A stretch of DNA of 63,945 nt, the filler included, from Sphacelaria rigidula (taxonomy: Eukaryota): the NCBI GenBank assembly GCA_964200075.2. It is 3 parts of 3 records of this genome, joined end to end, with 100 filler letters (N's around TTAATTAATTAA, not from the genome) between each part and the next. Parts side by side here need not be neighbours in the genome. Positions count along the whole stretch, not along the records: positions 1 to 21,259 come from CAXNAA020000445.1; 2 more parts are not named here. One strand, 5' to 3'. A model generated the notes under the pieces. The model had not been told where the DNA came from. It did not search any database and worked only from the letters and a program-made list of their open reading frames with translations. The number at the start of each line of letters is the position of its first letter. Positions within the stretch are counted from its first letter, which is position 1. The translations under genes were made by a program, and so were the position numbers. Of the stretch, positions 1 to 63,945 are shown piece by piece.

Positions 1-1339
1 TCACCACAGCACTTGCTCCTCAACATCAGTACCCAACTCGGCGCTCACCACAACAGCAAACACCTCAGGTAATGCCTTCTTTTTAGTCCTCCAGCCCGCT
101 CCTGAGAAACAGAAGCACTCGAACCACAACTCAGTGCAAGCGTAGAGCATCCTTCCCTCTCGGACACTCCCTCCTTGCACCTTCAGTCTAGCTACACCTG
201 TCACCCCCATGGTGTAGCTCAACACGCCTCTAAAAGGTATATTCGCACCGCGAAACCAATGCGACAGATCCTCTGCCCCCACAGATGCTTGTGCATTCAC
301 AAACGGTCGTTCTTCAGTCGCTTTTACAGAGGAAATAAAAGGCAAAACGGGAACATCCATGCAGTCCCGCACAGCAACACCTCCCGATGGCACCACGCCA
401 TCCTCCTCCAGCACCTGACCGTACAGCGGCAAAGATACCAAATACGCCAAACCTGTCCATGCATACAGCAGTGTACACGACCACCCCAACACCACGCGAC
501 GCTCGTCGTCACGAATAGTGATCGCTAACAACATCACGAGCTTATAGGTCGCTCTGCGTCCCCGCTTCGCGCGGATCACACGCCCCTGTTGTTTCGACCA
601 TGCAAGGCGTGTCCACAGCTACGCGTTGCTCCGGCGGCAATTCCGCCAACCTGGCATCCACCTGTCCTTCAAGCAGACACCCCTGCGAATTATCTGACCG
701 ATCTCCCGCCATTTCACTGGCGCAGATAGAGTCACCATGAGCACGACAAGCTCCTTGCTCATCCTGCTCGCTCGCAGTACGCGAATAACACCCCCTGCAG
801 CTTCGAGCATGCAAGGAGTATCTCCAGCTACGCTCTAGTCCGGCGGCAATTCCGCCAACCCGGCATCCACCTGTCCTTCAAGTAGACACCCCTGCGAGTT
901 CTCTGACCGATCTTCCGCCCTGTCACTGGTGCAGATAGATTCACCATGAGCACGGTAAGCTCTAAGCTCACCCTGCTCGCTCGCCATCCACGAATAACAC
1001 CCCCCCCCGCAACTTCGAGCATGCAAGGAGTATCTCCAGCTACGCGCTGGTCCGGCGGCCACAAGCAACTGGGACCTCCGCCCACGAGTACTTGCTAATT
1101 TAATTGGCCCATGTAGGCCCCGCCCTCTCAACATCGCCAACAACAGCAGCAGTATCACCCATACTGGGTTTAGCCGCCACCCTCTGCTCAGCGCACTCCT
1201 GAACGAGAACAGCGGCAGCTGAGCTGCCTGCAGTCTGCTTGAGCCTCGTGACATATTCGCCCTCTCCAGCAGCAATACCAGCAGCATCCGAACCGATGCT
1301 TACCGTGGTACTGTCGGCGGGTGCGTTCTCATGCCTCCC

Positions 1340-1730
1340 CGCTTTGACAGACACGTGCTATGTCTCCTTCTCGCTCTGCACAGTGGAAACAGCTGCCCTG
1401 TATCGTGGTTCAAGACACGCCCTGCCGACTGCACGTTCGGCGGGTGCACTATCGCGCCTGTCCCCTCGGGCAGACACATGCTTCTCGGCGTTCATAGTGC
1501 AAGCATTTGCCCTGTATCGTTGTTTCAAACGCGCACCACCTACTGCACGTTCGGCGGGTGCACTGTCCTGCCTGTCCCCTCGGGCAGACACATGCTTCTC
1601 GGCTGTCACAGTGCAAGCATCTGCCCTGTATCGTTGTTTCAAATGTGCACCACCTACTGCACGTTCAGCGGGTGCACTGTCCTGGCTGTCCCCTCGGGCA
1701 GACACATGCTTCTCGGCTTTCACAGTGCAA
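1340..1730. repeat. 114-bp (38-codon) tandem repeat, about 3.3 units
   Basis: ccctgtatcg recurs with its G at 1400, 1514 and 1628. ORF 1358..1762 repeats KHVSARGDxxDSAPAERAVGGAxLKQRYRA. Related arrays at ~18845-19100 and ~19480-20040 (opposite strand). Confidence 0.9.
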
Positions 1731-1764
1731 TGCGTCCCACCGGACGGCGCATGCTTGCGCAACG

Positions 1765-4700
1765 TGTAGAGTATTCCATCTCCAGTACACGTACGTACAG
1801 GTTCATGATGATCTATACGTGGAACAATCTGCTGTAGGCGTTTTCTATTGGTTGACGGACTTGCGGGTCTGATCGGCAGACTATGTGGATTTGAACATCA
1901 CATGCTTCACGCATGTGGTTACTTCCGACAACGAAGGCTTTGTGTTTATGAATAACAAGTGTCTTGAAGTCTCCAGGCCCTAGTGAGGGAGGAAGCCCTT
2001 GGAGCAATCTTGTGACCTTGTTCTGAGTCCAGGAGGGCTCTATAATAAACGTTTATCAAGAGGAACCCGCTGGTTTCTGGAAGAGGTTTTCCAGCTGTGG
2101 GCAGCTGCGGAGAAATGATCTAAAACTTTGCACACAGGAGTGTGCACTTTGTGACGTGAGGGAGCTCACTGACAGCGGAGAGACGGCTAGGTTGGCTGGA
2201 ACTGTTGCGTGCAGCTATGGCAACGCGCAAGAAAGTGGGTGATGGCGATGCAGGTGAAGAGGTGAAGTTTAAGTTTACGGAGCTTATGCCTGCAGGATAG
2301 CTGAAAGCCCCAGAGTACTGACGGCATTTTAGCGAAAATGCGTCCCGACGTTTTTATCAGAAATACGTCGAGTATGAAGAGGCAGTCAAAATGAACAACA
2401 AAGGGCGTAGCATGCAGGCCGTCTTACTGACTGTTACTGAACCGGTGCCGAGGCACATCCGTGCGTGTTTGTCACGCGCGAGTTTTGACGGATCTGTGCT
2501 TGACAAAGATGCTCCCAAGGAGGCTCTAGGCCGACATGCGAAATGTTGGCGGGATGAAGAGATTGATCCTTCAGTTGCTGCTGCTGGTGTGCGGAAGCAT
2601 TGGCTGCCCGCAACGAGCAAACTGCAATGGGGTGCCCTGGAGGAATTCGTGAGCCTGTACGGAACAGAGCGAGCATTTTTAGGCGAGTGCTGCATGGTTG
2701 TCCGCCTGATCGCGTCGAGCCCTTGAAGGTGAAATTCAAACCTGCTGCTGTGGAGGCAAAGGCTCGGCCGAGGGCGTACTTTCCGGTCAGGATGGCGTGG
2801 TTGGCACGCTGCATCGCAACATTGGTGGCGCTCGGGCTCGTGTACTGCATTTTGCAGGTAGAGTGGGCGAGAGCGGCGATTGCAACGCCCGAGAAGTCCT
2901 GTTTTCGCTGGATGAGTGCATACAAGGCGGGGGAGAAAGTTTCCCATGACCACAAGGCGGTGGGTGGTACATGGTGCTCGCCCAGGGAAGGTTTTTCATT
3001 TCAATTTTCTTAGTGTTGGCGAGGGTGGCCCGCTGGGAGATAATGGCTTGGACAAAGGAGATCGGTTCAAGTACATATTTGTAAGGATGGATGACCCGGG
3101 CGACTTCGTGCGGTTGGAGCCCGCGGAGTCGTGTACAGCGGCAACGACGGTAAAGCATCTGTTGACATGGTGCAAAGCGCTGGGGCCGCAGGAGGGATGG
3201 GTCAGCGATACGGTATCGCAATATGAGAATCGTGTGGTGAGAGTGCTCAAGAAGGCGCTGATGGATCGCAGATTCGTAGTGGCCAATTCGCGGTTGTCAC
3301 ATCGTGAATGTAAGCGAATGGTGCGTGACAATGTTCGTACCTTGAAGGTCATAATGCAGAGAGGAAGACTCGATGCCAACACCTGGGTGGGTTCGGTACC
3401 TGCCGTGCAGTGGGCATTGCACACTGGTTCTCGGGACAGCTGTGAGAGCTGTAGCTGCATCGATGCGAGGAGCGACTGTTGAAGTGAAAATGCTACTCTA
3501 CGGTGTGGACGAAGTTGTAGCCGGAGAGCTGCTGTTTCTCAGGAGGAGCGCAGGAGAATTACATGGCGGGCATTGCCTGAGGTACTCAATGTTGCGGTGA
3601 GCGCCGGGTTGGGTGATGTTAAGGAGCAAGTACTAGTGGAAATACTTGTTGAGAATGAGGAAGCACATTGTGACTTGTATACCTGAATCGTTGATTGTAG
3701 GTGGTGGTGATGTCGTTCCTGGACTTGTCTGTTGTGTTGCGCTGGTTGGCACGCATGATACATGGTGCTTTCTGCAAAGAAGCTGCTGAGTAAAATATTA
3801 GCATGGATGTGTGACTGATGTGCATGGTGTCTGATGAAGAGTCAGAGTGAGGCAGTTTTCAATAAACTGCTGTGTGCTGAATGAAAAAAAGCTCGTATAT
3901 TTTTGTTCGTGCGTAAAGTGGAATCACCTTTGTGCGGTTTACAGAAACTGACTTTAGGAGATGGCGATTGCTGCTGCTGGCGTGAAAATGGGCGGAAACT
4001 ACGAAATGCGTAGGCTTTTATGTGAACAAGTATAACGTGAGTATTTCCAGAAGTTAACGATAAACGAAATCGTGCGCGAATTCAGTGATTTTTTACTGTG
4101 GTACATCTTTGATGGCTTGTCGTGTGTTTGGATAAGCGCATAGATGTTGTTTCGCCCTGAAAAACGGAGAATGTGGATGGTGTACCTATTTTTCTGGAAG
4201 GAGCACCGCGTATTTGTTCTGAGGTGCGTCAGTTGGAACTGAGTCAAAAGGTGTGTTCACGGTTGTAGGCAAAGTACGGTGTCAAGCTTTGAGTGCATGG
4301 TATGATCGAATGCTACGGTTTGAAATGGTATTATCCTTGACGCATTTGCTTTGTGTGAGCATGCCACGACTGGAAATTGCCGTTGAATGAATTATTGACT
4401 TAACTAAATTCGATTGAGACGCTGTGTTCAAGTGAAGTGTCGTTGTTCAGCGCTTTGCGAATGATCATTTTCTTTGTGAACATGACATAGCATGGTCATG
4501 TGTGACCAACAGGCGGACAAAGGTAGCATGAACGTGTTTGTCGGTGTCTAGTGTTTGTCAAACTCGCTTTCTACATCGAGTAGTGCGGAATTTTGGGGGT
4601 GCTGTAGAGTAGTCCCCCTCCAGTACACGTACGTGCAGGTTCATGATGATCTACATGTGGAACAATCTACTGTAGGCGTTTTCTATTGGTTGACGGACTT

Positions 4701-4882
4701 GCGGGTCTGATCGGCAGACTATGTGGATTTGAACATCACATGCTTCACGCATGTGGTTACTTCCGATAACAAAGGCTTTGTGTTTATGAATAACAACTGT
4801 CTAGAAGTCTCCAGGCCCTAGTGAGGGAGGAAGCCCTTGGTGCAATCTTGTGACCTTGTTCTGAGTCCAGGAGGGCTCTATT
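1765..4882 (+). mobile_element. Internally deleted Ty3/Gypsy-derived LTR element (LTR type C), both LTRs and TSD present
   Basis: 280-bp direct repeats at 1765-2044 and 4603-4882 (TGTAGAG...CTCTATA/CTCTATT). 4-bp TSD AACG at 1761-1764 and 4883-4886. PPT-like tgggggtgc directly before the 3' LTR. Internal relics of gag (~2230-2700), RT N-terminus (~2700-2940) and integrase core (2980-3430: FHFNFLSVG, WVSD, ECKRMVR, AVQWALHT). Confidence 0.9.
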
Positions 4883-5678
4883 AACGCGAAAAGTAACTGC
4901 TCGTCCTCAACATCATGATCATGTTTCAAGAACGTGTCACACAGGCATCTCGCAATATGTTTCGGCATGAGCTCAGAAACTGCTTCCACCTCAAAGAGTT
5001 TTGTCCACCGCGCGTTCACCTGATACACATCTCGCAAATATTGCTTGTATTTGCGTAAAAACTCGGCCGATTTCTCGCTCGAAAACTTGCGGCCTTAGTA
5101 CGGTTTTTCCAGTGCCAGTACAGGAACAACACGGCCATCGACGATGACATATTCCTGCACCTTATCCATTTCGGTCAGCAGTACAGCACTCCACACCGCC
5201 TTTTTGAAAAACGAAGTCGTCTCCCACTCACAGGAACAACAACTCTCTCCTTACACCGAGACGCGCTGTACCACCTTACAATGACAATGGCCACAGCGCG
5301 TCTTTCTCACGCAGGTCTAGCCACGTGTTTGAAGTCCTTATACTCCTCTTCCTAGCCGTACCTGGCCAAGCGTGGAACAAGCAACTCTCGCTGGCTCAAC
5401 CAGGCAGTAATCGTTCCGCTTTTTTGGAGCGCTCACGGACTCGCCAGCTGTCGATGAACGCCCCGCACCTCACGCACGAGCGATACCACAGCCCGCCCTA
5501 GCACTCACACTGCCTCAGAACCTCCTCGGCTCTACTTCTTCAACTCCTCACGACGTTAACACGCCTTGAGCTGGTCTTATTTGCTGCAAACTGATCAGGC
5601 CTGCAGCCTTCCCTATCTTGAACTTTCAGCTGCTTTTTGCGGACCTACCACTAGTCAGCGGACTAAATGAACGTTCAT

Positions 5679-5935
5679 TGTAGACTTCTGTCACTCAACA
5701 TCAGATTGCCATGTGGACTCCTCCCATCACGGGCACATCGACTTCAGCAGCTTTGGTTATTCATATATAAACCCTCAGCACAGTACAGGAGAACAGGACC
5801 ATAGCCTCTCTCCACGAGAGTAGCAAAACCGGGCCTACTCTTCATGGAGGTCACCATCACAAAGTCCGGCGATCAGACCCGCAACTCCACCTACAATCTC
5901 CCTGACCTTAGGTAACAATGGTGGCTGGGTCTACA
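5679..5935 (-). repeat. LTR type A (5' LTR of the element extending leftwards)
   Basis: 257 bp bounded by the inverted termini TGTAGAC...GTCTACA. Similar to 8765-9021, 9863-10119, 21214-21259 and 28125-28433. Confidence 0.9.
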
Positions 5936-7872
5936 TGTCACTGAAATTACGAGGGGTGACATCATTCACTCGGGGGTCGGTCTGATTGAGGATGATCAAG
6001 AATTCAGGTTGTTCGGCAAAGATCCTGAAACTAGATCGTCAGCTAACAAAACCTTCCTGTTTCCCGGTGAATTTAGGTATGGTGGCTCTTGCCCTGCTCC
6101 TGACGAAGGGAAAACTATAAATTATTTCATCATTCTCACTGGTTTTCCAATGTTCCGAAGTCATCTGACGCGGACGCCGCGTGCCTACGTCCTGGTCAAT
6201 GTACTCTCGGCCAGAAAAGCGCGTACGCTCTCCATCGACCGCAGAACCCCTCGCAGTTGCCTCTGCTGCTTGTTGGGATACAGGACCATTTTCTGCAAGA
6301 CTTACGCCTCGTCTGGATTCCCGGTCTCGGGAACGTTCTTCCCCGATCCCTGCCTCAGCGGTTCCTCCTCTGCCGCGAGCAAAACTTCCTTCCGAGCCAG
6401 CTTTAGTAGCTTTCTGCATGTTGGCTAGAGATTGTCTAATCAGTGTTTAGATGTTCCCGCTTACAGTCGCCGAAATGCGTTGCATGAGTTTGTTTTCGCG
6501 CCTCTGCTCCTCGTGGTCGGCATCGACGATGTCTTGACGTTACTCCTCTTCGTCGTTGACATGCGAATCTGCGGAATGCTCCATCTCTTCAGTCATCTGC
6601 ACAGGTGATCAGTCTGCGCAGTAGATGGACTGTGAAGTCCCAGACGCTAGGTTGTAGAATGAATAAACCCAGTGTTTGAGTAACACAGAGCTGTTGCAAT
6701 GCACAAATTACACCAAAATATTGCAGTCCTCGGGAAGGAAACGAAACGTAGTGAGCATCGCTGCAAACATTACTGTACTGCATTTGCTTTATTAGCGGCG
6801 GCATATCTCCCGTTTGGCAAGATATCACAGCAATACCTATCGACGTGATACAGTATCATGAATACTCTAGATATCATGTGCGCTGACACACGCCCCTACG
6901 AACGAATGCACTTCGAGCGCACGAACAAATACACTCCGAGCGCAAGCACAAACAGAGTGAACACTGATGTTCAGTGGAAGCACGAGAAGGGGATCAGCGA
7001 ATAAGAGCAGTACGAAATCAAGTTCAGACAAAATGCTGACTTGGAAAAGCTGCAGAGAACAAAATGACCCCAAAGAAGACGGACCCTAGACTCACGTGGA
7101 GACGATTTTTTCGTTTCTCAGATGTCCAAGTGCAAAGGATGGTCGAGATAAATGATGGCTCGGATGCTTGTAGGATCCGCTGAGACGTGCATAAAGAAAA
7201 ACGCTTCGCAACGCCACGGCATGCCCCAATGCCCATAACACCCATGCAGAATACAGCGCGGAAAGCAATGTACTTCAAACCGAACCAGAAACGGAACATG
7301 TCGTGAGTCCAATCAAAATACAAGAGAGAAGAGGATCAGCAAATGAGATGTAATCTAAAATCAAGCAACAACGAAATGCTGGCTTGAGGAGCTGCAGAGA
7401 ACAAAATGACACCTGAGGAGAGGTACGGTAAACAAACCTGTCTGGAATTAGAACAAGGTCACACTGCTGCTCCAGAGTCTTCCTCCCTGTCACGGGCTCC
7501 AGAGACTTCAAGACTCAAGCAGTCATACAAACAGCAGTCTTCGTTAAAACCACAAGTGATCCTTCTTCGCTACCCTCGCAAACAAAATATGCTACGCATT
7601 TGATAATCATCTTCCAACCCATCGTCACAAGATCCAAACTGATATCCATATATTACCCCACTCCTCATGCTAGAGTTGCTACTGTACTTTCTTTACGGCA
7701 TCCCCACGCTACGTTCTACTTGACGGGAGAAAACGAGCTTGATCATCAGTAGACGCCGACAATAAAGCTCGGATGTCAACAAAGAACAATCATGCAAACG
7801 ATAACCAAGCGGTATACTCGACGAACACCAGTCGCATGATACAATCCATCCACAAAGTACCTAGACAACCAG

Positions 7873-8124
7873 TCACAGCTTGATACTATACTTGGCCTTC
7901 AGACGCTCCCGTATCTCCTTATTCAGTTTCAACGTCCGCAGTTCAGATCGTACAAACTGCGGCGCTCCTCTCAAAATGACATCCAACGGCTCCCATGAAC
8001 TTTCGTCCTCATCGAAACCTACCCATTCCACACGTACATTGTAGCCATCTCCTTCGTGTGTCTCAGATATCCCGGCGATGGCCTCCATCTCAAACTCTCC
8101 TTGAGCATATGCATGCTGGAACAC
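7873..8124 (-). pseudogene. Chromodomain at the C-terminus of a Gypsy integrase
   Basis: FEMEAIAGI...YNVRVEWVGFDEDESSWEPLDVI fits the chromodomain pattern (F/Y-E-V-E-x-I...Y-x-V-x-W-x-G-F/Y...S/T-W-E-P) and lies downstream of the integrase. Confidence 0.9.
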
Positions 8125-8764
8125 CTCCTTCGGATCCGCGGTGACCTCCAGTTCGTTTTCCGTTTAGTACCGAAGACGTGCGACATGCGCGTCCTTTACC
8201 TTGCCATTCACGATATTCTGAATCTCGTAGACATGTTTTTGCTTCGCTGTTACGATCCCCCAAGGCCCTGTCAACGTACTTACGAGTTTCGGCGTTGTTC
8301 GTGAGCGCCTAACCCGCGCAGCCAACACATGATCACGCGCCATGAATTTGGCAACTGCCCCTTACTAGCAACACGTCATTGCGGTTCACGAGTCTTCTCA
8401 ACACACTGCACCACTTCCTTGTGCAGCGCTTGCTGCGCCTCCACGACTGATGCCACCTTCTCCCGTAGCATGTGCTCATCCAGCACATCGAGTCGCCAGT
8501 CGCCGACGGTCGACGATGCCAGGGTCGAAAACCTTGTGCGCGGCGTCCGTCCTAACATCACATGGTATGGCGTACTTGCGTAGCGCTCGCGGAATGCCGT
8601 GTTCAATGCCCACTGTACGGCAGGCACCAGTCCCACCCAGTCACGAACGTCGCGCCTCTCTTCTTGCAGCATGACCTTCATAGTACGGACAACCTCTCGC
8701 ATCATCCTTTCACACGTACCATTTGACCACGGCGAGTTGGTGACCGCGAACGTCCTGTCCAGCT

Positions 8765-10119
8765 TATAGACTTCTGTCACTCAAGATCTCATCGTCATGT
8801 GGACTTCTCCCATTACGGGCACATGGACTTCAGCAGCTTTAGTTATTCATATATTAACCCTCAGCAGAGTACAGGAGAACAGCACCATAGCCTCTCCACC
8901 AGAGTAGCAAAACCGGCTCTACTCGTCATGGAGGTCACCATCACAGAGTCTGGCAATCAGACCCGCAACTCTACCTACACAATGTTCCTGACCTTAGGTA
9001 ACAATGGTTGCTAGGTCTACAGCACCCCCAAAGCTCTTTACTACCAACAAGTAGTTACATCAGAGCTTGACAAACTCAGACAAGATTGGTGCCTGATAGT
9101 ACCGTCGTTTTCCGCAAAGAATAGCACTCTCTTCCGCTGCTTTCGACAACAGCTCCATCCATACAAGCTTGCCCCACTTCCGAACAACTCGTGAGGGATC
9201 CCAAGAAAATATCGGCCACATGGACTTGAAATCACGCTACTTGCACCACTTCGAGTTACAAAGCGATAGCCATCGCCAAGTTCGCAAATCTTCGCCAAAA
9301 ACAAGTCTCTTGGCTCTTCATTGCCACTAAACCGCAAATGTCAGCGAACGTCAAATTCCAGAGCATTCGTGACTCATCGTCCCTTTCACCCGAGACGAGT
9401 TTCTTCTCGACATTTAAAATGCACTCTTGTACGTTCAACACCTGCGCGACGGAGTGCAACAGCCAAATGATATATCATCCTCACGCTAGAAGGAAATATG
9501 CACCCAACACGTCTAAAACGCACCTGGCCTTTTGCTCCTGCAACACCGTAAACAACGTATGCATCGCATGCCTCTGCGCCGTCAGAGCTTCAGTGCTTCA
9601 ACTTGCCATCATTTTCTGGAACGCTCTTGGGCTCGCCAGCTGTCGATGAACGCCCCGTACCTCACGCACGAGCGATACCACAACCCGCCCTAGCACTGCC
9701 TCAGAACCTCCTCGGCTCTACTTCTCCAACTCCTCGCGACGTTAACACGCCTTAAGCTAGTCTTGTTTGCTGCAAACTGATCAGGCCTGCAGATTTCCCT
9801 ATCTCAAAGTGTCAGCTGCTTTTTGCGGACCTACCGCCTTAGCGGACTTAATGAACGTTCATTATAGACTTCTGTCACTCAAGATCGGATCGCCATGTGG
9901 GCTCCTCCCATCACGGGCACATGAAGTACAGCAGCTTGAGATATTCATACATTGAACCTCAGTTTAGTACAGGAGGACAGGACCATAGCCTTTCTCAACC
10001 AGAGTCGCAAAACCGGCTCTACTCGTCATGGAGGTAGGTCACCATCACAGAGTCCGGCAATCAGACCCGCAACTCCACCCACAATGTCCCTTAGGTAACA
10101 ATGGTGGCTGGAGCCTACA
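8765..10119 (-). mobile_element. Complete non-coding TRIM-like LTR element (1355 bp, LTR type A) inserted into a Gypsy integrase
   Basis: LTRs at 8765-9021 and 9863-10119. 4-bp TSD AGCT at 8761-8764 and 10120-10123. Removing it restores the integrase peptide ALEKALKL-DRTFAV. PPT-like tttgggggtgc at 9022-9032 (- strand). No recognisable coding domain inside. Confidence 0.92.
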
Positions 10120-11334
10120 AGCTTCAGCGCCTTCTCCAGTGCTCGCATCATATGGTTCTTAAAATGTGACGCGGAGTCACTCACCCAGACCTCCGGCGGG
10201 CCCAACGCCTTGCACCACGCCAACAGATGCTGCACCGTCGCTGCAGCTGTACAAGAATCGGTGGGCTCCAACGATACGAAATTGCACAGATCATCCGTCA
10301 TTACAAATATATAGTTGTACCCGTCGCCTTCATCCAGGCTGCTTTCGCCCAGCGGACCACTTTCGCCAACGTACAGATAGTCAAAATGCATCACCTCGCC
10401 GTACCGTGTGTCATGCACTGTCTCCCCTAGTGGTCGCGGGACCGTTTCACCCGCTTTCGAGTCTACAACACAATGCGAGCATTTCCTCACAAAATCTGTC
10501 ACATGAGCTTCCATCCGAAACCAATAGCAACACTCTTGCAGCCGCTGCAGCGTCACCGCAATACCCCGATGGCCCGCCCCCTTCATGTGAGCACACACCA
10601 TCAAGCGTGTTTGCAGCTCTTTTGCTTGCGGCGGGATCCACAACACATTCCGCCCTGCTACATGCACGCGAAATAAACCCTCACCGTCTTTCGAAACTCG
10701 CCCAACAGCTGCTCCAAAGGTAGGGGCCCTAGCAATCATCACTCCGAACCCGGCAGCGTTTCATCAGGCTGACCGCTCGCGAACACGGCCGCAGCACGCA
10801 CACACTCCGCCGGAACGTCTACCCACCTTGACAATAAATCTCCCCAGCTGTTGCGTTCACCAGGAAATAATCGTACTGCCCAAGTACAGCCTTCCATTGC
10901 TCGAGCCTCTGGGCAGCAGTTTTACATACAGATGCCACGCACACCTCGGGGTTGAAAATGTATGCTAGATGAAGATGATCGGTGAATATATGTACCCCAC
11001 CCCATAGAAGATACTCCAACCTACGGAAAGTACTTACAATCGTATAGCCTTCCTTGTCCACCATAGCCCAACGAACCTGCGCTCACGAAAAGTTCTGCTA
11101 AGAAACCTCATCGGCTCATGGCTCATCTCTTCCACCGCCAATGTACCACCCAGCTCATCCTTCGGCACCTGCATAAAAACTTCCCCAGGGTAGATCCGAT
11201 GCATCTGGAAACATGAGCACCTCATACCCCTGCTTGGGATATGACAAAGCGACGGCGTGCGCCACCAAATCTTGCGCCTCGTGCCACGCCTGAGCACGCC
11301 TGGACGTCCATCCCAACTCCTCGATTGTCCGGTG

Positions 11335-12035
11335 TGACGACACTCGAGACCGTTTGCCCTGTTATTGCCGTTTTGGATTTGGGGGCTGGCGTCATTTTCA
11401 TGTCCGAAAAAGTGGCCGCCCAGTTGCAAGCAGTGTTCCCTGATGTGCCAGTTGTCACGAGTATGACTCGTGCACACCCCGTGAAACTAGCTGATGGTCA
11501 TGTACGGAGTATGCAGTCGAACACATGCCTAGTGCGCACCGCTCTGCACACCAGCTGGGGGCCGGTAGTGTTTGATCCGTGTCAGTATGCGGTTATGCTA
11601 GGTGCCGATGATGTGATGATCATCGGGAGCGGTACGCCGGATGCCATGGGCATTGACGTGTATAGTGGGCTGGACGCATGCGCACGCTCAAGACACGCGT
11701 TGGTGAGAGGTGTAGATACGCCTGAATTCCGAGAATATAGACGTGTGAGCATTGCGATTGAGGCGTTGCAAGATCCAGGCGGACAAGAGGAGCCTGTGGA
11801 TCCCTTCATCGAGCGATTGACGTCGCGTGGACTCGAGATGAACATGACTCCAAAGGAGGAGCTGGTTGAGCGTCGTCTTGCATAGGATCATACGGTACAG
11901 GTGGCTGCGGACAAGAGGATATCGGCGAGCGGCGTTGGTAAGCTTCGGGAAGTTGTTGGGCACCGTGTCAACGCTTTTCGGCGAGCACTGCGCGGTGATC
12001 CGCCTGCTCGTGTATAGCCATTGAAGGTGAGATTC
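11335..12035 (+). pseudogene. Gypsy aspartic protease and pre-RT relic
   Basis: ORF 11241..11885 contains AVLDLGAGVIFMSE (degenerate DSG motif), VKLADG and DVMIIGS. Homologous to the - strand copy at 16086-16580 (AVLDSGAG). Confidence 0.8.
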
Positions 12036-12093
12036 CATGTGCGGCTTCGAAAATTCAATCCAGAAACGACAAGTTTCCTGAATAAACATCTAC

Positions 12094-12359
12094 TGTAAAC
12101 CTGTGTGGAATCAGAACAAGGTCACAGTGCTGCTCCAGAGGCTCCTCCCTTTCATGGGCTCCACAGACTTCAAGACTCAAGCAGTTATACAAACAGCGGT
12201 CTTCGTTAAAACCAGAAGTGACCCTTCTTTTCTCCCCTCGCAAACACAATATGCTACGCATTTGATAATCATTCTCCAACCCATCGTCACATGATCCAAA
12301 CTGATACTCATATGTTACCGTACTCCTCATGCTAGAGGTGCTACTGTGCTTCTTTTACA
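12094..12359 (-). repeat. LTR type B
   Basis: Termini TGTAAA...TTTACA. Similar to 7431-7697 and 18211-18474. Adjacent leader (gaaacgacaag) matches the one beside the 18211 LTR. Confidence 0.88.
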
Positions 12360-12789
12360 GGTAACATCAAGCAAAGAATAAATGACACTATTTCGCAGAG
12401 AGCGATCAGAGATGCATATCAAACCCAACCTGTTGACGGTAATCTATACTGGCTTTCCAGACATCGACAGCGGAATTGCACCTGTCTGCCGGGAATACGC
12501 TAGAGACAACTGATAACTGATAAAATTGCTGCAAGGATTTGACGCTTCGCGCCACCGCCCAAATTGAGTGATTCCAAGGCAAAGAATAATGTGGAGTATT
12601 CGGAGCTGAGACCATTAGTTGGAGGTAATAAAAAAAATAATGGGATCCTTTAAAGGTTGTTTAGGCTGGCGATCGCACAAACTGCCCGTGCAAGCAAAAT
12701 AAGACAACCTGCCCGTAAAAAAAGAATCCCATACAGATACAAACTCACCTGTCGGCAGGGCTTCAAGACAATAGAGTTTGTATCAATCT

Positions 12790-14860
12790 CTGTCACTTAA
12801 GCGCACATATGCTTTGGCAGCTTCACATATTCATGTATTAACCCTGAGCCGTTTTATTGTATAGGGGATCAGTATCACAGACTCTCTTCCCCATGGGGTA
12901 AAATAACCAACACACCACGGGGATAAAACTCACACAGATTTAACCGATCACACCCACATACCAGCAATCTATCAACCAGCGGTATTATGCCCCCAACCTA
13001 GGTAACAATGGTGGCTAGGGTATAAAGCACCTCCAAAGCTGTTTTTCTACCGAAAAGTAGTCAAATTAGAGCTTGAAAAACTTTGACATCGTTGTACTAC
13101 ACTCATTTTTCGCATAGGACAGCAATCCCTGCCTCTGTTTCCTATAGGCTTGTCACTCAAGATCAGACAGCTATGTGGACTCCTCCCGTCGTGGGCACAT
13201 AGACTTCAGTAGCATTAGTTATTGATGTGTTAACCCTCAGATGTTAATTGTACAGGAGAATAGGACCACAGCCTCTCTTTAAAGGGATAAAACCGACCTC
13301 AAATCTTGTGGCGATAAAACACCCACAGAGTCAACTGATCAGACCTGCAGACCCGCGATCCAACAACCAGCTGTAAACGCTTACAGCGCATGGAACCACC
13401 TATATAATGTCCCCAACCTAGGGAACAATGGTCACTGGACGAGTAGTCACATTAGAGCCTGAAAAACTCAGGCATCTTGCGTGGTGATACCGTTGTTCAC
13501 CGTATAGAAATGTAGTCCATCCCTGTCGCAATTCTCGATAACAGCTCCATAGAAGCTTACCCTGATTCCAAACAACTCAAAAGAGATTTGGAAAATCGTC
13601 CCTCATACACATGCAATCACGCTACTTGCACCACTCCGAATTCCAGCAGTGATAGCAAGCGCAAATCCAACAATCCCTTCCCAAAACAAGTAACACTCTT
13701 GAATCCATCCACATGGGCAACGAAAAGCTCAAACGTCAGCGAACGTCGGATTCCGAAGCACTCGAGACTAATCGCCTCTCTATAGACTTGGCTGGAATCA
13801 AAACAAGGTCACAGTGCTGCTCCAGAGGCTTCCTCCCTGTCACGGGATCCAGATACCCCAAGACTCAAGCAGTTACAAACAGATGTCTTCGTTAAAACCA
13901 GAGGTGATCGGCGCACCTCGTGTGCAAGCATCATACATCACGGAGTCCACCGATCATACTCTCAGACCCATCATCCATCAGCAAGCCTATGAACGAGTGC
14001 TATGCATTTTGTCGACTGCAGTGCTGTATCTTCCCAGGGCAACAATGTTACCCAGAGTCTACAGCACCCCCATAGCTCGCTTCCTACCAACAAGGAGTCA
14101 ACCTAAAGCTTGATAAACTAAGACATCATTGTTGCCGAAGTCTACCGTCGTTTTCCACATAGAGTGGCAATCCCTACCGCAGTATACGGTAACAGCCATA
14201 CAAGCTTGTCCAATTTGCGAATAACTCGCAAGAGATCCAAAACGTCCATCATGAACACGCAATCACGCTACTTGCATCGCTCCGAGTCACGGAGCGACAG
14301 CTGATGCCCACCTCTCAAAACCATGCCCCAAACAAGTTTTCTGACTCCAAACCGGCAAAGAAATCTCCAACGTCAACGAACGTCAAAACTCTAAAGCCAC
14401 CGTGACAATTCTTCTTTCTCATCCGATACCGTTCAACATCCCAAATGGTCTTTCATACGTTCAACACCTGCGCAAAGGAGTGCAACAGCCAAGCAATATA
14501 CCTGCAACTAGAATCAAATAAGTATCCAGCACATCTCGAACGCAGCTGGTCTCTTGCTTGTTTAACTCCGTGAAAACGTATGCATCGCATACCTCTTCTT
14601 CGTGAAAGCTTCAAAGCTTTATTGCACTACTCCAACTCATGAGCATCCTGGAAAGAAAGCCATGACTTGAACCGATTTTCAAGAAATTTATACCAATCCA
14701 ATGTGGGCAAACGGACCTCGACCTCCGCCATCATTGATGACCCGTAGTAATATCGTTCTCAAACTCGTTTGTACCGAGTACATCCCAGAAAGCACCCAGA
14801 TAAAATATCCCAACTTGGATTCAGGACCGTGATATCCCATCGGTCGATTAACCGCGATGT
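12790..14860 (-). mobile_element. Stack of truncated LTR-plus-3'-internal fragments (type A at ~12790-13025 and ~13143-13440; mosaic type D at 13781-14063)
   Basis: Repeated motifs tgtcactcaagatc, ggtaacaatggt, gcaccyccaaagct and cacgctacttgcaccactycga, shared with 8765-9600 and 28125-29240. Confidence 0.75.
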
Positions 14861-14893
14861 GAAACGCAGTTTATCTCCCAACAGATTTGCAGC

Positions 14894-15152
14894 TCTAGAC
14901 TCAGGGCAACATTGTTACCTTGACTCGGTACATGACTGCAGTCGACAAAATGCATAGCTGGCGTTTATAGGCTGGATGGCGGATAAAGGATCTGAGAGTA
15001 TGATCGTTGGACTCCGTGATGTATGATGTTTGCATACGAGGTGAGCCGATCAATTCAGGTTTCAACGAAGACTGTTGTTTGTGTAACTACTTGAGTCTAG
15101 AAGTCTCTGGAGCCCCTGACAGGGACGAAGCCTCTGGAACAGCACTGTGACC
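14894..15152 (+). repeat. Inverted, truncated copy of LTR type D (13781-14063)
   Basis: Reverse-complement matches, e.g. gactgcagtcgacaaaatgcatag vs ctatgcattttgtcgactgcagtg, and ggactccgtgatgtatgatg vs catcatacatcacggagtcc. Confidence 0.85.
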
Positions 15153-15157
15153 AAAAT

Positions 15158-16058
15158 CTCGTGTAGAGCCATTGAAGGTGAAATTCAAACCTTGAGCTAG
15201 AGCAGTCAAGGCGAGCCCGCGAGTGTATTCCCCTGTAAAGGCAACGTGGTTGGCAGGGTGTATGGTGACGCTGGTGGCGCTTGGGCTCATATTTAGCAGC
15301 GTAGAGGCAGCATGGGCGATTGCGGCCATGGCGACGCCGAAGAAGGACGGTTATCGACTGGTGAGTGATTATCGCGCGGTAAACAAGCAGATTGAGAAGG
15401 TTCCGAATGTCATGCCCGACCATGAGGCGGAGATGGTCGACCTGCTAGGCGCTGCGTGTTTTGGCAAGATTGATACGCTGTAGGGTTACTGGCAGATGCC
15501 GTTAGCGGCTGATGCACAAGAAATATTCACGATTGCGGCTCCCGAAGGTCTGTTTACCCCCACACGGGTGCCGTAAGGGGTGTTGAATGCGACGGGGTAT
15601 TTTCAGGGCATCATGACAGGATTATTGACCGGACTTCAGTGCAAAGTATGCGTGGATGATATCTTGTGGTGGGGTAAAGACGAGGATGATCTGTTGTGTA
15701 CACTGGACGAGGTTTTGGGCCGTTTGGAGAATGCTAGTCTTTTGGCGGCTGCGCACAAGTGCATGTTCTACGACACACAGATCATGTGGTGCGGAAAGGT
15801 ATTTTCAGGTGGTCAAGCGGCTCATGACCGCGAGAGACTATGAGCAGGCTGGCCAATCTTAGGCGCGTTCGCACAGCAGGCGACCTTATGCAGTTTCTGC
15901 AGGCGGTCAAGTGGCTGAGAACGTCCCCGCTGCGTTTGGCGGAGGTGGTGGAGCCGCTGCGGCGTGCTCAGGCGTGGCACGAGGCGCATGATTTGATGGC
16001 GCACGCCGTCGCTTTGTCATATCCCAAGCAGGGGTATGAGGTGCTCATGTTTCCAGCC
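15158..16058 (+). pseudogene. Gypsy reverse transcriptase relic with start of RNase H
   Basis: GYRLVSDYRAVNK, FGKIDTL*GYWQ, RVP*GVLNA, VCVDDILWW (YxDD position), LMQFLQAVKW. In-frame stops at 15481 (TAG) and ~15574 (TAA). Confidence 0.9.
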
Positions 16059-16061
16059 TAG

Positions 16062-18474
16062 TGGACACGTCAATGCCCACGGCCTCTAGCGTACCGCTCC
16101 CATTGGCACCTGGCATAACCACAGAATGACATTAACACCACCGGCCCCCAACGCGTGTATTGAGCGTGTGCATGCGTCCAGCCTACTGGACACGTCAATG
16201 CCCACGGCCCCCAGCGTACCGCTCCCATTGGCACCTGGCATAACCACAGAATGACACAGACTTAACACCACCGGCCCCCAGCTAGTGTGCAGAGCGGTGC
16301 GCACTAGGTACTTCTTCGACTGCATACTCCGTTCATCACCATCGGCTAGTTTCACGGGGTGTGCATGAGCCATGCTCGTTACAACTTGCACATCAGGGGA
16401 CACTGCTTGCATCTGGGCCGCCACTTTCTCAGATATGATAGTGATGCCAGCCCCCGAATCCAAAACGGCAGTAACAGGGCAAACGTTCTTGGCTGCGGAA
16501 CCAGGAACGGACACGTCTGCCCGGCAGCATCGCTGCTTGCGGTGACTGCTGCCGAGATAGCCCCCCCCCAAACCGGCCAAAAACGTGCACGAGGGCGATA
16601 CTCATAAATGCCGTTAGAGCTGGGTTCTTGCTGCCCGACGCAACTCATTTGGGCGTCATAGCTGATTTCGCACTCCTACACGCCTCTCATATGGGCGAAG
16701 TTGCTGTAAACAAGCCCAACAGTGGAATCGCAGCCGGTTTGCCAAACGGTCTTCGGTGCACTTTTTGTAGGGGGGCTATCTCGGCGTTAGTCCGGTCAGC
16801 TACCACACCCTCAGCCTGTAAACCTGCAACCTCAGCGGTGTGCAGACCCCGCCATACCGGCATTGTCTGAGACGTCCACTCCTGAGCTAGTCCTGCCGGC
16901 AGTGGGAGTTGACCTGCAGGAGCTGGAGCGGAAGGCTTGGGTGGCACCACGCTATCCGCACTACTAGCGCCCCCCTGCGTTCCATCCCCCGGGAAAACAG
17001 CCCCTGTGGGAGCAGGACTTTTACTGCCCCCCGCTGACCATGGACCTGTTGTTGTTGCTGCTGCTGCTGCGGCGGCGGCGGCGACGACGACTTTGCTTGC
17101 CCTCCTGACGCACTCACCGTGGCCGCAGGTGTGCTCTGTTTGTTACAACCCTTCCTGTCGTGACCCTTATGGCTACACTCGAAACAACCGGCATAGCTCG
17201 GACCAGGTTTGTGGGGCTTTTTTGAGCTCGAACCGTGACTACCCGCTGCGGCGGCCGCAGCCGCTGCGGCGGCATGCTATGTCAGTTTTTCGAGCCTTGG
17301 GAGCCACTTTTTTGCCTAAGTTGCAGTTGCTGGGGGTGACGTTTGTCAACTTCTTCAACAATCTTTCATTTTTCCGCTAAGTCATGAGCTACCTCATAAA
17401 CCACTCTTGGGCTCCCTTTGCAGTCACTTTTATATAGAGTATATTTTGAACTTTTATTCTTGAACTCAGATGGGGTCAGGCCGGTGACCATAGCTCTGGT
17501 AATCACATGTGCTGGACCAGCCTTGAACGTACGGTCAGATTCGAGGAAAACGCACTCCACACCCGCACTTTCCGCAAAGTACTCCTGCAATAAACTTCAT
17601 TGCCCTCCTACTCGACCCATTGCAATTGGTTCAGAGCGGGCGGCAAGGGCCTTTTTCACGCCGACTGCAGCTTCGGAAGGATCAATTTTCATATCGCTCC
17701 AGCATTTTTGTGTGGCGTGCAATCCATTGCTGAAATTCATCTTCGTCGGGTGGCAGCCCGTCAAAGATGGTGTCAGACACGCAGTTCTGGATGTGCTTTG
17801 GCACCAACTCTTGCGTGGTCAACAGTGCGCACTTAACCGACCGGCCTTTGTTACTTTTTCCCACTGCCTCCTCGTAATCTCGATACTTTTGGCAAAAGCG
17901 TCTGGAGGCTTGTTCACTGAATACTCGTCCATAAGTGGGCACTTTCAACGATCCACCCAGTGTCAACTCGGTTACTGTAAACTTCACCTTATCAACCGTC
18001 TCGCTGGCACCACCTCCTCTGCGCGCTGCCATCCTTCCAACGCCCTCCTGTCACCGCAGTCGCGTTGGATTTGTGTGGCCTGCACCTCTCTCTCCGCCGC
18101 TTCCCCCCCTCCCTGTTATTAAAAATGAGCGTCCTCAGGTTCTACAAACGGTTGGGTGCGACGTCAAAAGCCCAACCCGGAAACGACAAGTGTCATACAC
18201 AAAGGTTCATTGTAGGCTTGTCTAGAATCAGAACAAGGTCACAGTGCTGCTCCAGAGGCTTCCTCCCTGTCACGGGCGCCAAAGACTTCAACACTCCAGC
18301 AGTTATACGAACAGCATGTCTTCGTTACCTAGAAGTGATCCTTGTTTGCTCCCCTCGCAAACACAGTATGCTACGCATTTCATAATCACCTTCAACACGC
18401 ATCACAATATCCAAATTGATATCCATATGCTACGGTACTCCTCATGCTACAAGTGCTACTGTATTTTCTTTAGA
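16062..18474 (-). mobile_element. 5' half of a Gypsy element: LTR type B (18211-18474), gag relic and protease
   Basis: Gag relics at 17682-18032 and 17366-17590. Zinc knuckle CFECSHKGHDRKGC (CX2CX4HX4C) at ~17141-17187. Protease AVLDSGAG in 16086-16580. ~70-bp local duplication at 16061-16130 / 16188-16257. Confidence 0.85.
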
Positions 18475-18479
18475 CGCCG

Positions 18480-21259
18480 AATCACTGGAGCAGATCGACT
18501 CGCCCTGAGCATCGCAAGCCCAAAGCTTGCTCTGCTCGCTCTCATCACAAAGATAAAACCCCCCTGCAGCGGTGAGCATGCAAGGTGTGTCCCCAATTAC
18601 GCGCTGGTCCGGCGGCCACAAGCAACCGGGTCCTCTGCCTCTCAGCGCTAGCTCATCGGAGCAAGTCGGCTTCGCCCTTTCATCAGCAGCGGCAGCAGCG
18701 GCTGAATCAAATATACCCGCTTCAGCCACCATCTCCTGCCCACTCCTGAACGGCAACAGCGGCAGCTGAGCTGCCTGCAGTCCGCTTAAGCTGCGGCAAT
18801 ACCAGCAACATCCAAACCAGTCGGCGGGTGCGCTCTCATGCCTACCCGCTTGGACAGGCATGTGCTGTGTCTCCTTCCCGCTCTGCAGAGTGTAAACAAC
18901 TGCCCCGTATCGTTGCTGGAGTGCCCTGTATTGTTGTTTCAGATGCGCCACTTACTGCACGTTCGGCAAGCGCACGGTCGTGCCTGTTCCCTCTGACAGA
19001 CATGTGCTTTTTCACCGTTCACAGCGCATGCGAGAGTGCTCTCATGCCTGTTTCCTCTGACAGACACGTGTTTTGTGACCAGTGCGCGCTTCACAGTACC
19101 GTGAACCCCACGCGACGACGCATGCTTGCGCAACACTAAAAGCAACTGCTCGTGCCCAACATCATGAGCATGCTTCAAGAACATGCCACATAGTGCTGGA
19201 GGTGCCGTCCTACGGCCGCAGTCCTTCGAGCGAGAAATCAGTCGAGTTTTGAAGGAAATAGGAGAAGAATATGCGAGATGTATATCAGGGGAACGCGCGG
19301 TGGCCAAACCTCTTCAAGGTGACAGCAGTTTCTGACCTCATGCTGAAACATATTGCGATATGTCTGTGTGACACGTTCTTGGAGTATGTATGCTTATGAT
19401 GTTGAGAACCAGCAGTTGCTTTCCGCGTTGCGCAAGCATGCGTCGTCGCGTGGGGTGCATAGTACTATCAAGTGCGCACTGGTCATACAGCACGTGTCTG
19501 TCAGAGGGTACAAGCATGAAACCTCTCTCGCATGCGCTGTAGAGAGTGAGAAGCATGCGTCTGTCAGAGGGAACAGGCTCGACCGTGCGCTTGCCGAACG
19601 TGCAGTAGGTGGTGCGCGTCTGAAACAACGATACGGGGCAGCTGCTTGCGCTGTGAAGGGTGAAAAGAATGTGTCTCTTAGAGGGAGCAGGCACGACCTT
19701 GCGCTTGCCGAACGTGCAGTAGGTGCAGCACGTCTGAAACAACGATACGGAGCAGCTGCTTGCACTGTCAACGGTGAAAAAGAATGTGTCTGTCAGAGGG
19801 AACGGGCACGACCGTGCGCTTGCCGAACGTCCAGTAGGTTGTGCGCATCTGAAACAACAATACAGGGCAGCTGCGTGCACTGTAGAAGCCGAGAAGTATG
19901 TGTCTGCCCGAGAGAACAAGCACGACAGTGCACCCGCCGAACGTGCAGTCCGTAGTGCGCGTCTCCAGCAACGATACGGGGCAGCTATTTACACTTTGCA
20001 AAGCGGGAAGGGGACACAGCACATGTCTGTCCAAGCGGGGAGGCATGAGAGCGCACGCCGACTTGCTCCGATGAGCTAGTCCCAGCTGCTTGTGGCCCCC
20101 GGACCAGCGCGTAATCGGAGACACACGACACACTTCCTTTCATGAAGCAATACTCCTAGGGTCCTCCCTCGGGTGTTCAAGAATCCACCTTCGTTCGTGT
20201 CGTATATTCATGTCCTGTCCCCCCCGCCGAGAACACCTACTACCTACCCAGTTCTCTCTTGACCGCGGGTCTGAGGGCTTCTTGGACTATCGTGCTCACG
20301 TGGAAACATGGACTCAATACCACCATGGTTGCACAAGACACACCTTGCACGCTCACCGCTGCAAGGGGGTGTCATCTTTGTGATGAGAGCGAGCAGAGCA
20401 AGCTTGGGGCTTGCGATGCTCAGGGTGAGTCTATCTGCTCCCGTGATTCGGCGAGAGATTATCCAGATGGTTTACACGGGCATCTGCTTGCAGGAAGAGT
20501 GGATGCCGGGCTGACGGATGTCGATTCGCTGGATTACGTGGTGTTGCGGTGGTCGTACGCCATTGCTGTTCACATGGACAGCTTTGGTGTGTTTGGCGGC
20601 GATGGCGAAGGGTTCTCCACTGTTGCGCCGCGGGGTGTTCGAGGAGTATAGTGTACTGTCATCAGGAGGCGAGTGATGCTACGGTAGGGTTGCACTTTTT
20701 GAACGAAAATGTTGCTCGGGGTGTTGCAAGCATCATTTTGAGAATCGGTATCATTTTCACTTGAAAAAGACTGAAAATTATGCCGATTCACGAAAAGGCC
20801 CCTGTGTGCATCTCCATGTCCTGTCCCCGGAGATTTGGGTTGCACCGTGAGCCCCATATATTTGCGCTCCTACAAAAGCGAGTGCAAGAAACAAAAAGTG
20901 CTACCCTTATCGTAGAATTGGTTAGACATTGCTTTTCGGGACTGTGCAGCTGTCCCCGTTTCGCCTCTCGTTTCCTCTGTAGAACTAACTGAAGCGCAGG
21001 TGTTCAGTACTGCCCAAGTATCTGTGGAGGCATACGGCTTGTCGCATTGGTTTGGCGGTGCGGATATACCGTTTGGTGGCGAGGTGAGCGGCTCCATGAG
21101 GGTGCGAGCTGTAGCTGGACTCATGGCGCGAGGAGCGAGTGTTCGAGCGGAAACGCTGCTGTATGGTGCGCACGGGGTCGTGGTTCGAGTGCTGCTGTTT
21201 CTCAGGAGCGGGCTGTAGACTTCTGTCACTCAAGATCAGATAGCCATGTGGACTCCTCC
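18480..21259. mobile_element. Rearranged fragments of the non-autonomous element seen at 1-5935, in both orientations, ending in the start of a type-A LTR (21214-21259)
   Basis: 18480-19180 resembles 900-1764 plus 4887-4930. 19390-20130 and 20335-20520 are inverted copies. 20930-21213 is an inverted copy of ~90-370. TGTAGACttctgtcactcaagatc at 21214 runs into the gap. Confidence 0.75.
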
Positions 21260-21359
21260 NNNNNNNNNNNNNNNNNNNNNNNNNNNNNNNNNNNNNNNNN
21301 NNNTTAATTAATTAANNNNNNNNNNNNNNNNNNNNNNNNNNNNNNNNNNNNNNNNNNNN
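21260..21359. other. Assembly gap with synthetic linker (44 N, TTAATTAATTAA, 44 N)
   Basis: The 12-mer puts stops in all six frames. Identical construct at 42613-42712. Confidence 0.97.
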
Positions 21360-21930
21360 GCGCCCAGCGCGCCGGTTGCTATCGTAGAAAGTGTCACTAG
21401 CTTGGGTTTCGGGAGGGTGAGCTCCACTGTTAGTAGGTGCTATTATTTACGAGAAATCTAGGTTTTTGACAATTATGTTCACATGTTTTCAGCAAACACT
21501 CTACTGCATAGTACTGGTCAGCACTTGAGAATCTGGCAGTCAAGAGTTTGAGGCTGAGATTTTTGGCATTTTAGGAGCTTACAGGTGATCGTTTGTGCTG
21601 AACTCCATGAGAAAAATAAGAACTGTAGTCATTTGTGCAGAACTCGACGAGAAATTGGATTTCAAGTAATATGCTGAAGGTGGAGAGAGAATAAGACGCG
21701 AGCCTTAGCCAAAATGGAGTTGCTCAAGTGCTGACGGGTACTGTACTCAATCGATCAAATCGATCAAGCAACCACTCACGACCAATCAATCAATCGACCA
21801 GTCAAAAAATTCATGAATCAGTCAATCTACGAATGGATCAATCCTGTGTACGCACAAATCATCCCCGGAGCTCTTTTCAACTGCTGCTCCGATGCGTCAC
21901 CGCCCCTGCTTCACCCTATCCACGATGTAG

Positions 21931-22121
21931 GGGCGAAGGAGAACGTGCAAGCGATCGTGCGAGCCCCGGCGGCGGCGGCAGAGGCCGTCTCCAAGACCGT
22001 CGATGGGGCGGGGCGAGCAGCGGCATCGGTCAAAGACGGGGCTTACGGAGCGATTGAGGCCGCGACGCAGTTGGCAGGCGTGCCCTCCGAGATTGCGGAG
22101 CGGATAAGGCTCGAGCAACAG
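21931..22121 (+). CDS. Host gene exon A (internal): AKENVQAIVRAPAAAAEAVSKTVDG...ERIRLEQQ
   Basis: tag|GG acceptor at 21929-21930 after a pyrimidine-rich tract. CAG|GTGGGA donor at 22122. Confidence 0.8.
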
Positions 22122-22196
22122 GTGGGAGGTTTGTACATGCTCAGATATCGTGGTATGAGTAGCAGTAGTAGCAGCAGCAGCAGCAGCGGCAGCAGC

Positions 22197-22227
<31 letters not shown>

Positions 22228-22527
22228 TGGGGTGGATGAGGTTCGAGGAATAGGTGGAAGGTTGAAAGATGGTCGGATATTGTACAGATAGCAGCAGCAG
22301 CAATAGTAGTAGCAGTAGTAGTAGTAGTGCGGAGCGGATGGTGGTCGAGCAACAGGTGGGAGGTTTAAATATGTTCAGATTTAGTAGAAATAGCTGTAAA
22401 CAGGATAGTTGCAGTAGTAGTAGTAGTGCGGAGCGAATCAGGTTCAAGCAACAGGTGGGAGGTTTAAACATGTTCAGATGTAGTAGACATAGTTGTAAAG
22501 ATAGTAATAGTAGTAGTAGTAGAAGTG

Positions 22528-22569
<42 letters not shown>

Positions 22570-22666
22570 ATGGTGGCAGCGCAAAAGGAACGAGGTTCGA
22601 GGAACTGGTAAGAGGGCCATACATGTTCAGATATTGAAGCAAAAGTGGTGGCAGTAGTAGTATTGT

Positions 22667-22701
<35 letters not shown>

Positions 22702-23048
22702 AAAGTTGTAGATGCCAGCTCGCGGCGAACATACGAATCAGCGGAGTTTTGACTACGCGAGGATCTTATCAAAAGGCAAAAACGTTCCTCGGGTTATTAA
22801 TTCAATCTGAGAATAGTACTCTATTACAGATATTTTCCAGGGCTCTTTACGCTACACGTCACAAAATTCGTTACACGCCGAGCCCTGCGTAAGGTCAAGT
22901 CAAATCAAATTAAGCGTCGGGCCTGGCTAGTACTACGGTGGGGGATCATGTAGGCCCCCACCGTAGTCCTAGCCTGGCTTACCTTGTGACGTGTAACGAA
23001 CTTCGTGACGTGTAACGTGAAGAGCCCTGATATTTTCTTCGACTTTCC

Positions 23049-23128
<80 letters not shown>

Positions 23129-26100
23129 GTCTTGCAGGAGCGTGAAGAGAAAGCTGTGCAGGAGGCGTTGGCGCGTAGGGAGACGCAAAAGAAGCTGGGC
23201 AACGTGGTCACTACCGCTAAGGCCGCGGTGTGGGGCACCGTGGAAGGCGTGAGTGTGCTGTATGTGTGTCGACAAGGCATACCACGATAGGGGCGGGGGG
23301 GTGCTTGATGCCACTTAAAAAAGGGCTCACGGGTGTGTCGGACTATCTAACACACTCGCGGTGCACTTGCATGTGGGTAAATGTGGTGTCAAGCAGTAGG
23401 GATGAGCGTTATTCACTGGTAACAAGTGCATCCGAACAACCGTTGCTGCTTTCAAGGACGATTTGGAGTGAAATTTTGTGGAAGAAATGACCCTGAATAC
23501 CCACCGCTCCCCGCTATCGTGGCATGACTCGTACTGTCATTATCCAGGGTATTTATGTCATACTCCAATGTGCATGTGTATGTCCACGTGTGCAGCCTCC
23601 CTTTAGATTTGATCCCTTGAGCCATGACGATTCGTTTTTTAGTTTCATTTAGTTGTATTTTCCCCCATATATCTCAGTCCATGGACCACCGAAAACTTCA
23701 TTGACTCAAAATTTGCGGGGCAGGGGGGGGGGTTATCTCAAATCCAAGTATTTAGGCCGTGCTAGATTTTGCCACATTTCTGAAGGCGAAGATAGTTCAT
23801 GTGCTCGAAGAGAAGTTCAATCACCGTTGTCACTTAACCAGAGGCCTCGAATCGCTTTGGACACTTGACACCTGAGCATAACGCAATGATACTTGTAGAT
23901 TGTTTATTGTTATCGCAACTTGTCTTCAGCCATGTCATGTACTTACTAACTCTGCTAAGCGATGTCTAGGCCTTTCCCAGGGAGGACCATTCCAATCCGT
24001 GATATATGGCGAGCACGTTTTTGTCGTATGGCACAAACATGTTTGAAATTTGACAGCCAATAAAACAGGGGGTATACAGGTGGCGTCACTACTCGAGAAA
24101 CTCTGATTCGAGGCGAGCCTAAAATCTTACTCTTATCGCCGAGCAAAGCATAAATTCTTACAGCCAGTTTCTTACTCTTCGCACACGTGCAATGATGAAT
24201 TTCTTAAAGGTCAATTTTTTGGGTCGGGGGGGGGGGTTAGAGAGGGATGGGGCATCCTTGCGTCGAGGGGCTGATGGGTCTGGGACCAATTTCTTATATC
24301 CCAAGGTAGCAGTGTCGATGACGGAAGATTTCTTATCCGCCGAGCCTCTTGCATCTTTCACTTTCTCACCCTTATTTTCGCTCCGATCTGAATTTCTTAG
24401 CATCAATTTCCTAGAATCTGAAAAATCTGAGCCTCGATTTCTCAACAGGTTATTTCTTAAGTGCTGTCGCCACCTGTATGACGCAAATATGAAAACGCAA
24501 ACTTTGTGATCCATGACGCAAACATGCCCCCCTCCCCCTCCGTGCCTCATCCGGCGAAAACCCGGCGTGCTCCGTTCCAGCTTTTGTAGGGACGGATACC
24601 CTATGGGGTTGACGTCGGTTGGCAAAGACGCCGTAAAACACGTCACTCACTGCGTAAGCTAGGCAACCAGGTTACCATTTTTTTCGCGCGCTTGCGCTTT
24701 TTTCTGCGGTAACTATGATGGTGGTCGAGCTAGATCATTTTGTGCAGGGTGCGTCGTGATGGTCATATTGCGCAGTGTTTAAATGCTGAGACATCTATGA
24801 GGCAGTGTGTAAGCTGTGGCTGTCTCTGGAAGTGGCGATACCAAAAAATGAAGGAACTCATCGGAGGCTGTCATCCAAATGCAAGATAATCAATACGCTT
24901 CAGGCCAAACAATCTTTGCAGGATGCAGCTCACCCTTCATGCGACTCGCCGAACACGCCACGGCGCTTCGCGCTTGGTGATTGATTGCCCGGCGAAAATC
25001 CGGCGTAGTCCGTCCCGGATTTGTAGGGGTGCGAGGTCAATGGTCATATGACTGTGGCATGCAAGATCATGAGTACCCCCCCGCCCCCTCCCTCCGCCCC
25101 AACGCTCGTTATTTTTGTGCATGGCAACATTAGGGGGAGACACTGGCTGCCGGGGGGGCCCCGGCCCCCGCCGCTGTGGAAAGTGGACTTGGTCGCGCTC
25201 AAGATGCGTTTAAACAGGCGGGAGATCTCGCGGAGAGTATCCCGCGCACCGTGAAAAAGATTCCTGTAGAGGTATTGTGGTCATGATCCATTGTTGTTGT
25301 TGTGATCGTTGTTGTTGTTGTTGTTGTTGTTATTATTATTATTGTTTCTCACATTAGCCACTTCCAGAAATCCAGCGTCGTGGTCACAAAACCGTGGCAC
25401 AAGAAGACAGCATACAAGAAGGGAAGGAATAGACAGATAATACGCCCACGAACTGGAAACATACACGGATGCCTGGCAGGGTGGCGTTCTACTGTACCTG
25501 AGTATCTATGCATATTTCCATGTATGTATGTACCGGTATCTATAAATCGAATGCACAAAAAATATATATGTCCCAAAAAAGTGTCACAACGCCTAGCTCG
25601 CGCGGTACAGTATTTATCACGGGATTTCACAAGTTGTGGATGGATTTGTCTTTGAGGGTGGACCTTGGAAAACCTTTGTACTTTCAGGTCGTGATGTCTG
25701 GCTTCGCTTATCCTCACAAACACACCCCTCCGCAACTTGTAGAGTCCCATGTTAAGAGGGGATTTCTGAAAAATGGGAACGAAGGTTTTTGTGAAGGGCA
25801 TGGACTGGAGGTCAGCACTGTTCGGAAATAAACACGGGGTTTCCACAACTTGCGGATCGATTTTGTCTTTGGAATGCGCAGGGACCACATATCACGGCCG
25901 GACAGTGAGTACATGTGCAATTTTTTCGAAGTAGACATTATGATACTTATGAAGGTTCTCAATCCCCATCCTGAAACGAAATCCAGCCGCAATTTGCAAA
26001 ATGCCGGATGAATACTGGTAGTTTTTCCGGACAATGCTGCCGTCTTGTATGTCCACCTCTGTGTAATTCTTTTCCCCCTCCCCACCCTCCATCCCTTTCT

Positions 26101-26462
26101 CAAAATTTATTTTGAACTAACAATGAGAAAAGGCGCAACGAAAAGTGGACAGCGTGACGGCCTCTGTGACCTCCACCCAAGAAACCATCAACGGCGTGTT
26201 TTCGACGGTGAAGGGCGGTGTGGACGGTGCGACGGGGCTGGCGAAGCGCGCCGTGGCCATTGTTTCCGGCCAGGAGAAGAGGGAGAGGGAAGAGAGAGAG
26301 AGGCGGGAGAGAGAGGAGGCTAGAAAGCAGAAGGAGAGGGATGCGATTGTCATTGTGGGGGGGGAGCCGATCACGTGAGTTTCGTGTTTTATTTTTTCCC
26401 CCCAGCCTTGCTATTGCTATTATGATTATGATTATTTTTTGTTGTTGTTGTTATTATTATTT

Positions 26463-26494
<32 letters not shown>

Positions 26495-29400
26495 CTTATT
26501 TTTCGTTGGTCAAAACTGTGTTACTGGTGTAAAGTTGTGTGATTGATACGAGTGGTTTTCAGTTTTTTTTTACTATTCATTTATTTATTTCTTTTTCAGT
26601 AATACATGTGTTTATCAGGGCTCTTTACGCACACGTTGTTGTTGTTGTTGTTATTATTTTTCGTTGGTCAAAACTGTGTTACTGGTGTAAAGTTGTGTGA
26701 TTGATATGAGTGGTTTTCAGTTTTATTTTACTATTCATTTATTTATTTCTTTTTCAGTAATACATGTGTTTATCAGGGCTCTTTACGCACACGTCATATG
26801 CTCGTTATGCGGCACAAATGTTACGTCACAGCGGTGAGACGTAACGTGACGATTTTTTTTCAAACACTTCACAAATGTGACGTGACGTGACGCGACGGTA
26901 AAAAATTGTTACGTGACGTGACGTTATCATTGTTCAAGACGTCACAAATGTGACGTGACGTGACGTATTTTTATTGAGACGTCACATCGACGTATTCCGA
27001 GACGTTTCTTGTAACGTGTAACGTATTTTATATGTTACACTTTGTGACGTCTAAATGAACGTTACAAACGTCACACGCTCAAATTGTACCACAATTAGTG
27101 TGGGATTCGTGGGCACATATATGTACATACATGCATATATGATACTCGTATGATATTATTAATGGGTTCAAGAAGCGTGTGCGTACGTCATCATATTACG
27201 CACGCGATGTAAGCGTATGTTCAGCGCCACAGCATGCACCGCCGCACCACACTCAACCATGGAACACGTGACTACCGGCAAACGTACAAGCGAATATCGA
27301 AAATCCGACAGTACGAGTTTCGAATTTCAAATTTCAACTTTTCAACTTCGGTAGCACAGACGGGGCGGGAGCGACGTGTAACGCAACAAGTAACAAGCGA
27401 TGAGATACCGTAACGATGAGCGCGGCCTTTGGTTCCCCTTCAGAGTATGGCACGGCAGAGATAAGAGGGTGCTACAGGAGAGGGTAGTGCAGCAGCGGGG
27501 GCTACTGGACCACAGGGGGCCGCAGCGCAGGGGGGAGCTGAGCCTCTGGTCGCTCTGCGTCGTCACGTGCCGCGCCTGCATGTGGCCCCTCTGTTTCCTC
27601 ACTACATCCTCTGCATCTGGGCGATCGAGGTCTTCGGGTGATCCATCAGCATCTGCCGAGAGCCCCAACACGGTCGAAGTGTAACATTTTATTTTACGTC
27701 ACACGTCACAAACGTAACTTTTTTTTTACGTTACACGTCACAATAAACGTTTCAAGATACGTTACTGTGACTTGAGTAATCCAACAACGTCGTACATAGC
27801 GTTAGTTTGCCCTCAATACGGTCGAAGTGTACCGTTTTTTTTCATGTCACACATCACAAACGTCACGTTTGTTTTTACGCTACACGTCACAATAAATGTT
27901 TCAAGATACATTACTGTGACGTGACGTGACGTGCCGTGCCGTGCCGTTATAAAGTTTTGACGTGACGTGACGTGACATATTATTTTTGAGACGTCACATT
28001 TGTGACGTAACGTGTAACGTGTAACATAAAGAGCCCTGGTTTTATGGGACTGACATCAGTAGTTTTTCCATTATTTTTTCTCGTGTGGGGCAAGGGCGGT
28101 CGAAGTGGTTCGGCACACAACGTCTGTAGAGTTCTGCATTCAACAGCAGACAGCTATGTGGACCTCTCCCATCACGAGCACATCGATGACAGGTCAAGAT
28201 ATTCATGCATTAATCCTCAGCTGTTGATTGTACCGAAGAACAGGTTCTAAGCCTCTCTCCCATGGAGTGGGAAAACTAACCCCACGCACCACCATGGAGA
28301 AAGAACACCCACATAGTCCACCGATCGGACCCGCAGACCCGCGATCGATCAACCAGCGGTAAACGCCCACTATGCATTATTCCGCCTACATTTGTGTCCC
28401 TAAACCAGGTAACGATGGTAGCTAGAGTCTACAGCACCCCCAAAGCTCGCTTACTACCGATAAGTAGTCAAACTAAAGCTTGACAAACTCAGACATCATT
28501 GCAAGGGCAGGTCGAGTAGGGGATGGCTTTTAAAAAATACCGAGTATTGAGTATACTCTACTCGACCTGCCCTTGCATAATTGTCGCCTTGTACTACCGT
28601 CATCTTCCACATAGAACAGCAATCCCTGCCGCTGTTTCCGATGGCAGCTTCACACAAACTTGCCCAATTTCTGAACAACTTGCAAGATATCCTCAAAACT
28701 CGTCCATCATGAACACGCAATCACGCTACCTGCACTAATCCGAGTTGTGGAGCGGTAGCTAACGCCAGATTCACGAATACTTGCCCAGAACAAGTCTCAT
28801 GACTTCGCATCGGCAAAGAAGAACGCAAACGTCAGTGAACGGCAACTTCCAAAATACTCGTGACTTATCGTCTTTCTCATCTGAGACAAGGTGCCGTCCA
28901 GCATGCAAATTGTACTTTGTGCGTTCAACATCTGCGCAACGGAGTGCGACCAAACGAGATGAGTATTCAGCACGTCTAAGACGCACATGGCCTCTTGCTT
29001 GTTCCATTCCGTGGAGACGTAAGCGCCGCACACCTCTCCTTCGTGCAAGCTTCGGAGCTTTAAAAGCTTCATCTTGCCAATCAATCATGCGATGAAAAGA
29101 TGGTCATGACTCAAACCCGCGGTTCAAGCCATGCATACCAACCGAACAACGGCGAACGGGCCTCGACCTCCGCCATCATTGGTCACCCCTAGTGATCTTA
29201 TTTTCGAACTCGAACTATCGAGCATACCGCAGAAAACACTCAGATAATCTCACTCGGTTCCTTGACCGTCATATCCTCTTCGTGTGTCAATCTCAAGGTA
29301 GAAATACTATGCGAATTAATGTTTCAACACGCTTACACCCCACCTGCATTGCTCCTTCCGAACAAATGGACACACTATCCACATGCTCCTTCCTGACAGA

Positions 29401-32400
29401 AGTGAAACGCCATCCACGTGCTTGTCCAAACACGTGACAATCCGTCAATAAAACGTGCTACCGTCAAAGATCATTGACGCATGCGCGCACCTTGTCTTCA
29501 TCTCCAACCACTGGAAACAGTAGCGTTACATCTGCTCACAAAAGAGCTACGCGTTTCGTAGTTTCTACTCATGCCAACAGCAGTAATCGCCATCTCATAC
29601 AGCCAGCATGTGCAAAGCGCACAAGCATAATTCCTTTGTGTTCCCGCGCGATCAAGATTATACGAGCTTCACATCATTCAGCACACAGCAGTATATTGAA
29701 AACTGCCTCTATCTGACTCTTCACCAGACAACGTGCACATCAGTAAGATTCGAGCGAAAAATTCAAACATCCATGCTAAGATTTCACTCAGCACATGCAA
29801 TGGCCACCTTCTTCGCAGAAACCATCATGTATCATGCGTGCTAGCTGGAGCAACACAACACACAGGTACCAAAATTGTCGCGTGTACGCCGGCAAGTTCC
29901 CCAGCAAACGCAGGACGATCAATACTTGCTCCACCGTCATGGTTCATGAGCAAACAACCGCACAGAGATAACTACAAACCACAACACGACAACCCACAAT
30001 CGTCCACAGGACGATTCAGGAATGCCAGCCATGATGTTTTTCTTTATCCTCAACAAGCACTCAATCACACAACCACTTCCTCCTCAACATCACCCAACCC
30101 GGCGCTCATGAAAGCAGCAGATATTTCAGGTACTGCCTTCCTTGTAGTCCTCCAATCCGCTCCTGAGAAACAGCAGCGCTCAAACCACAACCTCCTGCAC
30201 ACCATGGAGCAACATTTCCTCGCGAACTCTCGCTCCTCGCACCATCAGTCGAGCTACACGTGGCACCACCATGTGGCTGCTCAGCGCGCCACCAAACGGC
30301 ATATTCGCCTCGCCAGACCAATGCGAAAATTCCTCTGCTTCCGCAGATACTTGCGCATCACAGATTTTTTTTTGTTCAGTCCAATTTACAGAGGAAACGA
30401 GAGGTGAAGCGGGAACAGCCACACAATCCCGCACAGCAACACATCCCGACGACGTCACATCATCCTCCTCAGCCACCTGATGGTACAACGGCGGAAACAT
30501 CCTGATCATCGCCGCCATACGCGCCAAACATATCCATGCAGGCAGCAGCGCATACGACCGCCCCAATACCACGCAACGTTAGACGTCGCCGTAAGAATTG
30601 TGATTGCTAATGGCATTACGAGCCTGAAGCTCGCTCTGCCCCCGCGGTTCACGCGAGTCATACTCGCTTGCTGCTTCGAGCATGCACGGCGTGTCCTCAG
30701 CTACTCGCCGGTCTGGCGGCAACTCCGCCAACCCGGCATCCACCTCTCCTTCAAGCAGACATCCCTGCAGTGTTTTTCATTTTCAATGCTATGGGGGCGG
30801 TGTTTTTGAAGGTTAGGCGTGAAGAAAATTCGCACCTCTGCTCGTGATGACGACGAAACTTGGAGGGTTTGTTGATTGGTACAAGAGCAAGGTGTCACAG
30901 TCGCTCGTGCATCTGCAGAAGGTGGTGAGGGGCCGATCTGCCCTGAAACGGTGGATACCAGGCTCAACAGTTTTTGTTTTTATTCAGCACTTCCTGTCTG
31001 ATGACGCTTATACTGAGTACGGCATCGGTCGGGCTCGCAGGCCGGAACGGATCCCACCCGTGTCATCGTCGATCTTTGCCCAGAGAGGAATGAAAGCTCA
31101 TGGAAATCCAGCAAAGAAGCAGCATCTAGGTTACCTCATATACACGAGGGTCGGAGTCTGAAGATTCCCGTTCCAAAAAGCTCGACATGTCAATGTTAAG
31201 CTTCTTTCGCACGACCACTGCGTTCTGCCATGAACCCTTTTCAGCGTACCCGACAAGGGGACAATATACCCGTTCAGAAAACAGCAATGCTAGCGTATCT
31301 CAAGTGCCGACAGTCTGGAAGCCGGCAAGGTGGTTATAGTAGTGTCATTTTTGCTAAATCAACTTTCAGTGCGCTGGGGAGGAGATTGCGCGTGAATTTT
31401 TGGCGATTGCCCCATTTGCACTTCGCCCATATATTGCGGATTTTTTGACGATTTAAACGCGTCAAATTATAAGTGAAATGGACTACGCCCTAGGCAAAGA
31501 CTTCGACAGACAGTCAGTACGCACACAATGTTCAAAAGTGTACCGTGCACAGTATGGAATCGATTGCCTTCGGTAATCTGTGGAATATTGTACTCGTACC
31601 CGTAGTCGGCAACTGCACGCTACATAAATACACCAGCGGGCAAAAATCTCAAGGCTAGGCAGCTATGTGGATCCCTTCCATCATGGGCTCGTAGACTTTA
31701 GCAGCTTCAGTCATTCATGTATTAACTCGCAGTTTTTCATTGTACCGGAGAACACATTTAAAGCCTCTCTCCCATGGAGTGGGAAAACCAACCCTACGCA
31801 CACACCATGGAGATGAAACACTCACAGAGTCCAACGATCAGACGAGCAGATCCGCAATCGATCAACCGGCGGTAAACGCCCACTATGCATTATTCCGCTT
31901 ACATTCATGTCCCTGACCTAGGTAACATTGGTTGATGGAATCCACACGTGTCAGGGTTTTACGCATGCAAATAGTGCGCCTCTCGCACAAACTACGCTGT
32001 GACCACGACCACTGGCACGACACTGTGAATTGAACCGTGGTTTGTTTCATTACTTCCTTGCCTACCTACCTACCGACCTACCTACCGACCTACCTACCGT
32101 CTCCGCTATCCTTTATTGTGTTAACTGGTACCCCGGTGGTGTAAATACAAATGGTCCAACGGACACCATTAGGGATAAGGGTGGAAAGAAACAAGGCGGG
32201 GTTCGATTCCTGCCAGATGTTTCTTTTTCGTTTTTTTTCTCATATTTTTTTCTTCTGATTTCAGTCGTGTAAAGAAAGCATGAGGACGTGCGTGAGTAGA
32301 CGGAAAATAGTTGACTGAGTTTGCTCGACGAGGGTTAACGTGGTGCAGGAGAGTTCGGCCATGATCCAATCCGCGACATCAAAATGCAAGGGGTGTGTTG

Positions 32401-34243
32401 GGGGAGAGGTAAACGGGTTAATCTCTTGAGACCACGGACTCGTCCTGAGGGAGGGGAGGCGTTAAAAAAGTGCAGCGAAGACAAGACCAAATGGTGTTAG
32501 TTTCAATTGAGTGAATTTATGGGGCTTCCTCGTCAAGTGTTACTAATTCTTTTCACCGCTTCACTTTTTTGTGCGACTGGGTCCACAGTGCTCAGGATCT
32601 AGCGGCGGGAGCCGGGAAGCTTGTTGCAGGGACGGCGAAGGGTGCGGTTGGTGTGGGCAAAACTGTCGTGACGCTAGCCTGGGGTGCCAAGGATGCGCCG
32701 GCTGAGGCAAGTTGCCCGTCAGAAACCGCTTTCCATTATGATAGCAATAGCAATAATCATGGAATAATGATGATGACAATAGTAGTAGTAGTAGTAGTAG
32801 TAGTAATAGTAGTAGTAGTAGTAGTAGTAGTAATAGTAGTAGTAGTAGTAGTAGTAGTAGGAGTAATAATAATAGTTCGTAGATCAAAATTCAAATGAAT
32901 AACAATCTTGGCAGCAATATCATTGATATTAATGATTATAATCATAATAATAGAAAATGTAATAATAAAATATAGTAACAATACTAATATGAATGTTCAT
33001 AGTACTAACAGTACTAGTGATGATAAAAATAGTGTTTCTCACGTTCAGTTTTTTGTGGGGGGTGTATTTTCCACTTTTTGGACATTTGACACGGTTCTTG
33101 GCCCCCAAGCAGGAAATGTCGCTATCACACGTCTTGGACACTTTGCATCACCGCACCGAGAGGAGTCTAGCCCTCTTTTCCGATTCGATTGGCTCTGTGG
33201 CTTCGAGAATGGCCTCTGGACAAAAGCGTGGCTGGAAATAAATAAATGTGGTGTCTGCCTGTATTTTGACGTGGAAATACCTGCAGACACCGCATGTTTT
33301 TGTCCAACCGTATTTTTGTTCAGAGGCCGTTCTCCTATCCCATCCGCAATACCAAAGTGTGAGGCGTGTACTGGGAAATGGATTAGTTGATTCCTTGAGA
33401 TAATGGAATCTCATCCCGAGGAAGGGAGGGGGGGTTTGCAGCATGCCGGGAACAGAATATCCTACAGGAATCATGGGGACCCAGCCACACTTGTAAGATT
33501 CATGCATTTATTTGTACAGCACAGTACAGTACCCGAAGGTACTGTAGTTTTTTTTTTTTTTGTATTCTCATACATGAACCAGCACCAAACGTACATATCT
33601 TCGTTTTTCCTTTCTGCCCCGGCAGGTTACTGTAAGGAAGCGTCCTCTGTTTCCGTTCCTCACAGGCCCGTGGACACGACTGCGGTTATACTGTGAGCAT
33701 GTCGTTCCAGTGCTACCCCGATATCACTCTCACGTCCCCGGTGCGCGTGCTCTGTTCGCGCCCCTTGTCCCCCCGTCGCTTGGAATATGACCCGTATAGA
33801 TTACGCGCAAGGTGCTGGGTCCCGTGTACAACTTCCAGCAGTCCAGACGAAGGATACGAGAGGCCCTCGCCAAGGAGGGCTCCTCCTCTCCTTCAGCATC
33901 GTCGTCATCGACGGCGCTTCTTGAAGAAGCTCCTTCCGCTTCTTCCTCTTCTTCGGTAATTTCAAGCAGCGGAGCGACTTCGACGGAAACTTCGACGACG
34001 GCGACGACTGCAGCCGAAACTTCGAGTTCGGTCCCGGCGGGAAATGGATCATCCGACCGTCCGAAGGCGATCTCCGGAGAAAGCTCTGCCGACGACGTGA
34101 CCCTCACCGCGGAAGACGTTCCGAGTCCCGCAGATGGACCAGGCAGATATGCGGAGAAAAAGACGAAGGGTTCTCCAACGTCTTCGGGCAAGGGGCCCGG
34201 CCCGAGCAGATGGAGCAAGTCGAGGCTCGAGAAGAAGACGTGA
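21931..34243 (+). CDS. Spliced host gene, 5'-incomplete: join(21931-22121, 23138-23248, 26133-26374, 32589-32706, 33800-34243), ~367 aa. Ala/Gly/Val/Thr/Lys-rich amphipathic repeats, charged coiled coils and a Ser-rich tail; function unknown
   Basis: Five GC-rich coding-like blocks, each with an AG acceptor. Donors are GTGGGA, GTGAGT, GTGAGT and GCAAGT. Phases (0, 0, 2, 0) join with no stop until TGA at 34241-34243. The first recovered exon starts mid-codon, so upstream exon(s) are missing. Confidence 0.85.
22095..22632 (+). repeat. Five copies of a ~52-bp exon-end/splice-donor unit separated by (AGT)n/(AGC)n tracts
   Basis: gcggagcgga...tcgagcaacaggtgggaggttt..catgttcagat-like units start at 22095, 22227, 22329, 22428 and ~22581. 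Confidence 0.88.
22838..23029. mobile_element. hAT-type MITE, 192 bp, in intron
   Basis: TIRs CAGGGCTCTTTACG / CGTGAAGAGCCCTG. Perfect 8-bp TSD ATATTTTC at 22830-22837 and 23030-23037. 8-bp TSDs and CAGGG ends are typical of hAT. Confidence 0.93.
23048..23128. repeat. (CTG)n(TTG)n microsatellite abutting the exon B acceptor
   Basis: Read directly. Confidence 0.95.
23138..23248 (+). CDS. Host gene exon B: EREEKAVQEALARRETQKKLGNVVTTAKAAVWGTVEG
   Basis: cttgcag| acceptor, |GTGAGT donor at 23249, 111 nt, phase 0-0. Confidence 0.88.
26133..26374 (+). CDS. Host gene exon C: AQRKVDSVTASV...KGGVDGATGLAKRAV...EREERERREREE...GGEPI
   Basis: Branch-like ACTAAC at ~26116-26121, aag| acceptor, AC|GTGAGT donor at 26375 (phase 2). 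Overlaps track ORF 26145..26378. Confidence 0.85.
26774..28038. mobile_element. Non-autonomous hAT-type DNA transposon, 1265 bp, same TIR family as 22838-23029
   Basis: TIRs CAGGGCTCTTTA / TAAAGAGCCCTG. Dense subterminal GTGAC/GTCAC/GTAAC repeats at both ends. Imperfect TSD (gtgtttat vs gttttat). Left end and flank tandemly duplicated (~26470-26635 / 26636-26792). Confidence 0.85.
28125..31946 (-). mobile_element. Non-autonomous LTR element (type A-related LTRs) inside intron 3 of the host gene
   Basis: 3' LTR at 28125-28433 (TGTAGAG...GTCTACA, then PPT complement gcaccccc). Truncated 5' LTR at ~31648-31946. Flanks cgtc / cgtg (4-bp TSD, one mismatch). 30070-30770 is homologous to 1-690. Confidence 0.8.
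32589..32706 (+). CDS. Host gene exon D: AQDLAAGAGKLVAGTAKGAVGVGKTVVTLAWGAKDAPAE
   Basis: cacag|T acceptor completes the phase-2 codon AC-T. GAG|GCAAGT non-canonical GC donor at 32707. Confidence 0.8.
32779..32876. repeat. (AGT)n microsatellite in intron 4
   Basis: Read directly; explains the poly-L, poly-V and poly-T track ORFs. Confidence 0.95.
33800..34243 (+). CDS. Host gene terminal exon E: ITRKVLGPVYNFQQSRRRIREALAKE plus Ser/Thr-rich tail
   Basis: tag|ATT acceptor in phase 0, in frame with track ORF 33812..34243, TGA stop, AATAAA at 34320. Confidence 0.8.
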   Translation: MTRKVLGPVYNFQQSRRRIREALAKEGSSSPSASSSSTALLEEAPSASSSSSVISSSGATSTETSTTATTAAETSSSVPAGNGSSDRPKAISGESSADDVTLTAEDVPSPADGPGRYAEKKTKGSPTSSGKGPGPSRWSKSRLEKKT

Positions 34244-35808
34244 AAATTCCTCCTGTCAGCTAGTTTTGGGTTCTGTATGTAGGGTATATACCGCCTGAAA
34301 TTAGTGGATGTGCAACAGTAATAAAGGAGGTATTTTATTGGCGAATGCGCTTCCGGATCATACCGGAGTGTTCATATCAGGGCTCGATACCCTGCCGACC
34401 CATATCGGAACGTTCGGAACGGTCTACACATTCCGGTATGGTTTAGTATACCAACCAGAAATCCCCCGCTTCGGGGAACGATAACCCACAAAACACAAAC
34501 TCGCATTTTTTCTGTCAATTTTGTGTTCGTCTACTTTTGAAGAATGATATATATATATATATATATGTATATGGAGCGGCGTGTGGGTCGGAGGTGCCGG
34601 GAAATTACTGTTCATTCCACCATGTGATTTGCTTGCCCATGTTTTTCTGCGCAGGATATGCCCGGGGCAGTCAAAAGTTACGGCACGGTTGTACCCTTTC
34701 CTCAATCCCCCCCCCCCCCCCCCCCCCAGAATGGTCCGTGACACTCTTCCATGCTGTCAGAGTACCGGTGGTGTTTCTGGTGTGTACAAAAAACCAGTGT
34801 ATGCCTGATCCGAACAACCAGTAGGATACTTTCTACATTTACGCCGTTGTTGTAGCAGCCCGAGGAGGTGAGGGGGGGGAGGGGTGGAAGGGGGGAAATT
34901 TAGGCCACGAGGATCCTGACGTGTTCGGAGTCTGCTGCAACAGTACAGTTTCTCGCGCCAGTATACAACTGTCTACTATTAATAGACGACAGGTGCATAG
35001 TTTTTTTTTTTGGAACATACAAAAGCACTCAAAATATCACCATTTTCTCGCCGAGAGTACGAAAAGGGTGCCTACCTACCTGTTTCATTTCGGGTAGGGA
35101 GAGCTGCAGAAGAATGAATGGAGGGTCTTCGCCAGAGATTGCAGCCGCAGCATAAGAATAGTATCGTCCATGTGCGGATCGGTTGATCGCGGGTTCAGTT
35201 GGTAACGTGGAGCGTCAACATGACTGTAAGTAATTTCGTTTTGCGAATAGCTACTACTGTGCTTTGCGTTGAGCATATCTCTCTGTTTTTTTGTCTACTC
35301 ATCTGTCTATCACGGGTGGCCACTGGGGTGCCTGCAACCTCAAGTTCTGACGTTACAGACCTTGTGCAAGGTCTGTAACGTCCAAATTTGAGGTTGCAGG
35401 CAACCCAGTGGCCATCGGTGATCTATCTACATCTATTTGTACATATATATATATATACATACATGAAACGCACGGGACAGCACGTACGGGACGGCACGTA
35501 CAGGACGGTATCAAACATTGCGGCACCTCGTTATCGTGCGGTGTCACGCAATAACAAGCGAGCGATATTTGCTCCGTACTCCTCGGTCACTATGTTCGCG
35601 GGAGGTACCATGGAGCTGTCGCCAAGGAAGCAGACAAACTGTCACAATCTCGACGACACCCTACGGACAACAACATATGGTCAGTAGATGCAATAGAATA
35701 ATGTACTGGATTCAGTATAAGCCTGTGGGATGTGGCATGTTTTGACCATATCCTGTTATTGTCCACGGGGTGTGCTCTCGGCGTACGAGGTCCGCGCAGC
35801 CATAGCCA

Positions 35809-36556
35809 CACATCCGGCCATTTAGCCACCACCAATATTTCTCAAGGTTGGTCAACTTTTCGAGCCTCCAGAGGAATCAAACGCCTCCGGAAGGGTGCTC
35901 GGCCCTCCAGAGGAAATTGTATGGTTTCCTCCAGAGGGATTAAACGCCTCCGGAGGCTTGTTTTTGCCTCTGGAGAGTCGCGCACCCTTCCGAAGGCATT
36001 TTGCCACCCCCAAATTCCTCCGGAGGGGTGCGTGACCCTCCAGGTCGGTAGTGTTTAGTTTCCTCCAAAGGGGTCGGAGGCCTCCGGAGGCTTGTTTCGC
36101 CTCGGAGGACTGCGCATTCCTCCGGAGGCATTCTTGGGGGTAGACGAATGGCCCACACGCGACCATTTGGCTACCCCCGAGAATACTCTGTTCCGGTCAA
36201 CTTTTGGAGCCTCTAGAGGAATTAAACGCCTCTAGAGGGTGCGCGGCCGTCTAGAGAGGTGGGATTGAACACCGCGAGAGGATTGTTTTGCCTCTGGAGG
36301 ACCGCGCACCCTCTGAAGGAACTTGGGGGATGCGCAGCCCTCCAGAGCACAATCTTTTTTGTTACTCTCGAAGGATTCAGACCTCAGAAGTCACTGCAGC
36401 GTCAGGCATACCCTCCAGAGGATTCGCGTATGACCGCACCTGGGGATGAAACATTCTCTAGAGGATGTTTTTATCCTCCGGAGGGTCACTTTTCCCTCGA
36501 GATGATGAAAGTCGCGATGGAGGATTTTTATGGGGGTAGCCGAATGGCCGCGTGTG
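35809..36556. mobile_element. Two head-to-tail copies of a MITE-like element (~35809-36153 and 36154-36556) filled with CCTCCGGAGG-type palindromes
   Basis: TIR-like cacacgcgrccatt..gctacccc / gggggtagccgaatggccgcgtgtg. Shared internal gtcaactttt..agcctcyagagg at ~35851 and ~36197. No clear TSD. Confidence 0.65.
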
Positions 36557-36582
36557 CAATCAATCATGCGCGACGACCAGTG

Positions 36583-36760
36583 AATTAATCGATCGATCAA
36601 CCAATCAAGCAAGCAACCAATCAACCGATCAACCAGCCAACCAATCCACTAATCCACCAGTCCGCCAATCAATCACCAACCAACAAGCCAACCAACCAAC
36701 CAATCAATAATTCAATCAATCACTCAATCAGCCAAACAATCAATCAACCAACCAATCAAT
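36583..36760. repeat. Degenerate (CAAT/CAAC)n tetranucleotide microsatellite
   Basis: Read directly; similar tract at ~21748-21845. Confidence 0.9.
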
Positions 36761-36894
36761 CGGTTGTGAAGATTTGCGGTTATCACAACTTCAGCGTACT
36801 GTAAAGGTCTGAATACAAAAAAATGCGGTTGAATCTTCAAGTCGAATGTCGATCTTCGACCGAAGTCTGGTGTAACAAGGCAGCCCTTGCTAGG

Positions 36895-39800
36895 GTAATC
36901 TAAGTCGATCAGGTTCACGGATGTGAACACGGCTTCCCAGTTTCGGTCGCAGGAGAACTTGATAGCTCAGGCAGCAATCGAGCGTGTCACCATGATCGAG
37001 ATATTTGAAAAACGTCCTATTATTATCGCGGTCCCCAGTTACTCTCGGTCCCTAATTTACGCAAGGAGATATGCTCGGCGTTTTAAGCTCTACCGAGGAA
37101 TAAAGGTGGACAACAGTAAGTCAGTAAGTCAGTTTTCAGAAAGAAATCGGAGGGAAACGAGCAAAAAGAGGGGCTGGTTTGACTGCGTTATAGATTTCCG
37201 GTCGCTCGACGTCTAAAAAATCGCTAGGGAAATCACCCGTGCTAATCACCCGCTCGGTAGGGGAATCACCCGTGCTAATCGGCAGCTCGCTATGAAAATC
37301 CGTGGGAAATCACCCGCTATTCTCGGAGTCTTTTTTTCTCGAGTAACTCTTATTCCTGGAACGTACTTCACAAATCGTGCCTACCGGCGAATCTACCTAC
37401 TTGGCAGACTACAGGGTATACTACACGTATTCGTCATCACCCCCGCCAGCTCAACAATTCGGACACGCTACAGTACATGTCTCTGGGTTTTCGGAATCCT
37501 AAGAACCGTTCATCAGAAAACGAGTATGCCCCTCAAAGGTCGTCGAGTCCGATGCTTTGGTGAGGATGTCCGCGTGTTGCTCTCCTGAGTTCACGTGTTC
37601 CACACGGATGATGCCGCTGTCGACGGCATCCCTAACGGCGTGATGTTTAACGTCGATGTGCCTTGACCGTCGGCTGTTGAACCGGTTGTTTGCCATTCCA
37701 ATAGCGCCCTGACTATCCTCATGAAAAGGGATCCCGGTGTCAGCGGGCGGCGCCCTGAAGGATAGTACCTGTCCGAAGAAGCGCAGCTCGTTGGTTGCTT
37801 CTGCGAGCGCCGTGTACTCCGACTCTGATTAAGCCGAAGCGGTGAGCTTCTGTGCCCGGGAGAACCAGCTGATGGCGCCTCCGGCCAGCATGAACGCCAC
37901 TCCTGACACCGAACGCCGGGTATCCGGGCACGTGGCGTGGTCCGCGTCGACCCACGCGGAAACTTGGTGTCGTTTCTGGACGTTTCACCGTTCACGATCA
38001 CGCCGTCTGTGGTGCGCTTCAGGTATTGCATGATCTTCATGACTACTTTCCAGTGTGCCGGTCCCGGGTTGTCGCTGAACTTGGCGACGTTGTGTGCTGC
38101 AAAAGATAGATCGGGCCTTGTCAAGGTGGCAATGCACATCAGTGCTGCTACCGCCTCTCGGTAGGGGGTACTCCGCCTCTCGTTCACTTCGTCTTTGTTT
38201 CCTGGTCCGTCTGTCTTTGAGAGCGCATCTGTTCCAGTAGCGACCGGAATCTTGACCGTTTTGACGATTTTGAAGCGCTCGGTCACTTTCTTTGCGTACT
38301 GACGTTGATCAAGAGTCACCGTTCTAACCTTGCGGTCCCGGATGACGTGGCACCCGAGGTAGTATGAGATTTTCCCTAGATCTTTGATGGTGAAACTCGA
38401 TTGTAGATCTGCGAGGGCCCTTTCTTCGTTCTTTTACGTGGTGCTGATCAGGAGAAGGTCGTTCACGTAGACGACTATGATGACTGCCACGCGGCGTTCT
38501 CGCCTCTTGTGTTAGACGCAGGTTTCGGCTTGCGATCTCTCAAAACCCTTGCGGAGAATTTCTTGGCCAAACGTTTTCGCCCACAGTCGTTCTGCGTGCA
38601 CCAGGCCGTACATGGTTTTGTTGAGTCTTCCCACTTGGCTCATAGACGGACGGTATTCATCGAGTAGTTCAATATTGGTGTCTTCCTCGACGTCCGTCTC
38701 GAGGTAGTGCATCTCTACATCTAGTTGGTGCTCTTCCCAGTTCTGCGTCGCTATGAGCGCAAGTGCCATCCGGATGCTGGACTGCGCCGGTGTGGGAGAA
38801 GAGGATTCGTGGTAGTGAATACCGGGTATCTGGCGAAAACCTTGGGCGACAAATCGGCACTTGTACTTCTCGATCTGACCGTCCTTGTCGATCTTCCTCG
38901 TGAAGACGAGTCTAGTGCCAAGAGCCGTTGTGCCTTTGGGACGGTCTACTGTTTCCCAAACCCTGCAAGAGAGTTGTCCCTTCGCCTCGCCTTGAAGGCT
39001 CCTCGCCACTAAGTCCATTGTGAGGATGATTGTGCCTGTCCCAGTGTTGTTGGTTCCTGCGGTAGCTCGCTTGATAGTGTGACGATAGCTGCTGCTTCCT
39101 CGGCCGTAGCATCCTCCACCTTCCTGGTCTCCATGTCCGCGATCTGAGCTTTCATCATGGAACTGAGCAACGCGGTTAGTCCTCCTCCACGAGTACGTCG
39201 CGGTAGGATGGCTGGAGTTTCTCCCATGTGGTAGCTTGCCAGTTTGCGTACAGCTGCGGTCGTGGGTGTGAGGGTCGTTGAGTTGGGTCTTCTTTCATCT
39301 TCCTGCTCGAATATATCCAGCTCGAGCTCTGACTTTTCGTAGGGGTATTCGGCAATGGTCTCCAAGGTTGTTGAAGTGAACGACCGGCATGAAGGTGCGT
39401 GCTTGTACCCCCCTCCATGGCCTCGTGGCGGTCGGCCCGTCGTGTGCAGGTGGCTTCGAGGGGTGCCAGACAACAGATTTGCGCAGAAGTACCGATCCGG
39501 TGGTGAGATCTCGCACCCGATATGTCAGCCATGGGCAATCCATCGCAGTGCCCAGTAGGATGCACTTGTTTCCGCGCAGGGGTAGCTTGTATGGCGGATT
39601 GTGCCCGCGGAAGTAGCCGACGATGCTGAACGGAAAAATCCTGGCGAGGGAAGGTTTCTGGCTATACCAGAGCTCGTAGGGCATTAGTTCACGACCCAGT
39701 GACAATGTGACGCTCTTGTTGGTCATGTCGCAGGCGTATTGCATACCTTCGGCCCAGAGGCGATCGGATTTCCCTTCCTTGAGGCTGCAAAGCAGGGCGA

Positions 39801-42461
39801 CAGTTTTTCGCGCAGTAGTCCGAGAGCTCTCTCGGCGACCCCGTTGTACTGAGGAGTGTGAGGTGGCGTACGCTCGCGCTTGGTGCCCGGCTTGTTGAGG
39901 AGACCTTGAAACTTCCCCTCGAATTCACCTCCACCGTCAGTACGGATCATGCTGGTCTTGATGCCAGCAGGGGTGATATGCGTGGCGAGGATGTCTTCAA
40001 GTACCGCAGTGGTGTCGTCCTTCTTCCTCAGAAACCGTATGATCTTGAACGGCTGTAGTCGTCGACACACAGCATTGTGTAGTAGCGACTACCGAAAAAC
40101 GATGTCTCCGCGAAGGGTCCGACGAGATCGATGAAGAATCGCCCAGCACGCGTATCAGCGCGCATGTCTGTGGTCTTCGGCACAGCAAAGCGTCGAACTC
40201 GTCATTCGGAGCGCGGGCGCACATGGTCGCCACTCGCCTGTCAGCTGTATGCCGGCCATCTGGATAGTCTCGCGCGTGATCTCCTCGCTGGGGTGTCCGA
40301 GTATTTCGTGGAAAGCCATGATGTCTTGGGCGTCGGGCTTCGAACCAGGCTTCTTGCCAAGCATCGCTTGGTCGTGGCGGTGATGTGTTGGTGGGCTCCG
40401 GCGTGGCAGGGCGGCGTCGAACCTTGATCTCGTGAAGGTCGCTCTCGAAATGGAGCCTTTGAAACGCGAGTGACCTTGGTCCCTGCGGTGGTTTGATGGT
40501 GCTGGCTGCAGGGCACATTTGGAGGGGCGCGTGGAGTGATGTGGATAGTTTTGTCACCGAATGGAGGTTGTGGTTTCTCAGTTGGGGCACATGCGCCACG
40601 CGCTGTAGCTCGAGGCCCTCCGTGGTTTCAGTGAAATCGCCGGTGTCTTGGTCAGCTTCGAGATGTAGCCGACCATATCCGGTGATGGGGGGGAATTTTC
40701 CGTCGGCTGTCTCCACGCGGTCGTTCGTTGCAGTCGTGTGGTAGTCGCGTAGACTAGCGGCTTGACGTCATGTCCTCCGATGCTCTGCTGTCGGCTACCC
40801 AGAATTCGTCGTCTCGATTCTTTTTGGCGATGAGTCCGCCAGTGGTGGAAGTCTTCGCCAGCACTCTGTCGCCAAGGGCGCCTGTCGAGTCCGTAGTCGC
40901 CATCATGCTTTGCTGAAGGCCTTTCGCGCCTGCCTTCTTGGGGCGATTCGGTCACTCGAAAGTCTTGTGTGGTCCTTCGCAATAGAAACATCCCAAGTTG
41001 GGTGTCTTGCGGTCTCCAGCGTTGTTGCATATTGTGGTATTGCCCTTCCGGCGGTTGGCGCTTCGTCCTCGGCGTCAGGTGCGGACGACCGCTTGAAGTT
41101 TGCGACAAGATGTTGCGTCATGCCCGGGCTTAGAGTAGAGAACGCATAAGGAAGCAGGTCTCTCGCTACCCGAGTTCGCAGTTATGAGTGCGTGTGAGCC
41201 TGCAGGAGTCTTTTCCCCCTCGAGACGCTCGAACTGGTTGAGGATCGTGCATTCGATTTCATCTCGATCGGGCCAGTTGGCTGAAGTTTCGAGCATTTGA
41301 GCCTCCGCGTCGTACTGGCTCGTCAGCCCCGATATGATTGCAACGTCGATATCTTTTTCGTCGACGGGCCTTCCGACGCGCTTAAGTTCTCAAACGAGGC
41401 GATCGACTCTAAGTAGGTACTTCCGAGGGTGCTCTCCGAGTTTCATCTTCAAACCGTAAAATTTCATGATGAGCTCTTTACGTTCTTTATACCCACTTGC
41501 GTGGTAGTGTTCCATCAGTCGTCGCCAGGCTTGGCTGGGAGAAACAGAGGACTGTACAGTCTCAAGGGCGATTCCCTTACAATTAGTGATCAGGAAAACC
41601 CACACCTGATTTGTCTTCCTTAGGGAGTCTGGGTTGATGCCGTTGCTGTCAAACTCCTCCTGTCCCACTTTCACTTCTTTTTTCACCGGTGATACTCAGC
41701 ACATCGATGCATCCCAGCGCCGTCAACTGGGCCCGGTGTGCTTGGGACCAGTCGTTCCAGTCTGCAGGTTTCCCGCGGAATTTCCGGAAGTCGATCTTTG
41801 CCTTTGCCTGTCATGGATCCGCTGGTGCGGATCCAGGCATTGGGAGCTGCTGCTGCTGCTGAATTCTGTCAATCAGCACTAGTTGCTGCTGTTCCCCCTG
41901 AGCCTGGACTTGCTGCAGCACTTGTTGTTAAGCCTGCTGTTACTGTTGCATCATCGCTTGTATACCAGTCATGACGTTTGATAGGTTGCCTTCTCCCGAT
42001 TGCGCAACGCTTGACGAACGCGCCTTCATCTCTCTCGATTTCCGTAAAACCCCCAAAAGCTAGTGACTACCTCCATCGGTTGTAAACGATATAACGTGTT
42101 AAAGTATTCTAACTCGATGAGGTTCACGGATGTGAACACGGCTTCCTACTTTCGGACGCTCGAGAATTTGAGAGCTCAGGCAGCAGTCGAGCGCGTCCCG
42201 ATGATCCAGATATTTGAAGAAGGTCTTATTGATAATCAAGATATTTCAAAAACGACCTATTGTTATCGAAGACTGCCTCAAAGATTTCCTATCGCTCGAC
42301 GTCAAGAATATCACTGAGGAAATCACCCGTGCTGATCACCCGCTTGCTAGGAAAATCTGTGGTAATTCGCTCGCTATTCTCGGATTTTTTTTCTCGGATA
42401 ACTCTTATTCCTGGAAGGTACGTCACAAATCGTGCCTACCGGTTAATCTACCTACGTGGCA
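36895..42461 (-). mobile_element. Decayed Ty1/Copia LTR retrotransposon
   Basis: Order gag-PR-IN-RT-RNase H on -. Gag SPSQAWRRLMEHY (41390-41686). Knuckle relic LCVLYSKPGHDATSC. Protease WVADS (~40790). FHEILGHPS (~40300). Integrase IRTDGGGEF...TPQYNGVAER (39723-40070). RT YKCRFVAQGFRQ, QLDV, MYGL, VYVND (38450-39018). RNase H region PYREAV..TRPDLSFA, HIDVKHH, QHADILTK (37499-38319). Diverged direct repeats at ~36895-37406 and ~42105-42461 are the probable LTRs. Many frameshifts. Confidence 0.93.
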
Positions 42462-42508
42462 GCCCTTTGACCGCCAGGCGGGGTGCGTTATCTGTTGAAT
42501 CAGCATCC

Positions 42509-42612
<104 letters not shown>

Positions 42613-42712
42613 NNNNNNNNNNNNNNNNNNNNNNNNNNNNNNNNNNNNNNNNNNNNTTAATTAATTAANNNNNNNNNNNNNNNNNNNNNNNNNNNNNNNN
42701 NNNNNNNNNNNN
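42613..42712. other. Assembly gap with synthetic TTAATTAATTAA linker
   Basis: Same construct as 21260-21359. Confidence 0.97.
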
Positions 42713-43020
42713 GGCTTGAACCTCATCTCGAAGTTAAACCTCAATTCGCACAATTTGTTGTTTAAGGCTGCGCCCCGGCTATGCTGAGTAAGAGAGGCTT
42801 GTAGATAAAACATGATGCTAACCAAACACGTGAGTTCCTAGTCAACAATCTGAACATGGATTAACCTACTCTGTGATAGTCAAGGGTGGATAGCTAGGTC
42901 TGTGTGAAGTTGCCCAGGTGAGAGCTTGGTGGGTTTGCACCATGGTATCTCCTGGCACTCATGCTGAGAGACCCCAGCCAGTACATTAGCTTTCCACTCC
43001 ATATGACAAGAGCTCTAACC

Positions 43021-43165
43021 TGGGGGAAGCCAAAGGTACAGCAGGGAGCAGAGCTTTCACGTGGGGAAAGTCCAAAGGTACAACAGGGAGCAGAGCTTCC
43101 ACGTGGGGAAAATCCAAAGGTACAAAACAGGGAGCAGAGCTTCAACCTGGGGGAATCCAAAGGTG
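43021..43165. repeat. ~42-bp minisatellite, about 3.5 units
   Basis: tgggg.aa.tccaaaggtaca.cagggagcagagctt repeated in tandem. Confidence 0.9.
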
Positions 43166-43409
43166 CTGAAAACTTCAAGATCGGAAATCTGAAAATCGGT
43201 GATCCAACGAGATCGAGCACCAGTTGAAGGGGATACTGTAGCTCCAGTAATCGTATGTAGTGGTCGCCTCAGTAGTTCTTGATCGTCGTCCGATGTAGGT
43301 CGCGCTGTTGTGGTGTCGTAGAAGAGGATCCTGGTGGAGAAGGGAGGGCAGACAATGCTTACGGGGAAAAAATGGGGGTGGGGCGACAGTCACGATAAAG
43401 AAGCGGTGT

Positions 43410-45422
43410 TCAAAGCGGGGCGTGGACATCGTGGGTGTGGTCGATGTTGCGCTGGAGACCGCGGCGAAATCCTTTGGGCTTGAGGCGCTGGAGACACCAG
43501 GATCTGCGTGGTGCACATGGGCTGGTGGTGTATAGTGCTGGCCGAAGTTTGAGCTGTATGGGTCCAGGGTCATCGATGAAGCGCACGATGTATGTGTCGG
43601 CCGAAATCAGGTTAGCGGAGTGGGTCTGACCCAACCACCAGAGGTTGTCGCTACCTTTGAACCAAAGGTAGCTGCCATTGGGCAGGCGTCGCTGGTTCGC
43701 GAAGAACTTCGTCTTACAAGTCTTGGAGGGTACAAGTTCGTAACCATCGGCGACAAAGCGTCGTCCCTGATTGCGGCGAAGTTCGCAGGCTGCTGCGCCA
43801 CGGCGCATGTTGCGATATTTCTTGTTGTGAGAAAGATGCTGATGTTGGGGTTGCGTCCAGTAAAGGAGGATTGCACGGCGGTGCAATTGCAGGTCGGATT
43901 CGCGTTCCCCAGACGCTGTCCGAAGACCGTGCCAGTGTGTCTTATACATGACAGCGATCTTGCCTCCTCGACCACGGGTTATTTGGTGGCCGGAAATGGA
44001 GGACACAGTCAATCGAAGGGGCTGTTCCGTCGCGTCGTCGGTTGTAACGCGGTAGGGCGGGGACTTGGTCGAGTAGCTGTTGAGAACATACTGTGTGAAT
44101 CCGGCAGGCAGATACTTGGGCATGTCACTTGTATCATGCGGGTTCGTGCAAGGTTTGCATCTGTGCACGGAGACGCGGGGCTTAGTGTCTTTGCCCTGGA
44201 AGTCGCGAGGCAAGTCGAGATAGAGCAGTTTGTCACCAACGGGTTTTTCATCTTCTGGTGATGATGACGATGGTCCGACTGTCAGGATCTTGAATGGTCC
44301 TGTCCAATTGAGGGGCAACTTTGTCTTCAAAATTGTTTCGTTGGCTTCTTTACTGGTGCTTTGGCGGATGGTTGACAAACTGTTGTAGATCCAAACCCGA
44401 TCACCAACTGTCCAGTTAGGTCGTTTATGCATGAGGTTGTAGAGAGCAGTGTTGAATCTCTCTAGGTGCGAGGCGTTGATAGCGTGTTGTTCGCGCACGA
44501 GGGTGAACGCTGTGCGTTGTCGTGCATGCGCTAGCTCGTTGTAGGATATCTGATCCTGATCCAATCCTTGGTGGCCGTCGAACGTGTGTCGCTCAAACAC
44601 GGTGATAGGCAGCCGAGGGTTACGTCCAAGATGGAGCTCGTTCGGAGGAAGGCCTGTGGCGGCATTAACCGAGTTGTTGTAGGACAGCATGAAGTGCGAG
44701 AGATGTAGGTCCCAGTCATTTTGGCGGTCATTGACAACCATAGAGAGCATCTGGGCCATGGTGTGATTAACTCTTTCGGGACCATCGTTACCGTTTTGGT
44801 GGTAGGCGCTCGTGGCAATTTTGCGGATGCCCAGGAGCCTGTAAAGCTCATCAGAGATGTCTCAGCAAAATTGCTGACCATTGCCTGAAAGTAGTCGCTT
44901 TGGACAACCGTAGTGCTTAATGTAATCGTTGACCAGTATGTCGGCCGTTCCGGCGGCAGTGAAATCTGCGGCGGTTACCGCGTACACTGACGCGTGGCGG
45001 CTAAAGCGGTCAGTGAAGAGTAAGGTGTAGGTGTTGCCGCGACCTATGGTTGGTAGAGAGCCAAAGTAGTCAAAGGACATAAGGTGGCCGGGCTCGTTGG
45101 GGAGTCCCATAGAGAAGACGGGCCAGCGTACTGTCTGTCGTGAAGTTTTTCGGGCTTGGCATTTAAAGCATCGCCGAATCCAAAAGCAGGTTGAAATTTC
45201 CATGCCAACCCACCAGTAGAAGCGGTCCAAGAGCGCGAGGGTGCGGGTGACGCCCAGGTGACATGGCAAGTCTGTGTGGCAGCCTTTCATGACCCAGGGG
45301 CGTATTAATAATGGCACATCTATGCGCGTTGGTTCGTCATTGAGTAGTCGTGCGGTGCGTCCCGTAGTTGAGGCAGTAATTGCGCCTGTCAAAGGCGTGG
45401 GCCGACGTACGAGTAGTTGCAC
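43410..45422 (-). pseudogene. Gypsy integrase: zinc-binding, core, GPF module, chromodomain and PWWP/Tudor-like tail (frameshifted)
   Basis: CH....CHLGVTRT..FYWW..CFKC, SFDYFG, FTDRFSR, DWDLHL..YNNSVNAATGLPP, WTGPFKI, TVSSISGH..YKTHWHG, GSYLWFK..NLWWLG..YIVRFIDD. Confidence 0.9.
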
Positions 45423-46199
45423 ACCTTCATCCGTAGTAAAAGGGTGCCTTTACGCACAAGCTCGTATACGTCAGAAATAACTGGTGGTCCAGAAGTGTGG
45501 ATGGAAAAGGGACTGGACAGTCAAGTTGTAAGTACCGGATGGCTGCGCGACATAGCGGTTCTGCGTGTTGTTCGCGAGCCCAATCGCGGTGGGAGTAGCT
45601 GGCGAGAAACTCGCGGAGTTGACCTTCCGCTGGCGAGCCGACCAAACATGGTAGGGCAGGCGGCGGGGGAATAGGCGACGGGGCAGAAATGCCGACGTCA
45701 ATATCTGTCCCGGGAGCTGGAGACGAGTCGTCAGTTCCGTGCTCGGGGGCAGGAGATGTTTGCGGCACCGTTATAGGCGGCGGGGTTGTATCAGTGCGCG
45801 GCGAAGATTGCCCACGGCTCGTGGCGCACGGTGCAGAAGGTTTTGCGGAGCTTGCGTATTGGTCCGTGGAACTTGTGCTGGGTGGCTCATAGAGGTTGCA
45901 GGTGTTGTTGGTGGCGGCGGGGCACTCGGTGTGGTGCGGGCGGCAGACCGGGAGCGCGTGTTGTCGGAGATAAGGTGCGTGACTGGAGGTGTCTCCCCGA
46001 AGAGTTTCGCGCGAGTACCGAAAGTGCGGAAATCGACCAAATCGGAGGGAGTGGGCTTCAACCCACCCAAGACGGCGTCATATGGTAGAGGGCAAGGCCC
46101 TCCCAGATGCATACCGGTTTCCGGGCACTGGAGGTCGAGGGCGTAAACGGGCGTTGAAAAACGTCTAATCGCGTGAATTTCAGGTTCATCAGGTTCCGT

Positions 46200-47705
46200 T
46201 CAACGGCAAGCCGGGCTGGAATCTGCGGCCGTAGGAGGCAGAGGTAGGCGGGAAAGAAGGTCAGCGTTCCCGTTGGTTTTGCCTGGACGGTGCTTAATGG
46301 TATACTGGTATGCTGTTAGAAACTCCAACCATCGTTGTACACGAGGGTTGTGTTCACCAACCTTGGCGAGTTGTTCAAGTGCTCTGTGATCCGTATAGAT
46401 CTCGAAGGGCACGTGAAACAGATATTGTCGAAGGCGCTTAATAGCCCAAGTGATTACTCCGCCTCCCAGTTCTAGCGGGCTCCAATTGGCCTCGGTGGGC
46501 AGGGTAGCGCGGCTGATATAAAGGATGGGTCGGACAGAACCATCAACCTGAGGTTGATTCAGAACTCCTCCAAATCCATTTGTGCTGGCGTCAGTGTGGA
46601 GTTGGAAAAGGCGGGATCCATCTTGTACTGCCTCCCAATCAGGAAAGCAAAGTACGGGCTTTTCGGTAAGCGTCTTGAGTAATTGGCGGGTGATATTCTC
46701 CATCTCGGTGGTGAAAGAAAACACGGCTCCTTTCGTGAGTAGCTCAGTAAGGGGGTGAATCCGTTTAGATAAATTCGGCAAAAAAATGTGGTGGTAAGAT
46801 AGCCCGCCCAACAATGAGCGAAGTTGAGAAATGTTGGTTGGCATCGGCAAATCAGTCATCGCCTTGAGTTTGTTTGTTTCCGGATGCAGGCCTGTTGGCG
46901 AAATGGAAAGCCGCAAGAAATCGAAATCAGTCGCACCAAGGCGAGCTTTGGATGGAGACAGTTTTAAATCGTGTGTACGTAGGCGAGAGAGAAATTCTCG
47001 TAAAGTGCGTATATGTGCAATAGGTGAGGTATCAAAAGTGATAGCGTCATCCAGGTACATGATGATGTGCTCGAGGCCCTTGGTGATGCGTTGCATTAAG
47101 CGCTGAAAGCATCCCGGGGCAGTGGCGGCGCCTTGTGTCATTCGAAGCCACTCATAGAGTCCGGACGAGGCACAAAAAGCCGTCGGTGGGACTGTGTCAG
47201 GGTGTATAGTATTCTCAAAAAAATCCAGAAGCGAGGTCGAAGGTGCTAAAAATGTTTCCTTCGCCTAAGGAGTCGAAAACTTCATCAATGCGGGGAATTG
47301 GAAGTTTACCGACTACAGTGACACGGTTCAACCGTTAATAGTTCACGGTTGTGCGTATGTTTCCATCCTTTTTGGGGACGACCACAAGGGGCGAGGCCCA
47401 AGGAGAGGAGGAATCTTGTATTAGCCCCGCTCCCAAATAAGCATCAAGATGGTGTTAACTTTCTTGGTAAGGATCGGGTTTGTTCGGTATGGCCGAGAAG
47501 AAATCGGCGAGACACCGGGTTCGAGAGTAACCTCGAAGGGCAGTGTTTTGCAATGCCCGAGATCCGTCTTGGATCGGGAAAATCGGTCTTGGTACTGTAG
47601 CAGGACATCACTGAGGTCTTGGATGACTGCCGGTTCCCAGCCGGGCCCATGAAGGTCAAAATTGATGTCGCGCATGTGTGGCGGCAGTTGGTTCCACATG
47701 TGCAA
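46200..47705 (-). pseudogene. Gypsy reverse transcriptase and RNase H (frameshifted)
   Basis: PISSRPYR, MTQGA..APGCFQRLM, MYLDDAI, QLRSLLG, LHTDAS, IYTDH, RVQRW, HRPGKTNGNADLLSRLP. Confidence 0.95.
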
Positions 47706-47935
47706 GAAACTATTCCGAGAATCTGGTGATTAGCATTGAAGAACTTCAGCAGGAGGATCGGAATTTGACTGGGCATTTTCCACGGTGTGGACCTGGGGTG
47801 GAGTTGCAGAGGCGAGGTCGAAATAGGGTTCATCGGCGCAATGGACTATCTCCGCCGGAGATGTGACGTTTGGCGCGGCAGGCTCTGTGACGCACGTCTC
47901 GAATGGGATGTGCATCAGGCGAGCAGCGGCGAATC

Positions 47936-49348
47936 CTAAAACATCGCCGGGTTCCGGATTAGCATGGCCCGTAAGAGGGAGGAGTTGTTGTCCCACCGAC
48001 ACGAAATGTTCTGTGTCGGCTGGTGCGCCAATACGGGGTAACATTTCAGCAAGATAATGACCCGTAAGTGCTGGCATGCTTCAAGAAGTTGGGGGTCGTC
48101 GGAGAGTGTAATACCCACGCTACCGTTATATCGTAGGTGGTAAGCAGCTCCGGTTGCTTGAGGATTTTTCTGATAAGCCAGGGCGCCGTGGAGAGTACCG
48201 AAGTGCTCGAGGTTGAATTCTCCACGAGGCGGGGAATGTGGCGTTAGTGGTGGAAGCGTGCGGTAGGTGCGTTTATTAAACCGCATATAGCTATCTCTGC
48301 CCACTAATATGGCGTGATGCATGGTGCTGTCGGGGACAACGTATGCCCAGACTGCGAGGCTGGCAGATCGAGTGGTGTTGTGAAAGAATTGCACACTGAG
48401 GCGTACGGATTTACGTGTCGTCAGTAGTGCGGCAGAATCACCGAAATCACCCCACACTAGAGGTTTGGTGGTGGTTTCACAAGCTGCAGTAGCAGCGCCA
48501 GTCTGTTTCATGTGTTTCCATGTTGATTCTCGGATAAATGTTTGCGGGCTGCCGCTGTCCAACAAGGATACGCATTTCGTAGGCGTGATCGCCTTTGGAC
48601 CGGAAAGTATCGCAACGCGAGTAGTGAAAGGGGCCGGATCTACAGACACTTTACCGCCGAAAAGATCCGGACCATGTTCCGGCAAGGTAAAGTGGTCAGG
48701 ATCAGCGTGGCTGACAGTAAAAACGCACGGTGGATGATCCGCCGGTGGGTCAGATGTCTCACCAGAGAAGGGGGTGGACGGTATATTATTTCCAGGTGTG
48801 ACACGGTCATTGGCGATTTCGTAAATGATCGTCTTTGGTTGACAGGGATCACCGTCGAAGGGCGATCCAGAATGTGCGGGGCTGGAGTCGTCGATTGAAG
48901 AAGTAGTGCCGTTAGAATCATGTGATTTTGTTTCTTCCGGGGTACTTGATAGAGCCGTCGAGCTCAAAGTCGTCGCATTTTGGAGAGGTTGAGGTCGAGG
49001 ATTTCCGCTCGAAAGAGGTGTACGTAATGATGCGCGCGCGTCCTTGGGGGCATGCTTACGGGGCTTCCTCTTTCGCCGTGACAAAGGTCGGGGAACTTCC
49101 GATACATTTGGGGATGAAATCACAACTGCGTCCAGTTGCGTGGATGGGGTCAGCATCGGGGCATGACGGAGCGAAACTTGTGGGCTGCTTTCCGTAGGCA
49201 AGCTTGGCTGTTGAGGCATAGCCGAAGATATGTTGGGGCGGTTGTTAATAAAACCGGCCGAAGGTAGGTCCGTGGGTCTTGAAAATCGCGGGGAAGGAGC
49301 CCGATCGAACTGATTGAGAATTACACGATCCGATGTGGTCACGGTCAA
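47936..49348 (-). pseudogene. Gypsy protease region with long Pro/Ser-rich N-terminal linker
   Basis: SLLDSGSPQTFI (aspartic protease DSG) and AILVGRD motifs. Confidence 0.88.
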
Positions 49349-49749
49349 ATCAGCAACACTTCGGTCAGCTGTAAAATACTTACTGCTACCTGTGCGTGCG
49401 GTCTTTGAGGGAAGCCTTTGCCTCAGGTACTGGCGGTTGGTCTTCCCACACCTCAGAATTATACTCGGTTCTGAAGGACCAAGTTCAATGCCGGGTGTAG
49501 GTCTGAGTCGCGGGGTGATACAACTGTTACGCGGTGTGTGGAGGGATGAGGACGAGGGTCGATATGAACGACCGTCAGTTGCACTCCTGCATAGTGCCGG
49601 GAGAGCCGGGTGGACAATCTTAGTCGCGGGCTCTGCGGGCAGTGTTGAAAATTGTGTGGAGGGTGGAGATGAAGGTCGATATATGAACGGCCGTCAGTTA
49701 CCCTCCTGGGTAGTGCCGGGGGAGTCGAGTGAGCAATTTTAGACACGGA

Positions 49750-52700
49750 TTCCGCGGTCTGTGTTGAGAAAGTCTTCGCTCGTGCTATCGACGGCGTGGA
49801 AGACCGAAGAACGCCGGCGTCGGCACGTCATGGATCTAAGCGATCCGTAGTGAAGGTACCAGGGTTTCTGGTGTCGGGATTAGAACCTTGTGTCGGTCCC
49901 GTCCGCTGGTGTCTGTTAGCGGAACGTTTGTTGTCGCGAGAATTTTGGTCATTCTGGCGAGGCCTTCCGTGCTTGTTGTTGTGTCGGCGACCGCGATTAG
50001 AGCTTTTGTTGCCACGTTGGTTCGAATTGCTGCGGTAATTTCGATTTGGTGGACGATAGCCGCGCATGCATTTTTGTCATCGGCGCCACGCGGGTTTATT
50101 GTCCTGCAATATAGGGTTCATGAGATCAAAGGCATTGATGCGTGGACTGTCACAGTCGCGTATGCTGTGACCTTCAACACTACAGTTGATGCAACTGTTG
50201 GCATGACTGCTGAAGGCATTACGTCTAGCGGAAGACGAAAGAAGTGGGTTCCATAAATGGGGGTCATCGGTTATGAATGCCGTTGTTGAAGTCAAATAAA
50301 CATCATCCCAACTTTCCTCGGGAAATGGCCAACGATCAAAACTCGCGCTAAATGCATTTTTGGTACGCTGAAAATGCATAACTGAACCGGCGACTGAGTC
50401 GGGGGTCCATGAAGCGCGAGACGAGCTCGAATTTCTGCCACGAGTCCCTTGGGCATGAGCGGAGGACATAATCGTAGGTTGTGAACGCACAGACGTTGAA
50501 GGTTTGCCACGTATGGTAGGCGTTAGATTAACCTCTTGGTGTACAAAAGCAGACCACATAGTATCAACGGAGGCGTAAGGCACCTCGCGATGCGCCAAGA
50601 CACCCGGAAACAACGATGGCATCAGAGCCGGATACTGTTGAGCAACGCTATTGCGAACATAAATCGGACACATTGCGTCGCTCGGTCCATTCTGGCGTCC
50701 GACACCCGTCGTACCCGAAACCAAAAGCTTAAATTCGCGGAGATAATCCGCGAAGGGGACATCAGAGGCGACAACAAAAGAACTCAGCCTCTGGATGGCA
50801 CTGGCCTGGTCACTTTTATCGGAGTAACCGATCAGACGCCTCTCCAAATCACAGAGTGATACCGGGCCTGTCTTCTCCTTGGCACGGTCCGGGTCCATCC
50901 CGGCGAGGAAGCCGTCGAGAATTTGCGTTCAAGAAGCAGCGAGGTCGGGAGAGCGGCGGCTGATCGATCGATGCATTGCTTTGTGCAGGGGAGTCTGCCA
51001 GCCCTCTACCCAGTCGGAGTCTTCGGAACGCTGCGTGCCAGTCACATCCGCCAAGTGAAGGATGTTACAATCAGTGCGGCGGATGGATGTGATGAGGGCA
51101 GAACTAAACTGGCCCCAATCTTTGTTATCCGCGGCAGGTATGGTTTTGATGTGCCAGAGTTTTTTCACATCCATCCGAGTATACTGTCTCTGTATTGCAG
51201 CTACTCGGGTAGACTCAGCTCTATCGGAAGCTGCTGTTTTGCCAGCTTCGGAGCGTTCTTCGTCAGCCGCAGCGGTTGGTAAGGCGCGGGCTGCAGTAGA
51301 AGACAAAGGACGGTCAGTTGTATCCGTATCAGACAAACCTAAAAGGCAGGCCGAAACATAAGCCAATTTAGGAATCCCTTGCCTGGGGGTCGCCGAGCCC
51401 GAGGCGGGAAGATCTGTGTCAGACTTCTTCCAGCCAGTTGCCGATGAACCGGAAGAATTACCTCCGTGGTTCTTGCGGTGCGGTTTGCGAGGCGGGCGGT
51501 TCGGTCCGGAACCGCCCGAAGAGGATCCCCCATCGCCATGGCGGCGGCGTGAATTCCCTCCATCGTTGTCATCGTCGTCGCGCCTGTGATTCTTCCTCTG
51601 ACCCCGGCCATTGGATGTTGCGGGAGTCCACCCACCTTCATCTTCGTCTCCGTCGATGGTGGCGCCGGGATGAGTATTGTAGGCGGCGCGAAGCGCCGCA
51701 AAAAGTTGGGTGATCGCGGCAACGTAAATTTGGTGGTCCCGGTGATTGCCAATGGTTGTCTGTAGAACCAGTTGGCCCAAGGTGAGCACCGAAACGCTCT
51801 CTTTGGGGAGGAAGCCGTTCGGTTCAACATCAACCCCCACAGCATAGAACATACGTTGTGAGATCGAGGCCCATGTGTCGCGGGAACATAGGAGGTGGCT
51901 TCGGCGTTCAAAAGGACCGGTTTAAGTGGTCACAAGACGAGAAAGCCACTCTCGTTCGTGGGACACGAGTTGCAAGTCTTGCGCGGAAACGGCGCTCGGC
52001 ACCGAGCTAACTTCTTGCGGTGGTGGTGTTGGAGGCGTCGTGGCGGCGGCAGCGGCCGCAGCAGACGACGTCCTGTCAGACTTACGTGGAATCACGTAGG
52101 TCGATCTGTTGGGTGTTGGCAGGCGGGGTCTGAGAAAGTGATTGGCCGAGAGAGGCTTGATGGTCGGATAGGCGCGCCACCGACGAGTCCGCTGCTTGAG
52201 TCGTCCGCCGAACATGATCTTCGAGCTCCCGGACCCGTCTCTGGGCCGCCACGGCCGCAGTACGGCCCTCCTGCAGCGCTCGTTGCGCCGCCGTGCTCGT
52301 GGATTGGGCATGGGAGGCCTGCCGCTGAAGATCCTTGAGCGTTTCTGCGTGCTCCTCCAGAAGGAGGCGGGCAGCGGCGGCGTCAGCGTCACGTTGCTGA
52401 CCAAGTATGTCCTGTGCCAATGCAGGCGCTTGTGATGCATAGTCATCGATGAGCTGCTGCTGTTCCGCACAGGATCGGTTTGTGAACAGCCGTACAAGTA
52501 GGCCGGTGGGGCAGTGCTCGTCGCCGAGCGGAGGGAGGACCTCCACGGATGGGGGCGGGCGCACAGGGGCAGTTGTGGGACCACTATCGGCGTCCGTGTC
52601 GACGGCAGACGGAGCGGCGACGGTTGTAAGAGCCGTCGCGGGGGCGGCTGAAGGCGCAGCGACCACAGTAGCGGCAGCAGTAGCTCCAGGAGCGCGAGTG

Positions 52701-54115
52701 GGCTTCGTGGCGGTGGCAGCGGATGTGGAAGTGTCCATGGTAGACAGTTGTCTCTCAAGTTCTGTCAAGCGTTGTTGAAGAGAACTAATAAGCGCAGCAT
52801 CGGAGCGGGAAGGTGGTTCGCGGTCAATGCGTGGTCGTCGGTTGTGCGATGAAGTGCGGCCGGATCCTTCAATTGAGGATTCCGGAGCCGGTGACATGTC
52901 CGAAAATATGTTTTGGATATCATCAGTATGTACAGTGTTATCATTGTGTACACGACGGCTGTGTGACAGATGCGGAGCAGGAGAGGTGCGCGAGGGTGCA
53001 TGATCGGTGTTTTTCGAGCGCGAGTGAACGCGCGAAGAACTTGATCTGTGCCGCAAGGCATCCTCATGAGTACGTTCACGGTTAGCATTCACCGGGCGCT
53101 TCGGAGCGCGCGATGAGTCTGAACTGTGACGAGAACTACCGTCATAAGTGTAACCGTGAGTGATGTTCTTCGGGCGTGTAGAAATGCGCGATGAATTCAA
53201 GCTTTGCTGGGAGTTGCCATTAGAACTGCCAGAACGGGAAACGTGGTCGTGACCAAGTCTCGGTGTGGGGCGCGGGTCAGAAGGGCGAGTAAGGCTCTGG
53301 TGCGACGTTGAGGAAGGGTTGGACTCATGTTCGCTGAATCTGTCATGAGTGACGAACGGAGAGCGCGATGTCGCCGAACGGGGCGCCAGACGTATGGGTT
53401 TGGGCGTGGCAGGTGCAAAATCATCATTGAATTGCACATGAGCAGATGCCGATTGATCTTGGAACGTGGCGTGGCAAAAATCCGTAAATGCCTCGATGAA
53501 AGCTTGCGCTGGCGACGGCGACGACGCCGATGAGGTGCGATGCAGAGTTTTCATGGCAGCATGTATGGCCGCAACTGCCGGTCCGACATTGAACTGCGCA
53601 GTACGGCGCACGGGACTATCGAGAGTCGTGCGAAGGGGGTCCGTATCGGAAGCAGCCCGTGTGACAAGTTTTCTTGCTCCAGAAGCGATATGCTTCATCG
53701 GGACAGAATCGTCTCGTGAGTTGTCAGCCGTAAAACGACGGGGTGCCACGGTTGAAGCAACCGTTACAGGGCCAAGCTGGACACGTGGGTCCAGGGGCAA
53801 CGACTCAGCTGGGGGCACAATCCTGACTTCTGATTCCACATTGGGATTTGGAAGAACAGAACGCAGCGAGAGGGGTGCAACGGAACCCACCATTATGGGC
53901 TCACTGACATGTCCGTCAGGAACCAATGACTCCGCCGGTTGCACTACCTTGTTCTCTGGGTCCAAGTCGGAACGTGAGAGAACAGGTCTCGGTGTCAAAG
54001 TCTTGTCTTCAAGCCTTGAAGAACGAGCATCGCTCGAAAGTTGGTCTTCAGATCCCGAAGATCGAACAGCGCTCGCATACGTGCGACGATGAGTTGACGG
54101 TGACTTGACATTCAT
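49750..54115 (-). pseudogene. Very long gag-like region (ORFs 52082..54115, 50929..51852, 50077..50898), frameshifted
   Basis: Zinc knuckle CINCSVEGHSIRDC in 50077..50898, capsid-like FADYLREFKLL, coiled coils in 52082..54115, same strand and directly upstream of the protease. Confidence 0.75.
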
Positions 54116-56316
54116 CTTAAAAGATTTCGAACCGCCAGTAATTTGACTCCGGGTCCGACGAAGCGATTGATTTCCCTATTGGGGGGAAGAGCCAGCGTTA
54201 TTTCTGCGCGACATGATAATCGTACGCAACCTTTGTGCTTAAAAAAGCAGGGGCAGTGTGTTTGGTCTGCGAGCTCTAATCAAAGGAGCGTGACACCAAG
54301 AGATGCTACATGCAAAAGCCGAAGCTTGTATCCAAAAATACGGGATAATAAAGCCTAATAGCGCCTGAGGGGACCGTGGGACCTGATTCACTTGAGTAAT
54401 TTGTTCAAGCGAGTTGCTGTATGTAACAACTATGTCCGGGGTCTAGTCAATACAACTTTATTCAAGTTGTGGCGGTAATAGCTATCAGCGGAGCTCGGGA
54501 TTGTGCACAGAACAGACGTATGTCGTCGAAGAAAAGCGAAGACCCGATTGTCTGTAGCAGCGTTGGTACGTGAAAGTCGTACAACTTACACGTGATCCGG
54601 GTATGGCGTCACGGGCAGACTATAGTATTATCCCGGCACAAGCTGAGGGATGACTGGCGGTGTGCAAATGAAAATAATAATAATAATTTTTTTCAGATGA
54701 GCACGAAAATTGTGCAGCGTGAGGCAGCACAAAAGCTTGGTGCACAACAGGAGCAACGCTGAGAGCAGGTGCCGAGAAGTTGTAGTGCACAGACAAGGGG
54801 CACTGGTTTCGAGTGCTGTCTGTTCAAATAGCACGTAACGTAGGTTTGAATTTTTTTAACAAGTATTATCACAACGAAACCGCCTCGGAACAATAACTTG
54901 GTTCGTTCGAGAGGGGGTCGAAGGAGAAAAAAATCACAGTACGTTGTGTTGTGTAGTGTTACCTACCACGGTGATGTACCGCGTTGCTCTACGGTTGTGC
55001 GAAGTACAGAGGAGGACAACAACGACAAAGTAGCTACAAGCAACGAAGTTAAAGTGCCGGAACGGGTCCAAATTTCGTGTACAGGTGTCCATGTTCACTT
55101 TGTGGGAGCACGGTTGTACTTGTTCAGTATTTTCGTGAAGGAAAGATACACGGTCGCGTACAATCGATGCTGAAAAATAAGAGCTGCAGAGTGTTGACTT
55201 GGCAGGAGCTCAGGTCAGGAACAGCGGCTGACAATGAACAACGGTGCGCCTTGTGCACTGGTGTTCTGTACAAACCTGTAGCAGAAGACTTCTCCTGGCA
55301 AAAGGAAAGGGAAAAACAAGACCAAATACGCGAGCCAACGATGGCGTGGCGCGTGATCGTGCCTGACTGAATCCTACTCATACCGTGCGGCGTTGTGCAG
55401 GTGTATGCCCAAAATGATAGCACGGCGAGAATAGCAAGCGGTGCGCGTTGACCCAATCGTAGTACAAGATGTGTAGTCAAGCGTTGCAGCAAATTGCGCA
55501 TAGCAGGGCACGTATACTTTGAACCAAGGGACACACAGGGCAGAAGCTTGCAGAAGCTATTGACTATCCAGAGTGATAGGTTCGACTACCTATTGTACCG
55601 AACAAAACACAAGGGGGAAAAAGTGATCGCAAAGCTGGGTTCACGCAGCTGGACGGCAGGGATACAAATCGGTATCAAGAAGGAAAGCAATCGCAAAAGA
55701 AGAAGCTCCTTAGTCAGACGCCAATGTAATGAAGAGCAGGCGGTAGTATAATGCAGGGATGCAGCTTGCAACCCAGGGCACAAGCTTACGAGGCAAGCAC
55801 ACAACCGTCGGACTGCTACAGTTTGTAGAGACCGCACACGGGCTCAGCGTCCGAATATCAGACAAGTATTTCACGCGATGGTTCTTTTTAACTTCTCTTT
55901 TGATTGACTTGATTTCGAACTTTAGTATACAATCAATCAATCAAACTCAAATGCGCCTCACCGATGCTCAGACTTCTTTCTGCTGGGATGCAGTGGTGGA
56001 GCGGTAGGTAGTGATCGATGGTGGGAGCTTTGGTCGTGTTTAGCGACCAAAGCCAGTATCATCCCTGCAATTACACAGGTTCACATTCGTATCCGACCAG
56101 CTCTGAACAGATCTGCAGTCTTGACACAAGAAAGCGAATGACCAGACTCGACAACGGATCTGAAGTGGCATGACAACAGGCAAGTATGCGTCTTCATGAC
56201 ATGAGGTTCATGTCGCCACATTCACCAAGGCGCTGGCCATCGTCATCAACTTCGGCACCACCGACAACGACGGCGGGTGGGATAGGAGAGCTTTCATCCC
56301 AGGAGAGCTGACGAGA

Positions 56317-57186
56317 ATGGCGTCGGCGCTGGACGCGTACACCGTGAAAAACTACGCCGCTCTACACAGAGACGAGGCGGCCGTCAAAACCCACGTTATC
56401 ACTGACCTTAACCACGACATCAACGGGTGGCTGACAGAATGCAGGGACGCTGGGCTGAATCTACGTATGGAGTCTCCCGCCGCCCCACCCGCCAACGGGC
56501 AGGGCCCCGCGGCGCGGGTACCAGCGATCACCCGCGTGAAGACGCTCACCGCCGACGACCACCCCAGCAGCCTCACTGGTCGCCAAAACCTTGGGCTTTC
56601 GGTAGCAGGCTCACCCGCGCAGCCCGTCCCCAAGACAGCCGTCAAGCGGAAGGCGCTCCCTCACGGGGGCACGAGCAACACAGTCAAACGCGTCGCTTCC
56701 CACCCTCCGTCGTACCCGCCCCAGTGGCAACATCTCACGCCACCGAACACCGATTTCAACACGGAACTGACGTCATGGGCCTTACCGGTAGGCGTCTGCG
56801 TACGAGCTTTTCAGGGCCTCACATGCCCACGGGGGCGCGGCTGCCGCCTACCGGGCCACACCAGCAAGCATGAAGCCGTCGGAGCCCCCCCCCTCCAGCC
56901 GCCAGCGGCGTTCCAGATGACTCCAACACCCCCGCTGGCGGCGACGGCAAAACCACCAGCACCAGCGGCACCGGCGGCCGCAGCGAGTACAGCGGCGCGC
57001 TTTTCCCACAACTTCGGCGGAAAATGGCGGAGCTGGGCGGGGCATCTGAGGGTGCGGGCTCCGCCAGTCGGTGGGTCCTACCAGTCTGGGGGGAGGAGGA
57101 ACACCGGTCACGGACTCAGCGAGGTCGGTGGGTATCGCCCAGGCCCCCCAACCGGGGTCGGTGGCGGTAAGCTTCTTTCACGGTGA
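56317..57186 (+). CDS. ORF1, gag-like protein of the YR retrotransposon (frame open from 56200)
   Basis: 289-aa ORF with a CCCH-like motif CVRAFQGLTCPRGRGCRLPGH and Pro/Ala/Gly-rich flanks, upstream of RT. Confidence 0.7.
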   Translation: MASALDAYTVKNYAALHRDEAAVKTHVITDLNHDINGWLTECRDAGLNLRMESPAAPPANGQGPAARVPAITRVKTLTADDHPSSLTGRQNLGLSVAGSPAQPVPKTAVKRKALPHGGTSNTVKRVASHPPSYPPQWQHLTPPNTDFNTELTSWALPVGVCVRAFQGLTCPRGRGCRLPGHTSKHEAVGAPPLQPPAAFQMTPTPPLAATAKPPAPAAPAAAASTAARFSHNFGGKWRSWAGHLRVRAPPVGGSYQSGGRRNTGHGLSEVGGYRPGPPTGVGGGKLLSR

Positions 57187-57751
57187 GAGCAGAAGTACCG
57201 ACGCATGTAGTAACCCCAAAGCCCGTCACAGCGGTAGATCGCGTAGTCCCATCCCGCATTATCCACGCCCGACAAACAAGTCGATGACCAACCCCACCAA
57301 GACGTACCGTAACAAGCAAATGTCGGCAGGTTACGCTAGATTGGACGGTAGAGCTCATATGCATGAAATATTCGATGACATCACCGCCTCGCGCAAACAC
57401 ACGAAAAAAAACAAACACACGAACAATGGCCCGCACGACTACAGTAACCGGTCGACTCTGAGGTATAGCGGAACGCACGAACGTGCACAGGTAAGCCAGC
57501 AACAAGATCAGGTAATCTACCCGTCCATGACTAACGAAAACAACAGTAGTACATGAAGACAACACGCCAAAACCACTTCGCACATCCCTGCAGACAAAAG
57601 ACGTGTAGAAGTAGATCCGGCGGTCGGCACTTACGCACAGGTAACCCTGAACGTCGGTAGATCAGACAATAACAGAACTCATGCTCCCCGTGAAATTCGT
57701 ATCGCACCCAGGGCAGAAGAAGACCCGGCGTTCGGTAGTTCCGAGGGACCC

Positions 57752-60283
57752 TTGAACAACGGCACGTCCATGTTGACGAGCGCAAAGCGTGCAAACTCGA
57801 TAACCAGTGACTTAAGGGGAGCAAAAGAACACAGAGGTGCAGAAGAAGATCCGTTGTGTGGCAGTTTCGAGGGAACTCTGGATAACGGCATGTCCATGTC
57901 GACGAGCGCAAAGCGTGCACGAGTTCAAAGCAGCACCTGGTGCACTAAAGCAAAACCGTTGACCAATAGTTACACACAGGTAGTCCCAGATAACGGCTCG
58001 CATACACTGACGTGTGAGAAGCCCGCAGAGAGAAAGAACAACACCGATAGTAAGGAGATCATCGGTAGGCGAAATTTCGGGTCGGTGAGAAACTCACCTC
58101 CAGTTGGGACCACACGCCACCGAAGCCCAACCGGACACACAGACCACCAAAGCAAAAACCTTAATACCCGGTGGAAACAGCAACAGCAAGAACTATCGAG
58201 TGCACACGTAGGCCTAACAGAAATGAAACGCATCGTCACAGACCTAGCCGCCACCTGCACGAGTCTCGTCCGACTCAACCACGAAAGAATCGGGGATGTA
58301 GCAAAGGGGCTCGGCGGCACTTTGGTGTCACCGCCGATGAACCTGAGAGACGTCCACGAGTATTTCGATAACCAAAAACACTTCCCTCGGATAAGAGAAC
58401 TCCTGCACATGATTGAGTACGGAGTCCCAATGAACACATCGTCTCGCGATCCCGATCTTCGAGGAGCGCTGAAATACGGTAATCACCGCAGTATTGAACA
58501 ACACATGCCTCAAGTCTGGGAGAAGTTGGTTGAGGATGTACGAAGGAACAGATGCCTGGTGTTTGAAAAAGGGGCGGCGCTCGAAATCAGCGGCCTCAGA
58601 GTGGCCCCGCTTGGGGTAGTAGTAACTAGTAAAGTTAGGATTATCAACAATTTTTCGTTCGATCCCAGTGTACCGAAGGGAGAAAAAGGCGGCTTAAACC
58701 GGGACATGATTGTGGACGAGGTGCCGCAATGCCTCTGCGGAGAGGCACCCCCAAAACTACTGAACTAACTCCTGAAGTTACGTGTCAAGGTTTCGGATAG
58801 CAGAATCCTACTGTCAAAGGCGGACATCTCGAATGCGTTCAGAAATGTCAGGATCGCGCCCGACCAGGCGCAAAGCTGCTGTTACGTGGTAGACGACGTT
58901 ATAGTAGCAGACTCTCGGCTCACGTTTGGATGGACGGGATCCCCCGGCTACTGGGAGCTCTTATCACAGGCTGCTGAACACGCACACTGCAATACCACAG
59001 TACTCGACGCCGTAATACTCGACGAAGGTAGAGAGATGATGAAACACGTGACCATAGTCGAGCCCTGGGAAGAAGGGACGCCTACAAAGGTCCCGCCCGA
59101 CACTGCTATTCCCCCAGCAAACGGAGGGGGATTCCATGACCCCTTTTTCGTTAGCGTGTATGTGGACGACTATATCCTAGCAAGGGAACAGCACAACGCG
59201 CAAAATAAATCGGCGCTAGCCGCGTCAGCTTCGCTAGCTTCAGACCACATCAGACTGTTCGGTGCCGGAGAGCCGGGCGAGATAACCATCTTCGCACCTA
59301 AAAAAATTAAAAACTGGGATACCAGTATGGATGCGTTGGGATTCACGATCGATACACACACCATGCGGATGGCGGTCACTCGAGAAAAGTTTGAAGCTAT
59401 CAAAGAATCGCGGGAGCGCGACTGGCCCGCGACCAAGACACGCGCGACCGCGCATGACGTACTCAGCATAGCTGGAAAACACTGGAACCTCACGTTTGTT
59501 GTAAGATCCGGAAAATACTTCGTATGGAAACTACTACGCCTCACCGACCTACACGTAGCCGCGAAAAAGAAACGCAAGGTGAGACGAACAGTGAACCTTG
59601 GCTGGGAGTTTCACGAGGATACCGCCTTTTGGAAATCGGGTATTGCGGAGAACCTAGTGCATCACGGTGAATCGCTTAGCGCCCCGTTCTTGGCCCACAC
59701 AAAACGCACCGGATCTCGTAGATACATCTCCGACGCGAGCCTGGCAGCGGTTGGCGGGTACTGCCCAGAGCTCGGGTTATTCTGGTGGTACTCTTTACCA
59801 CATGAGCTCACATGTGACCTGAAGAGAAAAGCAAAAAATAGAGAAACATGTGCGATCACTATCAATCTACTAGAACTGTGCGGAATATTCATGACCGCCT
59901 GCGCTATCCAAATGTTTGAGGGCGAAAAGCCCACGGAGAGAGGGGACCCAATCCTGATGCGTGACGACAACTCGTCGGCTGTACACTGGGTAAGTAAATG
60001 CGGGGGATCAAAAGACAGACGCGCCGCCCTTCTGATGCGAATGATGGGTCGCATGGGAGTCGCCACTGGGTGGTGTACTATAGCGAGACACATACCTAGC
60101 GTCGAAAACGAGCTAGCAGACGGCATCTCGAGATGGCCGGAGTCGGATGTGGCCGAGAGGGTAGCACGGTTGTCAGGAAACCTCAATTGTAAACGGCTAG
60201 AGCTAGGAAATCGAGGCAGAGAGATACTCGAATTGATTTTGCAAGAAAAAACCCTGGACCACAGTCTAGACGAACAGATCTAG
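57752..60283 (+). pseudogene. RT-RNase H of the YR retrotransposon, one internal nonsense codon (TAA 58766-58768)
   Basis: Track ORFs 57752..58768 and 58886..60283 share a frame. Motifs: VAPLGVV..KVRII, KADISNAFRNV, LTFGWTGSPG, VYVDDY; RNase H ISDAS, INLLEL, DNSSAV, HIPSVENELADGISR. Confidence 0.93.
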
Positions 60284-60476
60284 AACATGATGTCCCGACA
60301 AGCAGACGGAAACCGCGCTGAACAAAAAGGGAGGCCCCGCCAGAGATGAGAAGGGCGTTGCAAAGCTAGTAGAACGACTAGCCCACGCGTCAATTAACAC
60401 CAGCACAAGAAACGGGTACGAGAAAAACTTCGAAAAGTGGTCGAAGTGGAGGGACCGCCGAGAAAAGCCCGTATAT

Positions 60477-61400
60477 ATGTCAAGGACCAACGGCGAGGCT
60501 AGCGCGGTCACCGATATCACTGAATCTATTGCGTGGCGGCTTTTTACGCACAAAACCCAGAGGGGGACAGTGCGGGGGTATTTGTCAGCGATAAGCTTTC
60601 ACCACAAGATACATTCCGGCTGGGAGTTACCTATGAAACACTGTATGATAGCAGCCGTGCTCAAGGGAGTTGATCGAGCACACGGAAAATACGAGGTAAG
60701 GCTCCGTGTGCGAAAACCGCTGACGCTATCACTGTTGGTAGAAGGGAGAATATTAGAGACGGATACGACACAGAGCCGAGTCACATGGATAGGCCTAGCC
60801 CTATCGTATTTCCTTCTATGCAGGGCCTCCGAAATCTGGGTATACACCTGTGGTTTGGTACATCCAGATTTTTGCCTCCGGAGGGGAGACCTTACCTTTT
60901 TCAGAGAAAATTCCCGACTGATCTGGTCAGACAGGGGCATGGCCGATAGGGTCGAGGTGCGTTTTAGAGCCTCCAAGGCGGACCAAAAACGCCTAGGGGC
61001 GGTTGTATCTCGAATACGAGTAGGGGGAGGCGCGCGGAGCGCCGAAAGATCTGAAAACACAGGGGCACTAGAGCTCCTACTCGAGCTGCTCGACTACCAC
61101 TCAGAGTTGGGGGTAGAAGCTCCACTGATGCAGACCGTAGGTAAGACCGGAGGGGTGGCAGTCACTCGGGCACGCGCGACGAGCGCACTTAGGCAACTAA
61201 TTTCCAGTACAGGAAGGGACTCGACGGGGTACGCGCTGCACTCCGGTAGGATCGGGGGAGCAACACATCTAGCGGCGCAGGGGGTGTCGCAACTGCAGAT
61301 TAAGAGAGTGAGGAGGTGGAAATCGCTGGCCTTCATGATGTACGTAAGAGTGGGGGGCGAAGGAGCGAAATTCGTATCGCAAGCACTCACTGGGGAGTAA
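60477..61400 (+). CDS. Tyrosine recombinase (frame open without ATG from 60291)
   Basis: Catalytic set visible: LCRASE (R), ASKADQ (K), HSGRIGGA (HxxR), RWKS (W), MMYVR (Y). Upstream in-frame SINTSTRNGYEKNFEKWSKW resembles the core-binding domain start. Confidence 0.93.
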   Translation: MSRTNGEASAVTDITESIAWRLFTHKTQRGTVRGYLSAISFHHKIHSGWELPMKHCMIAAVLKGVDRAHGKYEVRLRVRKPLTLSLLVEGRILETDTTQSRVTWIGLALSYFLLCRASEIWVYTCGLVHPDFCLRRGDLTFFRENSRLIWSDRGMADRVEVRFRASKADQKRLGAVVSRIRVGGGARSAERSENTGALELLLELLDYHSELGVEAPLMQTVGKTGGVAVTRARATSALRQLISSTGRDSTGYALHSGRIGGATHLAAQGVSQLQIKRVRRWKSLAFMMYVRVGGEGAKFVSQALTGE

Positions 61401-61489
61401 AGTACAAACAAAGAAGAGAAGAAAATAAATGAAATCGAGGTGAAGAAAAATAGGAGAAGGAAAGAGGGAACATATCGGGCTGCCCAATA

Positions 61490-62178
61490 GGGTAAGAGTG
61501 ACCTACCGCAAGGGCGGGCCAATATTAAGTACAGTAGTCTCGGGTTAGCCCGATATTTTCCCAACTGCGAGAACGTGTTTTTTGTCTCGCAGTTCTGTTC
61601 GTGTTAGTTTTCCGCCTTTTCTACATCCCGAAAAATCCGTCATTCTTGAGCCAAAAGCAAATCGGTGTATTCAGTATGAATACGAGGTTTGTGTTGGCGG
61701 ATGACGAATTATAAGGGATGTACTCTGGTATATGCCGAAGTTGAAACAAGATGTAAGGAATCGCGTGTCCAAGGCGCACACGCCACAGAGGTGTTTCAAG
61801 CGAGCGAGACTGGTTTGGTGCAAGAGCACCAAAGAAGCAGGCAGTATCACTCGAGATCAATTGATCAGACAGCGACACTCCAGCGGTCTCAGTAGTACAG
61901 TAGTCCCTGGCACTCGATCGATTTTTGCCACCCGCCACACTATCGCTCAAGGGAGGGAGGCACCAGGGTGCGGATTATATGAATGAAGTGAAAGGGGGGC
62001 GTGGGGTAAGAGTGACCTACCGCAAGGGCGGGCCAATATTAACTACAGCAGTCTCGGGTTAGCCCGATATTTCCCCAACTGCGAGAACGTGTTTTTCGTC
62101 TCGGAGTTTTGTTTGTGTTCGTTTTCCGTCTTTTCGACATCCCAAATAATCCATAATTCTTGAGCCAAAAACAAACGG
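61490..62178 (+). repeat. ~175-bp direct repeat pair (61490-61665 and 62004-62178) downstream of YR
   Basis: Both start gggtaagagtgacctaccgcaagggcgggccaatattaa and stay alignable to ttcttgagccaaaa. Confidence 0.93.
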
Positions 62179-63416
62179 CTATTTTCCCGCTTATTTGCCG
62201 TTTACGGTCGCCACAACGACCACACCCCTTTCTCCCCGGAAATGGTTCCCGAGTCTCTCCGCATCGACACAATAACTGGACTCACAACTCACAACGCGTC
62301 GGTCTTTTGTGATACCGCGGTTTGGGAAATACCTTACTGTCCCGATCTCGGGGCTGGTGTCACCGTCAAGCTGGGCTCTTCCGTTACGAACGGGCGGTTG
62401 TCACCTCATCGATGGTTGGTTCAAGCAACGGATATGCCTTGAGACTGAACGCTGCACAGAAAGGCCGGACTACTACTGTACAGTTTGGTATTTCGTTTGA
62501 TCAGACCTCGTCGGATCGGAGTGCTTCGTGAATTTGAAGACGAGCACTGAGTTGCCGATTACCACGATGTGTCACAGTAGTAGGGTAGTTTACCGGAGTT
62601 GGGCTACAAATGTTCTTGGTCGACACATTTTACAAGTATCACTACCCCAAAACCGTAACCCCAACCCATCGCGAACCGAAACCCGCGGACAAGGGCGGCA
62701 CATAACATTCCCTTGGCAAAGTGTGGTCTTTGCAGACCCCAAATCAGCTCCTGTGGCGCCGGTTTCGACGAAAACTGCGCACGCGAGGAGCACACGGGAC
62801 CGTCAGCCGTACGTGAAATCCTATTCTCGTTGTGCACACTCTTATCAAGTAATATCAACGGAGGACATCTGTAGGCCAACGCTAGTTATCGCTACTGGCA
62901 CAACTCGCGATACATCGTCAGTTCGAACGAGCTGAAGGAAAGCGAGCTTCTTTGGCGGCCCAACCGCTACTACATTATGGTGACAGCGGAGAAGGAGGGA
63001 AGAAGATGGGGGTCATGATATTCGGGTTTATTGAGCAGTTTGAAGTACTCCCAAGGACAATCCACGCGGGCTCGGCGGGGTGTGCGTGCGTGCAGCGACT
63101 TACGCCCGTTAGAGTTCTGTTCATGTTTCTACAGTGAATGCCTGACCACCAGTACTGTATCCGGTGCTTGAACCAACAATCGATGAGGTGACAACCGCCC
63201 GTTCGTAACGGAAGGGCCCAGCTTGACGGTGACACCAGCCCCGAGATCGGAACAGTAAGGTGTTTCACAAACCGCGGTATCACGAAAGACCGACGCGTTG
63301 TAAGTTGTGAGTCCCGTTATTGTGTCGATGCAGATAGACTCGGGAACCATTTCCGGGGAGAAGGGGGCGTGGTCGTTGTGGCGACAGTAAACAGCAAATA
63401 AGCGGAAAAAGAGCCG
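62176..63416. repeat. ~259-bp inverted repeat pair (62176-62434 and 63158-63416) with a ~720-bp spacer
   Basis: ggggctggtgtcaccgtcaagctgggc..cttccgttacgaacgggcggttgtcacctcatcgat has its reverse complement at ~63180-63243. Track ORFs 62242..62442 (+) and 63129..63518 (-) give near-identical peptides. Confidence 0.93.
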
Positions 63417-63945
63417 AATGTGTGGGCGCCATGGTTGGAGTTGGCGCGTGGACTCTCTGGCACAGTGTAGAGAGCGATGGCCTAGCAGAGGTACGTTCTT
63501 GGCCGATCGGTGGCCCACATAAGGTACGATTGAAAAAGAATTCCTAGATCAGGTATACCTCGGCGAAATATGTCCCACACAAGGCAAGCGGTTTCTGGAG
63601 GCCATAGCTCTCGAGTAACATGTTTTTTATCCGTTTTTTTTAAGTCACGGGTGCCCATGGCCCCCCCGAACGATGTGCGTGACAACTCCGAAGCAAAAAC
63701 GGTGAAAATGGCGTGTTTGACTGTTTTCGCGTTTCTGGCCATTTTTCGTACCTTTACTAGGCAAAAAACGAGAAGGTATACCTTTTCTAGGCCATTGCCC
63801 ATGAAAAAATGGCCAAGTTGAAGCGAATAATCAAAGCCACTCTCAATCCACACCCAGTTTCCACCTCACGAAGACGTTGTTACAAGCGAAGAACAGTGGA
63901 TCCTAGATAATGGGGTTGATACAAAATATGGGGTTGAAGTGGCAT

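Follow-up and report, generated by a model that had tools for sequence, protein, structure and literature searches.

Sequence comparisons suggest that a short palindrome, and not a tRNA-type site, occupies the primer-binding position in a lineage of chromoviruses. It was found in the window, that is, the whole stretch of 63,945 nucleotides analyzed here, and at the same junction in chromovirus relatives from metagenomes. In the window, a 12-mer begins at the base after the LTR in all five 5′ LTR junctions of the element group (Table 1). The LTR ends are set independently by target-site duplications and by an empty-site joint, which places the start of the 12-mer directly after the LTR.

The pattern ATRAACGTTYAT has three exact matches in the window (2045–2056 on the plus strand, 5667–5678 and 9851–9862), with 0.00 expected from 100 shuffles. 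When it is extended by the LTR end and up to three mismatches are allowed, there are four matches against 0.23 expected, the fourth being the decayed copy at 18199–18216. A tRNA-type primer-binding site was not found at these places in the window; the LTR runs directly into ATRAACGTTYAT, with no TGG start. After the other LTR copies in the window, whether preceded by a polypurine tract (3′ LTRs) or not, unrelated sequence follows. The sequence-only reading had described these five junctions, and both pattern counts and direct reading place all five 12-mers where it had them, each a palindrome or a relic of one rather than a TGG-type site. The paired G>A/C>T change that it had noted between types A and C is also borne out, as the two types differ solely at positions 3 and 10. 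Two details are revised. The palindrome does start right after the LTR, at the edge of U5, but in type A it also takes in the last A of the LTR; and the type A 12-mers, although correctly located, lie on the minus strand, as do those of type B, and form part of perfect palindromes of 14 nt. As A1 and A2 are related to each other, the three perfect palindromes of the window count as only two independent ones. Type C is out of register with its relatives by one base, its outer pair A..C being non-complementary. Among the public-run variants listed, none falls inside 2045–2056 or 5667–5678, and we put no weight on this as to site variation.

Table 1. Features of the type C, A and B elements in the window
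Feature	Coordinates	Strand	Remark
Type C palindrome ATAAACGTTTAT	2045–2056	+	primer-binding position, first base after 5′ LTR
Type C 5′ LTR, TGTAGAG...CTCTATA	1765–2044	+	from LTR comparison and empty-site joint
Type C 3′ LTR	4603–4882	+	96% identical to 5′ LTR
Type C polypurine tract TTTTGGGGGTGC	4591–4602	+	immediately before 3′ LTR
Type C target-site duplication AACG	1761–1764, second copy 4883–4886	.
Type C internal region	2310–3437	+	remnants of gag (P0003 residues 23–118), RT (645–739) and integrase (1264–1435)
A1 palindrome AATGAACGTTCATT, 14 nt	5666–5679 (12-nt core ATGAACGTTCAT, 5667–5678)	-	LTR ends on the palindrome's first A
A1 5′ LTR, TGTAGACC...GTCTACA	5679–5935	-
A2 palindrome AATGAACGTTCATT, 14 nt	9850–9863 (12-nt core ATGAACGTTCAT, 9851–9862)	-
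Element A2	8765–10119	-	miniature LTR element, 1355 bp
A2 5′ LTR	9863–10119	-
A2 3′ LTR	8765–9021	-	LTR pair 84% identical
A2 polypurine tract CTTTGGGGGTGC	ending at 9022
A2 target-site duplication AGCT	10120–10123 and 8761–8764
Decayed 12-mer GTAGATGTTTAT	12082–12093	-	after type B2 5′ LTR (12094–12359), read directly
Decayed 12-mer ATGAACCTTTGT	18199–18210	-	after type B3 5′ LTR (18211 to about 18474)
Type B pol remnants	7876–11361	-	RNase H, integrase (split by A2), chromodomain; 45–70% identical to P0003

The elements of the window derive from a chromovirus, a Ty3/Gypsy element with a chromodomain, and are deleted or miniature forms of it. They have the structure of LTRs, target-site duplications and polypurine tracts, and the order RT, RNase H and integrase with a C-terminal chromodomain. 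On the minus strand, Pfam matches at 7876–11082 comprise RNase H, Integrase_H2C2, rve and Chromo. P0003 is a full-length polyprotein of 1672 aa with RVT_1, RNase H and rve, and its relative P0002 also has Chromo. The closest named proteins come from brown algae, and an Atlas search placed the elements only broadly, among retroelement clusters of oomycetes and basidiomycetes. The internal region of type C holds only gag, RT and integrase remnants, which makes it an internally deleted derivative. Its empty site is present in contigs of public runs that join position 1760 to 4883 with four letters shared (six contigs in run X1, five in X4, three in X6 and two in X7; runs X6–X9, which we guess to be RNA, are contigs and so do not bear on expression or on transcript ends). 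A2 interrupts a type B integrase gene. Type C and A2 share TGTAG...TCTAYA ends, 4-bp duplications and the polypurine tract TTTGGGGGTGC.

Outside the window, 79 metagenome loci were picked by pol similarity alone (24–35% identity), and at least 28 of them carry a perfect palindrome of 10–14 nt at the same junction. Including the window, there are 29 non-redundant junction palindromes with 19 distinct sequences (seven of 10 nt, 17 of 12 nt and five of 14 nt); the list comes from a search for perfect palindromes, so that imperfect sites are under-counted. All 29 listed palindromes have A as the first base, mostly the A of the terminal CA of the LTR, after ...(C/T)AC, base −1 being C in 24 and base −2 being A in 26 of the 29 junctions. 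In both metagenome loci that have true LTR pairs (L029 and L050), the palindrome likewise starts on the last A of the LTR or one base after it. The context AC|A surrounds 31 of 368 palindromes of at least 10 nt (5.3 expected, shuffle maximum 8) and 19 of 143 palindromes of at least 12 nt (1.25 expected, shuffle maximum 4). Moreover, palindromes of at least 12 nt reach 1.16 per kb at 100–1000 nt past the pol end, compared with 0.33 per kb elsewhere. A polypurine tract followed by TGT lies 130–800 nt upstream in junction loci, among the 24 loci listed, which include coding-sequence matches. When junctions were called strictly, by polypurine tract and terminal inverted repeat, only six of 106 candidates were clean, as many of the 5-nt termini are imperfect. 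A junction-type palindrome was not seen in 13 of the 29 loci having sequence after pol; these may be 3′ LTRs that run into host DNA, as at L029, L050 and L051.

In the RT–IN tree, junction palindromes are found on both sides of the deepest split, and the sister elements L019/L038, L031/L024 and L021/L047 have differing perfect palindromes. A swap from AATT to TTAA, with no wobble intermediate, arose twice on the tree. With 19 palindromes spread over both sides of the pol tree, the symmetry has thus outlived many paired changes. Conservation of the symmetry across subfamilies had been set beforehand as a check on the palindrome, and it extends to relatives with as little as 24% pol identity. 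A pattern scan of metagenomes with the type A junction, in which any 12-mer was allowed, gave 0 matches, and the scan of viral contigs gave eight chance matches, none with LTR similarity.

Other parts of the elements were searched for a sequence that could pair with the palindrome. In 19 elements, the longest contiguous LTR complement was 4–7 nt and never exceeded that of shuffles, the LTR being only partly covered in eight loci. The best ungapped match between palindrome and LTR in the five window LTRs gives 7–8 of 12 Watson–Crick pairs. A downstream complement within 110 nt, of the kind seen in GalEa, reached p ≤ 0.05 at one of the 29 junctions. Contig-end duplicates and one match with two mismatches aside, none of the 19 elements has a second near copy elsewhere, for example near the 3′ end. 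Across the 79 loci there was no convincing TGG site, the ten candidates lying 195–970 nt from a chance TGT and mostly in coding sequence; the absence of a TGG-type site at the primer-binding position, asserted from the window, thus holds at the window junctions and in these loci. Two further candidates were rejected. The type A site TGGTAGGTCCGC, 30 nt past the LTR, is too far from U5 for a primer-binding site and has CGG in A2, as the ancestor probably did, and GAACGTTC, considered as a heat-shock element or other protein site, is not kept in type C or in the relatives.

Because the site is self-complementary and no partner was found elsewhere in the element, its partner would be the same site on a second RNA copy. 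We therefore lean, tentatively and a little short of an even balance, toward reading the palindrome as a primer-binding site that is complementary to itself and through which two element RNAs pair, one of them being cut to serve as the primer. Two genomic RNAs would join by pairing of their palindromes. The RT/RNase H of the element, acting on this duplex as that of Tf1 does on its RNA duplex, would then cut one strand, either in the middle of the paired stretch or where it ends on the 3′ side. The new 3′-OH would lie opposite the A of the terminal CA of the LTR and would be extended, copying U5 and R. Levin reportedly found in 1996 that the RNase H of Tf1 cuts an RNA duplex, giving the 3′-OH of the primer. 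The pattern suggests a trans variant of Tf1 self-priming, in which we infer the pairing in trans, the cleavage and its enzyme, and all strand transfers that follow. The sequence-only reading had proposed an RNA–RNA dimer of this kind, and it remains the best-fitting reading because no other part of the element pairs with the palindrome, although the priming steps themselves are conjectural. Its other proposal, a hairpin, finds no support, as folding back would require a spacer, which this perfect palindrome lacks. The non-autonomous elements C, A1 and A2 would keep the site because it is needed for copying by the proteins of an autonomous partner. Counting against the proposal, a primer with R-U5 on its 5′ side would complicate plus-strand transfer.

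The strongest competing explanation, which we regard as somewhat unlikely, is that the palindrome was selected for a role other than priming, such as RNA dimerization or packaging, the second strand transfer, or a symmetric DNA site for a dimeric protein, while a separate primer acts at or across the site. Linkage of a dimer needs perfect symmetry, and the available parts of the published accounts link palindromes in or near primer sites to dimerization in retroviruses and Ty1. In predicted homodimers of U5, site and leader, the palindrome is the link in 13 of 19 elements, which agrees with this alternative and, weakly because any palindrome would be expected to do so, with the primer-site reading. 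Against the primer-site reading, the palindrome is not the link in the other six, and for some palindromes the predicted duplex is weak (−4.4 kcal/mol for AATAATTATT). The 3′-OH at the site, moreover, is itself a deduction. However, a primer must anneal next to U5, only 4–134 nt separate the palindrome from the ATG of the long ORF (gag) in 24 of 27 relatives, so that a further site would hardly fit, and no other conserved block adjoins the LTR. The 19 differing sequences also make a sequence-specific protein unlikely.

We consider it very unlikely that the primer is a host RNA, namely a tRNA half, an internal fragment or a small RNA with a 3′ end matching the 12-mer. Half-tRNA primers are described for Copia lineages in the portion of PMC6317226 available, and the window itself has no tRNA gene. 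Against a host RNA, the sites here lack TGG, and the window gave 0 Rfam matches. Furthermore, a conserved RNA predicts that the sites would have a few constant sequences and need not be symmetric, whereas the site varies by lineage and is always symmetric, and the mirrored pair of changes between types A and C is inexplicable by one tRNA.

Equally improbable is cis self-priming of the Tf1/sushi type, in which the 5′ end of the transcript, at a GTTYRT motif that precedes the LTR end by about 100 nt (1944–1949 in type C), would fold onto the first half of the site and be cut. The motif is present at the homologous place in all five window LTRs, its possible pairing with ATRAAC is T-A in C and B2, C-G in B3 and, bulged, in A2, and T.G in A1, and the elements are chromoviruses like Tf1. 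This pairing, which the sequence-only reading had offered as its alternative with GTTTAT, nevertheless fails on the numbers: it amounts to six contiguous pairs (eight with G.U), which 34% of shuffled LTRs reach, and the C/T versus G/A pattern has a chance probability of 0.3. Among the relatives, 0 of 16 loci have an above-chance LTR complement, with the LTR start approximate in eight of the 16. In addition, GTTYRT overlaps a block resembling TATA and AATAA and thus probably lies upstream of the transcript start, and the conserved second half of the palindrome is left unexplained. Finally, an accidental symmetry of AT-rich sequence beside the LTR is of negligible probability and can be considered refuted, for although 10-nt palindromes are common (368 in 305 kb against about 300 expected), a perfect 12-mer palindrome has a chance of 1/4096, recurs at one junction in 29 non-redundant elements and is enriched 3.5- to 15-fold.

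A comparable site is known in fungal GalEa elements (2017), for which the sections of PMC5445492 available describe a site that forms a 10-nt palindrome together with the terminal A of the 5′ LTR; its authors propose it as a substitute for a PBS and leave the mechanism open. As far as those sections go, GalEa resembles the elements here in having no tRNA-type site, no LTR self-primer and a conserved palindromic sequence directly after the 5′ LTR, with variants produced by substitutions at mirrored positions. Inclusion of the final A of the LTR is likewise seen in type A (AATGAACGTTCATT). In contrast, GalEa belongs to the Copia superfamily, whereas the elements here are chromoviruses, and the palindromes here are 10–14 nt long and, with 19 sequences, far more varied. 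The second conserved 9-mer that the same sections place 12–41 bp downstream in GalEa, in a hairpin with an A/A mismatch, has no counterpart here. The palindrome of GalEa Copia elements is thus already in print, to the extent of the text available (PMC5445492), and the junction palindromes across metagenome chromovirus relatives are new. We found no similar palindrome for chromoviruses in print, and the per-element site lists in the supplements of PMC5445492 and PMC6317226 may include some.

According to the excerpts available of PMC4600332, PMC10085805 and PMC6317226, the Tf1/sushi group (S. pombe Tf1, Tj1 and sushi-ichi) takes its primer from its own RNA, the partner in Tf1 being the initial bases of this RNA, which lie within the 5′ LTR, in a three-duplex “pretzel”. 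These excerpts show the group to share with the elements here the chromovirus type, an LTR ending in CA and a non-tRNA site directly after the LTR. A PBS complementary to about 9–11 bases of the transcript 5′ end in the LTR was not found in the elements tested; with no LTR complement and a self-complementary site, pairing here would be in trans, unlike Tf1. Two other chromoviruses have been described, in the passages available, with a polypyrimidine-tract primer site (Dictyostelium Skipper, PMC5006619) and a T-rich one (Selaginella SM-Tcn1, PMC2864245). On the same partial accounts, both resemble the elements here in lacking TGG and an LTR complement and differ in having pyrimidine tracts, not palindromes.

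The elements also resemble retroviruses with a DIS in having a short palindrome in the 5′ leader, with the difference that it makes up the entire site in these elements and that no TGG-type tRNA site was found. In retroviruses, the leader palindrome links two genomic RNAs, and the classical DIS lies in a hairpin loop downstream of the PBS; in HIV-2 and MMTV, priming is still on tRNA. Palindromes within the tRNA PBS are reported for these two viruses in the parts available of PMC5874298 and PMC8096270.

The present elements add a large, deep chromovirus clade, including very abundant families in a brown-algal genome, with a simple testable rule, namely a perfect palindrome from the A of the CA of the LTR. 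To our knowledge, the priming of LTR retroelements without a tRNA site has been solved for Tf1 only. A self-complementary site would evade host defenses directed at tRNA primer sites. LTR-annotation tools that require a tRNA match would miss or down-rank these elements. In the text available of the respective papers, the authors state that no model fits Skipper, SM-Tcn1 or fungal GalEa (PMC5006619, PMC2864245, PMC5445492), and those of the first two call for a new kind of priming (PMC5006619, PMC2864245).

A bolder version of the dimer proposal, which we hold to be unlikely, is that two genomic RNA copies pair at the palindrome and prime each other, which would be a new start of reverse transcription. 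With a cut at the center, each new copy would rebuild the second half of the palindrome as the mirror of its partner's first half, and a single mutation would become symmetric in the next cycle with no second mutation. Such copying would explain sites that are always perfect and yet change fast, including the AATT to TTAA swaps. If true, the palindrome would serve as a match code specific to each family, so that an element would not prime on the RNA of a competing family; a type A site paired with a type C site, for instance, would have mismatches at two positions. The GalEa site of Copia elements may then work in this way too.

In minimum-energy folds of the five window leaders, the palindrome lies in differing contexts. 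In single folds of these leaders, the LTR block TGAAGTC is predicted to form a long-range stem with the leader.

The window is a transposon-rich eukaryotic stretch that carries LTR elements of types A, B, and C, all from one Gypsy-derived chromovirus group. Self-comparison and reading of the LTR ends confirmed the claim of the sequence-only reading that a palindromic 12-mer, or a relic of one, directly abuts the LTR, and this was the case at 5/5 of the group's 5' LTR junctions. The remaining LTR ends of the group continue into unrelated sequence. A polypurine tract precedes C3, A3, and B1, which are 3' LTRs, and other copies with no such tract before them may be 3' or solo LTRs. The LTRs of the group run from TGTAG to TCTAYA. 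The type A and type C palindromes differ at one mirrored pair, the symmetry of type A spans 14 nt and includes the last A of the LTR, and ATRAACGTTYAT has three matches in the window versus none in 100 shuffles.

Features of the window, with positions along the whole stretch
Feature	Position	Strand	Details
Type C element, 3.1 kb	LTRs 1765-2044 and 4603-4882	+	LTR identity 96%; polypurine tract TTTTGGGGGTGC; target duplication AACG
Type C palindrome	2045-2056	+	ATAAACGTTTAT
Type A palindrome	5667-5678 and 9851-9862	-	ATGAACGTTCAT
A2, complete 1355-bp miniature element	10119..8765	-	Duplication AGCT; polypurine tract same as type C
Ty1/Copia element	36895-42462	-	RVT_2 and copia-type gag matches; LTR pieces 36895-37407 and 42104-42462
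Second Gypsy-type pol (RT, RNase H, integrase)	44280-54175	-	21-23% identical to P0003
Four consecutive long ORFs (328, 403, 504, 369 aa)	56200-61400	+	Without Pfam match

For type C, position 1760 is joined to 4883, with four shared letters, in contigs from four public runs (three studies), and this joint is the empty site of the insertion. The insertion sits inside a family of ~114-nt tandem repeats, which flank the element at 1313-1730 and recur in inverted orientation at 19530-20062. When P0003, a full-length 1672-aa chromovirus polyprotein, was mapped on the window, A1 retained a gag trace and type C retained parts of its gag, RT, and integrase regions, which marks type C as a copy with internal deletions. 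Type A and type B elements are both on the minus strand. On this strand, Pfam identified RNase H, integrase, and chromodomain in a type B element whose integrase gene is interrupted by A2. A query with the type B integrase fragment returned full-length polyproteins, P0003 among them, that are 1640-1670 residues long and 60-81% identical to the fragment; among named proteins, the nearest are from two brown algae. Based on these domains and matches, the elements that carry the palindrome are members of a chromovirus family or non-autonomous derivatives of it. Moreover, plus-strand fragments of this family with PR-RT and RT-RNase H sequence (11364-12080 and 15151-16055) run opposite to the minus-strand LTRs next to them (B2 and B3); therefore, the type B copies are rearranged and not merely decayed. 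These element families are very abundant, with thousands of matching contigs in public runs. Elsewhere in the window, the sequence following the 5' LTR of the Ty1/Copia element (...TTTAACA, then CGTTATATCGTTTAC) is without TGG and is not palindromic. The second Gypsy-type pol, for which no LTR pair was found within the window, comes after ~6 kb of long ORFs that lack Pfam matches.

For relatives, 79 metagenome loci with a pol identity of 24-35% were picked solely by two RNase H peptide patterns from the polyprotein alignment. True LTR pairs occur in two of them, and both have the feature: the LTR of L029 ends in ...CTAC followed by AAAGAATTCTTT, and that of L050 ends in ...ATCA followed by AAAGTAATTACTTT. 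Among all perfect palindromes of at least 10 nt, the recurrent pattern is ...(C/T)AC and then an A-initial palindrome. Contigs spanning pol, one LTR, and gag show a polypurine tract, TGT..., the LTR, ...CTAC, the palindrome, and the gag ATG in that order. By context, we hand-picked 29 non-redundant junctions (window included; 28 loci) from the listed palindromes, perfect ones only; these comprise 19 distinct palindromes with lengths of 10 nt (7), 12 nt (17), and 14 nt (5), and in this context-chosen set the base at -1 is C in 24/29 and that at -2 is A in 26/29.

Enrichment was also observed in tests independent of junction choice. AC directly before an initial A was found at 31 of 368 palindromes versus 5.3 in shuffles (maximum 8) and, for palindromes of at least 12 nt, at 19 of 143 versus 1.25 (maximum 4). 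Palindromes of at least 12 nt are 3.5 times denser 100-1000 nt past the pol end than elsewhere in the 29 loci with that zone, and a junction-type palindrome is present in 16 of these loci. The remaining 13 may represent 3' LTRs followed by host DNA; in L029 and L050, pol is followed by the 3' LTR and host DNA, and the palindrome is at the 5' junction.

In the RT-to-integrase tree (FastTree, query-anchored alignment; 69 rows, with 24/93 dropped for having <450 filled columns), palindrome-bearing elements occur in both of the deepest branches, and the nested brown-algal group (10 rows) has the metagenome loci L015, L035, and L017 as neighbours. Sister elements carry differing yet perfect palindromes. 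A central AATT/TTAA swap occurs in two separate places (L019 versus L038 and L031 versus L024), and three mirrored pairs differ between L021 and L047. Collectively, these comparisons indicate that the conserved property is symmetry, not sequence. The junction palindrome is real, widespread, and clearly constrained, and from it we infer a mechanism.

Our literature search found no description of a palindromic primer-binding site in chromoviruses. A close precedent is found in the fungal GalEa Copia elements (PMC5445492): they lack a site for tRNA, and their 9-mer reads as a palindrome once the LTR's final A is added to it, as does the site described here. In contrast, GalEa belongs to the Copia superfamily and its 9-mer pairs with a second, downstream 9-mer, whereas no such partner of the palindrome was found at the chromovirus junctions examined; according to its authors, no priming model fits GalEa. 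Skipper (PMC5006619) and SM-Tcn1 (PMC2864245) are chromoviruses whose priming is described as unexplained, and Neumann et al. give self-priming as predicted for 12% of plant elements and no site in 6%.

In the five window LTRs, the best match to the palindrome is only 7-8/12 Watson-Crick pairs. Contiguous LTR complements in 19 elements reach at most 4-7 nt and never exceed those of shuffled LTRs, with the LTR start approximate in eight loci. The GTTTAT motif, proposed earlier as a Tf1-like partner, is a 6-mer complement within this range and was not supported; it lies inside a TATA-like and AATAA-like block common to all three types, which may supply promoter and poly(A) signals. The proposed hairpin was not supported either, because in a perfect spacerless palindrome the central bases would need to pair, and the site cannot self-fold. 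Furthermore, no further near copy of the palindrome was found within the elements examined. The element thus offers no partner but the site itself, and pairing between two molecules remains. Predicted 5'-region homodimers are held by the palindrome in 13/19 elements, with palindrome duplex energies of -4.4 to -19.3 kcal/mol.

The minus-strand primer anneals directly 3' of U5 and so sets the LTR edge. RNAs of LTR elements are packaged as dimers, and the primer of Tf1 is described (PMC10085805) as made from its own RNA when RNase H cleaves an RNA duplex. Based on these points and the element anatomy, we tentatively favor trans self-priming through the palindrome between two element RNAs, at a little short of an even chance. 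One strand of the RNA-RNA duplex would be cut, possibly at the duplex edge or at its centre, and the resulting 3' end would face the A in the LTR's terminal CA, which agrees with the fixed register of the palindrome. The main rival, which we consider rather less probable, has the site acting in dimerisation or some other step, with something else as the minus-strand primer; a long ORF starts 4-134 nt downstream of the palindrome in 24/27 loci, leaving little space for any alternative primer site. A host RNA as primer is unlikely, and no convincing TGG site was found in the related metagenome loci. Tf1-type folding in cis, for which the LTRs offer only shuffle-level complements, is likewise unlikely.

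Beyond the 29 junctions of this trans self-priming candidate, the junction palindrome at L016:3629-3638 (CTACCGGTAG) uses the LTR's own CTAC end as one arm and was excluded since its register differs from the A...T type. At L037:2588-2597, ATAAGCTTAT followed by CAAGAAG lies 680 nt past the pol end and resembles the type C site and flank (ATAAACGTTTAT CAAGAGG); it was left out because AAA, not AC, precedes it. A 24-nt palindrome in a giant-virus metagenome contig (L007:601-624, TCTATAATGAACGTTCATTATAGA) was taken as chance, being otherwise unlike LTRs. In the LTR of L029 (L029:560-620), an AATAAA signal lies inside a 7-bp inverted repeat (ATAAACG...CGTTTAT), which is probably a poly(A) hairpin and whose arms are similar to the half-sites of type C.
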